From Henriciella sp. (lineage in GTDB: Bacteria; Pseudomonadota; Alphaproteobacteria; Caulobacterales; Hyphomonadaceae): DNA of 64,000 nucleotides. A model generated the notes under the pieces. That model had not been told where the DNA came from and did no database searches. It was given only the letters and a program-made list of their open reading frames with translations. The first letter of the stretch is position 1, and each line of letters opens with the position of its first letter. Shown here piece by piece: positions 1 through 64,000 of this stretch. Both the position numbers and the translations under genes were made by a program. Where the stretch lies: contig JABSQA010000001.1 of the NCBI GenBank assembly GCA_013213825.1, positions 33,017 through 97,016 on the forward strand, given 5' to 3'.

Positions 1-183
1 AGATTCGTTTTCTGTGTGCTCGCACAGTCCAAACAGACTGGGTTCGAGGATCGATCCAGTGAGGCTGCCATTTTCCAGCGACAACCAGGCTGAAAATTGC
101 ACGCCTTCCGTGTCAGTCTCGCTGACCCAGTACCGACCTGACCAAACCCCGCTCAGGGTATGAGAGCTACGTATAATCCCCAT
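1..183 (-). CDS. Hypothetical protein, 5' part (runs off the window edge; not in the ORF track)
   Basis: ATG at 183 opens 61 stop-free codons to the edge: MGIIRSSHTLSGVWSGRYWVSETDTEGVQFSAWLSLENGSLTGSILEP..., a protein-like beta-strand pattern (LSGxWxGxY); divergent from the VOC gene. Confidence 0.6.
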   Translation of the reverse strand, partial: MGIIRSSHTLSGVWSGRYWVSETDTEGVQFSAWLSLENGSLTGSILEPSLFGLCEHTENES

Positions 184-347
184 CTTGACAGTATGCCAGA
201 ATATAAGACGTGGCGACAAGTCTCTGGAGGCAGATTTTGCAATATTGAGACAATATTCGTCCCCGCATCCTAGATTTTGCGTAAACCAGTTTACGGATCG
301 GCGCGATTGCGCAATGTTTTTTCCCTCAGTCGCAGAGGGGAAGTGCA

Positions 348-695
348 ATGTCAGCACCAATCGTATTTTTCGACATCGCCGGACCGGATGAGTCGCAGCT
401 TCGAACTTTCTATCAAACTGTATTTGATTGGCCGTGTGGGACTCCCGGGACGTTTGTCCCTGGCAATGCGCCGAATCTTGATGGCATGATCCGCGGCGAC
501 CCGAGTGAGAAGCTTCTCTATATCGGCGTGCCGGACATCAGCAAAACGCTTGAGAATATCGAAACGGCGGGCGGCAAGACCGACGTGCCACGTTTCGAAG
601 TGCCAGGCGTCGCCGTTCTCGGCCTATTTTTCGATCCAGCTGGGAACCGTATGGGATTGGTCGAAATGAATGGCGATCAGCCAATCATTCCGTGA
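348..695 (+). CDS. VOC/glyoxalase-like family protein
   Basis: IVFFDIAGPD...FYQTVFDW, LLYIGVPDI, and FFDPAGNRMGL motifs; GAGGGG SD-like sequence upstream. Confidence 0.8.
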   Translation: MSAPIVFFDIAGPDESQLRTFYQTVFDWPCGTPGTFVPGNAPNLDGMIRGDPSEKLLYIGVPDISKTLENIETAGGKTDVPRFEVPGVAVLGLFFDPAGNRMGLVEMNGDQPIIP

Positions 696-711
696 CAAAA
701 TCCAGTCCGCC

Positions 712-3141
<2,430 letters not shown>

Positions 3142-3349
3142 CTATCCCTACATGTGATTCGAAATTTCCCTTCTTTTATAGGGGTTTTTGCCCGAAAAGG
3201 GAAATGAACAGCTGGTATTTTTTGGGTGTAAAAATTCAAAATATACAATGAGTTACAGGGTATTTTGAGTTGCGTGATTTGGGCGCTCGCTTTGCCCCTA
3301 CGAAAACCGCATAAACTGCCGCAAAATCGGGCCAGATTGGGAGGTCAAA

Positions 3350-4282
3350 TTGAAGTGGTTTTTGCGCATTTTTGCGTTCATTCTTTTGCTCATATTAGGG
3401 GCATATTTGCTCGCGGAAGCGCGGTTGAAACCGCTCAATGATGCCGCGCGCGCAGAAGCGCCTGGCAGTTTTGCAGCGCTCAGTCATGGCCAAATTCACT
3501 ACCGATTAGAGGGTCCTGAAAACGGTCCACTCGTCGTTCTGGTCCATGGTTTCTCGACGCCAAATTTCATTTACCAGCAAAATGTCGAAGCGTTGAACGC
3601 AGCTGGGTTTCGGACATTGCGGTTCGACCATTATGGTCGAGGTTGGTCGGATCGTCCGTCGACCAAATATGATATCGACTTCTACGACACCGCTTTGGTT
3701 GAACTGCTTGCGCATGTTGGCATTGATGAACCGTTTGGATTGGTGGGGCTGTCCATGGGCGGTCCGATCGTCGCGGAATTCACGGCACGCTATCCAGAGC
3801 GCGTAGATCACTTAGTGTTGCTTGTGCCTGCGGGATTAGATTTGGCGTCTGCTGACAGCGCCTCTACGGCGCTGCTGAGCACGCCGCTTGTGGGCGATTG
3901 GATTTGGCGCATGTTTGGCAAGTCCATTCTGCTCGGTGACCCGCAATATGATGAAGCCGAACGGGACCCGGACTCCAAATTACAGGGTGATGTCGCAGAG
4001 CAATTCGAGTATCGCGGCTATTTGCAAGCGCTGCTCTCAAACTTTCGACACATGCCGATGAGTGGGCGAGAGGAGACGTTTTCGCGCCTAGCTGAGACCG
4101 GCGTTCCGGTACTGGCCATTTCTGGCGATGCGGATGAGACGGTGAATGTCTCCAGCGCCGACAAACTTGAAGCACGTATCCCGGCGGCGGATATTCGCAT
4201 TGTTGAGGGTGGCGAGCACGGTCTAAATTATCAAGAACACAGCCTTGTAAGCCCTTGGCTGGTCGAGTGGTTTTCTCAATAA
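3350..4282 (+). CDS. Alpha/beta hydrolase with N-terminal membrane anchor
   Basis: VHGFSTP oxyanion loop, DHYGRGWS, GLSMGG nucleophile elbow, late GDADETV and GGEHG. Confidence 0.85.
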   Translation: MKWFLRIFAFILLLILGAYLLAEARLKPLNDAARAEAPGSFAALSHGQIHYRLEGPENGPLVVLVHGFSTPNFIYQQNVEALNAAGFRTLRFDHYGRGWSDRPSTKYDIDFYDTALVELLAHVGIDEPFGLVGLSMGGPIVAEFTARYPERVDHLVLLVPAGLDLASADSASTALLSTPLVGDWIWRMFGKSILLGDPQYDEAERDPDSKLQGDVAEQFEYRGYLQALLSNFRHMPMSGREETFSRLAETGVPVLAISGDADETVNVSSADKLEARIPAADIRIVEGGEHGLNYQEHSLVSPWLVEWFSQ

Positions 4283-5766
4283 GCCTCAGCAATGAGCACC
4301 AAGGCGGCATCCATTTCTGGCGTTGCGGATCGCGTGCCGGGTGGGCGGTCATTGGCGATGATCGAGAAGAGAAGGCGCCGCCCACTGCGTGCTTCCAACA
4401 CGCCCGCGAGCGCGTTGGCGCCATTCAGTGTGCCCGTCTTTGCGAAAATCTTGCCCTCAAGCGCGGTCCCTTTGAAGCGCCGCTCCAAGGACCCGTCGAC
4501 GCCGCCAATGGGTTGATCCGCGAGCCAATCCTCGAACCAGGGCTGGCGCGCTGCGAAGGCGAGCAAGCGCACCACGCCGCGCGGGCTGATCCGATTATAG
4601 ACGGACATGCCCGAGCCGCCCTCAAGGGACATGGCTATGTCTGAAACGCCAGCTTCAGCTAAAAAGTCTTTTAGCGCAGCACGACCAAAGTCGCGCGACC
4701 CGGTGCCATCGATCAGCCCCAAACGACGCAATGCGATTTCGGCGTGCATATTCTCGCTGTCTTTAGATATCCGCATCAAGCTCTCTCGCAGCGGGGATGC
4801 GGGCAGAGTGGCGATAAGCGTTCCGTTTGAAGGCAGGGTTTGTGAAACCAAACTTGCTCGATCTTCGCCTTCTTCGGGCGCTTCATCTTGGAGGCCTATG
4901 GGGCGGTGCCGTGTTTCAATGCGTTCGACGCTTATGCCGCGCGCTTCAAGCAAGTCTCTAAACCGGCTGGCAGCGAACCTTGCCGGATTGTCTAGGCCCA
5001 GTCCGAAACTTAATTGAGGTGAACCTGCGGTCAAGCTGCCATAGACGCGAACCGTTTCGCCCCCGGGGTGCCGTTGGACACGCAATGTCCGATCCGAGTC
5101 TTCTGCGCCGGTCACAAGTTCGTTCTCGAGCGCGTATAAAGCATCGCCCTCTTGCCAAGAAATGACCGTCGAGTCTCCCGCCGCTGCGCCAGGTGTGACA
5201 TCGATCCAGACGAGATTGTCATTCACGCTCAGCGCAGAAACCGCTGTGCCATAATAGTATTGTAGATCTTCTATGCTCCAACCAATGCCCCAGCGATCGA
5301 ATGGGAAGAATGTATCATCGCCGACGAGGGCTGAGACTTCGACGATCCCTGTCGCGGCGACAGCATCCGCCAATGCCGCCAAGCAGGTGCGCTCGCAATC
5401 TGAGGCGTCGCGAAGCATTGCATCTCCGCCGCCATAAAGGACCAAATCAGGCGCTGTGTCCGGTCCGGTTGATTCCAGATAAACGCGCGTCCCTGGGTTC
5501 AGGCGTGTATCTTCTAGCGCATCCAAATGATGATAGGTCGCCATCGTTGTAATGACTTTGGTGTTCGAGCCTGGCGTGAAACGATCTTCTGCACGGATGC
5601 TAATTTGCTCGGTACCGTCCATATCGGCGACGACCAGTCCCCAGCGAATACCGGTCTGTTCTGGATTTGTGAGCGCGTCGTCGAGTTGGGTCTGCAATGG
5701 GGTTTGGCAAGCGCTGAGAACAGCAAAAAAGCCTATTGCGAGCCTGATTAATCCATGACGCCGCAT
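4276..5766 (-). CDS. dacB: D-alanyl-D-alanine carboxypeptidase/endopeptidase (PBP4, peptidase S13), lipoprotein
   Basis: PGSNTK (SxxK), KDSENMHAE (SxN), AKTGTL (KTG); lipobox LSAC; start moved to ATG 5766 because the ORF-track extension overlaps recF. Confidence 0.88.
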   Translation of the reverse strand: MRRHGLIRLAIGFFAVLSACQTPLQTQLDDALTNPEQTGIRWGLVVADMDGTEQISIRAEDRFTPGSNTKVITTMATYHHLDALEDTRLNPGTRVYLESTGPDTAPDLVLYGGGDAMLRDASDCERTCLAALADAVAATGIVEVSALVGDDTFFPFDRWGIGWSIEDLQYYYGTAVSALSVNDNLVWIDVTPGAAAGDSTVISWQEGDALYALENELVTGAEDSDRTLRVQRHPGGETVRVYGSLTAGSPQLSFGLGLDNPARFAASRFRDLLEARGISVERIETRHRPIGLQDEAPEEGEDRASLVSQTLPSNGTLIATLPASPLRESLMRISKDSENMHAEIALRRLGLIDGTGSRDFGRAALKDFLAEAGVSDIAMSLEGGSGMSVYNRISPRGVVRLLAFAARQPWFEDWLADQPIGGVDGSLERRFKGTALEGKIFAKTGTLNGANALAGVLEARSGRRLLFSIIANDRPPGTRSATPEMDAALVLIAEAY

Positions 5767-5797
5767 CGCACCGCTCCACCTTCTGCCGATCGGTAGC

Positions 5798-6901
5798 TTA
5801 ATCAGGATTCGCCGTGATTTCGACCCGCTGTGCACGATCTCCGAACGCTTCGAATAAGAATTCCTCTGTCCCCGTGAGCCAGGCCTGTCCGCCAAGCTCG
5901 ATCAATTCATCGAACAATGCCGCACGGCGATCGCGATCTAAATGCGCCGCGGCTTCGTCCAGCAAGATCAGAGGGCTTGGGCCATTGCCATCGGCATTGA
6001 GCGCACGCGCGCTGGCCAGGATCAGTCCAATCAGCAGCGCTTTTTGTTGACCGGTAGACGCATCGCCTGCGGCCGCCCCTGTTGGTCGGTGGATGACGGA
6101 TAGATCGGTTCGATGCGGGCCAGACAGCGTTCGGCCAGCGGCTTGATCGCGATATCGGCCTTTGGCGAGCTGTTCGGCGATCAGGTCTTGCACATCAAAC
6201 AAGCTGGCATCCTCACTGGCCAGCTTTTCGGCGTCACCCTCCAGCGCTAAGTCACCTTTTGGGAAGAAGCCTTCTGGTCGGTCATTGATCGCGTCTTGGA
6301 GGGCAATCAGAATGCGGGCGCGATTGCTTGCAATGATCGCCCCGGCTTCCGCCATCCGACCTTCAATCGCATCGGCCCATGCCGGGTCGACGCGTCCGCG
6401 TTCGAGCAAAGCGTTGCGCTCGCGCATCGCCTTTTCATACCGATTGGAGACGCTGCCATGGCTGGGAATATGTGCCATCACTTGGCGGTCGAAAAAGCGT
6501 CGCCGCTCGCTGGCGCCGCCGCGAAACACGCTATCCATAGCTGGCGTTAGCCAGACAATGCGAATGAGGTCCGCGAGATCTGTCGCGGTGGCGGGTGCCC
6601 CATCCAGGCGAACGACCCGCTTATTTCCATTACCGGTCGAGTCGAGCCCGACGCCCAATTTGCGATCCTCATCGAGCGTCGCGGAGATGGTCCAACCGGA
6701 GGTGGCGTCATGTCTGGTCATCTCGGGCAAAGCCGCTGCGCGCAGGCCGCGCCCTGGGCCGAGCTGGCTAATCGCTTCCAGGACATTGGTTTTGCCAGCG
6801 CCATTGCTGCCCCAGAGACAGACAGGTCTGGTATCGAGTTTTAAATCCAAACTCGCATGGCTGCGAAAATCCGTAAGGCGAAGGCGAGTAAGGGCGGTCA
6901 C
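5798..6901 (-). CDS. recF: DNA replication/repair protein RecF
   Basis: GSNGAGKTNVLEAI Walker A, GPHRTDL, STGQQKALL, LLDEAAAHLD; start overlaps the dnaN stop. Confidence 0.95.
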   Translation of the reverse strand: MTALTRLRLTDFRSHASLDLKLDTRPVCLWGSNGAGKTNVLEAISQLGPGRGLRAAALPEMTRHDATSGWTISATLDEDRKLGVGLDSTGNGNKRVVRLDGAPATATDLADLIRIVWLTPAMDSVFRGGASERRRFFDRQVMAHIPSHGSVSNRYEKAMRERNALLERGRVDPAWADAIEGRMAEAGAIIASNRARILIALQDAINDRPEGFFPKGDLALEGDAEKLASEDASLFDVQDLIAEQLAKGRYRDQAAGRTLSGPHRTDLSVIHRPTGAAAGDASTGQQKALLIGLILASARALNADGNGPSPLILLDEAAAHLDRDRRAALFDELIELGGQAWLTGTEEFLFEAFGDRAQRVEITANPD

Positions 6902-8019
6902 TAGACCCGTAATGGCATCAGCACATATTGCGCGCTCTCATCACCGGGATCGAGCACAAGGGCAGGGGAAGCAGGATCATTGAATAGGAAGCGCGCATCT
7001 TCCGCTTCAATTTGAGCAGTCACATCCAGCAAATATTTTGCGTTAAAGCCAATATCCATTTCGTCGGCTTGGTAATCACACTCAATCTCTTCGTGGCCCT
7101 GACCGGTCTCAGCACTGTTTACCGCTAATGTTAGACGGCCTTCGGCGAGTGACAATTTCACGGATCGTGAACGTTCGGCCGAAACCGTTGCGACGCGATC
7201 AACGGCCGCTTCAAACAGCTTATTGTCGATGATCATGGCTTTGGCATTCCCTTTCGGGATAACCCGCGCATAGTCCGGGAAGGATCCGTCAATCAATTTT
7301 GAGGTCAGCTGCGCTCTGCCTGACTTGAACACGACCTTCGTGTCCGAGACCGAAACCGAGACATCGCCATCTTCACTGTCGATCAGACGGCGCACTTCGC
7401 CGACCGCTTTGCGGGGAACGATGACGCCTTCCAAGGTCTCGGCGCCGCTCGGGGCATCCACTTCAGACAGCGCCAGGCGGTGTCCATCGGTTGCCACTGT
7501 GCGGAGCTTTTTGCCCGCATCTGTATCGGCGGTGTGTAAGTAGACCCCGTTCAAATAGTAGCGTGTCTCTTCGGTTGAAATCGCGAAACGAGTCTTATCA
7601 ATCAAACGGCGCAAATCAGCGGCTTCCATCTCAAACTCGCTAGCATCCTCATCGGGCACCATGGTCTGGAAGTCGCCCGCTGGCAGGGTTGGAAGCGAGA
7701 ATTTTGAACGGCCAGAGCGAATGGCGAGCTGACGGTTTTCACCATTCAGTTCCAACTCAATGTCGGCGCCCGCAGGCAGCTTTCGAACCACGTCAAACAA
7801 AGTGCCAGCGGGGGCGGTCACGGCGCCATCGGCGTCGATTTTCGCATCCGCATGATCAACGGCCTCGATATCAAGGTCCGTCGCCGTGAAGCGAACCGCG
7901 CCATCGGCCGCTTCGATCAGAATATTCGACAGAATGGGAATCGTGTTGCGACGTTCCACGACATTTTGGACATGTCCGAGCGCATTCAACAGCGCGCCGC
8001 GTTCGATCGTCAATTTCAT
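6901..8019 (-). CDS. dnaN: DNA polymerase III beta sliding clamp
   Basis: RRNTIPILSN, ETRYYLNGV, VATDGHRL, SKLIDGSFPDY, IGFNAKYL, YVLMPLRV. Confidence 0.98.
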   Translation of the reverse strand: MKLTIERGALLNALGHVQNVVERRNTIPILSNILIEAADGAVRFTATDLDIEAVDHADAKIDADGAVTAPAGTLFDVVRKLPAGADIELELNGENRQLAIRSGRSKFSLPTLPAGDFQTMVPDEDASEFEMEAADLRRLIDKTRFAISTEETRYYLNGVYLHTADTDAGKKLRTVATDGHRLALSEVDAPSGAETLEGVIVPRKAVGEVRRLIDSEDGDVSVSVSDTKVVFKSGRAQLTSKLIDGSFPDYARVIPKGNAKAMIIDNKLFEAAVDRVATVSAERSRSVKLSLAEGRLTLAVNSAETGQGHEEIECDYQADEMDIGFNAKYLLDVTAQIEAEDARFLFNDPASPALVLDPGDESAQYVLMPLRV

Positions 8020-8081
8020 ATTATTTTCCCTTTGCCGGTCATCCGGTCTCGCCCATTCTCAGTCCGTTTTCAAACGAATCA

Positions 8082-8105
8082 GCCCGCTCCTTTTCGGGAG
8101 CGGGC
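8082..8105. other. Strong GC hairpin between dnaA and dnaN
   Basis: GCCCGCTCC/GGAGCGGGC 9-bp stem; no good U tract on the coding (minus) strand. Confidence 0.5.
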
Positions 8106-8156
8106 CGCTAAAGTCACGAATTCCGCGTGAAATGCAAGTCTTTGTCAGACTTGGGC

Positions 8157-8165
8157 TGTGGATCA
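8157..8165 (-). promoter_or_regulatory. DnaA box (TGATCCACA, Caulobacter G-box type) overlapping the dnaA stop codon
   Basis: + strand TGTGGATCA; its reverse complement begins with the dnaA TGA. Confidence 0.45.
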
Positions 8166-9629
8166 GGCCTGATCGTGGCCCGCCAACCGATCGAACACAG
8201 CGTTTTTGACCCGCTCAATCTCTTCGCTCATGTCGCGGTCACCTTTATCCAGTGCCTTCTTAATCTTGCGATAGGCGTGCAGCACGGTGGTGTGGTCTTT
8301 TTTCTTATAGGCCGTCGCGATTTGCGGGAAGGACTTGTCCGTCATCACGCGCGACAAATACATGGCGACTTGCCGCGGATGACAGATCGTGCGGACTTTA
8401 CTGGCGCTTTCAATGTCGCTCTTGGAAATCCGATACAGATCCATACAGGTGCGCTTAATGTCATCCAGCGAAGGCGTACGCGGCTCTCCAGCAATCCGGC
8501 GAATGACCGTTTCGAGCATGTCTGGCGTTGGGGCGAGCTCGCCATAGCCTGTCTCAAGCTGCAAGCTCCAGAGCACGCCACACAATTCACGCCCGGCGCC
8601 GCGCACAGTCGCGACGATGCGCTCAATCATGGCTTCTGTCAGGATGAAATTTGGGGTGTCTTTCGCGATCAAGTCCACATGCCGACGAATGATCGCTTTG
8701 CGCATCTCATTGTCTGGCATGGCCACTTCGACAGATGCCGCGCCTTTGATTTCGCCGACCAGTTCTTTTGACAGGCCGACCATATCGCCTGGTGCAGCAT
8801 CGGCGGTGATGATGACATGTCCGCCCATAGACGTCACCGCGCGCAAGGCGCCGAAGAAGGCTTTGTCAGTTTTTGCTTTGCCTGCGATCCAGTGCAGGTC
8901 ATCAATCATCAATAGGTCATTCTTTTTGACATAAGCCTGCAGCGCGCTTGTATCCCCAGCTCGGGAGTCGCTGACAAATCGAGTCATAAACTCTTCGGCA
9001 GAAATATAAGCCAATCGGCGACTGTCATTGCGCAGGGCGGCTTCCGCCTCGATCGCTTTAAGAATGTGCGTTTTGCCAGTGCCTGGCTGACCATAAATCA
9101 CAATCACGCCGGCGGGGATGGGGGCCCCACTGGCGACGCGCTTTCCAAGTCCAACCGCGCGCGCATTCGATGGCCCGGCAACCAGAGTTGCGAATGTCAT
9201 GGAATGATCGAGATTGAGCGCCGCGTAATCCGGCTCACTGTCATCCAGTTCGACCGTGGATTGACCCGACTCACTCAGCCATGGGTCACCGACCATATCG
9301 CGCACATCTGAAGGGACGCGCGACCATAGCTCAAACTTCAGGCGTCGCTTTTTCGGATCAAGCTTCTGCCACGCTTGTTGAAGTGGGCGTGAAAAATCCG
9401 TAGAGACGCGATCCAGCGTCAACTGATCCGGTGCCGCGATCACGATCGAATTATTAATCTCGGCGACAAAGCGAATTGCTGTCAGCCATTGTTGTGAGTT
9501 ATCGGGTTTCGCTTCGGCTTCAACCGCGCTGACAGATTGCGACCAAAGCGTCTTCGCACCAAACTGATTGTCCGTTGCTTTTGCCTCGGTTGTAGCTTTC
9601 TGCCCTTCAACCCCATACGTCAGCCCCAT
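8163..9629 (-). CDS. dnaA: Chromosomal replication initiator DnaA (divergent)
   Basis: Walker A GQPGTGKTH, Walker B LLMIDD, sensor II GRELCG, domain IV HPRQVAMYL and DHTTVLHA; position between rpsT and dnaN; start ATG 9629 (GTG 9686 is an alternative). Confidence 0.9.
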   Translation of the reverse strand: MGLTYGVEGQKATTEAKATDNQFGAKTLWSQSVSAVEAEAKPDNSQQWLTAIRFVAEINNSIVIAAPDQLTLDRVSTDFSRPLQQAWQKLDPKKRRLKFELWSRVPSDVRDMVGDPWLSESGQSTVELDDSEPDYAALNLDHSMTFATLVAGPSNARAVGLGKRVASGAPIPAGVIVIYGQPGTGKTHILKAIEAEAALRNDSRRLAYISAEEFMTRFVSDSRAGDTSALQAYVKKNDLLMIDDLHWIAGKAKTDKAFFGALRAVTSMGGHVIITADAAPGDMVGLSKELVGEIKGAASVEVAMPDNEMRKAIIRRHVDLIAKDTPNFILTEAMIERIVATVRGAGRELCGVLWSLQLETGYGELAPTPDMLETVIRRIAGEPRTPSLDDIKRTCMDLYRISKSDIESASKVRTICHPRQVAMYLSRVMTDKSFPQIATAYKKKDHTTVLHAYRKIKKALDKGDRDMSEEIERVKNAVFDRLAGHDQA

Positions 9630-10009
9630 AAGATGCACCTTTCTTATTCTTGCGTTTTCTTCATCTTGGCGACCAACGGAAAACACACACGCCTCTATGA
9701 TTGACCCGGTAAGGCCTACCCCAAAATTACGCTGTACACAGAGGACAATCCGTCGATGAAGATAGTTAATCAGGAACAGATTTTGGTTGCAACAGAAGAA
9801 ACTTTACTTTGCCCGCACAAGGCCTGCTTGACTCCTGATTAGCCCTTGAAGATTCACGTGAAAATAAACTCAAAAAGTTACACTTGACAGGTTTGAGTGT
9901 TCCGACTGTTTGCCGTATTCAACCTTTGTTCTGTCAACGGCAAATTCGTCCATTCTCTGTGGATTTTTGTGCTTTGATACACTCCGTGTATTTCGAGCAC
10001 ATATACGCG

Positions 10010-10040
10010 AAAAAAGCCCGCATGCCGAGGCCAGCGGGCT
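10010..10040 (-). terminator. Intrinsic terminator of rpsT
   Basis: AGCCCGC/GCGGGCT stem followed by a U6 tract on the minus strand. Confidence 0.65.
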
Positions 10041-10077
10041 ATACAATTTTGTCAGTTTTCGGACGAGTTTAGAGCGC

Positions 10078-10341
10078 TTAGCTCATCGCCTTCACGCGCG
10101 CAGAAAGGCGAGACACTTTGCGTGCGGATGTGTTCTTATGAATGACGCCTTTTCCGGCGGCGCGCATGATTTCTGGCTGTGCAGCTTTCAGCGCTTCGCT
10201 GGCGGCAGACTTGTCGCCAGCCTCGATCGCTTCTTCAACTTTGCGGACATAAGTGCGCATGCGCGAGCGTCGGGCCTTATTCACTTCGGTGCGGGTCGCA
10301 ATCTTGCGCACCATCTTTTTGGCTGATTTCGTGTTCGCCAT
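10078..10341 (-). CDS. rpsT: 30S ribosomal protein S20
   Basis: [13 protein letters not shown]...[10 protein letters not shown]...[15 protein letters not shown]. Confidence 0.98.
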
Positions 10342-10447
10342 CTAAAACTCCTTTGGTCGCCCTATCTGGCGAAGAGGCGGTAAGTACAGAAACCACCCGC
10401 TCGCGTCAACCGTTCCTGAGCGTGTCAGGTGAAGATTCTGCTGACTC

Positions 10448-10456
10448 TTATCCACA
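10448..10456 (+). promoter_or_regulatory. Perfect consensus DnaA box TTATCCACA next to two GANTC sites
   Basis: TTATCCACA at 10448-10456; GACTC 10443-10447; GATTC 10434-10438. Confidence 0.55.
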
Positions 10457-10475
10457 CGTCCACGACGCGGATCGA

Positions 10476-11252
10476 CTATTGATTTTTGAAGTGCGCTTGG
10501 CGTTTCTCAACAAACGCTTCCATGCCTTCCTTTTGATCCTCTGTCGCGAACAGAGAATGGAACAGGCGGCGTTCAAACATGACGCCCTGGCTCAGCGGTG
10601 TTTCATAGGCCGCATTGCCCATTTCTTTGGTCAACATGGCCGCCGCACGGGGCATGGATGCGATCTTCTTTGCCACCGCTTTCGCTTCGTCGACCAGGTC
10701 ATCTACGGGCACGATACGAGACACTAATCCGCAGCTTTCAGCTTCTTTTGCATCCATCATCCGGCCGGTTAGGCACATTTCCATAGCTTTGGATTTTCCC
10801 GCAAAACGGGTGAGACGCTGGGTTCCACCGGCGCCAGGTGAAACCCCAATGGTGATTTCCGGTTGACCAAATTTCGCTTTCTCGCCGGCCAAAATGAAAT
10901 CGCACATCATTGCCAGTTCACAGCCACCGCCCAGGGCATAGCCATTCACAGCAGCGATAAGCGGCTTCCGCGTCCGCGCCGCGCGCTCCCAATTGCGGGT
11001 GATGAAGTCGCTATAATAGGCCTGCATGTAAGATTGCTCGCGCATCTCTTTAATATCAGCGCCAGCGGCGAACGCCTTTTTTGACCCGGTGATAACGATA
11101 CAGCCAATTTCTGAATCCTCATCAAACCGATCGAGGGCTGCAGTCAGTTCATCCATCAATTGATTGTTGAACGCATTGAGCGCGTCAGGTCGGTTCAAAG
11201 TGATAACGGCAACGCCGCCATCGACCTCGGTTAAGAGTGTTTCGTACGCCAT
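10476..11252 (-). CDS. Enoyl-CoA hydratase/isomerase
   Basis: [35 protein letters not shown]; usual neighbour of rpsT in alphaproteobacteria. Confidence 0.92.
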
Positions 11253-11358
11253 GGCGTTCCCAGCTATCCTTGTCTTGCCTCAAGTTTGGCCGTCATCAGC
11301 AGCCTCTCCCATCACCTGAAACTGTAGATTATATCGGGACAGGCGTCGATAGCGTTCC

Positions 11359-14037
11359 TCAGGTCTTGTCCTTAAGTTTATAGATCAAATCGAGAGCCTC
11401 ACGCGGCGTCAAACGATCAGGATCGAGGTTTTCGAGCAATTCTAGGACCGGGTGGGATGCGAGATCCAGGGTGTCTTCGACCTCTTCTGCAGCTGCGGCG
11501 AATAAAGGCAACGTCTCCACGGCATCCGGCGCGGCTTCTAGTTTTTTCAACACCTGCTCGGCGCGCTTGACGGCCCTCGACGGCATTCCAGCCAATCTCG
11601 CGACATGGACCCCATACGAACGATCCGCTGGACCCGCTTGGACATCATGCAAAAAGACCAAGTCGTCTTTCCATTCCTTCGCCCGCAAAGACAGGTTGCT
11701 GGCCGCAGGCAAATCCTCCGCCAGGCCCGTCAATTCATGATAATGAGTGGCAAACAAAGCGCGGCACTTATTGGTGTTGTGCAAATGCTCGACCGCGGAC
11801 CAAGCGATAGCTAATCCATCATAGGTGGACGTGCCGCGCCCGACCTCGTCCAAAATGACGAAAGACTGTTCGGTGGCTTGCGTCAGAATGGTCGCTGTCT
11901 CAACCATTTCGACCATAAAGGTCGATCGACCGCGCGATAGATCATCGCTAGCGCCGACTCTTGAAAACACGCGATCAGCCAAACCTAAAGTCAACCGCCG
12001 CGCCGGCACATAAAGACCGGCCTGCGCCAAAATCACGGCCAGACAGGTTTGACGCAAATAAGTCGATTTACCCGCCATATTGGGGCCCGTGACCAAAGCG
12101 AGCCGTGGCGCCTGACCCCCTCGGGCGTCCAATTGGGTGTCATTCGCGGTAAAGCCATCGCCCTGTTTGCGCAGCGCGGCTTCAACGACGGGATGGCGAA
12201 GGCCTTCGGCGTCAAAAATGGGCTCATCCGCGAGGGTTGGTCGGACGGCCCCTGTCTCTTGGGCCCATTCTGCCCCCGCCGCCGCGGTGTCGAGTTCGGC
12301 CAGCGCATTCGCGGCCGCGCTCAGGGGGATGGATAAGCTTTCGACGCGCTCACAGAAAGATTCAAATATGGCCAGCTCGCGGCCTTTAGCGATGTCATCG
12401 GCGCGCGAGATCTTTCCGGCGAGCTCGGACAATTCGGCGGTCGAGAATCGCACGTTCGACGCCAATGTCTGACGATGAATGAACGTCTCCGCCAAAGGCG
12501 ACTGCATCATTGGATCGGCATGGCGGGCTGGCACATCAATGAAATAGCCCAGCACATTGTTGAATTTAATCTTCAGCGCCGTGATGTTGGTTTGCGCACT
12601 ATACCGTGTTTGCAGCTCAGCAATGATTTGGCGGCTATCGGATTTTAAGTCTCTGGCCTCGTCGAGGGCGACGTCCCAGCCGGGTGCGATAAACCCGCCA
12701 TCGCGCGCCAAAGTCGGAAGCTCCTCGGCTAAGGCGTCCCGCAAGTCACGGGCTAAGGCGGCAAGATCCGGTTGGTGCGAAAGGGTGAGCGCGACCAAAG
12801 CTTGCTCTATTAGGTCAGGTGGATTGGTTTGTGCTTTGGTCACTTGCGCCACGGCCGTTTCGCCAGCCTTTAATGCGGCTGCGATCGCGGCCAGATCTCG
12901 CGGCCCGCCGCGGCCAAGACGAATGCGCGCGCGGGCGCGTTCGAGATCAGGCGATGCTTTCAAAGCGTTGCGGATGGATTGGCGCAAATGATCATTGGCG
13001 AGGAAATAGGCGATCGCATCATGGCGGGCTGAGATCGTTTGCGCATCTGTTTCCGGCCGGGCCAATCGTGCCGCAAGCAGCCGTGCGCCTGGGGATGTGA
13101 GCGTACGATCTATCGTTGCGAGCAAGCTGCCCTGCCGCGATCCATTCAGCGCGACATCTATTTCAAGGCTGGCGCGCGTCGCTGGATCAATGGCGAGAAC
13201 TGTGCCGCTTGGTCCACGATGTGGCGGGTCGAGACGTATGTCGGCCCCAGCTTGGGTCAGGGTGAGATAGTCCAATAGCAAACCGATGGCGGCGAGCTCG
13301 GTTTTCGAGAACACACCAAACGAGTCCAGCGCGGCGATTTTGAAGGCGTCTTTGAGAAGACGTTCGCCGGATTTGGCGCTTGCGGCACTGTTTGGGCGAT
13401 AGGTGATCGCTGGTCGCAGCGCTTCATTGGCCGCGCGCACCAAAGGGCGGTCGGCATCACGTTCGGTCAGCAGCAATTCTTTGATCGGCAAAGCACCGAG
13501 CGTTTCTGATAGGGATTCCGGCGCGAACGCGCGGACTTCCAAATAGCCGGTCGAGACATCGCACGCGGCAAACGCAGCATCCGTGCCTGCAGCTGAGAAT
13601 GCCACGGCCGTTAAAACGTGTCCTTGGCGCGCTGAGAGCAAACTCTCTTCTGTAATCGTGCCGGGCGTCACGATGCGAACAATCTCACGATTAACGATAG
13701 CTTTCGAGCCGCGTTTCTTGGCCTCTGCCGGACTTTCCGTCTGTTCGCAGACGGCGACGCGCTCGCCGGCTTTAATTAATCGCGCGAGATAACCTTCAGC
13801 TGCATGGTAAGGGACGCCGGCCATTGGTATGGGCGCGCCATCATGTTCGCCGCGTGATGTCAGTGTGATATCGAGGATTTCCGCGGCCCGGACCGCGTCC
13901 TGGAAAAACAATTCATAAAAATCGCCCATGCGGAAGAAAAGCAGCGCGTCTTCATGCTCTGCCTTTATCGCCAAGTACTGCGCCATGAAGGGCGTCGGCG
14001 CCTTTGGTTTTTTTACAGGTCCAGCGGTATCGGCCAA
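11359..14037 (-). CDS. mutS: DNA mismatch repair protein MutS
   Basis: [53 protein letters not shown]. Confidence 0.98.
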
Positions 14038-14156
14038 AGTCTTGCGAATCCTTCGATCAAACTTCCGAATAAAGCATTCACAACGGCTTGTCCCCCCTTG
14101 CGGACACGCTTAAGAGGCGACACAAAATTCGCAAAGTCGCGAAAGGCGAACAGATT

Positions 14157-16430
14157 ATGACCACCAAGCGTCCAAGCTTCACCGATCAAGAAGCGCTTGA
14201 TTTCCACGCCGTTCCTACGCCCGGCAAAATCTCGATGATGCCGACCAAGCCGATGCAGACGCAGCGCGACCTGTCTCTGGCTTACAGTCCTGGTGTGGCC
14301 GTCCCGGTGGAAGCGATCGGTCGCGATCCAGATCTTGCGTATGACTACACGGCGAAAGGCAATATGGTGGCGGTGATTTCCAATGGCACCGCGATCCTTG
14401 GTCTTGGCGATCTCGGTGCGATGGCATCCAAGCCGGTCATGGAGGGCAAATCCGTCCTGTTCAAACGGTTTGCGGACATTGATAGTTTCGATGTCGAGGT
14501 CGAAACGAAAGACATTGATGAGTTCTGCACGGTCGTCCGCAATATTGGCGCGACTTGGGGTGGCATTAATCTCGAAGACATCGCTTCGCCAGAAGCCTTC
14601 ATCATTGAGCAGCGTTTGCGCGAAGAGCTCGATATCCCGGTCTTTCACGATGATCAGCACGGCACAGCGATTATTGCCGCGGCTGGAATTATCAATGCCT
14701 GCGCCATTACCGAACGGCGTTTGGAAGATCTCACTGTCGCCGTCTCGGGCGCGGGGGCAGCGGGCATTTCAGTCGCTGGCCTCATCCGCCATCTCGGGGT
14801 CAAAGCCGAAAACATCCTGATGTGTGACAGCCGCGGTGTGCTCTATGAAGGCCGCACGGAGAAAATGGACCAGTTCAAGTCTGCCTTTACGGTGAAAACC
14901 GATAAGCGGACTTTGGCTGAAGCTATGGATGGCGTCGATTGTTTCCTTGGCCTTTCGGTCAAAGGCGCGGTCAGCCAGGACATGGTCAAATCCATGGCTA
15001 AGAATCCTATCATATTTGCAATGGCCAATCCCGACCCGGAAATCACACCGGAAGAGATCAAAGCTGTTCGCGGCGACGCGATTATTGCCACCGGACGGTC
15101 TGATTATCCAAACCAAGTCAATAATGTGCTGGGCTTTCCATACATTTTCCGGGGCGCTTTGGACGTGCGCGCGCGGGGGATCAACGAAGAAATGAAAGTC
15201 GCTGCGGCGCGGGCGCTGGCGGAATTGGCGCGCGAGGATGTTCCTGACGAAGTTGCTGCCGCCTATCATGGTGCGCGCCCGCAATTTGGGCCAGATTATA
15301 TCATCCCAACCCCATTCGATCCGCGACTGATCAGCTTTATTCCACCTTTTGTCGCTCAAGCCGCGATGGATACTGGCGTCGCCCGTAAGCCAATTGAGGA
15401 TATGGAAGAATATCGTCACTCATTGGCCCGGCGGCTCGACCCGACGGCCGCCTTCTTGCAAGGGGTTCAGTCCGCGGTACGCCGCGCGCAAAAACGGATC
15501 GTGTTTGCTGAAGGGGAAGAACCACAAGTTGTTCGCGCAGCATGGACATTCAAACAGCAAGGACTCGGCCACCCCGTCTTGATTGGACGAGAAGCTCAAG
15601 TCGAGCGGACGATGAAGCAGATGGGTGTGCCTGAAGGTGCCTTGGAAATCATCAATGCGCGCCTGTCGGATCGCAACGCCGACTACACGGACTATCTTTA
15701 TGAGCGCTTACAACGCCGCGGCTATCTCAAGCGAGACGCACAGCGTTTGGTCAATCAAGACCGGAACGTGTTTGGCAGCTGTATGCTGGCGCATGGTGAT
15801 GCAGATGGCATGGTCACGGGTGTGACGCGGAATTACGATGTCTGCCTTACCGATGTTCGCCTCTCTTTAGACCCTCTGCCGGATTGCGACGTCATCGGCA
15901 TGTCCATGGTGATCAATCGCGGAAAGACCATTTTTATCGCGGATACCAGTGTCAGCGAATTGCCAGATGGTGAGCAATTGGCCGGTATCGCTAAAGAGGC
16001 TGCAAAAGCGGTGAAGCGTCTTGGCTTCGTCCCGCGCATTGCCTTCTTGTCTTACTCCACCTTTGGTAACCCCATGGGGGAACGCGCTGAAAAAGTCCGC
16101 GACGCAGTGGAAATCCTAGACGCCTGCGATGATTGCGATTTTGAATATGAAGGGGACATTGCTGCAGATGTCGCGCTCAATCCGATGCATAAAGTGCTGT
16201 ATCCATTCTCGCGCCTCTCAGGTGAAGCCAATGTGCTGATTATGCCTGCCATCCATTCAGCATCGATTTCGACCAAATTGTTGGAAGGCATGTCCCGCGC
16301 AACGATTATCGGACCGGTGCTGCTCGGCATGTCTAAATCAGTTCAAATCGCATCATTGGGGGCGACGGTGAACGATATCGTCAATCTCGCCACAGTGGCG
16401 GCGTTTGATATTGATCGGGTTGGGTCTTAG
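14157..16430 (+). CDS. maeB: NADP-dependent malic enzyme with PTA-like C-terminal domain
   Basis: LSLAYSPGVA, GKSVLFKRFADID, FHDDQHGTA, GRSDYPNQVNN, then RIVFAEGEE; start moved to ATG 14157. Confidence 0.95.
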   Translation: MTTKRPSFTDQEALDFHAVPTPGKISMMPTKPMQTQRDLSLAYSPGVAVPVEAIGRDPDLAYDYTAKGNMVAVISNGTAILGLGDLGAMASKPVMEGKSVLFKRFADIDSFDVEVETKDIDEFCTVVRNIGATWGGINLEDIASPEAFIIEQRLREELDIPVFHDDQHGTAIIAAAGIINACAITERRLEDLTVAVSGAGAAGISVAGLIRHLGVKAENILMCDSRGVLYEGRTEKMDQFKSAFTVKTDKRTLAEAMDGVDCFLGLSVKGAVSQDMVKSMAKNPIIFAMANPDPEITPEEIKAVRGDAIIATGRSDYPNQVNNVLGFPYIFRGALDVRARGINEEMKVAAARALAELAREDVPDEVAAAYHGARPQFGPDYIIPTPFDPRLISFIPPFVAQAAMDTGVARKPIEDMEEYRHSLARRLDPTAAFLQGVQSAVRRAQKRIVFAEGEEPQVVRAAWTFKQQGLGHPVLIGREAQVERTMKQMGVPEGALEIINARLSDRNADYTDYLYERLQRRGYLKRDAQRLVNQDRNVFGSCMLAHGDADGMVTGVTRNYDVCLTDVRLSLDPLPDCDVIGMSMVINRGKTIFIADTSVSELPDGEQLAGIAKEAAKAVKRLGFVPRIAFLSYSTFGNPMGERAEKVRDAVEILDACDDCDFEYEGDIAADVALNPMHKVLYPFSRLSGEANVLIMPAIHSASISTKLLEGMSRATIIGPVLLGMSKSVQIASLGATVNDIVNLATVAAFDIDRVGS

Positions 16431-16434
16431 TCGG

Positions 16435-18207
16435 CTAGTTCTTTGCCGCGATTTGTTCATTGAGGATCAGGCTTTGCTGATCACTCGAAGAGCGAGTCTG
16501 TCGGATCCATTCCAAAATACAAAGAATAACTGCGATGCCGCCGAGCCAGAAGGTGAGGACGAAGACGTGATAGAAGCCTTGCGCTTCCATCAATTCTCCA
16601 AGCCATGCACGACCCAGCGTGCCCAGTAGCATGGTGAGCGAGACCAGAAGCGCATACTGCATGGCGGCATATCTTGGGTTCACGATGCTGGTGAGATAAG
16701 CTGTGATGGCCACGAGCGCCAAACCGCCCGCAATGTTCTCAGCAAAGATTGTTAGCATGAGGCGTGCCATGCGTTGCCCTTGATCGTCGGGAATTGAGAC
16801 CGCCTCCGGTTGCATTGTCGCCGCCCATTCGGCGAAAGCAACGAGCGGAATATCCAAACGTGTGAGCGCCAAAAACGCGTCGACATTCGCGCCGCCGACG
16901 GCGAGATCTGCATAGAGCAGATTTGTCACGGCGGCGACAATCGCGCCAATGAACAAGATCGGCATGCGTCCGAGCAGCGTAATCAAGGTGGCACCCAAAA
17001 ACGCGCCGAATATGGTGGCGATCACGCCAGAGAATTTGGACGCGATACCGACATCGTCCAAACTATGGCCGAGCGCGCCATAGTTCTCGCCAAGATAGAA
17101 GGCATAAGCCAGAGAGCCCCAAACTGCGTCCGTGAAGCGATACATCAGTGCAAGACCGAGCACCAAAATAATACCCCAGCGCAGCCGCTTTAATAGGTCC
17201 ATCAATGGATCAAAGATCGCGCGGAACAAGACCCCGGTTATCGCGGTCTTTCTGTCTGGCGCGGCGCCTCCAACACGTATGGACGATTCCTCACCGCGTT
17301 CAATAAACACCAGCCAAGCCGAAGTTAGTGTCGGAACAATGACGGTTAGTGCGACGATCATCCAACCTTGGTTTCGAACGAACGTTCGCGCGCTGGATCC
17401 TTCGGGGTCATTGATAAACCCAATTAGAAAGCTTGCAATCATCGTAAAGGCGATCAGCCAGCTGCCAGCAACGATCCAGACCCCCATATCGACTTTTTGT
17501 GCGGGGAGGCTGGGTTGATAACTTACGTGCTCATAGGTGCCGTCTTCATCGGCCTCAGTCGCTTTGGGTTCCGGAGCTAAAAGGGTGCCGATGATGCAAA
17601 GCGCCATGAAAACAGCGATCATGACATAGACGCCGACCCAGCCTATTCTCGCGGCCAGAATCAAGGCGACAAAGCCACTAATGAAGCCGCCAAACTTGTA
17701 CCCGAATTGGTACAAAGCGGACATCAGATCTTTGTCTTCCTCTGATTCCGCGACTTCGATCCGCCACGCGTCCAAAATCAGGTCATGCGTAGGCGAGAGC
17801 AGCGTCGTGATAAAGGCGAGTATTGTAACCAGCCCAATATTCTGAGCAGGATTAGAGAAGGCCAAAATCAAGAGCGCGATCGAAATGGCCAATTGAAGCG
17901 CCATTAGCCAAGACCTGCGGCCGCCAATCTTCAAGAAGGGCAATTCTCTCGCACGTTGGAAGGCTGGCGCCCAAAGGTATTTGAACGCGTACCCCATTGT
18001 ACCGAGCCCAATGGCGCCAATAATGGCGGGGCCGATGCCCTCTTTCGTGAGCCAAGCTGTGAGAACACCCAAGACCGCGCCATAGGGCAAGCTGGCGGCG
18101 AATGATAGAATGACCATGGCGGCCATTTTGCGATCGTTTAGGGATCTAAAAGCCCGTAATAGGCGCGATTCATTCTGTGTCCCAGCTGTCGTCGCAGTGT
18201 CGCTCAC
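16435..18207 (-). CDS. ampG: AmpG-like MFS muropeptide transporter
   Basis: FKYLWAP, GGRRSWL, THDLILDAWRIE, YRFTDAVW, YAMQYALLVSL; GTG start overlaps the upstream TGA (GTGA). Confidence 0.8.
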   Translation of the reverse strand: MSDTATTAGTQNESRLLRAFRSLNDRKMAAMVILSFAASLPYGAVLGVLTAWLTKEGIGPAIIGAIGLGTMGYAFKYLWAPAFQRARELPFLKIGGRRSWLMALQLAISIALLILAFSNPAQNIGLVTILAFITTLLSPTHDLILDAWRIEVAESEEDKDLMSALYQFGYKFGGFISGFVALILAARIGWVGVYVMIAVFMALCIIGTLLAPEPKATEADEDGTYEHVSYQPSLPAQKVDMGVWIVAGSWLIAFTMIASFLIGFINDPEGSSARTFVRNQGWMIVALTVIVPTLTSAWLVFIERGEESSIRVGGAAPDRKTAITGVLFRAIFDPLMDLLKRLRWGIILVLGLALMYRFTDAVWGSLAYAFYLGENYGALGHSLDDVGIASKFSGVIATIFGAFLGATLITLLGRMPILFIGAIVAAVTNLLYADLAVGGANVDAFLALTRLDIPLVAFAEWAATMQPEAVSIPDDQGQRMARLMLTIFAENIAGGLALVAITAYLTSIVNPRYAAMQYALLVSLTMLLGTLGRAWLGELMEAQGFYHVFVLTFWLGGIAVILCILEWIRQTRSSSDQQSLILNEQIAAKN

Positions 18208-19682
18208 GCTGCCCCCGCTTGCGATGGCAGATCGATCCACTTGAAGGCCAGCTGGCGTAGCGCTTCAGCCTCTAAGGGCTTAGCGGCAACGCCATTTGCG
18301 CCGACGAGGCGGGCGCGCTTTTCGATTTCGGGATTCATCTCAGCCGAGACTGCGATCACCGGAGTCTTATTGCCGCTGGCGCGCAGGCGTTTGGTTGCTT
18401 CAAAACCATCCATGATTGGCATGCGTAAATCCATCAAAATCAAGTCTGGACTGATTTGCTCGACGGCGTCGAGGGCTTCTCGTCCGGTTGATGCAACGGT
18501 GACGGCAAATCCTGACGATTCCAAGGCACGCCGCGCAATCAGCCCATTAATTGGATTGTCGTCGGCAATAAGAATGTGACCGCTGCCGGTTTCGGGCGTT
18601 TCAGTCTCGTTCGACTTACCGCCTGCGACGGCAAGACCTGCGCGTTCAATCACTGAGGCGGCGCGGAGCGGACGCACCAGCCACCCTGCAGCCCCAAAGG
18701 TTCGAAAGCGGGGCATTTCGGCCCGGTCTTCATGCCGGAGGACTATGAGCGTCGGTGCAATCTCGCACAGCGCTCTTAAGGTACGCTCAGGCAAGTCAGC
18801 GTTTGCGAGAAACAGTTTCGCCTTCGTGCGTAGAGCCGCATGCGGTGGCAACATATTGATGACGGTGGCCCCCACTTGCGCCAAGGTTGCGGAGGCCGAA
18901 AGCGCTGTACCGGTCGGAAGGCCGACCAGAACGATCCGACCTTCTATTGAGTCATTCGCCGGCAAGGGTTCGCGCGGCGCGACTTGCGGCAGGGGCAGGC
19001 GAACACGAAAACAGGTGCCGACGCCAATTTGGCTTGAGATCGAAATATCGCCGCTCATAGCATCGCAAATGCGCCGGACAATGGCGAGCCCAAGCCCCAC
19101 GCCGCCATCTTTCTGCGCGTCTTCGTGGCTGACTTGTTGAAAAGCCTCAAATAGCGATTTCTGATCATCGTCAGAAATGCCGGGTCCTGTGTCGTATACA
19201 TCCAGGCAAAGCGCCTCGTCTTGATAGTCCAGATCGACGAGGATGGAGCCAGACTCGGTAAATTTCAGCGCATTGCCGACCAGATTAAACAGGATTTGCC
19301 GTGTCTTACCGGAGTCACCGTTGAGCGTGAGCGATCGTTCAACTCGGCAGCGCAGCGCGATATCGAGGCCGCGGCTATGCGCGCGTGACGCTAGGAGCTC
19401 GACCACTTCGCGGGCCAGGGCAGAGGGGCGGAAAACTTCGTTTGAGAGGTCTATCGATCCCGAATCCAAGCGGGCAAAGTCGAGCACATTATTGAGCAGA
19501 TCAAGCAGGCGTTCCCCCGAATTGCGGATCGCGCTGGCATATTCGCGTTGCGAGGGATTAAGCTCAGTTTCCAGCAATAGCGATACGGTGCCCAGAATGC
19601 CATTTAGCGGCGTTCGGATTTCGTGGCTGGCGGTGGCCAAGAAGGCTTGGTCCGCGCGCTGATCTGATTTTTTCTCGCTCAT
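18204..19682 (-). CDS. shkA: Soluble hybrid histidine kinase (HisKA-HATPase-pseudoREC-REC), ShkA-like
   Basis: SHEIRTPLNG, NLVGNALKFT, DTGPG, GVGLGL, degenerate REC ending GWLVRPLRAAS, REC with DDN...DLRMP; no sensor or TM domain; synteny with comM/gshB as recalled for Caulobacter. Confidence 0.7.
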   Translation of the reverse strand: MSEKKSDQRADQAFLATASHEIRTPLNGILGTVSLLLETELNPSQREYASAIRNSGERLLDLLNNVLDFARLDSGSIDLSNEVFRPSALAREVVELLASRAHSRGLDIALRCRVERSLTLNGDSGKTRQILFNLVGNALKFTESGSILVDLDYQDEALCLDVYDTGPGISDDDQKSLFEAFQQVSHEDAQKDGGVGLGLAIVRRICDAMSGDISISSQIGVGTCFRVRLPLPQVAPREPLPANDSIEGRIVLVGLPTGTALSASATLAQVGATVINMLPPHAALRTKAKLFLANADLPERTLRALCEIAPTLIVLRHEDRAEMPRFRTFGAAGWLVRPLRAASVIERAGLAVAGGKSNETETPETGSGHILIADDNPINGLIARRALESSGFAVTVASTGREALDAVEQISPDLILMDLRMPIMDGFEATKRLRASGNKTPVIAVSAEMNPEIEKRARLVGANGVAAKPLEAEALRQLAFKWIDLPSQAGAA

Positions 19683-19725
19683 TCAATCCCCTATGCCACA
19701 AGGCGTTGAGGATTTGCTTAATGCG

Positions 19726-19733
19726 ATGGTTAA
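19726..19733 (-). promoter_or_regulatory. CtrA-like TTAACCAT motif upstream of the shkA-like gene
   Basis: Minus strand reads TTAACCATCGCATTAA (TTAA-N8-TTAA). Confidence 0.35.
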
Positions 19734-21280
19734 TAATTCAGGCGATCGCCCATGCTCATTTCAACACTTTCGGCGGGGCGACGGCGATAAGATAGAGCTT
19801 CCGCGATATGAATGCGGCGTACATTCTCCGAGGCCTCCAAATCCGCGATTGTCCGCGCCACCTTCAACACGCGATGATAGGCTCGCGCCGAAAGCGAAAG
19901 CTTTTTGGCGGCGTCTTGCAACAAGTCCTGACCGGCCGGGTCTGGTGCAGCATAGGTTTCGAGATCATTCACATCCGCATCGACATTCAGGTTACGCCGA
20001 CGGGTGGGCGTATCAGACTGATAGCGTTGCGCCTGGAGGAGGCGGGCTTTTGCCACGCGCGCTGCAACGTCGCCCGACCCCTCATCGGGTGAGGGTGCGT
20101 GAAGGTCTTCAGCGGTCACGGCGGGAGTGTCGTAAAACAAGTCGATCCGATCAATAAAAGGCCCAGACAAGCGGGCTTGATATTGTTGTGCGCATCGCGG
20201 TCCTTTGCGGCAGAGGCCATTTTCTGACCCGCCGCCACAGCGACACGGGTTCATCGCGGCGATGAGTTGAAAGCGCGCTGGATATTTCACATGCCGGTTG
20301 GCTCTCGAAATGGTCACTTCGCCGTCTTCGAGGGGTTGCCGCAAACTGTCCAAAACTTGCGCGGTACACTCAGGCAGCTCGTCGAGAAAGAGAACCCCAT
20401 GATGGGCGAGCGACACTTCCCCCGGTCGGGCGCGAATGCCGCCCCCCACCAAGGCTGCCATTGAGGCTGAATGGTGCGGCGCGCGAAAGGGGCGGGCATG
20501 TGATAATTGCCCGCGTTCCAGCAGACCAGAGACGGATTGAATTTGCGAGACTTCAAGCAATTCCTTCGCTGAAAGCGGTGGTAATAGGCCGGGCAAGCGC
20601 TTGGCCAGCATCGATTTTCCAGACCCAGGCGGGCCGCAGAATAGCAAATTGTGCCCGCCGGCTGCGGCGATTTCCAAAACGCGTTTGGCGCCATCTTGGC
20701 CTTTGACATCTTTCAAATCGACTGTGTCGCGGCGCTCGATGACCAAGCCGGGCGGTAGGCAGGATAATTGAGTGCGGCCGGTAAAATGATTGATCAGGCT
20801 CAGCAGATTAGGCGCCGCGAGATTGCCTTCACCCGCCCAGGCGGCTTCTGATCCACACACTTCAGGGCAGATCAAACGCATATCGAGTTCCAGGGCCTTT
20901 ATCGCCGCGGGCAACACACCGAGCGTCGGACCCAGCTGTCCATCGAGCGAGAGCTCACCCAGCGCAGCGTGTCCGTCGAGCGCGTCTGCTGGTATGATCC
21001 CCATGACTGACATAATGCCAAGGGCGATCGCCAGATCATATTGGCTACCTTCTTTCGGCAGATCCGCAGGTGCGAGATTGACCGTTATGCGCTTAGGCGG
21101 CAGCGCCAACCCGATTGCGCTGAACGCGGCGCGGACGCGCTCTCTGCTCTCGCCGACGGCTTTATCGGGGAGGCCGACAACCATAAAGCGAGGCTGATTG
21201 CCGCCGGCCATGTGCACTTGAACATCGACGGGTGCCGCCTCAATGCCTTCAAATGCAAATGTTGTAAGTCTTGCAACCAC
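19730..21280 (-). CDS. comM: YifB/ComM Mg-chelatase-like AAA+ ATPase
   Basis: VGLPDKAVGESRERVR, NLAPADLPKEG, GPPGSGKS, FRAPHHSAS, LFLDELPE, LSARAYHR; GTG start 21280. Confidence 0.92.
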   Translation of the reverse strand: MVARLTTFAFEGIEAAPVDVQVHMAGGNQPRFMVVGLPDKAVGESRERVRAAFSAIGLALPPKRITVNLAPADLPKEGSQYDLAIALGIMSVMGIIPADALDGHAALGELSLDGQLGPTLGVLPAAIKALELDMRLICPEVCGSEAAWAGEGNLAAPNLLSLINHFTGRTQLSCLPPGLVIERRDTVDLKDVKGQDGAKRVLEIAAAGGHNLLFCGPPGSGKSMLAKRLPGLLPPLSAKELLEVSQIQSVSGLLERGQLSHARPFRAPHHSASMAALVGGGIRARPGEVSLAHHGVLFLDELPECTAQVLDSLRQPLEDGEVTISRANRHVKYPARFQLIAAMNPCRCGGGSENGLCRKGPRCAQQYQARLSGPFIDRIDLFYDTPAVTAEDLHAPSPDEGSGDVAARVAKARLLQAQRYQSDTPTRRRNLNVDADVNDLETYAAPDPAGQDLLQDAAKKLSLSARAYHRVLKVARTIADLEASENVRRIHIAEALSYRRRPAESVEMSMGDRLNY

Positions 21281-21321
21281 GTAAATATACACCCTCTGAA
21301 TACACAGTATCAGAAAGCATG

Positions 21322-21336
21322 GAACAAATAAAGAAC
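21322..21336. promoter_or_regulatory. Alphaproteobacterial LexA (SOS) box GTTC-N7-GTTC upstream of comM
   Basis: + strand GAAC-AAATAAA-GAAC, about 40 bp upstream of the comM start. Confidence 0.7.
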
Positions 21337-21347
21337 GATTTTAAGCT

Positions 21348-21749
21348 TTATTCGAGGCGGATGATTGGCTCTTCATCATCGTCCGAGTCTTCGGACTCTT
21401 CGATGACTGCAGGCGCATCGATCTCAGGCAAGTCCGAAAGACCATTTGAGGCTGAAATTCCTGCGTTGAGATTGAAACCGTCCGTGCTTGCGGGCGCCGC
21501 GGCGGGAAGACCAAGATTGAAACTTCCCCCAACATTGGCGGCTGGAGCCTCGGTCGGTACGCCGAGATTAAAACTACCGCCGACATCAGCTGCAGCGGTT
21601 TCAGCTGCTTCGGTTTCTGCAACGTCCGTTGCTACAGCTTCTGTTTCCGCCTTTGCATCGTCCTGCGCAGCTTCTTGAGCTTGCGAGCATGCGGTGCCGG
21701 CAACGCCGAGCGCGAATATTGAAGCGACTGTAAGAGCTTTCATCATCAT
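21348..21749 (-). CDS. Small acidic, low-complexity putative lipoprotein with VGGSFNLG repeats
   Basis: Signal peptide MMMKALTVASIFALGVAGTAC; Ala/Glu/Asp-rich; start 21749 avoids overlap with gshB. Confidence 0.7.
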   Translation of the reverse strand: MMMKALTVASIFALGVAGTACSQAQEAAQDDAKAETEAVATDVAETEAAETAAADVGGSFNLGVPTEAPAANVGGSFNLGLPAAAPASTDGFNLNAGISASNGLSDLPEIDAPAVIEESEDSDDDEEPIIRLE

Positions 21750-21771
21750 GGCTCCATTTTTGGCCATCTGG

Positions 21772-22722
21772 CTATTGATTGGCAAGCTTGTCTTGCACAA
21801 CATTCCAGAACATCGCCGCTGGATCGCGTCCTGTAAAGTCACGAACCTGTTGAACGCCAGTGGGAGAGGTGTTGTTGACCTCAGTCAGGCGTCCGCCAAT
21901 TACATCCAATCCCACTAATACTTGCCCACGGGCTTTGAGATCTGGCCCAATCGCGTGGCAAATTGCGAGATCGGCGTCACTCAGCTCGCTCGGCTCGGCC
22001 GTACCGCCGACGGCGAGATTGGACCTTGCATGGCCTTTGATCGGGATCCGATTAAAGCCGCCAACAACTTCACCATCAATCAGAATGATGCGCTTATCGC
22101 CATCCGACACCGCAGGCAAAAAAGCTTGCACAATCAGCGGTTCGCGTGTGCGGCCCAAGAATAAATCTATCAAAGGACTGAAATTGCTATCCTCAGGTTT
22201 GACTCGAAAAACATCGCCGCCACCAAATCCATAGAGCGGTTTCACGATCACATCCTTATGATCGGCTCGGAAGGCGGCCATCTCGTCTCGATCGCGCGAG
22301 ATCAGGGTGGGGGGCATAAATTGAGGGTCAAGCAGCGGATATAGTTTTTCTGGTCCGGACCGGACATGTTCCGGATCATTCAAAACCAGCGTATCGGGCT
22401 TGAGCAGCTCGAGAATATGACAGGCGGTGATGTAAGCCATGTCGAAAGGTGGGTCTTGCCGCATGAGAACGACATCGACGTCTGCGCGCAGATCGAGCGT
22501 CACCCGATCTTTAAATAGAGCGGGCGTGCCCGTTACACGTTGGACTTTCATCGGCCGCGCAAAGGCAGTGATTTTGCCTTCGCGATAAGACAGGTTTTCT
22601 GGCTGATACTCATACAGCTGCGCGCCAATTTTTTGGGCCGCTTCAGCAATCGCGAATGTTGTATTCGAGTCGACATTCGCCGTCTCTAAGGGATCGGTTT
22701 GGATCGCAACGCGCAGGCTCAT
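21772..22722 (-). CDS. gshB: Glutathione synthetase
   Basis: LMRQDPPFDMAYIT, KPLYGFGG, DGDKRII, RSNLAVGG, LTEVNNTSPTG. Confidence 0.96.
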   Translation of the reverse strand: MSLRVAIQTDPLETANVDSNTTFAIAEAAQKIGAQLYEYQPENLSYREGKITAFARPMKVQRVTGTPALFKDRVTLDLRADVDVVLMRQDPPFDMAYITACHILELLKPDTLVLNDPEHVRSGPEKLYPLLDPQFMPPTLISRDRDEMAAFRADHKDVIVKPLYGFGGGDVFRVKPEDSNFSPLIDLFLGRTREPLIVQAFLPAVSDGDKRIILIDGEVVGGFNRIPIKGHARSNLAVGGTAEPSELSDADLAICHAIGPDLKARGQVLVGLDVIGGRLTEVNNTSPTGVQQVRDFTGRDPAAMFWNVVQDKLANQ

Positions 22723-22810
22723 AACGGCTCCTCATTCTGGCAGCCGACTATATGAGGTGGATCACCTCAATTGCAAAGTCCTGAAGCGATAGAGATTTTA
22801 GCGACTATGT

Positions 22811-23461
22811 TTAGCTGCCAGGACCACCGAGCAGCTCGCCACTATCCTCGGTTTGTGGAACGCCGGGTTGATAAGCAACGATTTCTCCGCGGGCATTGCG
22901 TAGGCGCACATAGGAGACGACTTGATTGACGCCGCCGACAAGGCTCGCCTCTTCAGCGGCTTTTTCCAGCTCTTTCGCCGAGCGCGCGACGCCCAGCAGA
23001 TAAACCGTGCCACCATAGGTTTCTACATTGAAATTGTTCACTTGTACCGTGGAGGACCCTAATAAACGGGCGCGCACGCGGGTCGAGATTAACTCATCTG
23101 AAGCATTGGCGAAAAAGCCGCCCGGCGATTCAATCTTGATCTCATTTGCGACATCGTCAGCGCGCTTAACAGACCATGCAATGCTCTCCGCTTTCAAGCG
23201 CAGTTCTGGCGTTTGCACCCGGCCCGAGAGCAGCACGAGGCCCGCGGCGACTTCCACATCAACTTCGCCCATCCCGCCATTGCGCAACAAACGGGTCTTG
23301 ATCTCGTTGGATACAGCTGCGTCGTCTAAGGCTTCACCAAACGACCGCTCTTGCGTAGCGGTGACCGCGGTCGCCCCGGCAGCGCCAACAATCGCTGTGG
23401 CGCATCCACTCATAGCAGGAAGCAGGGCAATAAGGCTCAGACTGGCAAATAAACGGGTCAT
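22811..23461 (-). CDS. Dual BON-domain lipoprotein (DolP/YraP-like)
   Basis: Lipobox MSGC; two BON repeats (VLLSGRV, VYLLG). Confidence 0.85.
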   Translation of the reverse strand: MTRLFASLSLIALLPAMSGCATAIVGAAGATAVTATQERSFGEALDDAAVSNEIKTRLLRNGGMGEVDVEVAAGLVLLSGRVQTPELRLKAESIAWSVKRADDVANEIKIESPGGFFANASDELISTRVRARLLGSSTVQVNNFNVETYGGTVYLLGVARSAKELEKAAEEASLVGGVNQVVSYVRLRNARGEIVAYQPGVPQTEDSGELLGGPGS

Positions 23462-23543
23462 AAAACAAGAGCTCCTCGAATCAGGGCGGCGGCAGAATCA
23501 CTGCGCGATTTAGAAGAGGGATTGGGCGAGATTACGGCATCAA

Positions 23544-23906
23544 TCAAGGTCGCCAATAATCAATAAAATGTTTCGGAAATCCTTTCGCCGGAACCGCAAT
23601 CAAATCAAATCGCCAATCCAGGGTTCGCAGAGCCGGATGTGTCGCCACCCAAATCTCTGCCGCTTGGGCAATGCGTTGCCATGTCCGCTCCGGCACAGCT
23701 TCTTGTGCGATCGCGAGCGTCGGACGTTGTTTAACTTCCACGAAAACAAGCGTTTGCCCGCGTCGCGCGATGATATCTATCTCGCCAACCGGGCGCTTAA
23801 ATCGCTGCTCGAGGAGGCGATACCCCTTAAGACGAAGCCACGTTTGGGCCGTCCACTCGGCGCGTCTTCCGCGTCTCTCTGCGTCCCGACGTGCGCGGCT
23901 ACCCAT
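23544..23906 (-). CDS. yraN: YraN family (UPF0102) nuclease-like protein
   Basis: GRRAE...GEIDIIARRG...LVFVEVKQR...WRFDLI. Confidence 0.9.
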   Translation of the reverse strand: MGSRARRDAERRGRRAEWTAQTWLRLKGYRLLEQRFKRPVGEIDIIARRGQTLVFVEVKQRPTLAIAQEAVPERTWQRIAQAAEIWVATHPALRTLDWRFDLIAVPAKGFPKHFIDYWRP

Positions 23907-24825
23907 CCTTCAAAGCAAGCGCGCGTTGATAAACATTGCGTTTTGGTAATCCGAACATTTCAGCAATTTCGTTCGAAGCTTGTTTGACGGACTGAGACTT
24001 CATGGCTTCGATGAGCGCCGCGTCTATGGTCTCTTCATCCGCCTCTTTTTCGATGGGTGGACCGACCAACACGACAATCTCGCCTTTGGGAGGGCCGTGT
24101 TCCAGATAATGGCTGGCAAGCTCTGAAAGGGAGCCTCGCCGTGTCTCTTCAAACAATTTGGTCAGCTCTCGCGCGACCGCAGCCTCGCGCGTTCTGCCCA
24201 GCGTTTCGGCCAAATCTACGAGGCAATCTGCGAGTCGCGGTCCGCTTTCGTAAAAGACCAGAGTAGAGGGCACGGTCATCAAGGCACTGGCCGCCTTTCG
24301 ACGCGCCCCAGATTTCGGTGGCAGAAAGCCACAAAACATGAACCGGTCGCTTGGCAAGCCGCTTGCGACCAGCCCGGCGAGCAGCGCCGACGCGCCGGGT
24401 AAAGGAATGACTTTGTATCCAGCATCCAAGGCGTCGCGACTGAGCTTCCAACCCGGATCTGATACCATTGGCGTCCCGGCATCGCTGACCAAAGCGATCG
24501 CAGCACCCTCACTCAGTTTTTGTAATATTTCCGGGCGCCGCTTCGCCCCATTATGGTCATGATAGGGGCTGAGTTTGGCGCGAATATTGTGGGCATCTAA
24601 AAGTCGCCGGGCGACCCGTGTGTCTTCAGCCAGGACTTCATCCACAGCGCGCAATGTCTCCAAGGCGCGAAGGGTTATGTCACCAAGGTTCCCGATCGGG
24701 GTGGCAATGATGTAAAGACCCGGTTCAAGCGCTTGCGCGGGATCGGTCCGAGATTTAGGTTCGCGGACAAGGCGATTCTGGTCGCGTCCGTCAGGTGCTG
24801 AGGAAGAAGGATTTTTTGATGACAT
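23899..24825 (-). CDS. rsmI: 16S rRNA C1402 2'-O-methyltransferase RsmI
   Basis: ATPIGNLGDITLRA, AEDTR, VSDAGTPMVSDPG, FYESGPR, ARELTKLFEE, KGEIV. Confidence 0.95.
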   Translation of the reverse strand: MSSKNPSSSAPDGRDQNRLVREPKSRTDPAQALEPGLYIIATPIGNLGDITLRALETLRAVDEVLAEDTRVARRLLDAHNIRAKLSPYHDHNGAKRRPEILQKLSEGAAIALVSDAGTPMVSDPGWKLSRDALDAGYKVIPLPGASALLAGLVASGLPSDRFMFCGFLPPKSGARRKAASALMTVPSTLVFYESGPRLADCLVDLAETLGRTREAAVARELTKLFEETRRGSLSELASHYLEHGPPKGEIVVLVGPPIEKEADEETIDAALIEAMKSQSVKQASNEIAEMFGLPKRNVYQRALALKDG

Positions 24826-26183
24826 TGCCGACAACATCGCGCGTCCGAGCGCCCCTGCCAATCCTCTTTTTTGCGGCTTTTCTGGCGCTGGCGGGCTGTG
24901 CGACCTCTTCGCCAGGCCCGGTCGGTCCGATCTCAACCGGTAATCCTCGCGTCGACCCCGTCCCTGGCGGAGAGACAGGCGATCTTAGCACTGAGCAAAT
25001 TGGCGAAGAAGGCATGGGCGACATTGTTGAAGAGGTGCCAACCGGCCCCTACACACCGCCGCATATGGAAGGTCGGGAAATCATCCGTGCCGGAGTATTG
25101 TTACCATTTTCGCATCCAAACGAACGCGTCCGGCAACAAGCAGAAGGTATGCTTGCGGGGATCGAACTGGCGCTATTTGATTTCGGCAATGAGAATGTCG
25201 TGCTGCTCCCAAAGGATACAGGTGGCTCACAGAGCCAAGCTGTGACCGCTGCGGAAGACCTTCGTGAGAATGGCGCTGATGTCGTCCTCGGTCCGCTTTT
25301 TGGCGCGAATGTCCAGCAAGTCCGTGAGGCGCTGACACCGCCGCAGGAAACCGACTTTTTCGGATTCTCAACGCAACCCGCTGAAGCACCCAATCCGATC
25401 ATCGCTTTCTCCAATGACAGGTCCGTCGCCAGTTATGGGGCTTGGCTGGCCTCCATCGCGCCGGAAGAGGAAGTCGACGCGATTGTCGAATACGCGGCTC
25501 AACGCGGCTATGACCAATTCGCCTTTTTCGGTCCGCAGAGTTCACTTGGTACGCGGATTGAGGCGGCCATGCAGCAAGCGGTGTTTGAGAATGGCGGATT
25601 TATGCTGACCACCGGTTTCTATCCGGCCTCTTCGACCAATCCGAATATCGAGGCCGAGTATTTTGCCCAAACCATTGCGCAAGCGGTCGAGCAGGGGGCG
25701 CGAATTGCCGTCTTGGTTCCGGAACGCGGCAATCGCTTGCGCCGTATCGCGCCGCTCCTCGCCTATTATGGGGTTGATACGAGACAAGTAAAAATGCTTG
25801 GCACCGGTGCTTGGAACGACCCCAATATCTGGCGCGAGCCAAGCTTAAGAGGGGCCTGGTTCCCAACGGCGCCATCGATCGACATTGCTGACTTCGAGCA
25901 GCGCTTCACACGCATGTATGGCGCCAAACCAAGCTCGCTGGCGGCGGTCGCCTATGATGCAGCGGCCTTGGTCATTGCCCTGTCCGCAGATGGAGAGCTG
26001 GCGACTGAAGAACTGATCAATCGCGACGGATTTCTCGGCGTGAATGGTCTGTTCCGGTTCCGCGATGATGGCACCGCAGAGCGGTCATTGGCAATTATGG
26101 AAATCGATCCGGATCATGTCGACGGCACCGGTGTGAAAGAAATCTTGCCGGTCTCGACCAGCTTTGATGCAACGATCGGTTAG
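24819..26183 (+). CDS. Penicillin-binding-protein activator (LpoA/LppC-like) lipoprotein, periplasmic binding protein fold
   Basis: Lipobox LAGC, GVLLPFS, AYDAAAL, GFLGVNGLFRFRDDG; AAGGA SD upstream of ATG 24819. Confidence 0.8.
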   Translation: MTLPTTSRVRAPLPILFFAAFLALAGCATSSPGPVGPISTGNPRVDPVPGGETGDLSTEQIGEEGMGDIVEEVPTGPYTPPHMEGREIIRAGVLLPFSHPNERVRQQAEGMLAGIELALFDFGNENVVLLPKDTGGSQSQAVTAAEDLRENGADVVLGPLFGANVQQVREALTPPQETDFFGFSTQPAEAPNPIIAFSNDRSVASYGAWLASIAPEEEVDAIVEYAAQRGYDQFAFFGPQSSLGTRIEAAMQQAVFENGGFMLTTGFYPASSTNPNIEAEYFAQTIAQAVEQGARIAVLVPERGNRLRRIAPLLAYYGVDTRQVKMLGTGAWNDPNIWREPSLRGAWFPTAPSIDIADFEQRFTRMYGAKPSSLAAVAYDAAALVIALSADGELATEELINRDGFLGVNGLFRFRDDGTAERSLAIMEIDPDHVDGTGVKEILPVSTSFDATIG

Positions 26184-26578
26184 GCGGTCGGGCGTTCGGG
26201 TAATCCCAGCAAACGCCGCGCGGCGATCCGGTGGGGCTCGCGGATATGGGCGCCGACGACCCCGAGCGCTGTCGCTAAGACTGTGGCATCATCGGTAAAG
26301 CCCAGACCAGTGACGACATCCGGCACCACGTCTACCGGCAAGACGAAATAGCCGAGCGCGGCGAACAGTACCAATTTCGCCTTCATCGGCGTTTCTGCAT
26401 CGATGGCGCAATAATAGGCGGCGGCCAAGTCGTCGGCGAATGGAATGCGTCCTGCCACTCGCAAAAGCTTGGGGATAAGCTTTCGCCGCGTCCGTTTTTG
26501 CTGCCTTTCCGTTGGGATAGGGAGCTTTGTCGGCACGGATTCACCGTTTTCTATGATGATTTCCGTTGGGTCAGACAT
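26180..26578 (-). CDS. YkvA/DUF1232 family membrane protein
   Basis: ALGYFVLPVDVVPD...GFTDDATVL. Confidence 0.88.
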   Translation of the reverse strand: MSDPTEIIIENGESVPTKLPIPTERQQKRTRRKLIPKLLRVAGRIPFADDLAAAYYCAIDAETPMKAKLVLFAALGYFVLPVDVVPDVVTGLGFTDDATVLATALGVVGAHIREPHRIAARRLLGLPERPTA

Positions 26579-26635
26579 TGGCCGCTCGCGCTCTTCCTTC
26601 TACATCGCCTCCAAGGATATATTGGAGGATTTCTA

Positions 26636-27415
26636 ATGGAACTCAACTCAAACATTTCAGCCGTGGTCACTGGTGGTGCGTCAGGCCTCGGCGCAGGGAC
26701 CGCACGGCTACTGGCCAGCCATGGCGTTAAATGCGCACTTTTCGATCTAAATGAGGAAAAAGGCGAAGCCGTGGCGAGCGAAATCGGCGGCGTTTTTTGC
26801 AACGTCAATGTGACCTCCGAAGAGAGCGTTGATGCAGGCTTCGCCAAGTCTCGTGCTGCGATTGGCCAAGAGCGGATTTTGATCAATTGTGCGGGCACCG
26901 GCAACGCGATCAAAACGGCCAGCCGGAACAAAGAAACCGGCGAGATCACGCATTTCCCGCTCGATAAGTTTGACCTGATTATTCAGATCAATCTGGTTGG
27001 CACGTTCCGCTGCATCGCCAAATCCGCAGCAGGCATGATGACCTTGGACCCGATTGATGGTGAGCGGGGATCAATCGTCAATACGGCCTCTGTTGCGGCG
27101 GAAGACGGTCAGATCGGCCAAGCCTCGTACTCCGCCTCCAAAGGCGGTGTGGTTGGTATGACTCTGCCCATCGCACGCGACCTGTCTCGCGAACTGATCC
27201 GCGTCAACACGATTCTACCAGGCATTTTTAATACGCCACTGCTCGCCGCGGCGCCAGAGAACGTAAAACAAGCATTGGGCGCGCAAGTGCCGAACCCAGC
27301 CCGCCTTGGCCACCCCGAAGAGTACGCCTCGCTGGCCGTTGAAATGTGCAAGAACGGGTACTTCAATGGCGAAGATGTCCGCCTTGACGGTGCGATCCGG
27401 ATGGCGCCGCGCTAA
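26636..27415 (+). CDS. SDR oxidoreductase (3-hydroxyacyl-CoA dehydrogenase type II-like)
   Basis: VTGGASGLG, NCAG, NTASVA, YSASK, NTILPG; GGAGG SD before ATG 26636. Confidence 0.9.
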   Translation: MELNSNISAVVTGGASGLGAGTARLLASHGVKCALFDLNEEKGEAVASEIGGVFCNVNVTSEESVDAGFAKSRAAIGQERILINCAGTGNAIKTASRNKETGEITHFPLDKFDLIIQINLVGTFRCIAKSAAGMMTLDPIDGERGSIVNTASVAAEDGQIGQASYSASKGGVVGMTLPIARDLSRELIRVNTILPGIFNTPLLAAAPENVKQALGAQVPNPARLGHPEEYASLAVEMCKNGYFNGEDVRLDGAIRMAPR

Positions 27416-27447
27416 GCGGTCGCTACTCTATTCCAAAGCTCAAAAGC

Positions 27448-27475
27448 CAAAGCCCGCCAGAAAGGCGGGCTTTTT
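27448..27475. terminator. Bidirectional intrinsic terminator
   Basis: AAAGCCCGCC-AGAAA-GGCGGGCTTTTT between convergent genes. Confidence 0.8.
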
Positions 27476-27514
27476 CCACTCTACGCACTCTACAGATACT
27501 CTACGCGATCCGGC

Positions 27515-28099
27515 CTATCCGTCTGGACGTACAATGCGACCGGATAAATTCATGAGTACCTCATCGGCGTTAAAAAAGGATGGATCATCAGGCGTCTCAC
27601 CCCTTCCCATAATGATTTCTGAAGTCGCTTCATAGCGCACCACTTCGCGGACATCCCAATCATCATACCAGAATGGGTCGCGATAGCCAAATGGGCCATG
27701 GAACGCAGCGCGTCGGGCATACCATCCGCGTGGATATCCCGCTAAACGTCCGCGGCGACCATAGAAACGATAATCGCAGTGGAAATGCGAATAGAATGGA
27801 TCGTAAAAGCCGGTTGCAACCAGGCGCCGATTCTCATCCGTTTCTCGCTGGACGACGCGAAAATAATCGTATCCTTCAAGGTCCGTCAGCTCCGCAGCGC
27901 GATAAAGCAAATAGGTCTCTACGGTTTTGCGATCGGTCAGGCTGTTTCCAGCAAAACTGATATTCCAACGATCGGATTCGATTTGTTGGTTGGCATAGCC
28001 TTTTGAACCGCTGGTTGCGGCTTGATAAGGCGTGGCCGTTGCGCACGCACCCAAGAGCGCCAAGGCGGCTAAGGCAGATGTGAATTTGAGTGTTGGCAT
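27515..28099 (-). CDS. CC0125/CC1285-like lipoprotein
   Basis: Lipobox LGAC, ATPYQ, ISFAGNSLT, TYLLYRAAELT; Arg/Tyr/Gly/Phe-rich insert; GGAGG SD before ATG 28099. Confidence 0.75.
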   Translation of the reverse strand: MPTLKFTSALAALALLGACATATPYQAATSGSKGYANQQIESDRWNISFAGNSLTDRKTVETYLLYRAAELTDLEGYDYFRVVQRETDENRRLVATGFYDPFYSHFHCDYRFYGRRGRLAGYPRGWYARRAAFHGPFGYRDPFWYDDWDVREVVRYEATSEIIMGRGETPDDPSFFNADEVLMNLSGRIVRPDG

Positions 28100-28272
28100 G
28101 GGTCTCAACCTCCCGATCGCAGCATTCATATCACGTTAACATACGCAACCTGAACGCAAGATAAATCGAAAATCGTGACTTGTGTCACAGTCGATTCGAG
28201 CGCGATGCGCTTAAACAACGCCCGCGGGGGAACGTATGCGGAGGCGCATAGACTTATGCGTCCGCGACGCGC

Positions 28273-28314
28273 ATGCCGGGGGGCTTTAGCTCTTGTCCCC
28301 CCGGCATTTTTTTT
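28273..28314 (+). terminator. Intrinsic terminator with plus-strand polarity between two minus-strand genes
   Basis: 11-bp stem ATGCCGGGGGG/CCCCCCGGCAT followed by a T run on the + strand. Confidence 0.6.
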
Positions 28315-29152
28315 ACTCGTCGCCTTTGAACAAGATCACTTTTTGATGTGGGAATGGAATTTCAATTCCGGCCTCATCCAAAGCTTTTTTGACCATTTCT
28401 GGCACCGTAAAGCGCACATCAAACCAGTGCTCGCCTTTCACGAACGGCCGAACCGCGAAATCGACCGAACTGTCATTCAGTGTTGAAATCACGACCACAG
28501 GTTCAGGGTCGTCCAAAATCAAAGGGTGATCGGCGAAGACCTTCTTGATCACGTCGCGGGCCTTATCGATATCAGTGTCATACGAGACACCAAAGGTTAG
28601 CTCAACACCGCGCACTTCATGATGGCTATGATTGATGATTTGCTCACCCCAGATTTTGCCATTTGGGATGATGATTTGCTGATGATCGAAGGTTCTCAAC
28701 ACAGTCGTGAAGAGCGTGATTTCTTCGACATTGCCGAAATTACCCGCGGCATCGATAAAATCGCCGACTTTGTAAGGGCGGAAAATCATCAACATTACAC
28801 CCGCAGCCAGGTTCGACATGGCGCCCTGCAAAGCCAGGCCAACCGCGAGGCCAGCCGCACCGAGCAGCGCGACGATGGAGGTCGTCTCAACGCCAAACCG
28901 GTTCAGAACGGCGATGATGACGAAGGCAAGGACCGTATAGCGCGCTAGGCTTCCGAGAAAATTGAACAGCGTATCGTCAAGCTTTTCGTGCTGCTTCCCG
29001 ATCCCGCGTACCACCGCGCCAACCCGGCCAGCGATCCAGAACCCGACAATGAGGATGACCAAAGCCAGCAACACATTCGTCGCTCCAGTAAGAATGCTGT
29101 CAGCCTGATCTTCCATGCCGAGCGGCGTTAATATCTGTTCTAAGAATTCCAT
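28313..29152 (-). CDS. mscS: Small-conductance mechanosensitive channel
   Basis: GAAGLAVGLALQG, NLAAG, RPYKVGD, IIIPNG, GIEIPFP. Confidence 0.93.
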   Translation of the reverse strand: MEFLEQILTPLGMEDQADSILTGATNVLLALVILIVGFWIAGRVGAVVRGIGKQHEKLDDTLFNFLGSLARYTVLAFVIIAVLNRFGVETTSIVALLGAAGLAVGLALQGAMSNLAAGVMLMIFRPYKVGDFIDAAGNFGNVEEITLFTTVLRTFDHQQIIIPNGKIWGEQIINHSHHEVRGVELTFGVSYDTDIDKARDVIKKVFADHPLILDDPEPVVVISTLNDSSVDFAVRPFVKGEHWFDVRFTVPEMVKKALDEAGIEIPFPHQKVILFKGDE

Positions 29153-29256
29153 GATGAACTCACCCCCTTTGTTTGTTCAATCTTGAACATTCGTAACGCA
29201 CGAATGCCCCTTTATTGTGTAAGTTGAGCAACAACGCCAAATCAAGGGGAGGTTGC

Positions 29257-30786
29257 ATGCCCATCATATCAAGAACCCTCTTGCTTTTTACGTGTCTGGT
29301 TTTGGCTGGCTGTGGCGGAAGCGGCGGTGGCAATGGTGTCACTCTGACCAATAGCGGCCCGGTTTTCAGCTCAACCGCGCAGATCAGCATTGAAGAGAAT
29401 TCGGTTGGCGTGATCTATACGGCACAAGCCAATGACGCTGATGGGGACTCTGTAACGATCAGCATTGCAGGTGGGCCGGACGCAGGTTCAGTGAGCCTCG
29501 ATGCATCCACCGGGGGCGTATCTTTCTTAATCGATCTCGATTTTGAAAATCCCGGCGACGCCAATGCCGATAATATCTATCAAATCACGCTAGAGGCACG
29601 CGATGGGCGTGGCGGTGTCGCGACCTTAGATCTTGAGATTGAGGTCACCGATCAAGTTGAAGCGATCTCGGTTCGACGGGTCGCCACAGGGCTTAATCAA
29701 CCACTTGGTCTCGTGGCTCTGCCGGATGGCACGGGCCGGGTTCTGGTGCTCGAGAAAACGGGCCGGGTGCGGATCCTGACGCCGGATACAGGCGCGATCG
29801 ACAGTGTTGATTTTCTTGATGTTTCTGCGTCGATCTCGACAGCGGGTGAACGCGGTTTGCTTGGTATGGCCTTATCGCCCAATTTTGCCAGCGATCGGCA
29901 GGTCTATGTCAATTTGATCAATCTCGCTGGCGATACGGAGCTACGCCGATTCCAGACCTTCGGCGGTACGCCTGACCAGGTGGACCCGGCGACGAGCGAT
30001 GTCATCTTGACCTTCAGCCAACCCGATTCAAATCACAATGCCGGATGGATTGGCTTTGATGCGTCGGGATTTTTGATTTTCCCTACCGGAGATGGCGGCG
30101 GATCGGGTGACCCCAGCGATTTTGCGCAAAACCCACAATCACTGCTTGGCAAGGTGTTGCGCATAGACGTCTCTGGCGACGATTTTGCCGCCGACGATAG
30201 CCGCGATTATGCGATTCCGGCGGGCAATACGTTCACAAATCCAGCGGATGGCTTGCCTGAAATCTTTGCCATCGGTCTGCGCAATCCCTTCCAATCAAGC
30301 TTCGATCCAGATAGCGGGGACTTGCTGATAGGCGATGTCGGGCAGGGGGCGATTGAGGAGATTAGCCGCCTTCCAATGACCGATAATTCCCTGAATTTCG
30401 GCTGGGCCGTGCGCGAAGGAACCGCCTTTTTCAAAGGCAGCAACCAAGCTGAGTTTACCGATCCGGTGGCTGAATATTCTCACGGTGTCGGCCCGCGTGA
30501 AGGTCGCTCCATAACCGGCGGCGTGGTCTATCAGGGCCCTGTGGAAGCGCTCCAGAATACTTATATTTTTGCCGATTTCATCAGTGACAATGTTTGGGGC
30601 ATTCCCACGACTGATCTCATCAATGGTCAAACGGTCGCCTCGAGTGAATTCATCTTACTCACGGATGATTTCACACCGGATGTCGGCAGCCTCGATTCAA
30701 TCACGGCCTTCGGCACCGATGAGGTCGGCAATCTTTACATTGTCTCACTCGGCGGCGACGTCTTTCGGCTAGAGGCGCAGAACTAA
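29257..30786 (+). CDS. Lipoprotein: cadherin-like domain plus PQQ-dependent glucose/sorbosone dehydrogenase
   Basis: Lipobox LAGC; NDADGD/LDFE cadherin pattern; GERGLLG, NHNAG, GDGG, GKVLRI, GLRNP, SITGG. Confidence 0.85.
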   Translation: MPIISRTLLLFTCLVLAGCGGSGGGNGVTLTNSGPVFSSTAQISIEENSVGVIYTAQANDADGDSVTISIAGGPDAGSVSLDASTGGVSFLIDLDFENPGDANADNIYQITLEARDGRGGVATLDLEIEVTDQVEAISVRRVATGLNQPLGLVALPDGTGRVLVLEKTGRVRILTPDTGAIDSVDFLDVSASISTAGERGLLGMALSPNFASDRQVYVNLINLAGDTELRRFQTFGGTPDQVDPATSDVILTFSQPDSNHNAGWIGFDASGFLIFPTGDGGGSGDPSDFAQNPQSLLGKVLRIDVSGDDFAADDSRDYAIPAGNTFTNPADGLPEIFAIGLRNPFQSSFDPDSGDLLIGDVGQGAIEEISRLPMTDNSLNFGWAVREGTAFFKGSNQAEFTDPVAEYSHGVGPREGRSITGGVVYQGPVEALQNTYIFADFISDNVWGIPTTDLINGQTVASSEFILLTDDFTPDVGSLDSITAFGTDEVGNLYIVSLGGDVFRLEAQN

Positions 30787-30816
30787 AAAAGGGCAGACCT
30801 GAGGCCTGCCCTTTTT
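30786..30816. terminator. Bidirectional intrinsic terminator
   Basis: AAAAAGGGCAG...CTGCCCTTTTT between convergent genes. Confidence 0.8.
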
Positions 30817-30835
30817 GATTAGAGTGGCGCGCTGC

Positions 30836-32263
30836 CTATGCTGCGGCGCCCATAACGGCTTTCACTTCGAGGAATTCCTCAAAGCCATGCTCGCCCCATT
30901 CGCGGCCATTGCCTGACTGTTTATAGCCACCAAATGGGGCTGAGAAATCAGGGCCTTGGCCATTGACTTGAATTTGACCCGCACGGATCCGATTGGCGAC
31001 TTGTGCCGCTTCTGCCGGCTCACCTTGGACATAACCGGCAAGGCCGTATTCGGTGTCATTGGCCATCTCGACTGCTTCGTCGACGCTGTCATATGGGATC
31101 ATGACCAAGACGGGGCCGAAAATCTCTTCCCGCGCAATCGTCATGTCGTTGGTCACGTCCGCAAACACGGTTGGACGCGCAAAATAGCCGCGATTAAGTC
31201 CTTCCGGACGGCCTGTGCCCCCGGCGACCAAAGTTGCGCCCTCATCAATGCCTTTTTGGATCAGGTCTTGAACCTTGGCATATTGGTTGCCGTTAGAGAT
31301 CGGACCAATGGCGCCCTTGTCGGCTTCGCGTGGCATTTGCACTTTCACCGCTTCAGCCGCAGCTTTGGCGATGGCTTTAGCCTCTTCATTGCTTTCGCGC
31401 GGCACGAACATCCGGCTTGGTGCGTTACAGGATTGACCAGAATTGGTCATCATTTGCATGACGCCGCCGCCAACCGCTTTTTGCAGATCTGCGGAAGGCA
31501 GGACAATATTCGGTGACTTACCGCCAAGCTCTTGAGCCACCCGCTTCACCGTTGGTGCTGCGGCTTGCGCGACAAGGATCCCCGCGCGGGTCGAGCCTGT
31601 GAAACTCATCATGTCGACATCGGGGTGGCCAGAAAGGTGCGCACCCACGCTGGGGCCGTCGCCATTGACCAAGTTGAACACGCCTGCAGGGACACCGGCT
31701 TCGTGCATGACCTCGGTGAAGATCATTGCGTTTAGAGGCGAAATCTCAGATGGCTTGAGCACCATTGTGCAGCCCGCCGCGATGGCTGGCGCGACTTTAC
31801 AGGTGATCTGGTTCAGTGGCCAATTCCACGGTGTGATGAAACCACATACGCCAATCGGCTCTTTGCGGAGCAGGGTGGTGCCGCGCTGCTCTTCGAACTC
31901 GTAATTGCGCAGAATTTGGCTCATCGTTGCGACATGGCCCATGCCAGCTGGCACTTGCGCCGCATTGGCCAGCCACATGGGTGCACCCATCTCGTCGGAG
32001 ATCGCCTCCGCCATGTCGCCCATGCGGGCTTGGATGCCTGCGGTGATTTTGTCGAGCAGATCCGCGCGATATTCAACACTTGTTTGAGAGAAGGCTGGGA
32101 ATGCAGCTTTGGCGGCCGCAACCGCTTTGTCGACATCCGCGGATGAGCCGAGCGAGATGGTCGCGAAGGGTTCTTCGGTTGCCGGATTTTCAACATCAAG
32201 CGTACGCGGCTCAACGGGATCCACCCATTCACCATTAATGTAGAATTGAAGATACTCTTTCAT
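30836..32263 (-). CDS. Aldehyde dehydrogenase
   Basis: ITPWNWP, KPSE, FTGST, ELGGKSP, SGQSCNAP, EEIFGPVL; start moved to ATG 32263. Confidence 0.93.
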   Translation of the reverse strand: MKEYLQFYINGEWVDPVEPRTLDVENPATEEPFATISLGSSADVDKAVAAAKAAFPAFSQTSVEYRADLLDKITAGIQARMGDMAEAISDEMGAPMWLANAAQVPAGMGHVATMSQILRNYEFEEQRGTTLLRKEPIGVCGFITPWNWPLNQITCKVAPAIAAGCTMVLKPSEISPLNAMIFTEVMHEAGVPAGVFNLVNGDGPSVGAHLSGHPDVDMMSFTGSTRAGILVAQAAAPTVKRVAQELGGKSPNIVLPSADLQKAVGGGVMQMMTNSGQSCNAPSRMFVPRESNEEAKAIAKAAAEAVKVQMPREADKGAIGPISNGNQYAKVQDLIQKGIDEGATLVAGGTGRPEGLNRGYFARPTVFADVTNDMTIAREEIFGPVLVMIPYDSVDEAVEMANDTEYGLAGYVQGEPAEAAQVANRIRAGQIQVNGQGPDFSAPFGGYKQSGNGREWGEHGFEEFLEVKAVMGAAA

Positions 32264-32436
32264 GGCTTGCGCCTCCCGTAATCTGTTCATCTGCAGCTCG
32301 TGTTCAGCGACACACGAGCGTCTATGTTTATCTAAGCACAGCACTGTCTCTAGGGAAGCCTACACGCCGCGGAAACACCCGCGGCTTTCACGCGCTTGTG
32401 TTCCCCGGAGACACGAAATTGCGATATTAGAACGAG

Positions 32437-33315
32437 ATGGAACGCATCCCGACAGACCATCTCGTCCGCGCTTGGCGTCAGGATTTCGGGATCAATGTGG
32501 CGCATTTATTCGCTGGCACAGAACACGTTGAAATGCGCGAAAACGCGGAAACGGGGCATGTCTCCTTCCTCCCGCCAATATTGGGAGATGCCGCGTTCTA
32601 CCAGGCTTTGAGGCGATTTAAATGGTATCATCCGAAGCAGAAGCGTGAGCATGAATATGCGGCTGAGCTGGCGAAAAGCGGCGATCTTGTCCTTGATGTT
32701 GGAGCCGGGAATGGCGACTTCGCGAGGTATTTGAGCGGCGTCGAGTACCTCGGCTTAGAGAGCGATGGTGCTGCCGTCGCTGGGGCGCGCGCGCGTGGGC
32801 AAGATCTACGCGATTTGACGATGGACGCGTGGCAGGCGAGCGCCGAGTTTCGACCCGCCAATGTCGTCACTGCGTTTCAAGTGCTTGAACATGTTTCGGA
32901 TCCCGAGGCGTTTTTGGCTGAGATGTGCGCCTGCTTGCATGAGGCGGGCGAAATGGTGATTGGGGTACCGGATGCTGAAAGCTACATCCGGTCCCTTCCT
33001 GATTTCATGCTCAATGCACCGCCCCATCATATCACATGGTGGACTGAAGCCGCGCTGACAAAGCTGATGGCGAAGGTCGGGCTTGAGGTCGTTGAAACCA
33101 AACGCTTCGCGGTTGAACCATGGGAATACCAATTGTGGTGGATGGCCAAGTTTGCCGGAGACGTAACCCAATCGAACCGATCCTTCTTCGGGCCGCACCT
33201 ACGTTTGAGAAAGATCTGGTCCTTCTGCCTATCCTGGCCATTGCAATGGCTCGCCCCGCCAAAATCGGCCCTTGGGTCGACCCTGGTTGTGCGGGCTCGA
33301 CAGGCGGGGCGGTAG
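32437..33315 (+). CDS. Class I SAM-dependent methyltransferase
   Basis: VLDVGAGNG, FQVLEHVSDP, IGVPD, PPHHITWW. Confidence 0.85.
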   Translation: MERIPTDHLVRAWRQDFGINVAHLFAGTEHVEMRENAETGHVSFLPPILGDAAFYQALRRFKWYHPKQKREHEYAAELAKSGDLVLDVGAGNGDFARYLSGVEYLGLESDGAAVAGARARGQDLRDLTMDAWQASAEFRPANVVTAFQVLEHVSDPEAFLAEMCACLHEAGEMVIGVPDAESYIRSLPDFMLNAPPHHITWWTEAALTKLMAKVGLEVVETKRFAVEPWEYQLWWMAKFAGDVTQSNRSFFGPHLRLRKIWSFCLSWPLQWLAPPKSALGSTLVVRARQAGR

Positions 33316-33356
33316 AGGCTTGAGATCCTCACCCCCCACGCGTGTCGCTATTCAAT

Positions 33357-35963
33357 CTATGCGTCGCGCTTTCGCCGGCGCGTGATGATCCAAATGATGC
33401 CTAAACCAACCAGAGCGATCAGCAGCCAGAGCCACCAGGCGAAGCCGGACTGATCATCGTCTTGGCCATCAATTGGCCAGCGGATTTCAAGTGGCTTGGA
33501 GACGTTGCCATTCGCATCGATGGTGAACACAGAGAAAAAGCGCTCCATGCTCGTCTCTTCGATATCTTTGTAATGGAATGACCGATCGCTGCCGCGATAA
33601 AGTTCAACGCCATCGGAGAGGATTTCTGGCGCGCGCACCGCACCCTCAACCAGGACATATTGTGGGCCAGAGCCTTGCCATCCGATCCACAAACCATCGA
33701 AATCGAGGTCAATTGTTGGATCAGTTGGCGTTGATAAATCAACCGGGGTTACATCGACATCTATACTCAACAGGGTGGCTTCATCCCCATCCCAGGAGTC
33801 CACGAGAGCTTCCGCATATTGTAGAGGTGTGATGCGAATGGGTTGTGCCGAATATCCCGCCAGTAATGGTTGAATTTCAAGGAATTTCGCATTGTCCGGT
33901 ACCTCGATTGTCAGGCGATTATCGTTGACAAAACCGGTTCCGAGATCTGTTCGTGTGCCATCTGGATATTGTAGCACCATCTGAACCTGTCGCAGCCCGT
34001 CTATGTCTGCCGGCAAGGTGAATTCGATATCAGAATTTTCCAGCGTCGGAATATTGTGACGCACCGTGTTTGAGCCGCGCTTGTGATAAAAGTCTGCGAC
34101 GCCAATTTGCTCGCCCGTATCCCATTTGCCATTGCCATTGACGTCTGAAAAGAAGCGATGCGCGACGAATAGGGTGTCGACATCATCCAGTGGCGAGCCT
34201 GGCACGGTGCGTTGACCGCGCAACGGCCCCCGCACTTCTCGGTAAATGGACGGCACGTCTTTGATTTGGACGCGATTGATCACCGCCCACATTTGCGCAT
34301 CGGTCAGGTCAATATAGTCTCCAGGATCGCGATTGCTGTCGAGCAGGTCCCAGAGCAGAGCAGCGACTTGAAACTCTTCTCTCATCACCGACTCGCCCTG
34401 TTCTTTGCCCTGAGCGTCGGTCATAATGGTTCCGCTGGCGTCGCGCTTAGGACGCCACATGTTCTGGAAATTATTCTCCAAATCCGTGGCTGCGCCCCAA
34501 TTATAGACGGGGTCATTCTCGACCCAAATTGAGAAGAATTCAGCAAATCCTTCCAAAACGGAATCGACCGAACGGCCATTACTGATCCCGCCATGATTAT
34601 GTTCGCCATCGATCCGACTGGTATAAGTATTTTCTCCACCCATGGCCGAGTCGGCCATCACATGATGACCAAATTCATGATACTCGCGATTATCTGGTGA
34701 GCTCGGGTTGCTGCGCTCACTCTGCCCTTTTGTGCCGCTAATTTCGATTTTTGACTCATTTCTGAAGTAAGTCGCCCCCGTCGATTCCGTGCTCCACAAG
34801 GTCGCATCAACGGGTAGGTTATGATCAAATCGCAAACCCAACTTATCGCGTGCAAACTTCATCGCTGTGTACGTATTGAAGTAGTATGTGCCACCATGCT
34901 CCACGGATTTTTTCTGCACGGCGTTTAACGAACCGGACAGACTGAGACTTCTTTGTTTCAGGAACAGACCCTTAAACACGCGCGGCTTATCAATGTCGAA
35001 CCGCCTCGAGGGTACTCGCACCAATGCCCCGCCAAACCCGGCATTACTGCGGACGGTAAACTCGCCGCCTTTTGAGGCTAAGGTCGCTTCGAGTGTGTAG
35101 CTTGCCGGAGCTTTGTCATAATTGACCTTAAACATTCCCATATCGTCTGTATGGGTCTGGACGATGTGGCCATCGGAAAAGACCACACTGACTTTCACAT
35201 CCCGCAGGTCCTCACCCTTATTCTTCTTATTCAGTGCCAAAACGAAGCCGGCCACTTCGACTGCGTCAAAATCCAGCTCGAGTTTGACTTTCGTCGTCTC
35301 GCCCGCTTCGACCGTCGCGCTCGCTTTGCGGGTTGCCTCCGACCAGCGTTCGTCCTCAAAGGCGACAACATACGTACCAGGCTCAATTCCAACAAAACTT
35401 GCTTTGCCCTTGCTGGTTTTGGAGAGCATTGTTTTGCCGACAGTCTGACCGGTTTCAGGATTGGTCACGCTGACATGTCTGAACCGTACGGACCTGCCCG
35501 TGCGTTTGTTGATAACTGTGACTTCAATCTCTCCAAGCTCGTCAGGCACCTCTTCAGGTTCCACGCCATCGCCACGTCTGAACTGAGAGCCAAAGGAAGA
35601 GTCGATCGCATTGACATCATTGACGGTCATCGTGATCGGGATCGTATAAATTGATGTGAACGGACCGCTTGAAACATAATGGACGCCCTGGATTGTGTTG
35701 CCAGAGAGCGTGCCTTCGAACGTCCGGTGACCTGCAGGTACACAATCGTCGCCGAGCGTCTTGGTGGCGACGATTTTTGGGCCAATGGCTTCAAAAATCA
35801 TGCGCTGTGGCGGCGTAGGCGTTTCACAAAAGTAATTCAAACCAACCCATTCGCCTTCTAAGTCCTTGGCTGTAATGGGTGTTTCATCCGTTTGCGCCCC
35901 TGCGAAGAGTGTGCCGGACAGGCAAAAGAATAGACAAAGTATGGTGAATCCAACGCGGATCAT
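33357..35963 (-). CDS. Secreted, C-terminally membrane-anchored multidomain putative zinc metalloprotease
   Basis: Signal peptide; two prealbumin/CarboxypepD_reg-like domains; YHEFGH...EGFAEF; DVNGNGKWDTGE; FN3-like domain; TM helix plus RRRKR tail. Confidence 0.75.
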   Translation of the reverse strand: MIRVGFTILCLFFCLSGTLFAGAQTDETPITAKDLEGEWVGLNYFCETPTPPQRMIFEAIGPKIVATKTLGDDCVPAGHRTFEGTLSGNTIQGVHYVSSGPFTSIYTIPITMTVNDVNAIDSSFGSQFRRGDGVEPEEVPDELGEIEVTVINKRTGRSVRFRHVSVTNPETGQTVGKTMLSKTSKGKASFVGIEPGTYVVAFEDERWSEATRKASATVEAGETTKVKLELDFDAVEVAGFVLALNKKNKGEDLRDVKVSVVFSDGHIVQTHTDDMGMFKVNYDKAPASYTLEATLASKGGEFTVRSNAGFGGALVRVPSRRFDIDKPRVFKGLFLKQRSLSLSGSLNAVQKKSVEHGGTYYFNTYTAMKFARDKLGLRFDHNLPVDATLWSTESTGATYFRNESKIEISGTKGQSERSNPSSPDNREYHEFGHHVMADSAMGGENTYTSRIDGEHNHGGISNGRSVDSVLEGFAEFFSIWVENDPVYNWGAATDLENNFQNMWRPKRDASGTIMTDAQGKEQGESVMREEFQVAALLWDLLDSNRDPGDYIDLTDAQMWAVINRVQIKDVPSIYREVRGPLRGQRTVPGSPLDDVDTLFVAHRFFSDVNGNGKWDTGEQIGVADFYHKRGSNTVRHNIPTLENSDIEFTLPADIDGLRQVQMVLQYPDGTRTDLGTGFVNDNRLTIEVPDNAKFLEIQPLLAGYSAQPIRITPLQYAEALVDSWDGDEATLLSIDVDVTPVDLSTPTDPTIDLDFDGLWIGWQGSGPQYVLVEGAVRAPEILSDGVELYRGSDRSFHYKDIEETSMERFFSVFTIDANGNVSKPLEIRWPIDGQDDDQSGFAWWLWLLIALVGLGIIWIITRRRKRDA

Positions 35964-36080
35964 GACGTCCCCCCAAACGATTGTTTTCTTTTCGTCCTAG
36001 CAGGAGATTTCTCGCTGACAAGTCAGCGTGCAGGAAAACCCGCGAGAGAAGTTTATTTATATCAGCGTGTTAAAGCGCGT

Positions 36081-37616
36081 TTAGCGCCGTCTTCCGCCGA
36101 GAATGCCGCGTAAGACATAATCTGTGACCCGGCGCGAAATCGTCCGCGTGGCGGTGTTGATTGCACGCTCTGTCGGGGTCATACGCGTCGAGCGTCTGCG
36201 GGTGGAGCGCGTCTTCTTTTCCCGCTCTTTCTTCTTCTCGAGCTCGCGCTGGGCGCGCTCTTCTTCTTTGGCGAGTTTTTCAGCTGCTTCGGCAGCTTCT
36301 TCTTCGCGCTTTAAAAGGATCTCATAGGCCGACTCACGGTCGATCGCCTCATCATAGATCCCGAGAACCGGACTGTTTTCCATCTCGGCTTTGCGTTCGG
36401 CCTCAGTGGCCGGGCCGAGCCGCGAACTTGGGGGACGAATGAGCGTCCGCTGAACCACACCGGGCGCCCCTTTTTCGTCCAAAGTCGATACCAATGCTTC
36501 GCCCACGCCCAGATCGGTGATGACCTCTTTCGCATCAAAAGCCGGGTTTTCACGGAACGATTCCGCGGCGGCTTTCACGCCTTTGCGTTCGGCCGGCGTG
36601 TAGGCGCGCAAGGCATGCTGAATGCGATTGCCGAGTTGGGCGAGGACACTGTCCGGCAAGTCTCGCGGGTTCTGCGTCACAAAGAAGACGCCAATGCCTT
36701 TTGACCGGATCAAGCGAACCACTTGTTCGATCTTTTCCAGCAAGGCCCGCGGCGCGTCATTGAAGAGCAAATGCGCCTCGTCGAAGAAAAAGACCATTTT
36801 TGGTTTCTCAGGGTCACCGACTTCCGGAAGCTCTTCAAACAGTTGCGAAAGCAGCCACAGCAAAAACGTCGAATACAATCGCGGACTGTTAATCAGCGTG
36901 GTGGAGTCGAGCACATTGACGATGCCGCGACCATCGCGCGTTGTACGCATAAAGTCTTTGAGATTGAGCGCAGGCTCGCCGAAGAATTGCTCAGCGCCTT
37001 CACGTTCTAGGACCAATAGACGTCTTTGAATGGCGCCGAGAGAGGCCGTCGCGACATTGCCATATTCGCGGCTAATGGCGTTGCGCACCTCTTTGTCGCC
37101 CATATGATTGAGCAGCTTGCGCAAATCCTTCATGTCGAGCAGCAGCATGCCTTCATCATCGGCATATTCAAACGCAACAGTGAGGACGCCTTCTTGGGTC
37201 TCCGACAAATCCATCAAGCGCGATAAGAGCAAAGGTCCCATATCGGAAATCGTCGTACGGACAGGGTGACCTTTCTCGCCAAACACATCCCAGAACACAG
37301 TTGGCGTCGCGCCATAATCATAGTCTTCGAAGCCGATCTTCTCAGCGCGTGAGATCAGCTTCGGATGCAGCTTGTGATCCGGGCTTCCAGAAACGCAAAT
37401 CCCAGACAGATCGCCCTTCACGTCGGCGCAAAACACCGGAACGCCTTCACTCGCAAAGCCTTCCGCGAGAATTTGTAATGTGACCGTTTTGCCCGTTCCA
37501 GTCGCCCCAGCGACGATGCCGTGCCGGTTGGCCCGATTAAGCAGCAGAGTCTGGGCATCATTGGGCGTGCCCTCACCATCCATATCCGCCCCACCGATAA
37601 AGATCCTGTCGCCCAT
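36081..37616 (-). CDS. DUF853/YjgR HerA-like ATPase
   Basis: ANRHGIVAGATGTGKT, TTISDMGPLLL, FFFDEAHLLF, IRSKGIG, LGNRIQHALRAYTP. Confidence 0.92.
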   Translation of the reverse strand: MGDRIFIGGADMDGEGTPNDAQTLLLNRANRHGIVAGATGTGKTVTLQILAEGFASEGVPVFCADVKGDLSGICVSGSPDHKLHPKLISRAEKIGFEDYDYGATPTVFWDVFGEKGHPVRTTISDMGPLLLSRLMDLSETQEGVLTVAFEYADDEGMLLLDMKDLRKLLNHMGDKEVRNAISREYGNVATASLGAIQRRLLVLEREGAEQFFGEPALNLKDFMRTTRDGRGIVNVLDSTTLINSPRLYSTFLLWLLSQLFEELPEVGDPEKPKMVFFFDEAHLLFNDAPRALLEKIEQVVRLIRSKGIGVFFVTQNPRDLPDSVLAQLGNRIQHALRAYTPAERKGVKAAAESFRENPAFDAKEVITDLGVGEALVSTLDEKGAPGVVQRTLIRPPSSRLGPATEAERKAEMENSPVLGIYDEAIDRESAYEILLKREEEAAEAAEKLAKEEERAQRELEKKKEREKKTRSTRRRSTRMTPTERAINTATRTISRRVTDYVLRGILGGRRR

Positions 37617-37717
37617 TTGTCATTGCTCCCTTTGTGCTGGGGCAAATTACTGCGTTTGCAGGGGGTAGCAAGGGCGGGCAGACAGATCCGTTCGCCCGTA
37701 TTGAACCTGCGAATGGC

Positions 37718-39568
37718 CTAGGCGACGGCTTCCAATTCTGGTGTTGCCGAAACCAATTCTGGTTTGCCGAGCCAATATCCCTGGATCTCAGTCGCGCCGA
37801 GTTCGGCGACCCGCCTGGCGAGGCTTTCTTGTTCAATGCCTTCCACGCAGGATTCAAGCCCCAATTTGCGTGCCATTTGAAGGGCGATGTCGAGGATCGA
37901 TTCCATGCGTTCATTGCAATCGGCTTCGACCACCAAGCTGCGATCAATCTTGAGCTTGTCCAAAGGCAGTTTTTCCACAATCGATAAGGATGAATAGCCT
38001 TTGCCAAAATCGTCCAAAGCGACGGTCATGCCATGCCGGCGCGCTTCGTTGAGCACTCTGACATTTTGCTCGACATTTCGAAATGCGACTTCCTCGGTAA
38101 TCTCTAGAACCAGATTCTCGGCGGGGAAATTATGCGCCTTTAAGCCGCGTCTCAATCGCCAGATAAAGTCCGTGGCGACAATTTGGGCGGGTGAAATATT
38201 GATGGAAAGGAACTTACCACTCAGATCCGCCGTCGAGAGCGCTTCTTCGAGCGTGACGCGCAGCAATTGGTTGAGCAGGCCGAGTTTTTCCGCGATGGGG
38301 ATGAATTGATCTGGTCGTGGATCCGTTCTTAACCCGCTGTCGACCCAACGCGATAGCAGCTCATATCCCTTGATTTCATGGCTCTGTGCACATGCGATCG
38401 GTTGTAGGGCAGCCCGAATATTCCCTGACTCTAAGGCTTGCTTGAAGGCCACTTCGAGTGCGGCAGTGGCCATTGTCGCATCGTCTTCTTGGACGTCATA
38501 TCTCGCCCAACCCATTTTTGTAATTTTCGCCCGCCTCATCGAAATTTCCGCCGCTGGCAGAAGTAAAGAAGCGCAGTCGACATCACGTTTCGCCTGCACA
38601 TAGCCAATCGACGTGCCAAAGGACAGAACATGTTCATTGAAAACAACGTCTTCCGTGATCATGGAGTGAATGCGCTTAACAGCGCGGTCGGCTTTTTTTC
38701 CGTTGATTCCACTATTTAGCACGAGGGCGAATTCATCACCGCCAATCCTGGCGGCAAATTGGACATCTTCATCAGATGAGAGACGGTCTGCAATTTCGTA
38801 GAGCAGTGCGTCGCCCGCGGCATGTCCAAACTGATCATTGATCGGCTTAAACCGATCCAAATCCATGAAGGCTAAGGTGAATTCGTCTGTGTCATTCCAG
38901 GTCCGCTCAAGCACATCGGACAAGGCACGACGATTGATCAGTCCCGTCAGGTGATCGGTCATAGACAGCACCCGCTTTTCTTCGATCACCCGCATGAACT
39001 TCTTGTCGTTCTTGTCGCGGATGCGTGCGGTTACGGCGGACATGAACAAGACCACGCAAGACATAGCCGCAAAGAGGACGCCCAAAATGACAATGTTTTG
39101 GTCTGTGAACTGGTCAGAGAAATATTCGTGCGCATAACGGGTCGATACAAAATATACCAATCCGAACTGGGCAGGTATGAGCATGAAGATCATTCGGTTT
39201 TTCATCAGAGACACGATGATAAGCGGAATGAACAGCATGAGCGCCAATTGATGCTGCTTGTAGGCGCCCGCCAATACTTCCCAGGTACCGATGCCCCAGA
39301 CATTTGCATAGGTCGCCAATAGCGCGATCGATAGCACGCGCTTCACGGCGAAATTTAAGTAACAGCAAATGCCAACAATGGTGAGGGTAACAATCCCTAT
39401 CAGCCCGCAGACCCAGACATAGAAAGACTCTTCGCCAAGCGCGACAATGATCGCGATGCAGAACATTGTGATCGGGATGCCAGCAAAGCACGCCGTATAG
39501 CCGTACAAGCGATGTCGATCGCTGACGTCTTCTTCGGTTTCCTGCGCATGCCAACCAGCATCATTCAT
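37718..39568 (-). CDS. Membrane GGDEF-EAL c-di-GMP cyclase/phosphodiesterase
   Basis: TM region; DLDRFKPIND, RIGGDEF; ELLSRW, LEITE, DDFGKGYSSL, KIDRS, EGIE, QGY. Confidence 0.92.
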   Translation of the reverse strand: MNDAGWHAQETEEDVSDRHRLYGYTACFAGIPITMFCIAIIVALGEESFYVWVCGLIGIVTLTIVGICCYLNFAVKRVLSIALLATYANVWGIGTWEVLAGAYKQHQLALMLFIPLIIVSLMKNRMIFMLIPAQFGLVYFVSTRYAHEYFSDQFTDQNIVILGVLFAAMSCVVLFMSAVTARIRDKNDKKFMRVIEEKRVLSMTDHLTGLINRRALSDVLERTWNDTDEFTLAFMDLDRFKPINDQFGHAAGDALLYEIADRLSSDEDVQFAARIGGDEFALVLNSGINGKKADRAVKRIHSMITEDVVFNEHVLSFGTSIGYVQAKRDVDCASLLLPAAEISMRRAKITKMGWARYDVQEDDATMATAALEVAFKQALESGNIRAALQPIACAQSHEIKGYELLSRWVDSGLRTDPRPDQFIPIAEKLGLLNQLLRVTLEEALSTADLSGKFLSINISPAQIVATDFIWRLRRGLKAHNFPAENLVLEITEEVAFRNVEQNVRVLNEARRHGMTVALDDFGKGYSSLSIVEKLPLDKLKIDRSLVVEADCNERMESILDIALQMARKLGLESCVEGIEQESLARRVAELGATEIQGYWLGKPELVSATPELEAVA

Positions 39569-39752
39569 AGGATCGCGTATACACCAACTTGGTTGGAATA
39601 TATTTTGGCCGAACTAGTGATTTAAGCCACTCAACTTTAAGTAGTTTTAAGGAAGTGTGCGCCTCGATCACCATGCGGTAACGTTCTGTGAAACCCAAAA
39701 AAAGCCCCGGACCTCTGAGGCCCAGGGCATATCCTAGTCACCATTTTTAGTC

Positions 39753-40232
39753 TTAAGCGGCGTCCGCGCTGCCTTCGATCAGTTTCGGCTTGCCACCCTT
39801 GGTTGGGGCACCGATTTCGATCTTCCGAGGCTTCTTGGCCTCAGGCAATTCCCGCAGCAATTCGATGCGGAGCAGGCCGTTGCGCAGCTCTGCGCCGGTC
39901 ACGATGACGTGATCTGCGAGCTGGAAGCGGCGGAGGAATCCGCGTTCGGCAATGCCGCGATGCAGGAATTCCCGCTCAGGGGCATCATCTGAAGGGGGTG
40001 TTTTGCAGCCAGCAACGGTCAGCAGACCGTCTTTCGTCTCAATATCGAGATCGTCTTCGCCAAAGCCGGCAACAGCAATCTCGATGGCGAATTCATCATC
40101 AGCCACCCGCTCGATATTGTAAGGGGGATAGCCCTGGGCGCCATCCAGGCGCGCGGCGCTATCAATCATGTTGGCCATGCGGTCAAAGCCAACCATTGTT
40201 CTGTATAGGGGGGTTAGATCAATCGTACTCAT
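39753..40232 (-). CDS. ibpA: Small heat shock protein (IbpA/Hsp20)
   Basis: GFDR, YPPYNIER, IAVAGF, LHRGIAERGF, GLLRIEL. Confidence 0.93.
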   Translation of the reverse strand: MSTIDLTPLYRTMVGFDRMANMIDSAARLDGAQGYPPYNIERVADDEFAIEIAVAGFGEDDLDIETKDGLLTVAGCKTPPSDDAPEREFLHRGIAERGFLRRFQLADHVIVTGAELRNGLLRIELLRELPEAKKPRKIEIGAPTKGGKPKLIEGSADAA

Positions 40233-40236
40233 CGTA

Positions 40237-40257
40237 CAGTCCTTTCACTAGCAACTG
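40237..40257 (-). promoter_or_regulatory. ROSE-type RNA thermometer hairpin over the ibpA SD
   Basis: Minus strand CAGUUGCU-AGUGAA-AGGACUG: UUGCU pairs with AGGA, leaving a bulged G. Confidence 0.75.
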
Positions 40258-40426
40258 ATCTCTCCGGCGATCTGAATAAGCCGAAAAGTGAGTTTGCGGA
40301 GCTTCTGTACATCCAGCCCGACCATCGGCACTGGCAGAATTTCCGGTCCCAACCTGCTTGGCAGCGCTGCGACTTAGGCTATGTGGAAACGCAGAAGCAG
40401 TGATTCAACCCCTTATGAGGATCGAA

Positions 40427-41353
40427 ATGATGAAGACATATTGGATGTTAGGCGCCAGCGCCGTGATTCTGGCGGCCTGTTCAGGCGGCAATGAAGCGCC
40501 GACAGAGACCGTCGAAGCCGAAACGCCGCCGGTTGAAGTGGTCGAATCTGGCCCAATCACGCTGGCTGATGCAGTTGCTGGCGATTGGCGCAGCGATGAG
40601 GAGAAGGCCCGCGATGGTTGGCGTAATCCTGCAGAAACACTCGAATTCTTCGAAGTTTCAGCCAGTGATACAGTTGTCGAAATTTGGCCTGGTGGTGGTA
40701 GGTACACGAATGTCCTGGCGCCTTATCTTGCGTCTGGCGATGGTCAACTGATTGCCGCGGTATGGGATGTAAACGTCTTTGAAGGCGAGCGTCTGGCCCG
40801 GATCGAGCAGCGCATCGATGATTTCAAAGCGGTTTATGAAGCCGATGCGGATCTATTCGGCACACTCGAATATAGCGCTTTCTCAGCCCAATCTGGCCCA
40901 CTGGCGGCGCCTGAATCTGTGGATGCTGTGCTTACCTTCCGCAATGTCCACAATTGGATGGGCGGGGATTACTCTCCGAAGTTCTTTGATGATGCCTTTG
41001 CGGCATTGAAACCTGGCGGTGTGCTGGGTGTCGTGGAGCACCGTTTGCCGTCAAGCGCCGAGCAAGACCCACGTGGGGCTACGGGCTATGTTCACGAAGA
41101 CTTCGTGAAAGCCATGGCCGCCGCGTCAGGCTTTGAATTTGTGGCCGCCAGCGAAATCAACGCCAATCCCGCCGACAGCGCTGACCATCCATTCGGCGTT
41201 TGGACCTTGCCGCCGGTCAGCCGCACCACGGATCGTGAAGGCAATGCGCCGGAAGACTTTGACGCTGCCCGTTATGTAGAGATCGGAGAATCGGATCGGA
41301 TGACGCTGAAATTTGTCAAACCCGCCGAAACCGCATCAGAACCGGTCGAGTAA
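40427..41353 (+). CDS. Predicted methyltransferase-like lipoprotein (COG4798-like)
   Basis: Lipobox LAAC; RNPAETLEFF, EIWPGGG, LTFRNVHNW, LKPGG, SEINANP, GESDRMTLKF. Confidence 0.85.
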   Translation: MMKTYWMLGASAVILAACSGGNEAPTETVEAETPPVEVVESGPITLADAVAGDWRSDEEKARDGWRNPAETLEFFEVSASDTVVEIWPGGGRYTNVLAPYLASGDGQLIAAVWDVNVFEGERLARIEQRIDDFKAVYEADADLFGTLEYSAFSAQSGPLAAPESVDAVLTFRNVHNWMGGDYSPKFFDDAFAALKPGGVLGVVEHRLPSSAEQDPRGATGYVHEDFVKAMAAASGFEFVAASEINANPADSADHPFGVWTLPPVSRTTDREGNAPEDFDAARYVEIGESDRMTLKFVKPAETASEPVE

Positions 41354-43975
41354 GCGCTCGAGATACTCGCGCTCGTCTTCATCGACGGCTTCGTCATAGC
41401 GACGGCGCAATTCATCTAGGATGTCCTTGGCACGCTGGCGTTCAGCTTCGTCAGGGACATCCACGCTATTACTATCATCAATCGCGCCCGTTTGCCCGCG
41501 TCCAAACGGGTCCGCGCCCGCTTGTCCGCCGGTTTGTTGATCACCGAGCCGATCGGCACGGGCTTCATCGAGATCCTCTGCCAATCCTTCTGCGAGCTCC
41601 CGCAATTGGCGTGTCGCTTGTTCTTGATTTCGAATAGCGCGGCCTTGATTACCGTCCTCGAGGGCGTTACCAGCGCGGCGCTGAGAGCGCTCGATCGCCT
41701 CAAGCGTGTCTTCATCCAGACCGCCGCCACCTTCGCCTTCACCCTCTTCGCCACCACCCAATTGGTTTTCGGCGAGTTCTTCTATGCGATCTGCGAGCGA
41801 TCTCTGGCGTTCGCTCAGTGAGCGTCCATCTTCGCCTTCCATCCAATCAGGGACGTCGCCTAATCCCTCACCGATTTGCGCATCGCCTTGCTCACCCGGT
41901 TGATCCTGACCCGCTTGTTGATCGCCAGACTGCCCCCGTTCACCGCGTTGTTCTGCGAGCGTTTCGTCATTCAATTCGCGCTGTTCGCGCAGCAAGTCAG
42001 ACAGTTCTCGCATGGTTTCGGTCATTTCCCGCTCTTCTTCGGGCAGGTCTTCGTCACTCTCACCTTGTTCGCCTGGCATGCCAGGGAAACCCTCACCTGA
42101 GCCAGAGCCTTGCTGGAATTCCAGATTCTCCAACATATTGGTAATGTCAGCGAGCAATTGGCGTGCTTGATCCGTGGCGCCGGTTTCGGTCAAATCTTCC
42201 AGCGCATCGAGCATGTCGGAAAAGCCTTGGCCCCCGAGCCCGCTGCCACCCGGTCCTTCTGTACTGTCGCGATTGTCTGGCGGCGCGTCGAGCCCATTAG
42301 CCAGCGCTTCGGCCATTTTGGCGGCGATGTAACGCTGCGCGGCGTCTTTAAACGCGTCCATTAAGCGCCGAATTTCTTCTTCGCTGGCGCCATCTCGCAA
42401 GGCATCTTCAAGCGCCTTCTTGGCGGCCATCAGCGCCGCATATGCGTCTGCCGCTGAGCCATATTCCGCACGTAAGGCGAGGGACCAGAGCAGGGGTTCG
42501 GTGGATTTCGCTTCATCTGTCGAGATAGAGGCTTCCAGCGCATAGCGCGCCGTCTCCAAGCCAGAATAAACCAGGACGTCTCGGAAATAGCGGGGGGCCT
42601 CATAAGTCACCGCTTCCAGCATCACCGCGCCGCGTTGCACCCCTGGAGGCGCTTGTTGCAAACGCTGAGTCGCCGAGACGTAATAGGCATCGGCGCGCGT
42701 GGAATCGAGGGCTGGTTCAGCTTCTGAATAGGGATTGTCTTCCCGTAAGACCGTTACCCGAACATCTTGAATGGCTTTGGCGATGGGCTGTAAGAGCAGC
42801 TTCTCGGGGAGTTTGAACTCATACGGTTCGCTGTAGCCGACCTGACCTGCGCCATCGGTGGCTTTCAAACGCACTTCAACCCGGGCGCCAGCCCAGCGAT
42901 TACGCGTTAGGTCGAGTTTTGCATCTTCTTCGGCCTCGCGCGGGTTAATGCCCCCGAGTTCAACGCCAACCAGGTCAGGCTCGCGCGCTTCAGCGACAGG
43001 TGCGATGGTCAGCTCGAGTTTCGCGACGCCATAATCGTCGCTGGCTTTCCAGCTAAACTCAGTCCGATCGCCCGCGCCGAGCACAGGCATTTCGACGAAT
43101 TCGACTTCTGGAGGTGAATCGGGTGAGGCCAATACGGTCCATGCTTTGCGTTCTCCCCACCAGCGTACAGAGACCGTGCTATCGGCAGTAATCGTAGCGG
43201 TCGTTTCAAAGGCGCCATCCGGCGTGGCCTCGAACCGCTTGCTTTGCCGCCCATCTGCGCTTCGCACGCGCAATCTTGGCGCGGAAGGCGCTTGCGCGCG
43301 TAGCGTCATCACCGATCCCGCCGGAACGCGAATCTCGGATTGATCATCATTGATAAAGATGGGCGCGCGTCCGGTGTGTTCAGGCGGGGCAATCCAAGCT
43401 TCGATGCGAACGGTCTCAGCGCCAAACAAACTGCCATAATCCGGGTCGAGTGCGCTGGCGAAACGCGATGAAGCTTGGGTCCAATTCAATGCCAACGCTG
43501 CGAGCAGCAAAACCGGCAACGCAAACCGCAAATAAAGCGGGTCGATTCGTTTCCAGGTCTCACCAAAGTCCGGCACGCTGAGCCGCCTCACTTCGTCGGT
43601 CAGACGCGTTTCATGGGCGTGCCACAAGGTTACCGCATCGCGCTCAGGTCGAGCGGGACGGTCGGCTAGAGTTGAAAGAGGACGCAATTCCGATTGCGCA
43701 TCCAGCTCTGAAATCGCTTCGTTTCGGGCCGGTGGGCGGTAGCGGTTCAGACCCCGCCAAACCGCAATCCCGCCTCCCAAAAAGGCGATCAAGGTCGCCA
43801 GAGCGGCCAATTGCGCGGGCGCCTGTTCAAAAACGCCCAGGAATACCGCAATCAGAAATACGCTGAGCAACGTGACGAACGGCCACCAAGCGCTCCAAAG
43901 CGCGATTTGCCGAAGTCTCGAAAAGGTTCGGTCAATCAGGCTTTTGGTGCCAGGAATGCGGTTCAGGTCAGCCAA
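41336..43975 (-). CDS. DUF4175/TIGR02302 family membrane protein
   Basis: Two N-terminal TMs, IEAWIAPPEHTG, ALRDGASEEEI, Q/G-rich tail, DPFGR, YLERLLDRF; follows lysA. Confidence 0.88.
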   Translation of the reverse strand: MADLNRIPGTKSLIDRTFSRLRQIALWSAWWPFVTLLSVFLIAVFLGVFEQAPAQLAALATLIAFLGGGIAVWRGLNRYRPPARNEAISELDAQSELRPLSTLADRPARPERDAVTLWHAHETRLTDEVRRLSVPDFGETWKRIDPLYLRFALPVLLLAALALNWTQASSRFASALDPDYGSLFGAETVRIEAWIAPPEHTGRAPIFINDDQSEIRVPAGSVMTLRAQAPSAPRLRVRSADGRQSKRFEATPDGAFETTATITADSTVSVRWWGERKAWTVLASPDSPPEVEFVEMPVLGAGDRTEFSWKASDDYGVAKLELTIAPVAEAREPDLVGVELGGINPREAEEDAKLDLTRNRWAGARVEVRLKATDGAGQVGYSEPYEFKLPEKLLLQPIAKAIQDVRVTVLREDNPYSEAEPALDSTRADAYYVSATQRLQQAPPGVQRGAVMLEAVTYEAPRYFRDVLVYSGLETARYALEASISTDEAKSTEPLLWSLALRAEYGSAADAYAALMAAKKALEDALRDGASEEEIRRLMDAFKDAAQRYIAAKMAEALANGLDAPPDNRDSTEGPGGSGLGGQGFSDMLDALEDLTETGATDQARQLLADITNMLENLEFQQGSGSGEGFPGMPGEQGESDEDLPEEEREMTETMRELSDLLREQRELNDETLAEQRGERGQSGDQQAGQDQPGEQGDAQIGEGLGDVPDWMEGEDGRSLSERQRSLADRIEELAENQLGGGEEGEGEGGGGLDEDTLEAIERSQRRAGNALEDGNQGRAIRNQEQATRQLRELAEGLAEDLDEARADRLGDQQTGGQAGADPFGRGQTGAIDDSNSVDVPDEAERQRAKDILDELRRRYDEAVDEDEREYLERLLDRF

Positions 43976-45228
43976 TCGGGCATTTGCTCCAATTCAATCA
44001 TTTGTTCAAAGCTCGGACGCCGACGGACAATGGCATATTGGTCGCCATCGACAAGAACTTCCGCAACCAGCGGCCTTGCATTGTACTGACTTGAGAGCAC
44101 AGCGCCATAGGCTCCAGATGACATAAACGCAATCCGATCACCCGGCGCGACACTCGGCATAGTCCGTTTGGCGGCAAATTTATCGGTCGATTCGCAGATC
44201 GGTCCGACGATATCATACTCAGTTGATACGCTGCTATCCGCGGGCTGTTTGAGTGGCAACACGTCGTGATGGGCCTGATAGAGCGCAGGGCGCATCAAAT
44301 CATTCATGCCCGCATCAATGATCAAAAAGGTGCGATCCGGTGCAGGCTTGTGATAGAGCGCCTCACTCACCATCACACCCGCATTGCCGGCAATCACGCG
44401 TCCCGGTTCTAGAATGACTTGCAAACCTAGGCCCTCGGTCACGTCACGGATCATTTGAGCATAGTCTGATGGTGGGGCTGGTGTGTCGCTATTGCGATAC
44501 GGAATGCCGAGGCCACCGCCCAGATCGATGCGCCGCAAATCATGACCAGCTTCTCTCAGAAACTTGACCAAACCGACGGTTTTTTCAAACGCCGCACGCA
44601 TCGGAGCCAGTTCGCCGATTTGTGAGCCGATATGGACATCCACGCCCACGGCCTCGACTCCCGGAAGCGCTTTGATTTGGTGGTAAAGCTCGGGTGCCTC
44701 CGCCCATGGCACACCGAATTTGTCGCCCGCTTTGCCGGTAGAAATATTCGGGTGTCCACCGGCGGCGACGTCAGGGTTTACGCGCAATGCGACCGGAGCG
44801 ACTTTGCCTAAACTCATCGCCACTTCAGACAGAGCAATGAGTTCCGCGCCGCTTTCAACATTGAATTGATGAATGCCGACTTCTAGGCCTAAGGCCATTT
44901 CGTCTCGCGTTTTGCCGACGCCGGAAAAGACGATGCGCTCAGCTGGAATACCCGCTGCGAGCGCGCGCCGAAGCTCACCGCCGCTGACCACATCGGCGCC
45001 GCAGCCTTCGCTGGCCAAGGTCTTTAAGACCGCCAGATTGCCATTGGCTTTGACCGAATACGCGATCAAGCAGTCCATGCCGTCAAATGCGGCTGCAATC
45101 ACTTTCGCATGCCGTCGAAGCGTGGCGGTTGAATAGACATAGACGGGCGTGCCGACGGCGTCAGCAATCTCGTCCAAGGCCACACCTTCGCAGTGAAGGC
45201 GGCCATCTTCATAGTTAAAATGATGCAC
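43963..45228 (-). CDS. lysA: Diaminopimelate decarboxylase
   Basis: YSVKAN, DVVSGGE, HIGSQI, DLGGGLG, EPGR, VGPICES. Confidence 0.97.
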   Translation of the reverse strand: MHHFNYEDGRLHCEGVALDEIADAVGTPVYVYSTATLRRHAKVIAAAFDGMDCLIAYSVKANGNLAVLKTLASEGCGADVVSGGELRRALAAGIPAERIVFSGVGKTRDEMALGLEVGIHQFNVESGAELIALSEVAMSLGKVAPVALRVNPDVAAGGHPNISTGKAGDKFGVPWAEAPELYHQIKALPGVEAVGVDVHIGSQIGELAPMRAAFEKTVGLVKFLREAGHDLRRIDLGGGLGIPYRNSDTPAPPSDYAQMIRDVTEGLGLQVILEPGRVIAGNAGVMVSEALYHKPAPDRTFLIIDAGMNDLMRPALYQAHHDVLPLKQPADSSVSTEYDIVGPICESTDKFAAKRTMPSVAPGDRIAFMSSGAYGAVLSSQYNARPLVAEVLVDGDQYAIVRRRPSFEQMIELEQMPDWLT

Positions 45229-45237
45229 GCGCGACTA

Positions 45238-45513
45238 TCAGCCGGGGCTGACCTCCCCCATGCTTTCTTCTTCCACGTCCACGTCGGGCGCAGGCTTTGG
45301 GATCTCGCCGCCTAAAGAGTTGTAATAGGTGGCGTTTTCGCGAATTTCGACGCCCGCAAATTGGGCAGGCGCGTCAACGGGTTGTTGCGCTTCTTCCGTC
45401 GGCGGTTCCGAAAAGATTGGCGACGGACGTTGCAAATCACCGCGTAAACCGCACGCGCCAAGGCTGGCCAGGGCGGAGAGCGCGAGCACTGTCTTTATGT
45501 GTTTCATCGTCAA
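45238..45513 (-). CDS. Small LptM/LppL-like lipoprotein
   Basis: LGACGLRGDLQRP (CGxKGxL-type); usual position between argH and lysA. Confidence 0.75.
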   Translation of the reverse strand: MTMKHIKTVLALSALASLGACGLRGDLQRPSPIFSEPPTEEAQQPVDAPAQFAGVEIRENATYYNSLGGEIPKPAPDVDVEEESMGEVSPG

Positions 45514-45519
45514 GCGCTC

Positions 45520-46917
45520 CTATCCGAGGCGTTGTGTCCATTGTTCAACCTGCTCAGCAACACGCACTGGCGAGGTTCCACCATAACTCTGCCTGCTCAT
45601 GGCAGAAGCTTCAACAGTCAGCACCGAAAATACGTCATTTGTTAGTCGGGGCTCAACGGATTGCATCTGTTCGAGGCTAAGTTCGGGCAGATCACAACCA
45701 CTTTTCTCTGCCAAAGCCACGAGCGAGCCTGTGACATGGTGTGCATCACGGAATGGCATTTTGAGTTCGCGAACCAACCAGTCGGCTAAATCTGTTGCGG
45801 TTGAGAAGCCCTTTGCAGCGGCCGCGCGCATATTCTCTCGATTAAAAGTAATGGTTTCCATCATGCCAGCCATCGAAGCCGCACATAGGCTGAACGTATC
45901 AAAAGCCCCGAAGGTTAGCTGCTTGTCGTCCTGAAGGTCTTTCGCATAGGCGAGCGGTAGCGCTTTTACCGCGCCTTGTAAGGCTGCGAACTGACCCGTG
46001 ATCAAGCTGGCTTTGGCGCGAACCAGTTCAGCCGCATCTGGGTTGCGTTTTTGCGGCATGATGGATGATCCCGTTGACCATCCGTCAGAGAGTTTCGCAA
46101 AGGCGAATTGAGCGCTCGTCCACAGCACGATTTCTTCTGCCAGGCGTGACAGGTGGGTGGCTGCGATGGACAGGGCCGATAGCGCTTCCAAAGCGAAGTC
46201 CCGGGCCGAAACAGCATCGAGCGAATTGGCCATTGGTCGGTAGAATCCGAGCGCTTCGGCGGTGGCGTCACGATCGATCGAAAAACCGGTGCCGGCCAAA
46301 GCTGCGGATCCGAGTGGGCTTTCATTTAAGCGACGGGCGCAATCATCCAAGCGGGAACGATCCCGCTCAATCATTTCAACATAAGCCAGCATGTGATGGC
46401 CGAGCGTCACCGGTTGCGCGGTTTGGAGGTGTGTGAAGCCTGGCATCACGGCGTCGGTGTGATCGCTCGCAATTTTGACCAGTGCGCGTTGCAATTGCTT
46501 CAAGCTGCGCCGGGCTTCTGTCAGCGCACCGCGGGTCCAGAGGCGAAAGTCCGTTACGACCTGATCATTCCGCGATCGCGCGGTATGAAGACGACCGGCA
46601 GGTTCGCCGATCAGTTCTTTCAACCGGGCTTCGACATTCATATGAATGTCTTCCAGCTCCACCCGATAGGGGAAGGTTCCGGCTTCGACTTCCGCAACAA
46701 TCTGATCCAATCCGTCCTGGATGGCGTCATTGTCGGCTTCGGAAATGATCTCTTGTTCCGCCAACATATCGGCATGAGCGCGAGATCCGGCCACATCTTC
46801 ACGGACCATACGCTTGTCGACATCAATCGAGGCATTGATGGATTGCATAATATCGCTTGGCTGTGCGGCGAAGCGTCCACCCCACATTTCCTGGCCTTTT
46901 GAGCGTTCTGTCGCCAT
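45520..46917 (-). CDS. argH: Argininosuccinate lyase
   Basis: [40 protein letters not shown]. Confidence 0.98.
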
Positions 46918-46959
46918 ATCGCTGTCTAGTCCTTAGTCTTGTTGAGGCCATCAGACCCC

Positions 46960-47562
46960 ATGGATCGTTTTTTGCGCATTGCCATCCCAACCATGTTCGC
47001 TGGAATCGTCTTGGCGCTGCTTTACGCCGTCTTTAGCGCCAGTTCAAAGGGAAGTAACCGCGACCCTGTGGCCAGGTTGGCTGTGGGGGCTCTGTCTAAG
47101 CTGGACACAAGTGATCGTGGGGCCTCAGCGCCGTCCGCGGTGTTTGTTGATTCAGAAGGCAATTCAGTCACCTATCAAGACTTCCAAGGCCAGGCGATTC
47201 TTGTGAATTTTTGGGCGACATGGTGTGGTCCTTGCGAGCGAGAGATGCCGTCCTTAGCGGCCTTGCAAACCTCCCGCGGTGACGAGAATTTCAAAGTCAT
47301 CGCATTGACTGTGGATTCGCCAGAAGACCGCGATTACGCCCCGCAAAGACTGCGCGAATTGTCGGGCGGCGTTCTAGACTTTTACGCCCTGGCGGACGGC
47401 CCTGACGGCTGGAATGTGGTCTATGATAGTGGCGCAGGAGGTGGATTTCCCACCACCATTCTATACGACAAAGCCGGGCTGAAAATCGCCAAAGTTGAGG
47501 GCGAGGCGGATTGGGCGAGTTATGAAGCTGTTGCCTTGGTGGATTTGATCAAGAGCCAATAA
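46960..47562 (+). CDS. tlpA: TlpA-like thiol:disulfide oxidoreductase
   Basis: VNFWATWCGPCEREMP; N-terminal anchor; divergent from argH. Confidence 0.85.
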   Translation: MDRFLRIAIPTMFAGIVLALLYAVFSASSKGSNRDPVARLAVGALSKLDTSDRGASAPSAVFVDSEGNSVTYQDFQGQAILVNFWATWCGPCEREMPSLAALQTSRGDENFKVIALTVDSPEDRDYAPQRLRELSGGVLDFYALADGPDGWNVVYDSGAGGGFPTTILYDKAGLKIAKVEGEADWASYEAVALVDLIKSQ

Positions 47563-48298
47563 ATCCATCCCAGAGCAGTTTCAGCCCGACTGCGAAGATG
47601 AGTCCGTAAAGCACGCGATAGAAGAGTTGCTGATCGATCCGTTTGACCAACCACGCGCCAAGCAAAACGCCAAATGGCGCAATAGGAATGAGGATAAGCG
47701 AGGTGGTCAAATTGGTTTGATCAAATTGTCCCAGCATGGCGTAAGGCAGGACTTTGACGAAATTGACGACAAAGAAAAACATCACGGCTGTGCCCGCAAA
47801 GACCTGTTTGTCGAGGTTTTGTGGGATCGTGTAGGCTTGATATGGGGGGCCACCCGCATGCGCGATGAAGCTGGTAAAGCCCGCAACGGTTCCCGAAATG
47901 AAGCCGAGTGGCCGGTTGTTCTTGATAAAGGCGTCGCCGCCGCGTGGCTTGAAAATGGCGTAGATCGGAAACAACACGGCGATTATGCCGACAAAAATTC
48001 GGACGACGCGATCATCCACATAACCGGCGAGCAAGCCTCCCGCCGCAATCCCGATTATGGCACCGGGTAAGATCAGCATCAGCAATTTGCGATCCCAGTG
48101 TTTGCGATACGTCCAAACCCCGACCCAATCCATCACGATCAAGATGGGCAGCATAATCCCTGCGGCTTGAATCGGAGAGATGACCAACGCCATCAAGGGC
48201 ACGGCCAGCAGAGCCAACCCGCCAAATCCGCCTTTCGAAATGCCGGTAATCAGGACGGAGAAAACCGCTACGCCCCAAAAGATTGGATCATGCAACAT
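47549..48298 (-). CDS. TauE/SafE (TSUP) family membrane protein
   Basis: GISKGGFGG, AAGIMLP, FIAHAGGPP. Confidence 0.88.
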   Translation of the reverse strand: MLHDPIFWGVAVFSVLITGISKGGFGGLALLAVPLMALVISPIQAAGIMLPILIVMDWVGVWTYRKHWDRKLLMLILPGAIIGIAAGGLLAGYVDDRVVRIFVGIIAVLFPIYAIFKPRGGDAFIKNNRPLGFISGTVAGFTSFIAHAGGPPYQAYTIPQNLDKQVFAGTAVMFFFVVNFVKVLPYAMLGQFDQTNLTTSLILIPIAPFGVLLGAWLVKRIDQQLFYRVLYGLIFAVGLKLLWDGFIGS

Positions 48299-48315
48299 GC
48301 GGCTCTATGGCCGGT

Positions 48316-49353
48316 TTATTCGATCAAATCCAGCGCCAGAAGCAATGTCCGCTGGTCGCGACTGAAATTGTCATCCGAAACCACCCAGATCCTGATACCG
48401 CCAGCGGGATTACGGCCGATCGCCACGCCCTCATAATTGTCTGCTGGTAAGCCCCCGTGCAAACGGGCTTGCGCGATGAGGCCTTCTGATGACTCCACTT
48501 TTACCAGTCCCCGGGCTCCGCGGATCGGGTCATATGCCCGGAAGAGTGTTGCCGAGAGGTCGAACGCTTGATCCATGCCGGTCAATAGAAAGAGGAGCGG
48601 TTGTTCGGTCCGGTACGTATCGGTGAAGCCGCCATCGATCTGGAGCGTCGCGATTGGAGAGCCTGTTATATTGCGCGTCTCAAACCCGATCTCTATCTCA
48701 TCGCCATTAAACGCTAAGGCCTCACCGCCGCGATTGTTTTCGAGCACTTGCTCATCAACGACGCGATCAAGTTTGGTCAGCAAGGCACCATGTGCCGCTG
48801 CCCCGCAGGTCTCTAAATCATAGACTTGGATCCGGTGATCTTGCTCGAAACTGACAAAAGCAAGGCCATCGCGTAGCGCCAGGTCTTCTGAATCAGCGGC
48901 GCGTTTGTGTCGAAAGATGCGGCCTGTTTCGTCCCGCATATCGGCCATGGAGGCAAACCCGTCCGGCGTCCCAGTTGCTGCATCGATACCGATCCATACG
49001 AATTTGCCGTCATCAGTGACCAAGAGCAGCGAACCAGAGTCCAAGACGTCTATTCCTGACAGTCCGCCAAATTTCGACTCATTGGATTTCAGATGCCACG
49101 CGCCAACCAGGTCTAGGCCAGATAGATTTTGATTTCGGTCGTCTTCGCTGCCACGTTCTGCCTCTATAATGCGGAGCGATAACGGGTCTGCGCGTTGAAA
49201 GTCAGTGCCCTCTGGACAAGAACGTTTTCTGAGATCGTCGACCGCCGCTTGATAGGTCCATTTTTCGGCGCCGCTTGGGGTGTCTGCCGTAGAAACCGCA
49301 GTCGCCGCACACCCGGCGAGCATCACGCTCAAAGACAAGAAAATCGCGCGCAT
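48316..49353 (-). CDS. Esterase-like activity of phytase family lipoprotein
   Basis: FGGLSG, DSEDL, VSFEQDHRI, NYEGV, VVSDDNF; lipobox LAGC. Confidence 0.85.
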   Translation of the reverse strand: MRAIFLSLSVMLAGCAATAVSTADTPSGAEKWTYQAAVDDLRKRSCPEGTDFQRADPLSLRIIEAERGSEDDRNQNLSGLDLVGAWHLKSNESKFGGLSGIDVLDSGSLLLVTDDGKFVWIGIDAATGTPDGFASMADMRDETGRIFRHKRAADSEDLALRDGLAFVSFEQDHRIQVYDLETCGAAAHGALLTKLDRVVDEQVLENNRGGEALAFNGDEIEIGFETRNITGSPIATLQIDGGFTDTYRTEQPLLFLLTGMDQAFDLSATLFRAYDPIRGARGLVKVESSEGLIAQARLHGGLPADNYEGVAIGRNPAGGIRIWVVSDDNFSRDQRTLLLALDLIE

Positions 49354-49408
49354 AGAATACCTCTTCAGGACCGTCTGATCGTAGCAATACGGCTATTTTG
49401 CGAACACA

Positions 49409-51421
49409 TTACATCCGAGTGCGGCGCACGTCGCGGCCCGAGCCAACTTTTGGTCCGCCATAGCGCGGCGCGCCCGATGCGGCGCCACTGGTTGCACTTC
49501 CTGGGCGTACGGTTTCACGCGTCAGGGGCGGCACGGCCATGGCTTCAGGTTTTGGGGCCTCGCCATTCTCGTCAAATAGGCTCGCGAGCTGTTCGGTCAT
49601 CGCGCCCCCCAATTGTTCAGCATCGACAATGGTGACAGCGCGTTTGTAGTAACGCGTGACATCGTGGCCGATGCCAATGGCGATCAGCTCGACCGGGCTG
49701 CGGGTCTCAATCTCTTCAATGACTTGGCGCAAGTGGCGTTCCAGATAATTGCCCACATTCACCGACAGAGTGGAATCATCCACGGGTGCGCCGTCAGAAA
49801 TCACCATCATGATTTTGCGCTGTTCCGACCGGCCAAGCAGGCGGTCATGCGCCCAAAGCAAGGCTTCACCGTCAATATTCTCTTTCAACAAGCCTTCGCG
49901 CATCATCAGACCAAGATTACGGCGCGCACGACGCCACGGGGCATCGGCAGATTTATAGATGATGTGCCGCAAATCATTTAGGCGACCTGGACCCGCCGGT
50001 TTGCCTGCTTTGACCCAATCCTCACGGCTGAGCCCGCCTTTCCAGGCTTTCGTCGTAAAGCCAAGAATTTCAACTTTCACCCCGCACCGTTCAAGCGTCC
50101 GCGCGAGGATATCGGCGCACAAGGCTGCGACCATGATCGGACGTCCCCGCATGGACCCAGAATTGTCGAGCAGAAGGGTCACAACCGTATCGCGGAAATT
50201 GCTGTCGTCTTCTTGCTTAAAGCTCAGAGGCGCCGTCGGATCCGTAATGACGCGGGTCAATCGAGCCGTATCCAATACGCCTTCCTCAAGGTCGAAAGAC
50301 CAAGACCGGTTTTGCTGGGCCATCAAACGACGCTGGAGTTTATTGGCGAGTTTTGAGACAGCGCCTTGCAAGCTCTCCAACTGATGGTCGAGATAGGCGC
50401 GAAGGCGGACCAGTTCTTCCGGGTCACAGAGATCTACCGCTTGGGCGACCTCATCATTGTCCTTGGTAAAGGCCTTGTACTGGAAGCGATCTGTTTCATC
50501 GCCATCGCGGAAATTGGGCCGCAAGGGTTTGGTGCCATCATCGGTGTCTTCGGGATTGTCTTCGGCGTCCATGTCGACATCAGCGTCGATTGAGACATTG
50601 GTCTCTTCGCCTTCCATGTCTTCTGTTTCGCCAGCCTCGACTTCCTCCATCGTGGCGCCTTGGGTCTCTTCGCCCGACTCGCCATCATCCGAAGAATTCT
50701 CTTGATTATTTTGTTCGGCTTCGTCTTCAGAAGCTTCATCCTGCTCGCCTTGGTCGTCGGCCACTTCGTCGCCTTTGGTAAAGGTGCGGACGATTTGCTG
50801 AACGGTTTCAGCGAATGCGGCTTGGTCGTCGATTTGCGAAATGAGCTGATCTCGCAACTCTTCAATCACGCCATCTAATGGCCGTTGACCGTCGGCCCCG
50901 ACCTCTTGGCGCCAGAGATTGGCAAAGCCAGCGGCGGGTTTTGGCAGGTCTCGCCCCGTCAGGCGTTCACGCAATAAAAACTCGATCGCAGGCGCGAGCG
51001 GGGCATTTGTACGGTCGTCTATGCGGCTATATCCGGCCTTCTCGCATCGTAATGCCAGCGCGGCGTCGAGATTGTCGGCTGTGCCTTGCATCGCGCGCGC
51101 GCCGATGCTCTCAATGCGGGCGCGTTCAGCGGCTTCATAGACTTGCCGTCCGACTTCGCTGTCGGGTCGAAATTTGGCGTGTGCGATCGGGTCATGGTGG
51201 GCCATGCGCAAGGCTGTTGCATCTGCATCGCCGCGGGCTTGAGCCGCTTGTTCAGGGCTCAAATCTCTAGGCGGCGGGGGCAGGACGATCCGTTCAGCTT
51301 CAGCGCGCGGGCCATCGCCGGAATAGGACACTTCGACGTCGCGCGTTTGGCTCATCGCCTTGGCGGTCGTAGCCAAGGCTTGTTTGAACAATTCATAGGG
51401 CGCATCGTCGGTTTTAGACAT
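49409..51421 (-). CDS. cobT: CobT (cobaltochelatase-type VWA subunit)
   Basis: [58 protein letters not shown]. Confidence 0.95.
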
Positions 51422-51500
51422 TCCGATGACTTAGCGCGCGTGCTGAAGTTTGCGAAGCCTAAAAGCACCGCAAAGCCGAGTTGTCGCGGGGTGAAATCGG

Positions 51501-52343
51501 TTAAGAGCTTTGTTCGCGCTGCGGCAGGAAACGTTCGCGCGCCAATCGCAGCCATTCGGTAAACGGAAACAATAAGAGCTTGCCGATATTTTCCCCCGGA
51601 TTTCCGGCAAATCCCGTGGGAAGCCCCTTCGCAGAGTGCGGGGAGTAATAAGTGCCGAATGCGAGATCGATAAATGGGAAAAAGAGCGCAAAATTCTTAT
51701 TGTGGGCCTCAGCTTGATCGACATGGTGCCAACGATGAAATTGTGGGCTCGCCAGCACGTGGCGTAGAGGTCCGTGATCCCAGTCCAGTCGCGAATGGAC
51801 GTAATATTGATGGGCTTCGCGCGCCAATCCAAGGAAGACAACGTCTGAAATTCCTAGGCCGCAAAAAAAGGCCACTGCGGCAGTGATGGGAAACACGACC
51901 ACCCATTCCAAAATATGCGCCCGATTTGCTGATAGGAAATGCAGATCTGTATCTGAATGGTGCACGGCGTGCAGCGGCCACGACCAGGCATTCGAGTGCA
52001 TCCATCGATGCAGCGCGTAATTCGTTAGATCAAACAATAAAAGCGCGATGAATGCACGAACCAGCCAGGGCGCATCGTTCCAAACCAGTGGTGAGAGGTG
52101 CGGCAAAGACTGAAGCAGATGAAGCGCATAAGCGGTTGCCGCGATCGGCAAAGTAATGGCGAGAGAATTCAGCGTAATGAGCCAGACATTGACCCAACCG
52201 CTCTTTTTCAGCGTTTCGTCCCAATGCAATTGTTTTCGGCCCGTCGCAAAAAACATCAGCACCGTGATCAGCCCGAAGAAGACGAACACAAATTGGAGCC
52301 GAAAGCTAAGGTTTGCTAACGCAGATTGAAGATAGTCCCACAT
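51501..52343 (-). CDS. Sterol desaturase/fatty acid hydroxylase family protein
   Basis: His boxes LHRWMH, HAVHH, YVHS, HRWHH; KNFA. Confidence 0.88.
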   Translation of the reverse strand: MWDYLQSALANLSFRLQFVFVFFGLITVLMFFATGRKQLHWDETLKKSGWVNVWLITLNSLAITLPIAATAYALHLLQSLPHLSPLVWNDAPWLVRAFIALLLFDLTNYALHRWMHSNAWSWPLHAVHHSDTDLHFLSANRAHILEWVVVFPITAAVAFFCGLGISDVVFLGLAREAHQYYVHSRLDWDHGPLRHVLASPQFHRWHHVDQAEAHNKNFALFFPFIDLAFGTYYSPHSAKGLPTGFAGNPGENIGKLLLFPFTEWLRLARERFLPQREQSS

Positions 52344-52387
52344 GAGCGCAGTTTAGGCTGCGCTGCTGAAAACACCCTTAAACAATC

Positions 52388-53371
52388 CTAGGCAACTTTT
52401 ACCATTAGGGCGCTTTCTGGTAATTCTTCGGCGAAGCAACGCTGATACATTTCAGCGACCAGCGGACGTTCGAGCTCATCACACTTGTTCAGGAATGTCA
52501 TCCGGAACGCGTGGCCGAGATCTTTAAAAATGGCGTAGTTTTCCGCCCAAGTGATCACCGTCCGTGGACTCATCACAGTCGACAAATCACCATTCATGAA
52601 CGCGTTCCGCGTCAAATCGGCCAAGGTGACCATGCGGCTCAGCGTTTCGGTATCAACATCGCCCGCTTTGGTCGCCACGATTTCAACTTCAGCGTCATGC
52701 TCGAGATAGTTCAGCGTGGTGACAATGCTCCACCGGTCCATTTGGCCTTGGTTGAGCTGCTGGGTGCCGTGATACAATCCAGTCGTATCGCCAAGTCCAA
52801 CCGTATTGGTTGTGGCGAAGAGACGGAAATACGGATTCGGCTCGATCACACGGTTTTGGTCGAGTAAGGTCAGTTTACCGCTGGCTTCAAGCACACGCTG
52901 GATGACGAACATTACATCCGGACGACCGGCATCATATTCATCGAACGTGATGGCAACCGGGCGCTGAAGCGCCCATGGCAGAATGCCTTCACGAAATTCC
53001 GTGACTTGGGCGCCGTCTTTGAGAACAATTGCGTCTTTTCCGACCATATCACTCCGTGAGACATGACTGTCCAAATTGACCCGGATCATCGGCCAATTCA
53101 GGCGCGCCGCGATTTGCTCAATATGTGTCGACTTCCCCGTGCCGTGATAGCCTTGGACCATGACCCGGCGATTATGTTCGAACCCGGCCAAAAGCGCGAT
53201 CGTCGTTTGCGGGTCAAATCGATAGGCTTCATCGATGGCCGGAACATATTCCGTCCGTTCCTTAAATCCCCGCACAACCATATCCGTGTCGAGGCCAAAC
53301 ACCTCGCGAACGTCGATCGTCTCGGTTGGCTCCATGCCTAAGAGGCTGTCGTTATCGCTCATCACAGTCAT
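52388..53371 (-). CDS. cobS: CobS (cobaltochelatase-type MoxR AAA+ subunit)
   Basis: [42 protein letters not shown]. Confidence 0.96.
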
Positions 53372-53535
53372 GCGGGTCGTCTTTCATCAAGTCTTATTCA
53401 GGGTCACCTAACACAACCGCGGCTCGCGCCAAGTGTGACATTGGGTGAAGCGCTGTGTTTGTGAGCTTTCGCCCTGGTTTTATTCAGTCGCTGCAACTAA
53501 GTCTTGTGCGGACTTCTCTGTAAAAAGGACGGAAC

Positions 53536-54450
53536 ATGCCGCACGTGACTGCTAATGGGATCGACCTCGCTTACGAAACGCATGGTGACGATCAGGCGCC
53601 ACCGGTACTCATGATTATGGGGCTCGGGGGACAGCTGACCATGTGGCCGGACAAGCTGATTTCGGACCTGGTCGCCGGAGGCTACCGTGTGATCACGTTC
53701 GACAATCGCGATATTGGTTTGTCACATCATCACAAAGGCGAGAAAACGCCGCCCATTTTGCGCCAAATCCTGTTGCGGCGCCTGGGGATCAAATTGAAAA
53801 CCCCTTACGCTTTGGCGGATATGGCGCGCGACACGATTGGGCTGATGGATGCGTTAGGGCTCGAGTATCCGCACATTGTCGGAATTTCGATGGGTGGTAT
53901 GATCGCTCAACATGTAGCGGCGATGCAGCCCGAGCGCGTCGCCAGCCTCACCGCGATCATGACGACGACCGGCAATCCGAAATTACCGCGTCCATCCGGC
54001 AATGTCATGAAAGCGATGATCCGCCGTGGGCCACCGCCAACGACACGGGATGCGATTATAAATCAATCCGTCGACACGTTCGGTATCATCGGGACTCCAG
54101 GCGAGGATCAAAACACCAATGGCATGCGGGATCGGATCACCCGGTCCTATGATCGCAGTTACAACCCAACCGGGGTCGTGCGGCAAATGTCGGCCATTGT
54201 CGCTGCAGGTGATTTCCGCAAACACACCCGGTCAATCAAAGCTCCAACACTTGTCCTGCATGGCTCAGCCGATCCCTTAGTCCCGATCGAGGGTGGCCAA
54301 GACATCGCCAAGCTGGTGCGCGGCGCACGTTTCGAGGTCATGGAAGGGATGGGGCATGATGTCCCGCCGCGCTTCTTGCCGGACGTGACCAAGCATATGC
54401 TCGACCATTTTGCGGCGACGAAGGTCAATCCAATACCTGTTGACGCTTAG
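53536..54450 (+). CDS. Alpha/beta hydrolase
   Basis: IMGLGGQL, FDNRDIG, GISMGG, HGSADPLV, GMGHD. Confidence 0.88.
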   Translation: MPHVTANGIDLAYETHGDDQAPPVLMIMGLGGQLTMWPDKLISDLVAGGYRVITFDNRDIGLSHHHKGEKTPPILRQILLRRLGIKLKTPYALADMARDTIGLMDALGLEYPHIVGISMGGMIAQHVAAMQPERVASLTAIMTTTGNPKLPRPSGNVMKAMIRRGPPPTTRDAIINQSVDTFGIIGTPGEDQNTNGMRDRITRSYDRSYNPTGVVRQMSAIVAAGDFRKHTRSIKAPTLVLHGSADPLVPIEGGQDIAKLVRGARFEVMEGMGHDVPPRFLPDVTKHMLDHFAATKVNPIPVDA

Positions 54451-54532
54451 CGCCTTTCGTTACGAGACCGGGTTACGTTCCGGTCGTCTTCTGCTTTGAT
54501 GCTGAAATGGACAGTATTGCGGAGGAAGAAAA

Positions 54533-55372
54533 ATGGCGAACTATGAGCAAATCCTGACGGATGTCGAACATCAGGTTCTGACCATCACGCTCAATCGACC
54601 AGACCGGCTCAATGCCTGGACCGGGCAAATGCAGCTCGAGGTTGAAGACGCCATTGAAAAAGCCGGTAAAGATGACACGATCCGATGCATTGTCGTGACC
54701 GGGGCAGGGCGCGGATTTTGCGCGGGCGCAGACATGAATGGGTTGCAAGAAATCAAACCGGATAGTGAGGCCGCTGACGCTGCCGTGAGCGGTGCTTCGA
54801 CGGCGGAGGCTGATCCAGCTGCGGATGACCTCGCTGCCCTGTATCCCGGCCGTTTCGGCTACATGTATGCTTGCCCGAAGCCGATTATCGCCGCCATAAA
54901 CGGGCCTTGCGCGGGGATTGGCCTGATCTTCACGCTCTATGCAGATCTGCGCTTTGCCAATCAGGAGGCCAAATTCACCACGGCCTTCGCCCAACGCGGA
55001 TTGATTGCAGAACATGGTATCGCTTGGCTGTTGCCGCGTCTTGTCGGCGAAGCGCAGGCCTTAGACCTGCTGTTCACAGCGCGCGTATTTAGGGGCGCTG
55101 AAGCGGCGAATATCGGCCTGGTCAATCAAGCCTTGCCAGCCAAAGAGCTTTTGCCACACGTTATGGAGACCGCCGTGTACCTGTCCAATCAGGCGTCTCC
55201 GCGCTCTCTCGCCATTATGAAGCGCCAAATCCGCGAAAGCTATTTCCAATCCTTCGCGCGCTCGCTCGAGGTCGCTGATCAGGAGATGCAGGCTAGCTTT
55301 GCAAGCTTCGACTTCAAAGAAGGTGTCGATAGCTTCGTCGAGAAGCGCCCTGCCAAATTTCAGGGACGCTAA
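54533..55372 (+). CDS. Enoyl-CoA hydratase/isomerase family protein
   Basis: LNRPDRLNA, RGFCAGADM, AINGPCAGIG, GLIAEHG. Confidence 0.88.
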   Translation: MANYEQILTDVEHQVLTITLNRPDRLNAWTGQMQLEVEDAIEKAGKDDTIRCIVVTGAGRGFCAGADMNGLQEIKPDSEAADAAVSGASTAEADPAADDLAALYPGRFGYMYACPKPIIAAINGPCAGIGLIFTLYADLRFANQEAKFTTAFAQRGLIAEHGIAWLLPRLVGEAQALDLLFTARVFRGAEAANIGLVNQALPAKELLPHVMETAVYLSNQASPRSLAIMKRQIRESYFQSFARSLEVADQEMQASFASFDFKEGVDSFVEKRPAKFQGR

Positions 55373-55375
55373 GCC

Positions 55376-57073
55376 TCAATCAGCCTCAAAAACGATCTCG
55401 CCATGCACGACGGTCATGACGGTTTTAGCTTGCAATATTTCAGCTTCTGGAACGGTCATCAGATCGCGATCGAACACGCTGAAATCAGCCAGTTTACCGA
55501 CTTCGATGCGGCCGAGATCGTCTTCCATAAACGCCGCATATGCTGGCGCCGACGTGAACAGCGCGAGTGCCTGCTGACGCGTTAGCGCCTCCTCTGGATA
55601 CCAATCTTCGGTGCTGAAGCCTTCGACGTCTTTTCTCGCGACAGCAGCGTAAAACTCGATTTGAGGGGTGCCGATCTCAACCGGCGCATCCGAACCGCCG
55701 ACGATGACGGCGTTCGTCCCCAGAAGACTCTGCCATGCGTAAGCCCCATACAGCCGGTTCGGGCCAAGACGGTCAGGCGCAAATTTCAGGTCGCCGATCG
55801 CATGACTAGGTTGCATTGAGGCGATCAGGCCGAGCGACCCAACGCGCGCAATGTCATCTGGATGCAGGATTTGGGTATGTTCGATGCGCCAGCGATTATC
55901 GGAATAGTTCGGAGAGGCGATAATCTCATCCAACTGGGAAAGATCCTCGAATTCGTCTAAGATCCGCCGATTGGCGAGGTCCCCAATGGCGTGAATGGCG
56001 AGCTGCACGTCCGCGGTCTCCGCACGCACCATCAGCTCTGACAGGGCTTCCGGCTCCATCAAAGACAGGCCACGCGTATCGGGACGATCAGAATACGGCT
56101 CGATCAGCAGTGCCCCACGTGAGCCAAGCGCACCATCCATATAGAGTTTGACGGAGCGATTGGTGATCGTGTCCGTCTCATGTTGTCGATTGGCCGCAAT
56201 CTCAAATCCGGATTCATCATAGGCATTGTGCAGCCTTAAGGGCATGCGGCCTTCCAAATCCAGGCGCTCCATAAGGACCGCATGCGAAGGCGTCACGCTC
56301 ATATTATGGACCCCGGTCCAACCGCGGGCAGAATAAGCTTGAGCGCCGACGACGAAGGCTCGAATATTGTCCTGTTCGCTTGGTGCAGACACGAGCGCAA
56401 AGATTTGGCCCATCGCATTATCGATGAAAATACCGGTCGCTTGGCCGGCATCATCCCGTTCGATTTTGCCGCCATCAACATCCGGCGTGTCATCGGTGAC
56501 GCCAGCGGCAGTCATGGCAGCGCTGTTGGCAACCAATGCATGTCCATCAGCGCGGGTCAGGATGACCGGATGATCAGGGCTAATCGCGTCTAGATCAGAG
56601 GCATTTGGCATCCGATTCTCTGGCCAACCGGTTTCGATCCATCCACGGCCAAAAACCACTTGTCCGGCTGGAATGTTTTGTAGCTCCGCCTCTATCCGCG
56701 TGACCAATTCTCCGATCGAGGCGGTACCTTCCAAATTGAGCGTAAGCTCGCGCTGACCGATCCCGAGCAGATGGGCATGCCCGTCGGTGAAGCCGGGAAA
56801 CATCACAGCGCCATCCAGGTCGACCAAATTGATCTCACCCTCGTCCCAATCCATCGACGTTGGTGGGCTAACAGCAATAATCCGTCCGTCCGCACCGACC
56901 GTCACCGCGTCGACTGTGTCCGTGCCGTTCCCGGTATAAATCGTGCCACCCGTAAACACGGTGAGCGGCTGCGACTCAGACGGTTGTGTTTGCGTTTCGG
57001 CTGATGGACCATCCTCAGCTTGCTGACATCCCGCCAACAAACATCCGATCGCCGCTGCGATCAGTATCCGCAT
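55376..57073 (-). CDS. Amidohydrolase 3 (YtcJ-like) lipoprotein
   Basis: PGFTDGHAH, KLYMDGALGS, HAIGD, RIEH, GSDAPV, GKLADF; start moved to ATG 57073. Confidence 0.9.
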   Translation of the reverse strand: MRILIAAAIGCLLAGCQQAEDGPSAETQTQPSESQPLTVFTGGTIYTGNGTDTVDAVTVGADGRIIAVSPPTSMDWDEGEINLVDLDGAVMFPGFTDGHAHLLGIGQRELTLNLEGTASIGELVTRIEAELQNIPAGQVVFGRGWIETGWPENRMPNASDLDAISPDHPVILTRADGHALVANSAAMTAAGVTDDTPDVDGGKIERDDAGQATGIFIDNAMGQIFALVSAPSEQDNIRAFVVGAQAYSARGWTGVHNMSVTPSHAVLMERLDLEGRMPLRLHNAYDESGFEIAANRQHETDTITNRSVKLYMDGALGSRGALLIEPYSDRPDTRGLSLMEPEALSELMVRAETADVQLAIHAIGDLANRRILDEFEDLSQLDEIIASPNYSDNRWRIEHTQILHPDDIARVGSLGLIASMQPSHAIGDLKFAPDRLGPNRLYGAYAWQSLLGTNAVIVGGSDAPVEIGTPQIEFYAAVARKDVEGFSTEDWYPEEALTRQQALALFTSAPAYAAFMEDDLGRIEVGKLADFSVFDRDLMTVPEAEILQAKTVMTVVHGEIVFEAD

Positions 57074-57142
57074 CCGCTTCTCCCATAGCTTGTGCAGCCA
57101 ACATCCTAAGTGGGTTTGAGAAAGGTGCAATCCAGGTAACAC

Positions 57143-57169
57143 AAAATGCGCTCTGATGGCTCAGAGCGC
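57143..57169 (-). terminator. Intrinsic terminator downstream of rpmB
   Basis: GCGCTCTGA/TCAGAGCGC 9-bp stem followed by a U4 tract on the minus strand. Confidence 0.65.
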
Positions 57170-57205
57170 GTTTAATAGGAGGTCCGTAAAGACAGCCGAC
57201 GCGGT

Positions 57206-57496
57206 TTAGGCGTCTTCAGCGGCTTTCTTTTCGATATTCTTTTTGATTTTCAGCGCTTTTGCCGAAAGAACGTCGTCTTTAGCTTTCGCCAGGTAGGCGT
57301 CCAAACCGCCGAGCTTGTCGACCGTGCGGAGGGCTTTGGCTGCGACGCGCATTGAAAAGCGCTGGTCTAAAGCTTCCGAATGCAAGGTCACATTCACCAG
57401 GTTTGGCATAAACCGGCGCTTGGTTTTGATATTCGAGTGGCTGACATTGTGTCCGACCATAGGGCCTGTGCCAGTAAGTTCACATACGCGGGACAT
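57206..57496 (-). CDS. rpmB: 50S ribosomal protein L28
   Basis: MSRVCELTG...[19 protein letters not shown]...[11 protein letters not shown]. Confidence 0.97.
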
Positions 57497-57714
57497 GGGT
57501 CGCTCGCTCATTGTCTAGATTGAAACCGAAGCGCGGCTATTACGCTTACAGAGAAAGCCCGTCAAGCACTGAGATGAGTCGATGTGCGGTGGCCTGAAAT
57601 TCGCGTGTAACGCATTTGTAATCAGGGCGAAACAGTGGCGGCCTTGTTCAGGCTAGCTTTTGCTACACACATATATATCAAGTTCAATTCGTCTTCAGTA
57701 GAGGAAGCCCGATC

Positions 57715-58569
57715 ATGATGAAAAAACTGCTCGCATCTGCGGCACTCGCGTCACTGACGTTTTCAAGCGTTTCTGGCGCCGATACGGCTTTGATTGAACC
57801 GCATATACTCAGCATGATTGAAGCGGGTCAGCCCATGGAGATGGAGTATAATATTAAGGCCAATGCCTGGGTCTTGATCCTCCCCATTACCGGAAAAGCC
57901 AATTTCCGTGTGACGCTGAACAAAGATACGTATGCGATCAAGAGTCATGTCAAAACCACCGGCCTGGCGGACATTTTGGTCAATTATGATTTGGAAATCG
58001 CTGCATCTGGCTACACTCATGCGGACGGATTAGACACGTATGCCTTCGTCTCTCAGAACAAGGATGGCAAAAAGAATCGCCGCGTGGATCTAAAATACCT
58101 TAAAGACGATTTCGAGATGACCGCGACTCCGCGATTTGGCAATCTTGGCGATCCCGCGGCCACCGTGGAACAAGCCCTTGAGGCGAAAGACCCCGTCACA
58201 GCACTCATTTCGTTTGCTCTGGAACCCCGTGCGGAAGGGGAAGATCCGTGCGGTGGGCCGCTGAAAATCTTTGATGGCCGTCAGCTAACCCATTTGCATT
58301 TGACCAATAATGGTATGACTGAGGTGAAATCCGAAGCTTGGTCCGGGCAAGCTTATGAATGCCATATCAAAATGGACAAAGTTGCAGGCTATAAAGCCGG
58401 GGAATCCGATAAGGACAATTTGTCTGGTATCGATGGGCCTTTGCGGATGTGGCTCGCGCCTTTGCCGAACGGTGCGCATGTCCCGGTCCGCATCGAGGCC
58501 AAGACAGAAGATATTGGAACGGTGACCCTGCAAGCGGCCAAACTCAAATTCACACCGCTTGAAAAATAA
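57715..58569 (+). CDS. DUF3108 domain exported protein
   Basis: Signal peptide; LKIFDGRQL, RMWLAP...VPVRI; usual divergent neighbour of rpmB. Confidence 0.8.
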   Translation: MMKKLLASAALASLTFSSVSGADTALIEPHILSMIEAGQPMEMEYNIKANAWVLILPITGKANFRVTLNKDTYAIKSHVKTTGLADILVNYDLEIAASGYTHADGLDTYAFVSQNKDGKKNRRVDLKYLKDDFEMTATPRFGNLGDPAATVEQALEAKDPVTALISFALEPRAEGEDPCGGPLKIFDGRQLTHLHLTNNGMTEVKSEAWSGQAYECHIKMDKVAGYKAGESDKDNLSGIDGPLRMWLAPLPNGAHVPVRIEAKTEDIGTVTLQAAKLKFTPLEK

Positions 58570-58613
58570 AGAAAAAACTTGCCGAGTGGTGTTGTTGAAC
58601 TATTCTGCAACTC

Positions 58614-58706
58614 AGGCGAGTGTTCCTCCCATATGATGCTCGCCTAATTCACGCACACTAACCCAGACGTGTGAGCGCCCGAATGTCCCCAACATTCGGG
58701 CGCGTT
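58614..58706 (+). ncRNA. Candidate trans-acting sRNA with anti-SD loop (alpha-r8/suhB/MmgR/GsrN-like)
   Basis: TTGCCG-N16-TATTCT promoter; three consecutive hairpins; first loop GUUCCUCCCA; last is a perfect 12-bp stem. Confidence 0.55.
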
Positions 58707-58739
58707 GACGACTCAGCGCGGTCTGCCTAATCGAGCTGG

Positions 58740-59555
58740 ATGACTTCAAATCACCTCAGACTCGTAAGTTGGAATATCAATTCGATCCGGCTTCGTTTGC
58801 CCAATGTCGAAGCCTTTGTGGCAGCGGAAAATCCGGACATCCTGTGTTTTCAGGAAATCAAATGCCAAACAGCCGAATTTCCGGAAAAGGCGTTTAAACA
58901 AATGGGGTTCCCGCACCTGAGTGTGCATGGCCAAAAAGGTGGGCATCATGGCGTGGCGATCGCCAGCAGGAGCCCGATTGAAACCTTAGAAACGCCGAAG
59001 CTTTGCCGAGAAGGGCATGCAAGGGTGAATGCGATACGGGTGAAGGGCCTTGAGTTGCACAATATTTATCTCCCCGCAGGTGGAGATACACCCGATCCTG
59101 ATGAGAATCCGAAATTTGCCCATAAGCTTGATTTCGTGAAACGCCTTGGACGGCACTATGGCAAATTCGCTAGAGACGGCGTGCCACGCGTGCTGGTCGG
59201 GGATCTCAACATCGCCCCTCATCCGAATGATGTCTGGTCCCACAAACAGCTTCTGAAGATTGTCTCACACACGCCGATTGAGACCGAGTGGCTTGAAAAG
59301 GCTCGAAAAAAAGGTGGATTCACGGATATTGCGCGTCACGTACACGATGATGATCAGAGGCTTTATTCATGGTGGAGCTATCGCGCCAGGGACTGGGCCG
59401 CTTCAAACAAGGGGCGTCGGCTCGATCATATCTGGACGACCGAAGCCGCCACGGCGCTCACCGATCTTGAGAGCTATCAGGTGCATTTAGCCTGGCGCGG
59501 CGGGTGGAAACCATCCGACCATGCGCCGATTAGTATTGATATCGCAGCGCCTTAA
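58740..59555 (+). CDS. xth: Exodeoxyribonuclease III (Xth)
   Basis: SWNINSIR, FQEIK, NIYLPAG, GDLNIAP, WWSYR, RRLDHIW, SDHAPI. Confidence 0.95.
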   Translation: MTSNHLRLVSWNINSIRLRLPNVEAFVAAENPDILCFQEIKCQTAEFPEKAFKQMGFPHLSVHGQKGGHHGVAIASRSPIETLETPKLCREGHARVNAIRVKGLELHNIYLPAGGDTPDPDENPKFAHKLDFVKRLGRHYGKFARDGVPRVLVGDLNIAPHPNDVWSHKQLLKIVSHTPIETEWLEKARKKGGFTDIARHVHDDDQRLYSWWSYRARDWAASNKGRRLDHIWTTEAATALTDLESYQVHLAWRGGWKPSDHAPISIDIAAP

Positions 59556-60340
59556 GCGACCGCGCGCACATCGCGCGCGTCTGATGCGTTCAATCGGTTC
59601 ATCATATCGCCCACGGTGACAATTTCGGCACCGAAGCACGCGATAGCGTCTAGCAAATGCTCATAATCTTGTGGGGTGACCCCCCATGGTGACGGTGTCT
59701 CGCGGACATCATGCGTGAAGATGATAAGCCAACCGTCCTGATGCTTGAGCGTTTCTAACTCTTCAATTGCACGCGCGGTTCCGCCCTCATTATCCTGCAA
59801 CCCGCAGGCTTTGAGCATATTGAGGTCAATCGACCCGCGATTGGTTCCCGGTTTCACGCCACGTAGGGCCAGTCCAGTCTGGCTCATAACGCGCTTCGCA
59901 GCCAAATCGACGGCCCCAAAGGGGAAGGCGAATGACGATACCTCGGAAATCCCGTTTGCAGCTAAGAAAGCCGCACTTTTGCGCACTTGCGCGTGCAATT
60001 CCTTAGCGCTGGCTGTGCTGCAATCAATATGATCAAATGTATGACAGCCAAAATCATGTCCCTTGCGGCGTAGCGCGTACAAGTCTTCAGACGTGAACAT
60101 TTGTCCGTACTCAGGCTCTGTTTCGCCCATAAAACCACCCGCCACATACCAAGTCGCGCGCCAATCGCGGCGTTCAATCATTGGCGCGGCGATCCGCGCC
60201 GCGGATTGTGGAAAATCGTCAAAGCAAAGGCTAACATAGCGTCCAGCCGGCAGGGTTACGGCGCGTTTGTCAAAAATCTCGCAGAGAATTTTATCAATTG
60301 CCCTGTCAATCTTCCGAGAAAGGTAACCAAGATCGGCCAT
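59552..60340 (-). CDS. hfsH: Polysaccharide deacetylase, HfsH-like
   Basis: CFDDFP, GCHTFDH, FAFPFG, IFTHDV; resembles Caulobacter HfsH as recalled. Confidence 0.7.
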   Translation of the reverse strand: MADLGYLSRKIDRAIDKILCEIFDKRAVTLPAGRYVSLCFDDFPQSAARIAAPMIERRDWRATWYVAGGFMGETEPEYGQMFTSEDLYALRRKGHDFGCHTFDHIDCSTASAKELHAQVRKSAAFLAANGISEVSSFAFPFGAVDLAAKRVMSQTGLALRGVKPGTNRGSIDLNMLKACGLQDNEGGTARAIEELETLKHQDGWLIIFTHDVRETPSPWGVTPQDYEHLLDAIACFGAEIVTVGDMMNRLNASDARDVRAVA

Positions 60341-60385
60341 AACGCATCCAAAGGTGGCGAAAACGTACGGGAAACTCACTGCAAG

Positions 60386-61462
60386 ATGCGTGCCAGAGTT
60401 CAGTGTCTAAATTTCTCCGACTTAACCAAGACGGATCGCGCTGTATGGAGCAATTTCCAAGCGTCAGACCCAAGCCTGGCCAGCCCGTATTTTTCGTATA
60501 GCTACGCTGAAGCCGTTGAGGCCGTTCGCCCCGGCATTAAAGTGCTGCGATTTTATGAGCATGAGCGCCCGGCGGCGTACTGGCCGTTCCGAAAAGGGCC
60601 GTTCGGCACAGCGCGCCCGATCGCGGGCTCGATGGACGATTTGCACGGGATCATCGCGCATCCCACGGTACGGCTAGATCTGACCCATCCAGATGTGCGC
60701 AGAAATATGGGCGGATTTGCGTTTTCGGCGCTGCCATATCAGCAGCGTCGTCATGGACTTGAGGGGCAATTTGGTGATGGCAATCAGGTTATGGATCTGG
60801 ACGCGGGGTTTGACGCCTGGCGCGCGGCGCGATCCGCTGAGAGCTCCAATTTCCGGCGCGAGTGGCGCAAAGCAGAGAAGCTCCTTTCCACACCCTCCAC
60901 CACGCTCCGCCATGATGTGGTTGACCCTGTAAGTTTCGAACGTTTGATTGCGCTGAAGCGCGACGCTTATGCGCAAGCGGGCCATTTTGATCTGTTTCGC
61001 CTGGCCTGGTCGCGCGCTCTGCTACAGCAATTGCTCGAAAGCGGAGACGATCAAGCGCGTGGCATATTATCGACCTTGAGCATTGACGGCGACGTTGCTG
61101 CGATCTGTTACTGCATGCGCTCAGCGTCGGTTTTGCATTATTGGTTCCCGGCCTATGAGGCTAAATATGCAAAGCAAAAACCTGGTCTTGCTTTGCTCTT
61201 CTCATTGGCCAAGTGGGCGGCTTTAGAGGGGGTGTCAGAGCTCCATCTCGGCCTTGGAGATGTCCAATATAAAAGACAAATGGCCAGTTGGATGATGCCA
61301 GTCCGCGCGGGCGCCTTGGCTTTGTCGCCGATCCAGTCTTACGCCACGGGATTCACCGCTTGGGGGCATCGAATCGAAAATAGAAACAAGCTATCGGCGG
61401 TGCCAGCAAAATTTGCCCGAAAGTATGAGAGAATGGCACTTTCGGGCAGTTGGCGCGCCTAA
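60386..61462 (+). CDS. hfsK: GNAT/CelD-like acyltransferase, HfsK-like
   Basis: SPYFSYSY, HYWFPAY, KPGLALL, LHLGLGDVQYK; start moved to ATG 60386. Confidence 0.68.
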   Translation: MRARVQCLNFSDLTKTDRAVWSNFQASDPSLASPYFSYSYAEAVEAVRPGIKVLRFYEHERPAAYWPFRKGPFGTARPIAGSMDDLHGIIAHPTVRLDLTHPDVRRNMGGFAFSALPYQQRRHGLEGQFGDGNQVMDLDAGFDAWRAARSAESSNFRREWRKAEKLLSTPSTTLRHDVVDPVSFERLIALKRDAYAQAGHFDLFRLAWSRALLQQLLESGDDQARGILSTLSIDGDVAAICYCMRSASVLHYWFPAYEAKYAKQKPGLALLFSLAKWAALEGVSELHLGLGDVQYKRQMASWMMPVRAGALALSPIQSYATGFTAWGHRIENRNKLSAVPAKFARKYERMALSGSWRA

Positions 61463-61598
61463 AACTTAAGCATCGCTGCCTGTCATGAAAGATTCACCGG
61501 CGCGGGGACCGCTGAACCCCCAATAAAAGCGGCACGTCTTCATTTTCGCATATCTGCTTTTCCGAAAATTCCTTGTTCGGCCCGTGGTTTGCGCGAAG

Positions 61599-61613
61599 TG
61601 TTGCGGTGCAACA
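61599..61613. promoter_or_regulatory. Palindrome TGTTGC-GGT-GCAACA (TGC-N3-GCA type operator)
   Basis: Perfect 6-bp inverted repeat 130 bp upstream of the first UrcA-family gene. Confidence 0.45.
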
Positions 61614-61742
61614 TAAAAGTGAAAGGGCTAAGTCCGAGATCTGGCCGGACATTAAGAGGGCTCAAAAAAATCGAACATGTGTTGCGGGAGGAGTTTCTGG
61701 TCGGTCTTCGGGCCGTCGCTAACTCGAAAAGGAACTCTTACA

Positions 61743-62060
61743 ATGCGTAAGACTGTTGCAACTCTAATCGCCGCGGCCGTTATGGTCGCTCCTTTTGCCC
61801 ACGCTCAGGGCACTCCAATCACAGTACAACTCACCTATGATTCAAGCCTTCTCAGCTCCGAATCCGGCGCTAAGGCGGTGTTGAAGTCGATTAAAAAGCA
61901 GGCCACCGAAGCCTGCTCGTACAAAAAGCCAGTTTTCGGCACGCCAAGTTTCGATCGCGCATGTCGCGATGCCTTGGTCGAACAAGCTATTAGCGAAATC
62001 CGCCTGGCAGCCTTGGAAGAGGGGCAAGCGACCACATATGTTTTTGCGTCGCTAGACTAA
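61743..62060 (+). CDS. UrcA family exported protein (paralog 1)
   Basis: Signal peptide; V-x-Y-D-x-x-L...GA...I...A...C...C pattern; AAGGA SD. Confidence 0.75.
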   Translation: MRKTVATLIAAAVMVAPFAHAQGTPITVQLTYDSSLLSSESGAKAVLKSIKKQATEACSYKKPVFGTPSFDRACRDALVEQAISEIRLAALEEGQATTYVFASLD

Positions 62061-62109
62061 AGGAAAACTGGCACGCTGCGGCGTGACAGGACGCATCTAG
62101 TTCAAATGG

Positions 62110-62143
62110 AAACGGGCGGAGAGAGAAGCTTTCCGCCCGTTTT
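62110..62143 (+). terminator. Intrinsic terminator after UrcA paralog 1
   Basis: AAACGGGCGGA/TCCGCCCGTTT stem plus T tract. Confidence 0.75.
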
Positions 62144-62390
62144 CTATTCGTCTTTGAATGAAGCGCTGCGTCGCACTCATGCCAAAACGCCTAAGTAAAA
62201 AAGTCGAAAAATAATTACTAAATGATTTGCTTATCATTCAGTATTCTGTTAGAGGGATGTTGTGAAGCGGAGAAGAACGCTCAGTCTCGGACGAGTTTCG
62301 AGCTGCGATAAGAGCGAAAGAAAACTCTGCTTCACGCATCGTCCTCCCTGTCGGCCGTTTGGCCGTCGTTGCAATATATGGAATGTTCCA

Positions 62391-62732
62391 ATGCATAAGA
62401 GTCTTGCCTCTCTCCTTGCTGTAGCTGCGTTTGCAACCCCTTTCGCTCAAGCTGAAACCAAAACTGTCACGGTTGATTTGACCTATGATCGAGCGCTCCT
62501 TGAGACCGAATCTGGTGTCGAAATTGTTCTGGCGTCACTCGAAGCACAAGCGATTGAAGCCTGTACATATGCTTCACCGCTCGTCGGCACACCGAAGCAT
62601 GACAAAACGTGCCGCGATGAGATTCTCGAGAGCGCGATTGCTGAAATTCGCCGCGTTTCTTATGAAGAGGGCACAGTGGCGACATCGGTGTTCGCAAGCC
62701 TCGAAACGCCAATTGCCGTGCCTGCTCAATAA
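62391..62732 (+). CDS. UrcA family exported protein (paralog 2)
   Basis: Same pattern and two Cys as paralog 1; shared LTYD, EAC, VFASL; start ATG 62391. Confidence 0.75.
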   Translation: MHKSLASLLAVAAFATPFAQAETKTVTVDLTYDRALLETESGVEIVLASLEAQAIEACTYASPLVGTPKHDKTCRDEILESAIAEIRRVSYEEGTVATSVFASLETPIAVPAQ

Positions 62733-62750
62733 GTTTTCAGGCAGATCAGA

Positions 62751-62785
62751 AAAAAAGGGCGGTGATCTTATGATCGCCGCCCTTT
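62751..62785. terminator. Bidirectional intrinsic terminator
   Basis: AAAGGGCGGTGATC-TTAT-GATCGCCGCCCTTT, 14-bp stem with one GU pair. Confidence 0.8.
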
Positions 62786-62806
62786 GTCTTTGTATCCAGT
62801 CGCGTC

Positions 62807-63589
62807 TTACGCGATACGTTCCACCATCATATGTTTAATCTTAGCGATGGCCTTGGCTGGGTTCAGACCCTTCGGGCAAACCTGGGCACAATTCATGATC
62901 GTGTGGCACCGATAGAGTTTGAACGGATCTTCGAGATCGTCCAAACGCTCGCCGGTAGCTTCATCGCGGCTGTCAATTAACCAGCGATAGGCCTGCAAGA
63001 GCGCGGCTGGGCCAAGATACTTGTCGCCATTCCACCAATAGGATGGGCAAGAGGTCGAGCAGGAGGCGCACAGAATACACTCATACAAACCGTCCAAGTG
63101 CTCGCGCTCTTCTTCGGTCTGGTTCCACTCTTTCTCGGGTTCTGGTGTTTCCGTCTTCAAGAAAGGCTGCACATAAGCGTGCTGCGCATAGAAATTGGTG
63201 AGGTCTGGAATCAGATCTTTGACCACCGGCTGATGCGGCAGCGGTGCGATCGTAATGTGTGGACCGGCGATTTCATCCCAACCACGCGTACAGGCGATTG
63301 TGTTCTGGCCACCAATATTCATTGCACAAGAGCCGCAAACCCCTTCGCGACAAGACCGGCGGAAGGCCAGCGTCGAGTCGACATGGTTCTTGATGTAGAT
63401 CAAAACGTCCAAGATCATTGGCCCGCATTTGTCCATGTCGACAAAGTAGGTGTCCCAGCGCGGATTGCCGCCTTCTTCAGGACTGTAGCGATAGATCTTA
63501 AATTTCTTGACGTTCTTCGCCCGTTCAGGCTTCGGCCAAGTCTTACCTTTTTTCGGCGCAGAGCCTTTTGGAAGTGTCAGCTGTACCAT
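62807..63589 (-). CDS. sdhB: Succinate dehydrogenase iron-sulfur subunit
   Basis: [36 protein letters not shown]. Confidence 0.98.
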
Positions 63590-63598
63590 GCTTGGCTC

Positions 63599-64000
63599 CT
63601 AGTAGACCCGCTCTTTGGGTTTAATGTACTCAATCTCGTTCGACATCGTGTAATTGTGCACGGGGCGATAATCGATCTTCACTTCGCCCGCCTCGTTAGA
63701 CCAGGCCAGCGTGTGCATCATCCAATTCTCATCATCGCGCTTGTCGAAATCCTCGCGCGCATGGGCGCCGCGGCTCTCTTTGCGGTTCGCCGCAGAGTTC
63801 ACGGTGACTGTGGCTTGGCCGATGAGATTGTCGAATTCCAAGGCTTCCAGCAGGTCAGTGTTCCAGACCAGGCCGCGATCTTCAATCCGCATGCCTGGCG
63901 CCTTTTTGTTGATCGCTTCGATCTTCTCAACGCCTTCGTCGAGCACGTCGCCCGTACGGAACACCGCGCAATTGTCTTGCATTGCCCGCTGCATTTCGAG
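63599..64000 (-). CDS. sdhA: Succinate dehydrogenase flavoprotein subunit, 3' part
   Basis: WNTDLLEALE, RKESRGAHARED, RDDENWM, KERVY; open at the window edge. Confidence 0.95.
   Translation of the reverse strand, partial: LEMQRAMQDNCAVFRTGDVLDEGVEKIEAINKKAPGMRIEDRGLVWNTDLLEALEFDNLIGQATVTVNSAANRKESRGAHAREDFDKRDDENWMMHTLAWSNEAGEVKIDYRPVHNYTMSNEIEYIKPKERVY

Follow-up and report, generated by a model that had tools for sequence, protein, structure and literature searches.

In a marine bacterium of the Hyphomonadaceae that resembles Henriciella, the dnaA gene encodes a DnaA with glutamate at both Box VII arginine positions, those of R281 and of the arginine finger R285 in Escherichia coli (Ec), and this is a selected trait. 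The gene lies in the 64,000-nucleotide stretch of DNA that was analyzed (the window); it is the orthologous initiator dnaA, not a paralog and not a copy in decay. We considered it probable, at roughly 60%, that its product (window DnaA) functions as an initiator and that the interface between its protomers has been re-wired, with ATP-regulated oligomerisation and origin opening persisting and R263 as the proposed compensation. The genes of the locus used here are as follows.

8163..9629, minus strand: dnaA, chromosomal replication initiator, divergent form (488 amino acids plus stop; ORF, Pfam and synteny)
6901..8019, minus strand: dnaN (beta clamp), directly downstream of dnaA (ORF; the equivalent in relative L082 matches DNA_pol3_beta)
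5798..6901, minus strand: recF (ORF; the L082 equivalent matches SMC_N)
10078..10341, minus strand: rpsT (ribosomal protein S20), upstream of dnaA (ORF; the L082 equivalent matches Ribosomal_S20p)

The 488 residues were counted from an ATG and the frame was intact; with an alternative GTG start, a longer ORF extends to 9686. Most relatives of window DnaA are 484-490 residues long. The gene order mutS-ech-rpsT-dnaA-dnaN-recF…gyrB, found in the window ORFs and in L082, an annotated relative of 3.4 Mb, is the canonical dnaA context and bears out the rpsT-dnaA-dnaN locus given in the initial annotation. Pfam detected Bac_DnaA (2.4e-31, 109.6 bits, cutoff 23) and Bac_DnaA_C (2.2e-22, 79.3 bits, cutoff 31.5), while DnaA_N was weak (9e-5) and, at 22.5 bits, just under its cutoff of 24.6. 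Together with an AF2 model, these matches gave the four-domain architecture of DnaA: domain I, a linker, the AAA+ domain III and domain IV. The top PDB sequence matches were DnaA, and Foldseek aligned the model with solved domain III structures (2z4r, TM 0.90; 8bv3, TM 0.87). On TIGR00362, window DnaA scored 301.6 bits, below the curated equivalog cutoff of 343.9, yet the best-scoring model was still DnaA (1e-89). The same cutoff was missed by Hyphomonas (317 bits) and Henriciella AS95 (325 bits) and was passed by Caulobacter (458 bits) and Robiginitomaculum (446 bits). Hda and HdaA, the DnaA paralogs that inactivate DnaA-ATP and carry an N-terminal clamp-binding motif but no domain IV, share a DnaA-type AAA+ domain with the window protein (TIGR03420, 3.8e-15). 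Assignment to Hda/HdaA was rejected: the score was 56 bits on TIGR03420 (cutoff 194.8) and 20-21 bits on the HdaA models (cutoffs 297-300), domains I and IV are present, and the gene occupies the dnaA locus.

The domains and the motifs of the ATP site were located as follows.

9291..9557, minus strand: domain I, residues ~25-113 (DnaA_N below cutoff; secondary structure in the model at pLDDT 74-90)
9210..9290, minus strand: linker (domain II), residues ~114-140, with predicted disorder (pLDDT <50 at 119-140)
8490..9209, minus strand: domain III, AAA+ ATPase, residues ~141-380 (Pfam Bac_DnaA at 140-294; Foldseek)
8166..8489, minus strand: domain IV, DNA-binding, residues 381-488 (Pfam Bac_DnaA_C; alignment with 1j1v, 5e-15)
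9069..9092, minus strand: Walker A, G180-QPGTGK-T187 (Ec G172...K178 T179), kept and invariant in all groups
8898..8903, minus strand: Walker B, D243 D244 (Ec D235 D236), kept (residue table)
8799..8801, minus strand: sensor I, D277 (Ec D269), kept (alignment)
8589..8591, minus strand: sensor II, R347 (Ec R334; C. crescentus R357), kept and invariant in all groups

Canonical DnaAs (E. coli, B. subtilis, Aquifex aeolicus and Thermotoga maritima) share with window DnaA the four domains, the cis ATP site and the dnaA-dnaN-recF-gyrB order. The cis ATP-site motifs (Walker A/B, the sensor I Asp and the sensor II Arg) were all present and invariant in the clade. E212 (Ec E204) was retained, as were the ssDNA-backbone contacts V219, K251 and T254 (Ec V211, K243 and T246). 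In domain IV, R419, P435, D445, H446, T447, T448 and H451 (Ec R407, P423, D433, H434, T435, T436 and H439) were kept; the sole exception to the domain IV signature was the conservative change of R399 to K411. The alignment and the residue table agreed with the initial annotation on the retention of Walker A/B, sensor II and DHTTVLH. They also agreed with it on the losses of DR, GGR and the R399 equivalent, for SDRYP has become ADAAP, YKKK stands where canonical DnaA has FGGR, and position 399 is K. Domain I, which it had called strongly diverged, is diverged but recognisable; it retains W29 (Ec W6), and L70 stands in place of Ec F46. Two further replacements were Ec R227 by K and, directly after sensor I, Ec R270 by A278.

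The Box VII helix carries the central change.

8745..8768, minus strand: Box VII helix, K288-E-L-V-G-E-I-K295, with an inverted charge pattern (alignments, clade counts, helix 288-295 in the model)

In a MAFFT alignment against the E. coli DnaA taken from NC_000913, the register of Box VII was gapless; its anchors, sensor I (D269=D277) and P297=P305, are 28 residues apart in both proteins. HMMER alignments to solved DnaAs set the segment LSKELVGEIKGA of window DnaA against LEDRLRSRFEWG in B. subtilis and VSDRLVSRFEGG in Aquifex. E289 (8763-8765) corresponds to Ec R281, and E293 (8751-8753) to the arginine finger Ec R285; both codon positions were recomputed and were right in the initial annotation. 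The Box VII arginine hallmark is thus absent. K288 corresponds to Ec D280, V291 to Ec K283 and K295 to Ec G287. Compared with canonical DnaA, the helix has E for R281 and R285, V/A/S for K/R283, K/R for D/E280 and K/R at 287, so that the motif [ED]R..R.x reads [KR]E..E.[KR]. Among the 86 proteins of the query clade, E285 occurred in 86/86 and E281 in 81/86; position 280 was basic in 80/86 (K67/R13), and position 287 was basic in 86/86 with free exchange of K and R (K45/R41). The AF2 model has a helix at 288-295, and by helical periodicity 280, 283 and 287 share one face, with 281 and 285 on the next. No other Arg or Lys occupies the finger position in the sequence register. That part of the initial annotation stood; what it had missed were the basic residues at Ec280 and Ec287 and an invariant Arg at Ec255. 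A basic 287 was also considered as a specific compensation for the loss of R281, and this was only suggestive: it accompanied ~7/9 apparent independent losses (counted by eye), against a background of ~40%.

Selection on the gene was strong. Against L082, which is 90% identical, dN/dS was 0.039 over the whole gene and fell to 0.021 in domain III, and the Box VII codons 270-310 contained 18 synonymous and 0 non-synonymous changes.

The loss of the finger arginine is not confined to this lineage. All 177 sampled canonical sequences had R285, but it was absent from all DnaAs of the Hyphomonas/Henriciella type (Glu) and from Robiginitomaculum (His), and His stood at 285 in 120/120 Caulobacter clusters. 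In a control set of 80 near-random bacterial dnaA loci, the matches listed included 76 with both arginines and 3 Caulobacteraceae with His. Across related lineages, the finger position was occupied by H, Y, L, Q, I, V, F, E or D. The C. crescentus-type DnaA (CC_0008-type), like window DnaA, lacks both R281 and R285 (H298 and H302), has lost N255 and has kept the sensor II Arg. It differs in keeping R283 (R300), L290, K223, E249 and E337, in having no Arg at 255 and nothing basic at 280 or 287, and in having His, a residue that is neutral or slightly basic, where window DnaA has Glu in Box VII. C. crescentus DnaA is an essential initiator regulated at its ATP site through the sensor II residue R357, and its R357A form is hyperactive (PMC3193534). 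A proven initiator of the same order therefore lacks R285, and loss of the finger alone does not imply a non-initiator; since Caulobacter DnaA lacks the Box VII hallmark as well, we treat the hallmark as near-universal and not as a criterion of orthology. Hyphomonas and Henriciella sensu stricto share E285, R255, R399 to K, L290 to A/V/T and E337 to C with window DnaA, and score 317-325 bits on TIGR00362, likewise below the cutoff. Unlike window DnaA, they have kept R281, R283 ('QRMRGE', 'QRMRSEIKG') and K223, and their position 280 is non-basic and their 287 variable (K/M/L/Q). Our search of the full-text literature turned up no mention of missing Box VII arginines in the DnaA of Caulobacter or the Hyphomonadaceae, which is not proof of novelty.

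The residue at Ec255 varied together with the finger position.

8841..8843, minus strand: R263 (Ec N255), in helix alpha3 beside the Box VII helix; may be a relocated finger or form a salt bridge with E293 (covariation)

Position 255 was R or K in 131/131 proteins with E/D285, versus 2/177 with R285. Asn at 255, the canonical residue, accompanied R285 in 137/177 and 79/97 proteins, and only 2 cases of it lacked R285; H285 was accompanied by T/A255 in 120/120. R263 was invariant in the clade. This covariation derives from few independent events. Given the basic residues at Ec280 and Ec287 and the invariant Arg at Ec255, a relocated finger is a live possibility, and window DnaA possibly has one.

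Positions that contact the DnaA-trio or form AID-2 were changed too.

8937..8939, minus strand: Q231 (Ec K223 = B. subtilis R202), basic residue lost, in the query clade only (alignment)
8859..8861, minus strand: A257 (Ec E249 = B. subtilis E228), acidic residue lost (alignment)
8736..8738, minus strand: A298 (Ec L290), changed (alignment)

In B. subtilis, R202 captures the G of the DnaA-trio and E228 contacts the trio guanine (PMC10721633); Ec L290 is an inter-protomer residue of AID-2 (PMC5742627). Position 223 was Q in 84/86 query-clade proteins versus K/R in 95% of the canonical ones, 249 was A in 85/86 versus E in 175/177, and 290 was A79/T7 versus L in 139/177. The idea that E249 and R281 co-vary as a salt-bridge pair was rejected, as Henriciella combines R281 with A249.

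Since the loss of the finger arginine extends to a wider lineage, Caulobacter included, window DnaA probably still initiates, through a re-wired subunit contact. From the sequence we infer initiator activity, in which DnaA boxes would still be read through an almost canonical domain IV and ATP would still be bound and hydrolysed in cis (Walker A/B, E212, D277 and R347 being kept); the AAA+ head-to-tail contact cannot be canonical. The remodelling may have been stepwise: R285 would have been lost first in the larger clade, giving His in one part of it (Caulobacter, Robiginitomaculum) and Glu in another (Hyphomonas, Henriciella), and R281 and R283 would then also have been lost in the subclade of the window, a lineage at the far end of the series. 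The resulting helix would have inverted charge, with E289/E293 on the usual arginine face and K/R288 and K/R295 on the adjacent face. Where Glu took over R285, Arg (here R263) appears to have taken over Asn255 on the neighbouring helix. R263 is proposed to pair with E293 and to supply the guanidinium that senses the ATP of the neighbour, or at least to neutralise the Glu; K/R288 or K/R295 may also do the sensing in trans. Of the possibilities raised in the initial annotation, our evidence favours that of non-canonical DnaA oligomer chemistry. Several points stand against a re-wired interface. As the equivalents of R281, R285, L290 and R202/E228 are all changed, filament melting could be weakened or lost and not re-wired. 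A Glu facing the triphosphate of the neighbour would be repelled unless neutralised, and the TIGR00362 score under the equivalog cutoff also counts against this reading.

A less probable explanation, to which we gave somewhat under a one-in-three chance, is that sensing of ATP in trans was abandoned. Window DnaA would still be an initiator and its protomers would assemble without finger-ATP contact; ATP and ADP would be read only in cis, through sensor II and the posture of domains III and IV, with inactivation of the HdaA type. Origin architecture or accessory factors would offset the lost cooperativity, and E289/E293, R263 and K288/K295 would reflect local packing. The unrelated residues at the finger position agree with this, as if the requirement for Arg had vanished first and each lineage had then fixed its own, and so do the changes at L290 of AID-2 and at the trio-capturing residues. 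In E. coli, RIDA requires neither R281 nor R285 (PMC5742627). Moreover, a review (PMC6727663, on Grimwade 2018) states that the lethality of R285A is suppressed by an origin of high-affinity boxes, the synthetic oriC-allADP, on which fingerless DnaA initiates when its binding is independent of ATP-bridged cooperativity. The initial annotation had called the Box VII arginines necessary for filament assembly and origin unwinding; this holds for the wild-type oriC of E. coli, and according to the same review it is bypassed on the high-affinity-box origin. However, oriC-allADP is an engineered origin, whereas the change in the window is natural, fixed in the clade and accompanied by many other interface changes. 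The invariance of E285 with R255 in 131 sequences, and of K/R at 287, exceeds the constraint expected from packing. Strong purifying selection on the residues of the cis ATPase and of the ssDNA-backbone contacts suggests that an ATP-dependent, ssDNA-binding assembly is still used.

Much more improbable is that the protein does not open origins and acts mainly as a transcription factor or origin marker bound to DnaA boxes, with another protein or a second DnaA initiating. The loss of R281, R285, L290 and both guanine-capturing trio residues would suit such a role, as would the sub-cutoff TIGR00362 score and the NCBI name 'DnaA/Hda family protein' borne by relatives. Against it, the gene has the canonical dnaA-dnaN-recF-gyrB surroundings, selection at dN/dS 0.02 has preserved the motifs of the ATPase and of the ssDNA-backbone contacts, and no second DnaA/Hda-like ORF was found within the 64-kb window. 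The closest homologs, from Henriciella through Hyphomonas to Caulobacter, share the loss of the finger and form a graded series that ends in a proven essential initiator (PMC3193534). The suggestion in the initial annotation of a regulator or a paralog was thus unsupported. A sequencing error in the segment, which it had also allowed for, and an assembly error or a pseudogene have next to no probability, given the intact frame, the recurrence in 86 independently assembled relatives and the purely synonymous divergence of Box VII.

The re-wired interface has consequences beyond this gene. The R285 arginine finger is regarded as the universal means of recognition between protomers of ATP-DnaA and of opening the origin, and Caulobacter crescentus and Hyphomonas neptunium are genetically tractable models. 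Both belong to the large lineage that does without R285. The subclade of the window has gone furthest, having replaced every basic residue of Box VII and acquired an inverted charge pattern under strong selection. We suggest only tentatively that the whole Caulobacter-Robiginitomaculum-Hyphomonas-Henriciella lineage initiates with a fingerless DnaA, the guanidinium having moved to Ec255 in Hyphomonas and Henriciella and Box VII having become charge-inverted in the subclade. If true, an AAA+ initiator would be sensing the nucleotide of its neighbour in a manner not described before, and we found no paper that mentions it. Whether assembly of the ATP-dependent filament needs the Box VII finger, or can be rebuilt from another helix, is now testable. 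There is also a gap in annotation: the DnaA of the clade falls under the TIGR00362 cutoff, and public records call it 'DnaA/Hda family protein' (NCBI) or 'AAA family ATPase'.

The native replication origin was not found within the window and probably lies outside it. Neither hemE nor another origin-marker gene occurred among the 30 window ORFs scanned with Pfam (~13 ORFs were left out), GC skew was uninformative at the 64-kb scale, and an Rfam scan of the window returned no matches. Matches to the consensus DnaA box numbered 11 across the window versus 7.9 expected, which is not above chance, and the regional count of hairpins like the one listed below was not above that in shuffled sequences. 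The elements closest to dnaA were the following.

8080..8107, minus strand: GC-rich hairpin of 11 pairs, terminator- or attenuator-like, between dnaA and dnaN (consensus scan)
8157..8165, minus strand: DnaA box TGATCCACA with a single mismatch to the consensus, possibly a chance match; it overlaps the stop codon of dnaA and lies upstream of dnaN
10448..10456, plus strand: DnaA box TTATCCACA identical to the consensus, upstream of rpsT-dnaA (the sole exact match in the window)

The query dnaA locus was canonical. The positions of the gene and of three of its neighbours were as follows:

5798-6901, recF
6901-8019, dnaN
8163-9629, minus strand, dnaA, intact ORF of 488 codons
10078-10341, rpsT

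An enoyl-CoA hydratase gene and mutS were further neighbours in the window, and at the dnaA locus of a 90%-identical relative (L082, 3.40-Mb contig) the gene order was mutS-ech-rpsT-dnaA-dnaN-(SDR)-recF-…-gyrB. The dnaN and recF genes abutted in the window, with base 6901 common to both, and in L082 a short-chain dehydrogenase gene (12738-13667) lay between them. An in-frame GTG at 9686 (window 9630-9686) would add 19 residues to DnaA, as was called for one relative (P0001, 507 aa), but the ATG at 9629 was favoured because most relatives were 484-490 aa long. The query matched Bac_DnaA (2.4e-31), Bac_DnaA_C (2.2e-22) and, weakly, DnaA_N, and the closest solved structures were the DnaA proteins of B. 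subtilis, Aquifex and Thermotoga. Its AlphaFold2 model (35-sequence alignment, mean pLDDT 83.4) resembled solved DnaA domain III with TM scores of 0.90 (2z4r) and 0.87 (8bv3).

Query LSKELVGEIKGA aligned without gaps over E. coli VEDRLKSRFGWG, so that E289 corresponded to R281 and E293 to R285, the arginine finger (alignment positions follow E. coli numbering). HMMER alignments to solved DnaAs and MAFFT with E. coli DnaA from NC_000913 agreed on this register, and the distance from the sensor I Asp (D269, query D277) to the Pro after strand beta5 (P297, query P305) was 28 residues in both proteins. The Glu residues that the initial annotation had read at both Box VII arginine positions were therefore borne out; its codon coordinates for them were correct, and it was also right that DR reads DA, GGR reads KKK and R399 is Lys, with sensor II, Walker A/B and DHTTVLH intact. 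Further changes were Ala/Thr at AID-2 L290, Lys at AID-1 R227, Cys at E337 (sensor II helix) and Ala at R270.

Of 333 DnaAs pooled and aligned together, 86 belonged to the query subclade, and its full-length members were 50-98% identical to the query. Position 285 was Glu in 86/86, position 281 was Glu (81), Gln (4) or Thr (1), and 283 was a small residue, while Lys/Arg occupied 280 in 80/86 and 287 in all (Lys 45, Arg 41). In the query model, residues 288-295 (KELVGEIK) formed a helix, followed by a strand at 298-302, and helical periodicity would place 280, 283 and 287 on one face and 281 and 285 on the next. Canonical DnaA has an acidic residue at 280 (80% E/D), an often basic 283 and R281/R285, whereas in the subclade 280 and 287 are basic (K/R) and 281 and 285 acidic (E). 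On this predicted geometry the subclade carries a Box VII helix of inverted charge pattern, and in the query none of positions 281, 283 and 285 can supply an arginine to the ATP of the neighbouring protomer.

The loss of the finger was not confined to the query subclade. The first homolog search gave 120 clusters, all with Glu at 285, and the Henriciella- and Hyphomonas-named proteins among them retained R281 and R283 ('QRMRGELLG', 'QRMRSEIKG'). Among 50%-identity representatives from an exhaustive search, most full-length matches down to ~240 bits had Glu/Asp at 285, and further lineages had H, Q, L, Y, F, I or V. His was found in Robiginitomaculum DnaA and in 120/120 clusters of a search started from a Caulobacter sp. 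locus. In a broad genome sample used as a control, 76 loci among the 80 matches listed had both R281 and R285 (Rhizobiales, Rhodobacterales, Sphingomonadales, Beta-/Gammaproteobacteria, Firmicutes and others), and three Caulobacteraceae loci (L011, L020, L040) read 'DARLRSHL'. Four Caulobacter clusters (P0500, P0510, P0514, P0517) started MTMKGGVASQDFS and carried the arginine of sensor II as residue 357 or 358; a 490-aa member with this arginine at 357 matched the published C. crescentus numbering. These four C. crescentus-type DnaAs read EMDAHLRSHLSAGLV, with H298 and H302 (490-aa numbering) at the Box VII positions and R300 between them. Both they and the query lack R281 and R285, but the replacements are His and Glu, respectively, and R300 is present in Caulobacter. 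A rough neighbour-joining tree grouped all finger-less DnaAs in a single nested clade of alphaproteobacterial proteins, whose tip was the query subclade. The query is the most extreme member of this lineage, which takes in Caulobacter. We found no paper on missing Box VII arginines in Caulobacter or Hyphomonadaceae DnaA in full-text literature of incomplete coverage, and an earlier report is possible.

Of the positions scanned for clade-specific charge changes, 255 alone tracked 285 exactly. It lies on helix alpha3 (residues 252-267 in the query model), just before the Box VII helix. The codons of the pair in the window were:

8841-8843, R263 (position 255)
8751-8753, E293 (position 285)

R285 proteins had Asn255 in 137/177 and 79/97, with E or D in some others; position 255 was Arg/Lys in 131/131 E/D285 proteins, Thr/Ala in 120/120 H285 Caulobacter proteins, Ile or Cys with Tyr285 and Ala with Leu285. 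Asn255 occurred without R285 in 2 cases only. The survey covered ~570 DnaAs, whose covariation goes back to few independent evolutionary events. We read 255 and 285 as a structurally coupled pair, and the R263-E293 combination as a charge swap on the Hyphomonas/Henriciella branch. The pattern suggests that the canonical Asn255 positions the arginine finger, and R263 may lie near the former finger place.

The query is an orthologous DnaA under selection, with an intact cis ATP site, DNA-reading head and ssDNA-backbone contacts. In E. coli, R285 is required for ATP-dependent assembly on low-affinity boxes, intrinsic ATPase and DDAH, but not RIDA, while R281 stabilises the oligomer and is required for DnaB loading, not unwinding (PMC5742627); an origin of high-affinity boxes suppresses R285A lethality (PMC6727663). 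C. crescentus DnaA is essential and regulated through its ATP site, and its R357A mutant (E. coli R334A) is hyperactive and cannot substitute for the wild type (PMC3193534). Given this essential, ATP-regulated protein, a DnaA that has lost the Box VII arginines may still be an initiator. We favour, with a probability of about 0.6, that the query still initiates replication, that its protomers would assemble head-to-tail through a re-wired interface, and that an Hda-type factor would still switch it off, as RIDA works without the finger of DnaA. More tentatively, R263, held by E293, might be a relocated trans-acting arginine, and K/R288 and K/R295 might add a basic stripe in place of R283. It is also conceivable, if somewhat doubtful, that the finger-less lineage dropped trans-sensing altogether, with a separate packing solution becoming fixed in each branch; the chemically unrelated residues at 285 across the wider clade speak for this, the invariance of E285, R255 and K/R287 against it. 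The interpretation in the initial annotation was supported in part: its non-canonical initiator is the favoured reading, while its alternative of a regulator or paralog found no support, with no second dnaA in the 64-kb window, and is improbable, given that the finger-less C. crescentus DnaA is an initiator. Sequencing error or decay is scarcely credible in view of the subclade conservation and of strong purifying selection on the divergent segment, as dN/dS between the query and L082 was 0.039 for the whole gene and 0.021 for domain III, with 18 synonymous and 0 non-synonymous differences in 41 codons around Box VII.

Residues for single-strand recognition were also changed. In the cryo-EM unwinding complex of B. 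subtilis, R202 and E228 hold the guanine of the DnaA-trio (PMC10721633). The equivalent K223 was Gln in 84/86 of the query subclade (Q231, 8937-8939) and E249 was Ala in 85/86 (A257, 8859-8861). K223 was kept in Henriciella, Hyphomonas and Caulobacter, and both changes together occurred in the query subclade only. Since backbone and hydrophobic contacts were kept or conservative (V211 as V219, K243 as K251, R245 as K253, S/T246 as T254) while the guanine contacts changed, sequence preference was probably altered rather than recognition abolished, and the origin motif of the subclade may differ from the 3'-GAT-5' trio.

No origin was found within the 64-kb window, and an Rfam scan of the whole window found no cobalamin riboswitch or RNA family of any kind. 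The single perfect DnaA box in the window (TTATCCACA, 10448-10456, plus strand) lay just upstream of rpsT-dnaA, and a one-mismatch box (TGATCCACA, 8157-8165, minus strand) overlapped the stop codon of dnaA, before dnaN. Both are possible autoregulatory sites, although such matches were no commoner in the window than expected by chance. A GC-rich hairpin of 11 pairs (8080-8107, minus strand), followed by a weak T tract, may act as an attenuator or terminator in the 143-bp dnaA-dnaN spacer. CobT and CobS-like (AAA_5) genes lay on either side of a fatty-acid hydroxylase gene at 49409-53371 (minus strand). Three genes 26-34 kb from dnaA had no evident link to the Box VII finding:

36081-37616, minus strand, HerA-like ATPase (PF05872, 745 bits)
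37718-39568, minus strand, GGDEF-EAL protein
41336-43975, minus strand, large DUF4175 protein

The top NCBIfam model for the query was the DnaA equivalog TIGR00362 (1e-89), at 301.6 bits and thus below the curated cutoff of 343.9. Scores dropped from sphingomonad (507) through Caulobacter (458), Robiginitomaculum (446), Henriciella (325) and Hyphomonas (317) to the query (302). Clade DnaAs under this cutoff, the relatives P0002, P0013, P0014, P0042, P0082 and P0087 among them, therefore carry public names such as 'DnaA/Hda family protein', 'AAA family ATPase', 'ATP-binding protein' and 'DnaA ATPase domain-containing protein', and automated pipelines may report dnaA as missing from genomes of this clade.

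Follow-up and report, generated by a model that had tools for sequence, protein, structure and literature searches.

Organization of the locus and predicted structure of the intergenic element

The window, i.e. the whole stretch of 64,000 nucleotides (64 kb) that was analyzed, comes from a Henriciella sp. genome, and the relatives of its xth gene place it in a Henriciella-like lineage of the family Hyphomonadaceae. The region described here is located between two genes of the forward strand. The upstream gene (57715-58569, +), taken from the list of open reading frames, encodes a protein of 284 amino acids belonging to the DUF3108 family (Pfam PF11306, E-value 5.5e-18). The downstream gene, xth (58740-59555, +), encodes an exodeoxyribonuclease III of 271 amino acids recognized by TIGR00633 (176.8 bits for a cut-off of 99) and by the Pfam domain Exo_endo_phos. 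Between them, the positions 58614-58703 (+) fold into three consecutive hairpins (H1 to H3) with an energy of -44.9 kcal/mol, against -24.1 +/- 3.1 kcal/mol for dinucleotide shuffles (z-score of -6.8). None of the 200 shuffles reached the folding energy of the + strand, and the z-score of the opposite strand is only -2.9. The element is present in a single copy in the 64-kb window, which ruled out a repeat element. A second occurrence of TTCCTCCC in the window was observed at position 32566, inside an open reading frame of 292 amino acids. A coding region was also ruled out: the + strand contains no open reading frame, and the 45-amino-acid frame of the - strand (58612-58749) is broken in the relatives by insertions or deletions of one and two nucleotides, which argue against a coding function.

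The hairpin H1 (58614-58645, +), proposed here as the seed hairpin, is built on a core of 7 bp between AGGCGAG (58614-58620) and CTCGCCT (58639-58645). The stretch comprised between the two arms, UGUUCCUCCCAUAUGAUG, counts 18 nt. The minimum-energy fold adds four weak pairs to the stem, and the remaining loop is CCUCCCAUAU. The anti-Shine-Dalgarno motif GUUCCUCCC is found at positions 58622-58630 (+) within H1. The preliminary description had given GUUCCUCCCA as the loop of H1 and reported its similarity to the 10-mer UUUCCUCCCU; the motif is indeed there and matches 8 of the 10 positions, but GUUCCUCCCA represents only one portion of the 18-nt stretch. H1 is followed by the A/U-rich linker UAAUU and by H2 (58646-58674, + for the linker and H2 together). 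The conserved register of H2 associates CACAC (58654-58658) with GUGUG (58669-58673), and a pairing of TCACGC (58649-58654) with GTGTGA (58669-58674) is also possible in the window alone. Finally, H3 (58675-58703, +) is a perfect GC-rich stem of 12 bp (58675-58686 with 58692-58703) closed by the loop CCCCA, with an energy of -21.4 kcal/mol. It resembles a terminator, but the next bases are GUUGACGACUC, without a U run; the other terminators of the 64-kb window, unlike H3, are followed by T runs.

A promoter-like region (58570-58606, +) precedes H1. It contains an A-tract, a -35 box CTTGCC/TTGCCG (58578-58584, with TTGCCG at 58579-58584), a 16-nt spacer and a -10 box CTATTCT (58600-58606, with TATTCT at 58601-58606). 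The two hexamers agree with the consensus at 8 of 12 positions, which is under the threshold of the promoter scan, and the promoter is weak by consensus. The stop codon of the DUF3108 gene precedes this -35 box by 9 nt and H1 by about 45 nt; no terminator was found between the stop codon and the -35 box. In the preliminary description TTGCCG had been located at 58579 and TATTCT at 58601, followed by the stems of H1, H2 and H3; both hexamers and all three stems were recovered at these positions. A transcription start zone is predicted at 58608-58614 (+), on the conserved sequence GCAAC that follows the -10 box, from an alignment with the Hyphomonas sequence CATCTTTGCAAC and with the mapped start of the Caulobacter crescentus RNA RusT, which follows TTTAACAC. 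The start and the end of the window RNA are predicted positions.

The element ends 35 nt before the initiation codon of xth (58740) and lies on the same strand. This interval is occupied by a predicted xth promoter (58705-58739, +), with a -35 box TTGACG (58705-58710), a 17-nt spacer, a -10 box TAATCG (58728-58733) and 6 nt before the ATG. The sequences CGCGTTGAC and CTAAGC of the xth promoter are conserved, also in relatives devoid of the small RNA. Among the loci where the distance is directly readable, the end of the hairpin and the ATG are separated by 35 nt (36 in L068) in seven loci of the Henriciella type and by 34 nt in Hyphomonas (L020). No conserved Shine-Dalgarno sequence precedes xth in the compared loci. 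Taken together, the conserved promoter, the lack of a conserved Shine-Dalgarno sequence and the short fixed spacing indicate that xth is most likely transcribed from a promoter of its own into a leaderless mRNA. Since H3 has no U tail, termination at this hairpin is probably incomplete, with some transcription crossing the xth promoter. Some supply of xth by read-through, suggested in the preliminary description, is possible, but the bulk of xth expression must come by another way.

Conservation and covariation of the element

The intergenic region could be aligned in six relatives (L001, L003, L004, L007, L008 and L068), while a seventh locus (L002) contains only the end of H3, at the edge of a contig. 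Three metagenome contigs (L144, L160 and L197) were added to this alignment; they are the only true copies among the 120 loci obtained by a metagenome scan with TYCGGGYRCGTTGACGA, a query that was too unspecific. The window and these nine marine Hyphomonadaceae relatives gave ten full-length sequences, which were aligned to the three-hairpin model.

In the ten sequences, 90.4% of the cells expected to be paired are paired, and this value falls to between 27 and 55% when the partners are slid. Changes on both sides were observed for 7 pairs, against 3.7 +/- 1.1 in shuffles, and a value as high was never reached in 500 shuffles. They are distributed among the three helices: 4 of the 7 pairs of H1, 1 of the 5 pairs of H2 and 2 of the 12 pairs of H3, where several G-U intermediates are also seen. 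The double change in H2 is a replacement of A-U by U-A in L007 and L197; L068 and L144 have a different helix of 6 bp at the site of H2. The alignment also gives the orientation of the RNA: 11 G-U cells would become A-C mismatches if read on the other strand and fit the + strand only. In the loop of H1, CCUCCC is invariant, and the exposed C-rich anti-Shine-Dalgarno loop announced by the preliminary description is therefore present. The sequence of H3 is common to Hyphomonas (GCGCCCGAAC...GUUCGGGCGCG). Conservation and covariation of the hairpins in related genomes, on which the preliminary description had made its small RNA depend, were thus both found.

The blocks AAAAACTTGyC and CTAnnnT, separated by a variable spacer, are kept in seven loci (L001, L003, L004, L007, L008, L068 and L144), and GCAAC is conserved right after the -10 block. 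These conserved blocks upstream of H1 have the pattern of a promoter, predicted to be of the sigma-70 type. They are absent from L005 and L006, where H1 and H2 are missing as well and only an H3-like hairpin remains. In L009, a decayed copy, the promoter blocks are degenerate and the 5' arm of H1 is joined directly to the 3' end of H3. The promoter blocks and H1/H2 are gained or lost together, which indicates that the promoter and the hairpins behave as one gene.

Comparison with the alpha-r8 RNAs, GsrN and other small RNA families

The preliminary description had related the element to the alpha-r8 RNAs (suhB motif, MmgR) and to GsrN, and had proposed a search with the Rfam model RF00519. With this model and all other families of Rfam 15, no family was detected in the window at the gathering score. 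No match was obtained between positions 58450 and 58850 at an E-value of 10 or below, nor in 20 related loci at the gathering score.

The alpha-r8 RNAs, represented by SisA-D in C. crescentus and MmgR in Sinorhizobium meliloti, and the window RNA are short alphaproteobacterial RNAs with a C/U-rich anti-Shine-Dalgarno motif, and they would probably resemble each other in their mode of action, by occlusion of ribosome-binding sites. In SisA-D and MmgR, the 10-mer UUUCCUCCCU is single-stranded, preceded by a weak hairpin and followed by a U-tailed terminator (PMC12559287). In the window, the motif belongs to the loop of a hairpin of 7 to 11 bp, two hairpins before a 3' end without U tail. The genetic context differs too: the alpha-r8 genes are usually found beside a gene for N-formylglutamate amidohydrolase (FGase) (PMC12559287), whereas the neighbours of the window element are the DUF3108 gene and xth. 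The FGase neighbourhood is by itself a weak criterion, because paralogs located elsewhere exist in Caulobacter. Membership of the alpha-r8 family was not retained.

GsrN (CCNA_R0081) of C. crescentus is transcribed from a sigma-T (EcfG) promoter, GGAAC-N16-CGTT (GGAAC-N15-17-CGTT in the general motif), has a long 5' stem and is usually encoded near genes of the general stress response (PMC5869019). The copy of gsrN in C. crescentus itself sits apart from the general-stress-response genes. GsrN and the window RNA both display a C-rich loop in a 5' hairpin, which in GsrN pairs with G-rich mRNA leaders. Nevertheless, the promoter, the fold and the locus are all different: no GGAAC was found in 58540-58612, and the window element has no GGAAC/CGTT promoter. 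The proposed kinship with GsrN was accordingly abandoned. ChvR, which is specific to C. crescentus and located upstream of recF, was also ruled out.

Similarity to RusT-like RNAs encoded upstream of xth

RusT (CCNA_R0199) is a C. crescentus RNA of 118 nt with four stem-loops and a poly-U after the last one (PMC11005374; Vogt et al. 2024, mBio). Hfq binds it at stem-loop 3, and stem-loop 2 carries the seed in its conserved loop (nt 45-57), in which C53 is critical (PMC11005374). NtrX represses RusT and iron starvation induces it; the RNA acts in trans, repressing TonB-dependent receptors, OmpW and other transporters (PMC11005374). Its gene is located "in all cases" between lolA and xth (PMC11005374). 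No RusT homologs beyond Caulobacter and close Caulobacteraceae are described in PMC11005374 or in the literature searched.

The published RusT primers provide the sequences of the 5' end, of the promoter and of stem-loop 2. They match positions 2873-2910 of L075, the Caulobacter locus with a RusT ortholog, at 30 of 38 positions (stem-loop 2), just upstream of its xth gene. A hairpin with a YCCCCUCCC loop, followed by a short hairpin and a GC-rich terminal hairpin, is found directly upstream of xth in several lineages. These RusT-like loci belong to Hyphomonas (L013, L018-L027, L030, L034 and L063), Ponticaulis (L037-L039) and the Caulobacteraceae (L046, L047, L050, L052 and L075), to which L040 is added.

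For a covariance model (R1), 19 RusT-like sequences were used, all from outside the Henriciella type, and every position of the 64-kb window was scored on both strands. The best match is the segment 58611-58704 (+), aligned over its full length with 23.4 bits and an E-value of 0.014, a rough value given the shortened calibration; the next match has 14.4 bits. The reciprocal model R2 recovers the copies of Hyphomonas, Ponticaulis and L040 with E-values, also rough, between 2e-4 and 0.04. When H3 is removed, the R1 score drops to -0.5 bits, which means that the link with RusT at the level of sequence rests on H3. This hairpin could be conserved as the terminator of the upstream gene or as an element adjacent to the xth promoter. 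R1 aligns the window H1 with stem-loop 2 of the RusT-like RNAs, without any score coming from H1 itself; the equivalence of the two hairpins is based on the order of the modules, the CCUCCC core, the adjacency to xth and the resemblance of the -10 box and GCAAC to the Hyphomonas promoter.

RusT and the window RNA have several features in common. Both are encoded on the same strand as xth and directly upstream of it, each behind its own sigma-70-type promoter, predicted in the case of the window. Both contain a hairpin loop with the C-rich core CCUCCC, which is the seed in RusT and the proposed seed in the window, then a middle hairpin or A/U-rich stretch, and a GC-rich terminal hairpin placed right against the xth promoter. 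The linker and H2 would correspond in position to stem-loop 3 of RusT, the Hfq site; no hfq-like motif was found in the 64-kb window. On the other hand, RusT has 118 nt and four stem-loops, against about 95 nt and three hairpins for the window RNA, which comes from a member of the Hyphomonadaceae and not of the Caulobacteraceae. The 5' stem-loop 1 is missing in the window, since only about 2 to 6 nt separate the predicted start from H1. The poly-U tail of RusT has no counterpart after H3, and the Hyphomonas copies are also devoid of a clean U run. The upstream neighbour is lolA in Caulobacter (L075) and in Hyphomonas (L020), in contrast to the DUF3108 gene in the window. Lastly, the seed is GUUCCUCCC in the window and AUCCCCUCCC in RusT, with a U in the window at the position equivalent to C53.

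At the gathering score of Rfam 15, no family matched any of the RusT-like loci tested. The search with L075 and L020 returned only noise below the thresholds and a weak match to alpha-r7 (ar7, RF02342), a family of the Rhizobiales: L075 aligns with it over its full length, with 20.4 bits for a threshold of 60 bits and an E-value of 0.032. The order of the modules is the same in L075 and ar7 (stem-loop 1, stem-loop 2 with the loop CUUAUCCCCCUCUCC, A/U-rich linker, and terminator with a C-rich loop). The window element does not match ar7 at an E-value of 10 or below, and the relation of the RusT-like RNAs to ar7 is only a lead.

Transcription of the Hyphomonas homolog

The window sequence was not found in the RNA runs, where only metagenome-like contigs and empty small metatranscriptomes turned up. 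The Hyphomonas homolog (L020) is present in many metatranscriptomes, of which eight were examined. The eight runs were picked because they hold words from L020 2800-3060; the presence of the small RNA is consequently due to selection, and the boundaries of the contigs are not. Contigs cover the small RNA in 8 of the 8 runs and the 118 nt upstream (2681-2798) in none. Two contigs start exactly at position 2799 and one at position 2805, and a stand-alone contig of 169 nt spans the positions 2805-2972. Short contigs of the runs X30 and X34 are located within the small RNA or just past it, and those of X26, X27 and X28 run on towards xth or into it. The coverage shows that the Hyphomonas homolog is transcribed as a unit whose 5' limit falls where it was expected, with some read-through; the ends of metatranscriptome contigs are only approximate transcript ends. 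The 5' ends of the contigs lie 10 to 16 nt ahead of the start expected from the mapping in Caulobacter. The runs X40-X45 were rejected as evidence of expression; they resemble low-depth DNA.

Interpretation of the element and alternative explanations

The covariation, the promoter motif gained and lost together with the hairpins and the transcription of the Hyphomonas homolog make an independent RNA of about 95 nt, expressed from its own promoter on the + strand, the best reading of the element, in agreement with the preliminary description, which had estimated about 90 nt. We propose that the positions ~58612-58705 (+) encode a trans-acting base-pairing RNA of about 95 nt, which we regard as most likely a shortened RusT ortholog and not an alpha-r8 RNA, an assignment to which we give a probability of about 0.65. 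From the features listed above we infer a common ancestry with RusT. The Hfq dependence, the targets and the inducing signal of the window RNA would follow by analogy.

According to this proposal, transcription would start from the sigma-70-type promoter formed by CTTGCC, a spacer of 16 nt and CTATTCT. H1 would display the C-rich sequence (G)UUCCUCCC, which could pair with the G-rich ribosome-binding regions of mRNAs and block their translation; in Caulobacter, the counterpart acts chiefly on TonB-dependent receptors, along with other transporters of the envelope. The linker rich in A/U and H2 would stand at the place where RusT binds Hfq. H3 would end or stabilize the RNA and would probably also terminate the upstream DUF3108 transcript. 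This hairpin is flush against the -35 box of the promoter of xth and, having no U tail, would probably let a part of the transcription continue across that promoter. Within the window, the best duplex predicted for the loop involves the start of the gene of a secreted protein of 868 amino acids with a CarboxypepD_reg domain (35963-33357, -), with an energy of -19.5 to -20.9 kcal/mol, and covers its Shine-Dalgarno sequence GGGGGGA. This candidate target is only suggestive, and target prediction inside the window is indecisive because the ribosome-binding sites that fit an anti-Shine-Dalgarno seed are numerous.

The main rival of the RusT ortholog is an unrelated anti-Shine-Dalgarno RNA that emerged at this site, or was inserted there, and has only the terminal hairpin and the context of the xth promoter in common with RusT. 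It would account for the fact that H1 adds nothing to the R1 score, for the different stems (AGGCGAG against GCCGG), for the different upstream gene, for the missing stem-loop 1 and for the H3-like hairpins found without H1 and H2 in L005 and L006. We consider it unlikely, since the modules come in the same order, on the same strand and at exactly the same position, the CCUCCC core of the loop is common to all lineages, the -10 box and GCAAC are similar to the Hyphomonas promoter, and R1 and R2 give reciprocal full-length matches. The distance of ~45 nt between the DUF3108 stop codon and H1, the lack of another terminator after this gene and the lone H3-like hairpin that follows the same gene in L005 and L006 would also suit a simple structured 3' UTR with a terminator, without any trans function of its own. 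However, in Hyphomonas and Caulobacter the gene that precedes the homologous element is lolA instead, with a spacer of more than 100 nt, a separate hairpin and no RNA coverage between the two; the element stays beside xth and not beside the upstream gene. Furthermore, the -35/-10 blocks are conserved only together with H1 and H2, and termination needs no invariant exposed CCUCCC. A 3' UTR is for these reasons quite improbable.

The place of the element could also suggest a cis-acting leader of xth: transcripts from the upstream promoter would pass through the three hairpins into xth, and the hairpins would control xth by attenuation or by occlusion of its promoter. The absence of a U tail after H3, the constant interval that separates it from the xth -35 box in the seven loci of the Henriciella type and in Hyphomonas L020, and the Hyphomonas contigs that connect the small RNA with the beginning of xth in X26, X27 and X28 are consistent with such a leader. 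Against it, xth has its own conserved promoter, 6 to 7 nt before the ATG and without a Shine-Dalgarno sequence, also in the loci L010-L016 that lack the element; short stand-alone contigs were found at the small RNA in X30, X31 and X34 (in X30 and X34, within it or just past it); and RusT of Caulobacter, a trans-acting RNA, stops at a U-tailed terminator (PMC11005374). We regard this reading as very unlikely. Affiliation with the alpha-r8 family (suhB motif, MmgR, SisA-D) is by far the least probable of the alternatives: the agreement of the loop with 8 of the 10 positions of the 10-mer speaks for it, and stands against the absence of Rfam matches at the locus up to an E-value of 10 and in the 20 related loci at the gathering score, the location of the motif in a hairpin loop and not in a linker preceding a U-tailed terminator, and the different synteny.

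Within the reading as a RusT-like RNA, H3 could in addition be a coupling device, being U-less, flush with the -35 box of the leaderless xth gene and placed at a nearly constant distance in the measured loci of the Henriciella type and of Hyphomonas, so that the promoter of the small RNA would also tune xth. We hold this to be a doubtful extension of the model. If it were true, the polymerases reading through H3 would occlude the xth promoter or produce xth transcripts with a leader but no Shine-Dalgarno sequence, poorly translated. The firing of a single promoter, controlled in Caulobacter by iron limitation via NtrX, would then yield both a regulator acting in trans and a DNA-repair nuclease tuned in cis.

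The element is most likely a real, conserved and unannotated small RNA gene, structurally reduced in comparison with its relative RusT and distinct from alpha-r8. The alignment is ready to be used as a covariance model for the annotation of RusT-like genes. Our results suggest that the presence of a RusT-like gene in front of xth characterizes the order Caulobacterales more widely, including marine bacteria of the Hyphomonas, Ponticaulis and Henriciella-like groups. They also suggest a modular evolution of this RNA, in which the 5' stem-loop was lost in the lineage of the window, the C-rich seed loop was replaced in some Hyphomonas and the whole gene decayed in some Henriciella. These loci constitute a natural series in which to look for the parts that a small RNA of the Hfq type can do without.

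Distribution and subtypes of the small-RNA gene

The comparison of the related xth loci reveals a patchy occurrence of the small-RNA gene in Henriciella. In the locus L009 (about 2900-3000), a degenerate promoter is retained and the 5' arm of H1 is joined directly to the 3' end of the terminal hairpin H3, an arrangement that represents an internal deletion. Only an H3-like hairpin remains in the loci L005 and L006 (about 2900-3000), where it is localized 3' of the DUF3108 gene, and hairpins are absent from L010-L016.

In the Hyphomonas loci (L017-L035), the region some 140 nt ahead of the xth promoter occurs in two subtypes, which differ in stem-loop 2. This stem-loop bears the C-rich loop CUUCCCCUCCC in the first subtype and has no C-rich loop in the second one, which is composed of L017, L023, L029, L031-L033 and L035. 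The loop of the 5' hairpin contains at least six consecutive C residues (ACCCCCC) in nearly all of these loci (exception, L030), and this run could represent a second or an alternative seed.

RNA contigs from metatranscriptomes were placed on the Hyphomonas homolog L020. Within the stretch 2799-2816, they start at position 2799 in two runs and at 2805 in another contig. These ends lie 10-16 nt further upstream than the start site mapped for RusT in Caulobacter crescentus would predict. In the run X26, a contig of 509 nt joins position 2915 to position 2951 across a microhomology of 5 nt, omits exactly the terminal hairpin and then runs into xth. This junction could be due either to a skip of the reverse transcription over a stable hairpin or to a natural deletion variant.

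The predicted xth promoter

The predicted xth promoter (window 58705-58742) is composed of the -35 box TTGACG, a spacer of 17 nt and the -10 box TAATCG, with the ATG 6 nt further. The predicted xth mRNA appears to be leaderless, and no conserved Shine-Dalgarno sequence was found at the xth start among the related loci. The hairpin and the ATG are separated by 35 nt in the seven Henriciella-type loci, with 36 nt in L068 among them, and by 34 nt in the Hyphomonas locus L020. The CGCGTTGAC box before xth is also retained in relatives devoid of the small RNA.

Predicted partner of the H1 loop and possible relationship with alpha-r7

Pairing of the H1 loop was predicted against the 130 ORF start regions within the window. 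The top partner (-19.5 kcal/mol; runner-up, -16.6 kcal/mol) is the GGGGGGA Shine-Dalgarno region of a gene (33357-35963, minus strand) encoding an 868-aa protein that contains a CarboxypepD_reg domain and whose N-terminus resembles a signal peptide. The motif TTCCTCCC has only one further copy in the window (32566-32573), which falls inside a 292-aa ORF (32437-33315, +) and does not belong to an RNA-like element.

The match of the Caulobacter RusT ortholog (L075, 2833-2966) to the Rfam family ar7 (RF02342) is full-length but remains below the threshold, with 20.4 bits for a gathering score of 60 and an E-value of 0.032. The module order is identical and a C-rich loop is present in both. This hints at a possible distant relationship between RusT and the Rhizobiales family alpha-r7.

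Follow-up and report, generated by a model that had tools for sequence, protein, structure and literature searches.

The two tandem UrcA-family genes found in the window, that is, the 64,000-nt stretch of Henriciella sp. DNA analyzed here, are each preceded by a predicted structured leader RNA, which is best read as a previously uncatalogued, family-specific cis-regulatory element. We are highly confident that this structured RNA motif is real and functional, and the leader probably controls the amount of UrcA-type periplasmic protein that is made. The joint proposal, i.e., a cis-regulatory RNA that works by the mechanism described below, has in our estimate a little less than an even chance of being correct, and the particular mechanism taken alone is more tentative still. 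The features discussed are collected in Table 1.

Table 1. Positions in the window of the two UrcA loci, their leader RNAs and the associated elements.
Feature	Position	Strand	Description
RusT-like sRNA	58579-58706		in front of xth
Box upstream of promoter A	61541-61572	+	CATTTTCGCATATCTGCnnTTCCnAAA; conserved in most same-genus A loci
Promoter A	61573-61601	+	-35 TTGTTC 61573-78; -10 AAGTGT 61596-61601
A-type leader RNA	61608-61742	+	inferred 5′ end to the base before ATG
5′ domain, A	61608-61685	+	P0, P1a, P1b and linker; RNAalifold and covariation
P0, A	61608-13 with 61680-85	+	GCAACA / UGUUGC
P1a, A	61625-29 with 61659-63	+	GGGCU / GGCUC
P1b, A	61632-38 with 61645-50	+	GUCCG.G / CCGGAC
A-rich linker, A	61664-79	+	
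Invariant box GCGGGAGGAGUUUCUG, A	61684-61699	+	junction and P2 5′ arm GGAGUU (61690-95)
P3, A	61700-61717	+	G.CGGUC-UUCG-GGCCG.C, ~25 nt before AUG
Near-invariant CGCUAACUC(G), A	61717-61733	+	P2 3′ arm AACUCG (61721-26), then Shine-Dalgarno AAGGA (61729-33)
Gene A	61743-62060	+	UrcA-family periplasmic protein, 105 aa, with signal peptide
Terminator of gene A	62108-62144	+	intrinsic; 16-bp stem, then T run
Promoter B	62227-62255	+	-35 TTGCTT 62227-32; -10 TAGAGG 62250-55
B-type leader RNA	62262-62390	+	R1 match and independent RNAalifold
P0, B	62262-72 with 62325-35	+	GUGAAGCGGAG / CUCUGCUUCAC
P1a, B	62278-82 with 62312-16	+	
P1b, B	62285-91 with 62298-303	+	
CCUCCC tract, B	62343-62348	+	at the position of GGGAGG in A and its exact complement; predicted single-stranded
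P3, B	62350-56 with 62361-67	+	
UGGAAUGUUCCA mini-hairpin, B	62379-62390	+	holds the weak Shine-Dalgarno sequence, abuts AUG; read by eye
Gene B	62391-62732	+	UrcA-family paralog, 113 aa
Terminator of gene B	62754-62785	+	intrinsic

The two UrcA genes have separate predicted transcription units

The products of genes A and B matched the NCBIfam model TIGR04433 (UrcA family) with 39.6 bits (model positions 3-90 of 92) and 35.6 bits (positions 5-89 of 92), respectively, both above the curated 25-bit cut-off across the whole model. The two proteins are 50% identical, in agreement with their first description from this DNA as well diverged. The A/B tandem pair is present in at least nine species, and the B type was seen only beside an A type. 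The AF2 model of protein A (pLDDT 70.6) had no PDB match better than E 2. Since an intrinsic terminator follows gene A, A and B would form separate transcripts. A conserved sigma-70-type promoter and a terminator appear to serve each gene separately, and each gene is predicted to be monocistronic. In promoter A the 17-nt spacer varies in sequence and the family consensus of the -10 is AATTGT, and in promoter B the 17-nt spacer is conserved (ATyrTTCAGTrTTCTGy) and the orthologs carry a TAnnnn -10. A simple consensus scan did not pick up promoter A. In 28 of 38 leaders, other genera included, the first base of the covariance model match is abutted by a pattern resembling a promoter (TTGNNN, 16-18 nt, a loose hexamer of the -10 type and 5-8 nt), most commonly in the form TTGNNN-17 nt-AATTGT-6 nt. 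Transcription would start 7 nt past the -10, at about 61608 for A and about 62262 for B, and, judged from promoter conservation, the start site would lie upstream of all the leader elements. The predicted 5′ UTRs, from this start to the AUG, are 129-135 nt long. The box upstream of promoter A lies outside the RNA and is possibly an activator or UP-type site.

In Caulobacter, the urcA promoter is controlled by UzcRS through m_5 sites (CATTAC-N6-TTAA) located about 43-53 bp upstream of the start (PMC8963506). A UzcR-activated promoter of this type was rejected here because the m_5 motif was absent from both promoter regions at up to two mismatches; its count across the window was at chance (23 vs 26 expected), and the box upstream of promoter A did not match it.

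Both leaders fold into a common scaffold, and only the A type carries P2

The covariance model R1, built only from the A-type leaders of relatives, matched the A leader at 61608-61744 (139 bits, E 3e-30) and aligned the B leader end to end (62262-62393, 36.4 bits, E 2e-6). The fold starts with P0, which closes the 5′ end; P1a and P1b come next, followed by an A-rich linker and then P3. In P0 the initial bases of the predicted transcript are joined to the segment directly before the 3′ domain, and the 5′ arm of this helix begins 6-7 nt after the conserved -10 hexamer, with the start predicted from the sequence. In the A type, P3 is preceded by an invariant purine box, GCGGGAGGAGUUUC, which resembles a Shine-Dalgarno sequence. 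The GGAGUU of this box pairs with AACUCU just 5′ of the ribosome-binding site to form P2, a helix that stops 2-4 nt 5′ of the Shine-Dalgarno sequence. The B type is devoid of P2 and has an exposed CCUCCC in place of the purine box. This tract was unchanged in all seven B leaders, with a median predicted unpaired probability of 0.94, and the purine box was mostly paired in the predicted ensembles (median unpaired probability, 0.19). In the consensus fold, the Shine-Dalgarno sequence and the AUG were about half accessible in the predicted ensembles, and no obvious alternative on/off rearrangement was found in the folds. An A-rich single strand lies 10-20 nt upstream of the box position in both types and is a plausible candidate for a Hfq site. 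In addition, a weak, non-universal mini-hairpin occurs in the B and in some A leaders. In the B type it was read by eye in five of the seven leaders (UGGAA..UUCCA, UGGAU..AUCCA, UUGG..CCAA), and RNAalifold did not predict it with the same seven leaders.

The first-pass annotation had listed four ordered elements shared by the two leaders, and all four were located where it had placed them. In the model alignment, GCTnAGTC corresponds to the 5′ side of P1a/P1b in both leaders, and TAAGAG plus its A run covers the linker, the 3′ arm of P1a and the junction rich in A; these two elements and the hairpin are homologous. CGGAC did not stand, because it forms the P1b 3′ arm in A (61645-61650) and falls in the P1b 5′ arm and loop in B (62288), so that its match between non-equivalent positions is coincidental. 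The hairpin, GTCGGyC-N4-GGCCGTCG, was exact at 61700-61718 and 62350-62368. These were the only matches in the window at up to two mismatches (0.42 expected; two or more in 6 of 100 shuffles), and no further exact copy exists in the 3.6-Mb genome. By itself this two-copy match is weak evidence, and it becomes strong together with the comparative data. The proposal that the stem is kept while the loop differs holds, and it generalizes to P3 across 40 leaders. The earlier view of the element was partial, as the full element spans from the inferred 5′ end of the transcript to the start codon. The most conserved part, GCGGGAGGAGUUUC...CGCUAACUCU around the A-type hairpin, was outside the earlier list.

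Covariation and selection on the leader

A seed alignment of at least 40 distinct sequences was assembled and two calibrated covariance models were built. With 12 A leaders aligned by MAFFT, RNAalifold predicted P0, P1a, P1b, P2 and P3, with compensatory changes at 10 of 29 pairs. In this alignment 95.4% of the cells were paired, compared with 29-45% when the partners were slid by 1-3 columns, and none of 500 shuffles reached the covariation observed. When 31 leaders were aligned to the model, compensatory changes were found at 25 of the 29 pairs. The seven B leaders, likewise aligned by MAFFT, on their own again yielded P0, P1a, P1b and P3 (13 of 28 pairs compensatory), and in the core of 40 leaders from four genera (MAFFT), 8 of 13 pairs had compensatory changes, a value reached by none of 500 shuffles.

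The sequence of P3 turns over completely among the 40 leaders and stays paired (CGGUC/GACCG, CGAUC/GAUCG, CUGGG/CCCAG, GUUGGC/GCCAAC, CCGGAC/GUCCGG), with compensatory changes at all six of its pairs. The 5′ domain covaries as well (GCAGCAC/GUGCUGC, CGCAACG/CGUUGCG, GAGCU/AGCUC, UAGCC/GGCUA, CGGUC/GGCCG), and in it the length of the P1 arm spans a range of more than 50 nt. An upstream hairpin, GUUGC-N3-GCAAC, that would replace P0 at the 5′ end was rejected, since two clades without the upstream GUUGC copy keep P0. P2 was paired in 96.7% of the cells and is nearly invariant, so that it owes its support mainly to conservation; the pairing is tested by just two changes at the level of clades, one clade having GGAUU/AAUUC and another GGGGGGAGUU/AACUUCU. 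Two pseudoknots, one between the internal loop UUUCY and the Shine-Dalgarno sequence and one between UGGCC and the 3′ arm of P3, were discarded on inspection because the complementarity is lost across genera.

In the box, GCGGG, GG and UU were invariant among the 40 leaders from four genera, and the other positions were at least 90% identical. Nearly every position of GCGGGAGGAGUUUC and CGCUAACUC was invariant or at least 90% identical in these leaders, and P3 and P1 vary; the purine box is more conserved than its helix demands. The leader core is 76% identical, vs 45% at codon third positions and 79% at codon positions 1 and 2, and the leader is under purifying selection about as strong as that on codon positions 1 and 2. 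The suggestion that the two leaders share a conserved cis-element is best read at the level of RNA, with five helices that show compensatory changes and G-U pairs on the gene strand only.

The leader is confined to one UrcA-like gene subfamily

With the covariance model, a single copy was found in each of 103 of the family's 262 genomes (5 of 18 genera), and no copy in 400 other alphaproteobacterial genomes. The family that carries the leader is probably Hyphomonadaceae, i.e., Henriciella, Hyphomonas and relatives. All 20 hits inspected outside the genus sit directly 5′ of a reading frame, and 18 of these frames encode UrcA-like proteins that have a signal peptide, the other two having been read from a wrong start; the leader is retained in genera whose protein is just 30-43% identical. 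The motif is confined, in strict association, to one UrcA-like gene subfamily in one bacterial family. The wider claim, that the element belongs to UrcA-family genes at large, failed: the leader is missing from the three further UrcA paralogs in this genome, and in the UrcA-family leaders of 12 other alphaproteobacterial genomes the core model gave no significant match (best E of about 0.9 with filters off). The latter leaders had no excess structure at -62 to -13 (mean z -0.35, not significant).

The idea that the element was possibly undescribed was borne out. None of the 4227 models of Rfam 15 matched within 61608-61742 or 62262-62390 at E up to 10, so that a known RNA family was rejected at permissive thresholds, and the searchable literature contains no description of a UrcA leader RNA. 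Nearby, Rfam matched only terminator look-alikes and, at 61600-61612, a 13-nt fragment of SECIS_4 (15 bits, E 8) that overlaps the first 5 bases of the A leader.

Several other readings were tried and rejected. A dispersed repeat or REP-like element is at odds with the two exact genome copies; the three matches with one mismatch are unrelated. For an upstream open reading frame or leader peptide, no conserved start follows GGAGG (CUG, CUU, CAU, CUA and UUG at varying offsets), the AUG within GCAGCAUGA is missing from the leader in the window (AUA), and the P1 indels break the frames. A longer N terminus for the product of gene A, starting with the ATG at 61677, was dropped because this ATG is not conserved. 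A CsrA/RsmA-bound leader was rejected because the genome, 94% complete, gave no match to PF02599, which did show up in control genomes. A RNA thermometer (ROSE/fourU) was likewise rejected, with the Shine-Dalgarno sequence outside all the conserved helices and no ROSE match. Finally, for a 'cuckoo' or CcsR-type sRNA with CCUCCUCCC loops, eight genomic occurrences were found, none of them a tandem-hairpin sRNA.

Proposed mechanism and a candidate partner RNA

In the proposed model, the leader would act post-transcriptionally, on translation initiation and/or the lifetime of the mRNA. P0, at the 5′ terminus, would shield the message from 5′-end-dependent decay, and the P2 module would be the control point, where a pseudo-Shine-Dalgarno sequence is held in a helix beside the real ribosome-binding site. 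A C-rich RNA could then pair with GGGAGGAG, compete with P2 and remodel the domain beside the ribosome-binding site. The purine box is probably a docking site for such a C-rich RNA. The likeliest partner would be the anti-Shine-Dalgarno loop of a Hfq-dependent sRNA, e.g., the RusT-like RNA encoded 3 kb upstream; as an alternative partner, the 3′ end of 16S rRNA might use the box as a ribosome standby site. In the B paralog the scaffold (P0, P1 and P3) would be kept and the box replaced by its exposed complement, CCUCCC. Because B has the complement of the box of A, the two paralogs should respond differently, possibly in opposite ways.

The loop GUUCCUCCCAUA of the RusT-like sRNA is predicted to pair with GGGAGGAGU of the box over 7-9 bp. 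By BLAST this sRNA was present in 24 of the 24 sister-genus genomes tested, and C-rich stretches complementary to the box were found in the RusT-like sRNA of the 18 genomes with an extracted sequence. The predicted energy of the sRNA-loop pairing was -15.6 kcal/mol, a value that 8% of random 153-nt genomic windows equal or exceed, and the duplex energies did not differ between cognate and non-cognate sRNA-leader pairs. The sRNA seeds vary (CCUCCC, CCUUCC, CUCCC, CCUCCUCC), and the box is more conserved than the seeds. One clade alters both partners, with loop 2 changed from AACCUCCC to AAC/UUCCC and the box from GGGAGG to GGGGGG, and the energies do not separate cognate pairs. The pairing of the box with the 16S 3′ end was predicted at -13.4 kcal/mol.

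Weighing of the alternative explanations

The leader could be an orphan riboswitch-like sensor, with a ligand or ion pocket built from the invariant GGGAG, UUUCY and CGCU, whose occupation would stabilize or open P2; we regard this as unlikely. The helices covary freely and the bases of the junction and the internal loop do not vary across four or more genera, and invariant nucleotides of the kind expected in the junctions and loops of a riboswitch were found in GCGGGAGGAGUUUC and CGCUAACUC. Unpaired conserved bases are also present in the P1 arm (UGGCC) and in the A-rich junction, and the leader, with its one copy per genome, occurs strictly with a single gene family (TIGR04433 'UrcA_uranyl') whose function may be metal-related. 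However, no alternative pairing that would mask the Shine-Dalgarno sequence or create a terminator turned up in the consensus or the single-sequence folds, P3 is not followed by a U tract, the P1 arm differs in length by over 50 nt, there is no known candidate ligand, and the most conserved tract is a plain Shine-Dalgarno-like stretch of purines, with which a C-rich RNA would naturally pair. Furthermore, a shared ligand pocket is hard to reconcile with a B type that keeps the scaffold but swaps the whole invariant module. The behavior of the B type bears also on a constitutive stability or translation element of the ompA type, in which the box would serve as a standby or enhancer site and the 5′-terminal helix and compact fold would shield a highly expressed mRNA for a secreted protein from RNase E, with no switching. 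The predicted first nucleotides of both A and B are paired in P0, a helix with numerous compensatory changes, the leader length resembles that of the ompA 5′ UTR, the Shine-Dalgarno sequence and AUG are half accessible in the predicted ensembles, and the box can pair with the 16S 3′ end, all of which suits such an element. Yet structure would suffice for it, and the approximately 25 invariant nucleotides would not be needed; half of the GGAGG is buried in P2, and B carries an anti-Shine-Dalgarno mimic that would be unable to recruit 30S subunits but is equally conserved. Hence, this reading, too, is in our judgment rather improbable.

Two explanations do without a functional RNA. Operator sites for a transcription factor downstream of the promoter, seen as palindromic inverted repeats, would fit with the conserved promoter hexamers, the box upstream of promoter A and the conserved spacer of promoter B in the same intergenic regions. 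This DNA-level reading is very improbable, as the stems change sequence wholly while complementarity is kept, the UzcR m_5 motif is absent, the pairs of P0 span about 70 nt with variable spacing, and G-U pairs, which are A-C on the other strand, are frequent (GU in 6 of 12 at one pair of P0, UG in 6 of 12 in P3 and GU in 10 of 12 in P2). That the leaders are alike merely through tandem copying of promoter, leader and gene is hardly credible. The paralogs are indeed in tandem, with the B type only beside an A type, but the duplication is old (the 50% protein identity and the pair in at least nine species), the synonymous sites are near saturation (45% identity, vs 76% in the core), and the leader is retained where the protein has diverged to 30-43% identity. 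The helices kept through compensatory changes, together with the conservation, contradict a neutral remnant.

Comparison with known systems

The 5′ UTR of Escherichia coli ompA, 133 nt in length, is a mRNA stabilizer with a 5′-terminal hairpin, and it is bound by Hfq and targeted by the MicA sRNA. The UrcA leader resembles it in being a structured leader of about 130 nt, on a monocistronic mRNA for an envelope protein, with a helix at the very 5′ end; in both, A/U-rich single strands near the ribosome-binding site could bind Hfq, and control by a sRNA is plausible. However, the UrcA leader has no sequence or Rfam relation to that of ompA, its 5′ end is closed by the long-range P0 rather than by a local hairpin, and it has an invariant Shine-Dalgarno-like box 50 nt upstream of the AUG. 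The rpoS leader is of the anti-antisense type, where a helix that sequesters the Shine-Dalgarno sequence is opened by DsrA, RprA and ArcZ. As in rpoS, a helix lies beside the ribosome-binding site, its 5′ arm is also complementary to a sRNA, and pairing in trans would remodel the helix; unlike in rpoS, P2 ends 2-4 nt before the Shine-Dalgarno sequence and leaves it out. The leader shares with the alphaproteobacterial cis-RNAs of Rfam (ROSE, SAM-II, speF leader) and with orphan riboswitch candidates a multi-helix architecture defined by covariation, a narrow taxon and a single gene family. Unlike ROSE/fourU elements, it does not pair its Shine-Dalgarno sequence with a U-rich strand, and no terminator-type platform was identified.

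Caulobacter RusT, a Hfq-dependent sRNA, uses a conserved C-containing loop to repress mRNAs that encode envelope proteins (Vogt et al. 2024, PMC11005374). The RusT-like sRNA of the window has a conserved C-rich loop complementary to the leader box, but the known RusT sites were predicted in reporter fragments around the start region, whereas the UrcA box is found some 50 nt 5′ of the AUG, and urcA is not among the 23 RusT-responsive transcripts of Caulobacter crescentus (PMC11005374). With Caulobacter urcA the loci studied here have in common the protein family encoded downstream (TIGR04433); control there is transcriptional, and the m_5 site and the RNA leader are not shared between the two systems.

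It would be a bolder reading, and quite an unlikely one, that the tandem genes form an undescribed RNA-RNA circuit, in which A shows the target GGGAGGAG and B exposes a copy of the sRNA seed or anti-Shine-Dalgarno, CCUCCC, or that the A module is a new metal-related riboswitch aptamer. If true, the B mRNA could be a decoy or competitor, or could pair directly with the A leader, and a RusT-like sRNA responsive to iron and the envelope would switch expression between the UrcA paralogs. In Caulobacter, urcA is the most strongly uranium-induced gene (PMC8963506), and its promoter serves as a biosensor. A dedicated leader RNA supported by covariation would mean that in one marine family a UrcA gene is controlled post-transcriptionally as well. 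Among the orphan cis-regulatory RNAs of Alphaproteobacteria the leader is a clean new candidate, and its approximately 25 invariant nucleotides, the paralog that has lost the module and the neighboring candidate sRNA offer a compact handle toward the signal.

Organization of the UrcA-family gene pair

The source genome belongs to a metagenome-assembled alphaproteobacterium (3.6 Mb, G+C 54.8%). The products of the tandem genes A and B scored 39.6 and 35.6 bits, respectively, against NCBIfam TIGR04433 'UrcA family protein' (curated cut-off 25), and are 50% identical to each other. Among named homologues, those nearest to protein A carry the annotation 'UrcA family protein [Henriciella sp.]', which makes Henriciella the probable genus and Hyphomonadaceae the probable family. 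Searching 60 relatives at the protein level located orthologs of A (identity 58-80%) in some 20 same-genus genomes and the tandem B copy in 8 other genomes, to which a later model search added one. The C terminus of the window protein A is 8 residues shorter than that of most orthologs (113 aa), and the longer form is present in the B copy. Since each gene is followed by its own intrinsic terminator, A and B are separate transcription units. A GNAT-like Acetyltransf_6 (FemAB/CelD-type) gene and an opposite-strand polysaccharide deacetylase are the upstream neighbours (60101-61462 and 59552-60379), and sdhB and sdhA lie downstream on the minus strand; a link between these genes and the UrcA genes is not obvious. 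The AlphaFold2 model of protein A (22 homologues; pLDDT 70.6, moderate confidence) has a signal peptide followed by a small alpha/beta domain, and its comparison with the PDB gave no meaningful match (best E 2.3). The modelled fold offers no clue as to what signal the leader might be sensing.

Features of the two UrcA-family loci and of the RusT-like RNA (window coordinates)
Feature	Position	Strand	Remarks
RusT-like small RNA	58579-58706	+	ahead of xth
Gene A promoter	61573-78; 61596-601		TTGTTC; AAGTGT (promoter-like)
P0 of A leader	61608-13 with 61680-85		predicted helix
P1a of A leader	61625-29 with 61659-63		predicted helix
P1b of A leader	61632-38 with 61645-50		predicted helix
P2 of A leader	61690-95 with 61721-26		predicted helix
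P3 of A leader	61700-06 with 61711-17		predicted helix; hairpin of the first-pass annotation
Gene A	61743-62060	+	105 aa, UrcA family, near 3' end of window
Terminator 3' of gene A	62108-62144		strong, intrinsic
Gene B promoter	62227-32; 62250-55		TTGCTT; TAGAGG (promoter-like)
Gene B	62391-62732	+	113 aa, UrcA family, tandem to gene A
Terminator 3' of gene B	62754-62785		strong, intrinsic

The A leader has a conserved fold

The first-pass annotation had listed four ordered elements in both leaders, and all four were found at the positions it reported. The hairpin GTCGGyC-N4-GGCCGTCG matched the window only at 61700-61718 and 62350-62368, which are also the sole exact matches genome-wide; at the tolerance used, 6 of 100 shuffles gave at least 2 matches. 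The two-copy match is statistically weak alone, and it is the comparative evidence that is decisive. Across same-genus upstream regions, conservation of the A leaders is very high; their core runs UGYUGCGGGAGGAGUUUCUG, hairpin, CGCUAACUCU, AAGGA and AUG, with a few bases on either side of AAGGA. When 12 A leaders, delimited by the conserved GCAGCA box and the ATG, were aligned with MAFFT and folded with RNAalifold, five helices were predicted: P0, in which the initial six bases pair with those six immediately ahead of GGGAGG; P1a and P1b, which make up one arm; P2, i.e., GGAGUU with AACUCU; and P3. Compensatory changes were observed at 10 of 29 pairs, and 95.4% of the cells were paired, vs 29-45% after the 3' partners had been shifted by 1-3 columns; the observed covariation was not reached in any of 500 column shuffles. 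With 40 distinct cores (P2 and P3, MAFFT), 8 of 13 pairs were compensatory and 91.5% of the cells paired, and again 0 of 500 shuffles equalled this. That the hairpin stem is kept was borne out by paired changes in the A leaders of relatives (CGGUC/GACCG, CGAUC/GAUCG, CGACC/GGUCG, CUGG/CCAG and GUUGGC/GCCAAC). Within the genus, identity is 76% for the leader core, 79% for codon positions 1 and 2 of gene A and 45% for third positions. An unpaired (U)GGCC(A) is retained in the apex region of the otherwise variable P1 arm in most leaders of all inspected genera (L071-L090; UGGCCG at 61641-61646 of the window). Its form UGGCCA is self-complementary, which makes contact between loops or dimerization conceivable; the search for a covarying partner gave none.

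The B leader is a derived type

The covariance model R1, trained solely on A leaders, recovered every A leader and, end to end, all B leaders, the latter with lower yet significant scores (36.4 bits, E 2e-6, for the window B leader, 62262-62393). A B fold derived separately from the A model (MAFFT and RNAalifold on seven B leaders) contained P0, P1a, P1b and P3 and showed compensatory changes at 13 of its 28 pairs; P2 was not predicted in these seven. P0 of the window B leader pairs GUGAAGCGGAG with CUCUGCUUCAC. At the position of GCGGGAGGAGUUU in A, the B type invariably carries (U)CCUCCCAG, which is exactly complementary to GGGAGG, and this tract is predicted to be single-stranded (median unpaired probability 0.94, vs 0.19 for the A box, the invariant purine tract ahead of P3). 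The B leader is a homolog of the A leader in which one module has been replaced. Among the elements taken to be shared, homology holds for GCTnAGTC, for TAAGAG with its A run and for the hairpin, but not for CGGAC, which in A lies in the P1b 3' arm and in B falls in the P1b 5' arm and loop.

Promoter-like sequences end at P0

When all leaders were anchored at the 5' boundary of the model match, 28 of 38, other genera included, proved to be preceded by a promoter-like pattern: TTGNNN, then 16-18 variable nt, a loosely defined hexamer of the -10 kind and a further 5-8 nt. Its most common form has a 17-nt spacer between TTGNNN and AATTGT (in B, TAnnnn), with 6 nt after the hexamer. Judged from sequence, the transcripts would start at ~61608 (A) and ~62262 (B). 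The pattern ends at the 5' arm of P0, so that P0 begins where the transcript would start, and the elements noticed at first pass all lie downstream. An upstream GUUGC-N3-GCAAC inverted repeat was rejected as a competitor of P0, because two clades without the upstream copy keep P0.

Directly upstream of the gene A -35 lies a genus-conserved sequence, CATTTTCGCATATCTGCnnTTCCnAAA (61541-61572; core GCAT-N2-CWGC), a possible activator site unlike the UzcR motif. Caulobacter urcA has the UzcR m_5 motif (PMC8963506), whereas none is present at these genes. The upstream and spacer region of the B promoter (62215-62249) is highly conserved as ACTAAATGATTTGCwTATyGTTCAGTrTTCTGy; it includes GTTC-N3-GTTC and resembles an operator that overlaps the promoter. 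The alphaproteobacterial LexA box, GTTC-N7-GTTC, is spaced differently.

The leader is confined to one family

R1 matched 31 of 72 genomes of the genus and 39 of 401 genomes of the order, all of them within the window's own family (four genera). Every one of the 20 matches fetched from other genera lay directly ahead of a reading frame; 18 of these frames read through as UrcA-like proteins that carry a signal peptide and, in the aligned cases, share only 30-43% identity with A, and the other two (L081, L082) had been read from the wrong start. Among these 20 leaders the length of the P1 arm ranges over more than 50 nt and the P3 sequences are entirely different, and hardly any change is seen in the flanking YGCGGGAGGAGUUUCY and CGCUAACUCUGAAGG. 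A second model, R2, built on the leader core, matched 103 of 262 genomes of the family (5 of 18 genera), as a single copy in all but one genome. It had no match in a sample of 400 further genomes (308 genera) drawn from across the class. No Rfam family matched either leader, in agreement with the earlier suggestion of a possibly undescribed cis-regulatory RNA.

The proposal that the element serves UrcA-family genes generally did not hold. The upstream regions of the three other UrcA paralogs of the source genome are unrelated to the leader. UrcA-family genes were present in 14 of 301 sampled alphaproteobacterial genomes, and UrcA upstream regions from 12 of the 13 other UrcA-bearing genomes gave no significant R2 match with filters off; 19 such regions with a settable start had no structure excess at -62..-13 relative to shuffles or to the distal leader. 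A leader peptide (no conserved start codon or frame) and a CsrA site (no csrA gene was found in the 94%-complete genome) were likewise discarded.

A third conserved leader type was observed ~110 nt upstream of distant UrcA paralogs (L034, L035, L037-L040) in six same-genus genomes (G035, G021, G013, G002, G019, G028). It comprises a promoter-like TGCTGCrTnTGCGAGA-N5-TGTTGTGCAC, two covarying hairpins (CCUGCG-AAAA-CGCAGG and GCGGG-UAAUCU-CCCGC) and a Shine-Dalgarno. The spacer motif TGCTGCG-NN-TGCGAG also occurs in sister-genus A-type promoters (L074, L080, L086, L087, L089, L090), which suggests that several UrcA subfamilies may share a transcriptional regulator.

Possible modes of action

The leader comprises a 5'-terminal long-range helix, a variable arm and an A-rich single strand. 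In the sequence-invariant A module the SD-like GGGAGGAG is half buried in P2, and the other P2 strand ends 2-4 nt ahead of the true Shine-Dalgarno. In the predicted consensus fold the Shine-Dalgarno and AUG are roughly half accessible, and no conserved alternative pairing that hides them was found, so that a simple sequestering switch is not evident. The ~25 invariant nucleotides call for a sequence-specific partner, and the SD-like tract itself points to a C-rich RNA. The RusT-like sRNA is a candidate, since its first hairpin loop, GUUCCUCCCAUA, can pair with GGGAGGAGU of the A box and might in this way operate the leader. In Caulobacter, RusT depends on Hfq, works with a conserved loop that contains C, and represses mRNAs for envelope proteins (PMC11005374). 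By BLAST, a RusT-like RNA was present in 24 of 24 sister-genus genomes, and the 18 extracted carry C-rich stretches complementary to the box (CCCCCC, and CCUCCC, CCUUCC, CUCCC or CCUCCUCC). In one clade loop 2 changes from AACCUCCC to AAC/UUCCC, alongside a box change of GGGAGG to GGGGGG and a change of the P2 partner from AACUCU to AACUUCU; this co-change is a single evolutionary event and suggestive only. The variant core GCGGGGGGAGUU ... AACUUCU (L084, L086, L089; genomes G266, G243, G196) was seen only in the clade in which loop 2 of the RusT-like RNA is AAC/UUCCCUUG rather than AACCUCCCUUA. In G009, the sole other same-genus genome checked, sRNA (C1:343226-343332) and leader (C1:340188-340322) are also ~3 kb apart; in the sister genus the sRNA and the UrcA locus are on different contigs.

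The leader is very probably a real functional RNA structure. The frequent G-U pairs of the A leaders identify the gene strand as the functional one and argue against a double-stranded DNA site; such a site and a neutral remnant are, even jointly, highly improbable. Loop complementarity, sister-genus occurrence and the clade co-change make control by the sRNA, acting as a C-rich partner at the box/P2 module, our tentative first choice, though with weak points: 8% of random genomic windows equal the leader in pairing with the sRNA loop, duplex energies are the same for cognate and non-cognate pairs, conservation of the box exceeds that of the sRNA seeds, and in Caulobacter the RusT-responsive transcripts do not include urcA (PMC11005374). 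Alternatively, the partner could be the invariant 16S 3' end, which pairs with the box at -13.4 kcal/mol, the box then being a ribosome standby site. The conservation pattern fits a ligand-binding riboswitch equally well, but the B paralog keeps the scaffold with the whole module replaced, and we regard this reading as unlikely; a passive stabiliser or enhancer also seems doubtful.

The finding is real and larger than first described: the two leaders are an A type and a derived B type of a new structured 5' leader RNA that is restricted to the family, is dedicated to one UrcA-like gene subfamily and represents a new motif within a known kind, the structured cis-regulatory leaders.
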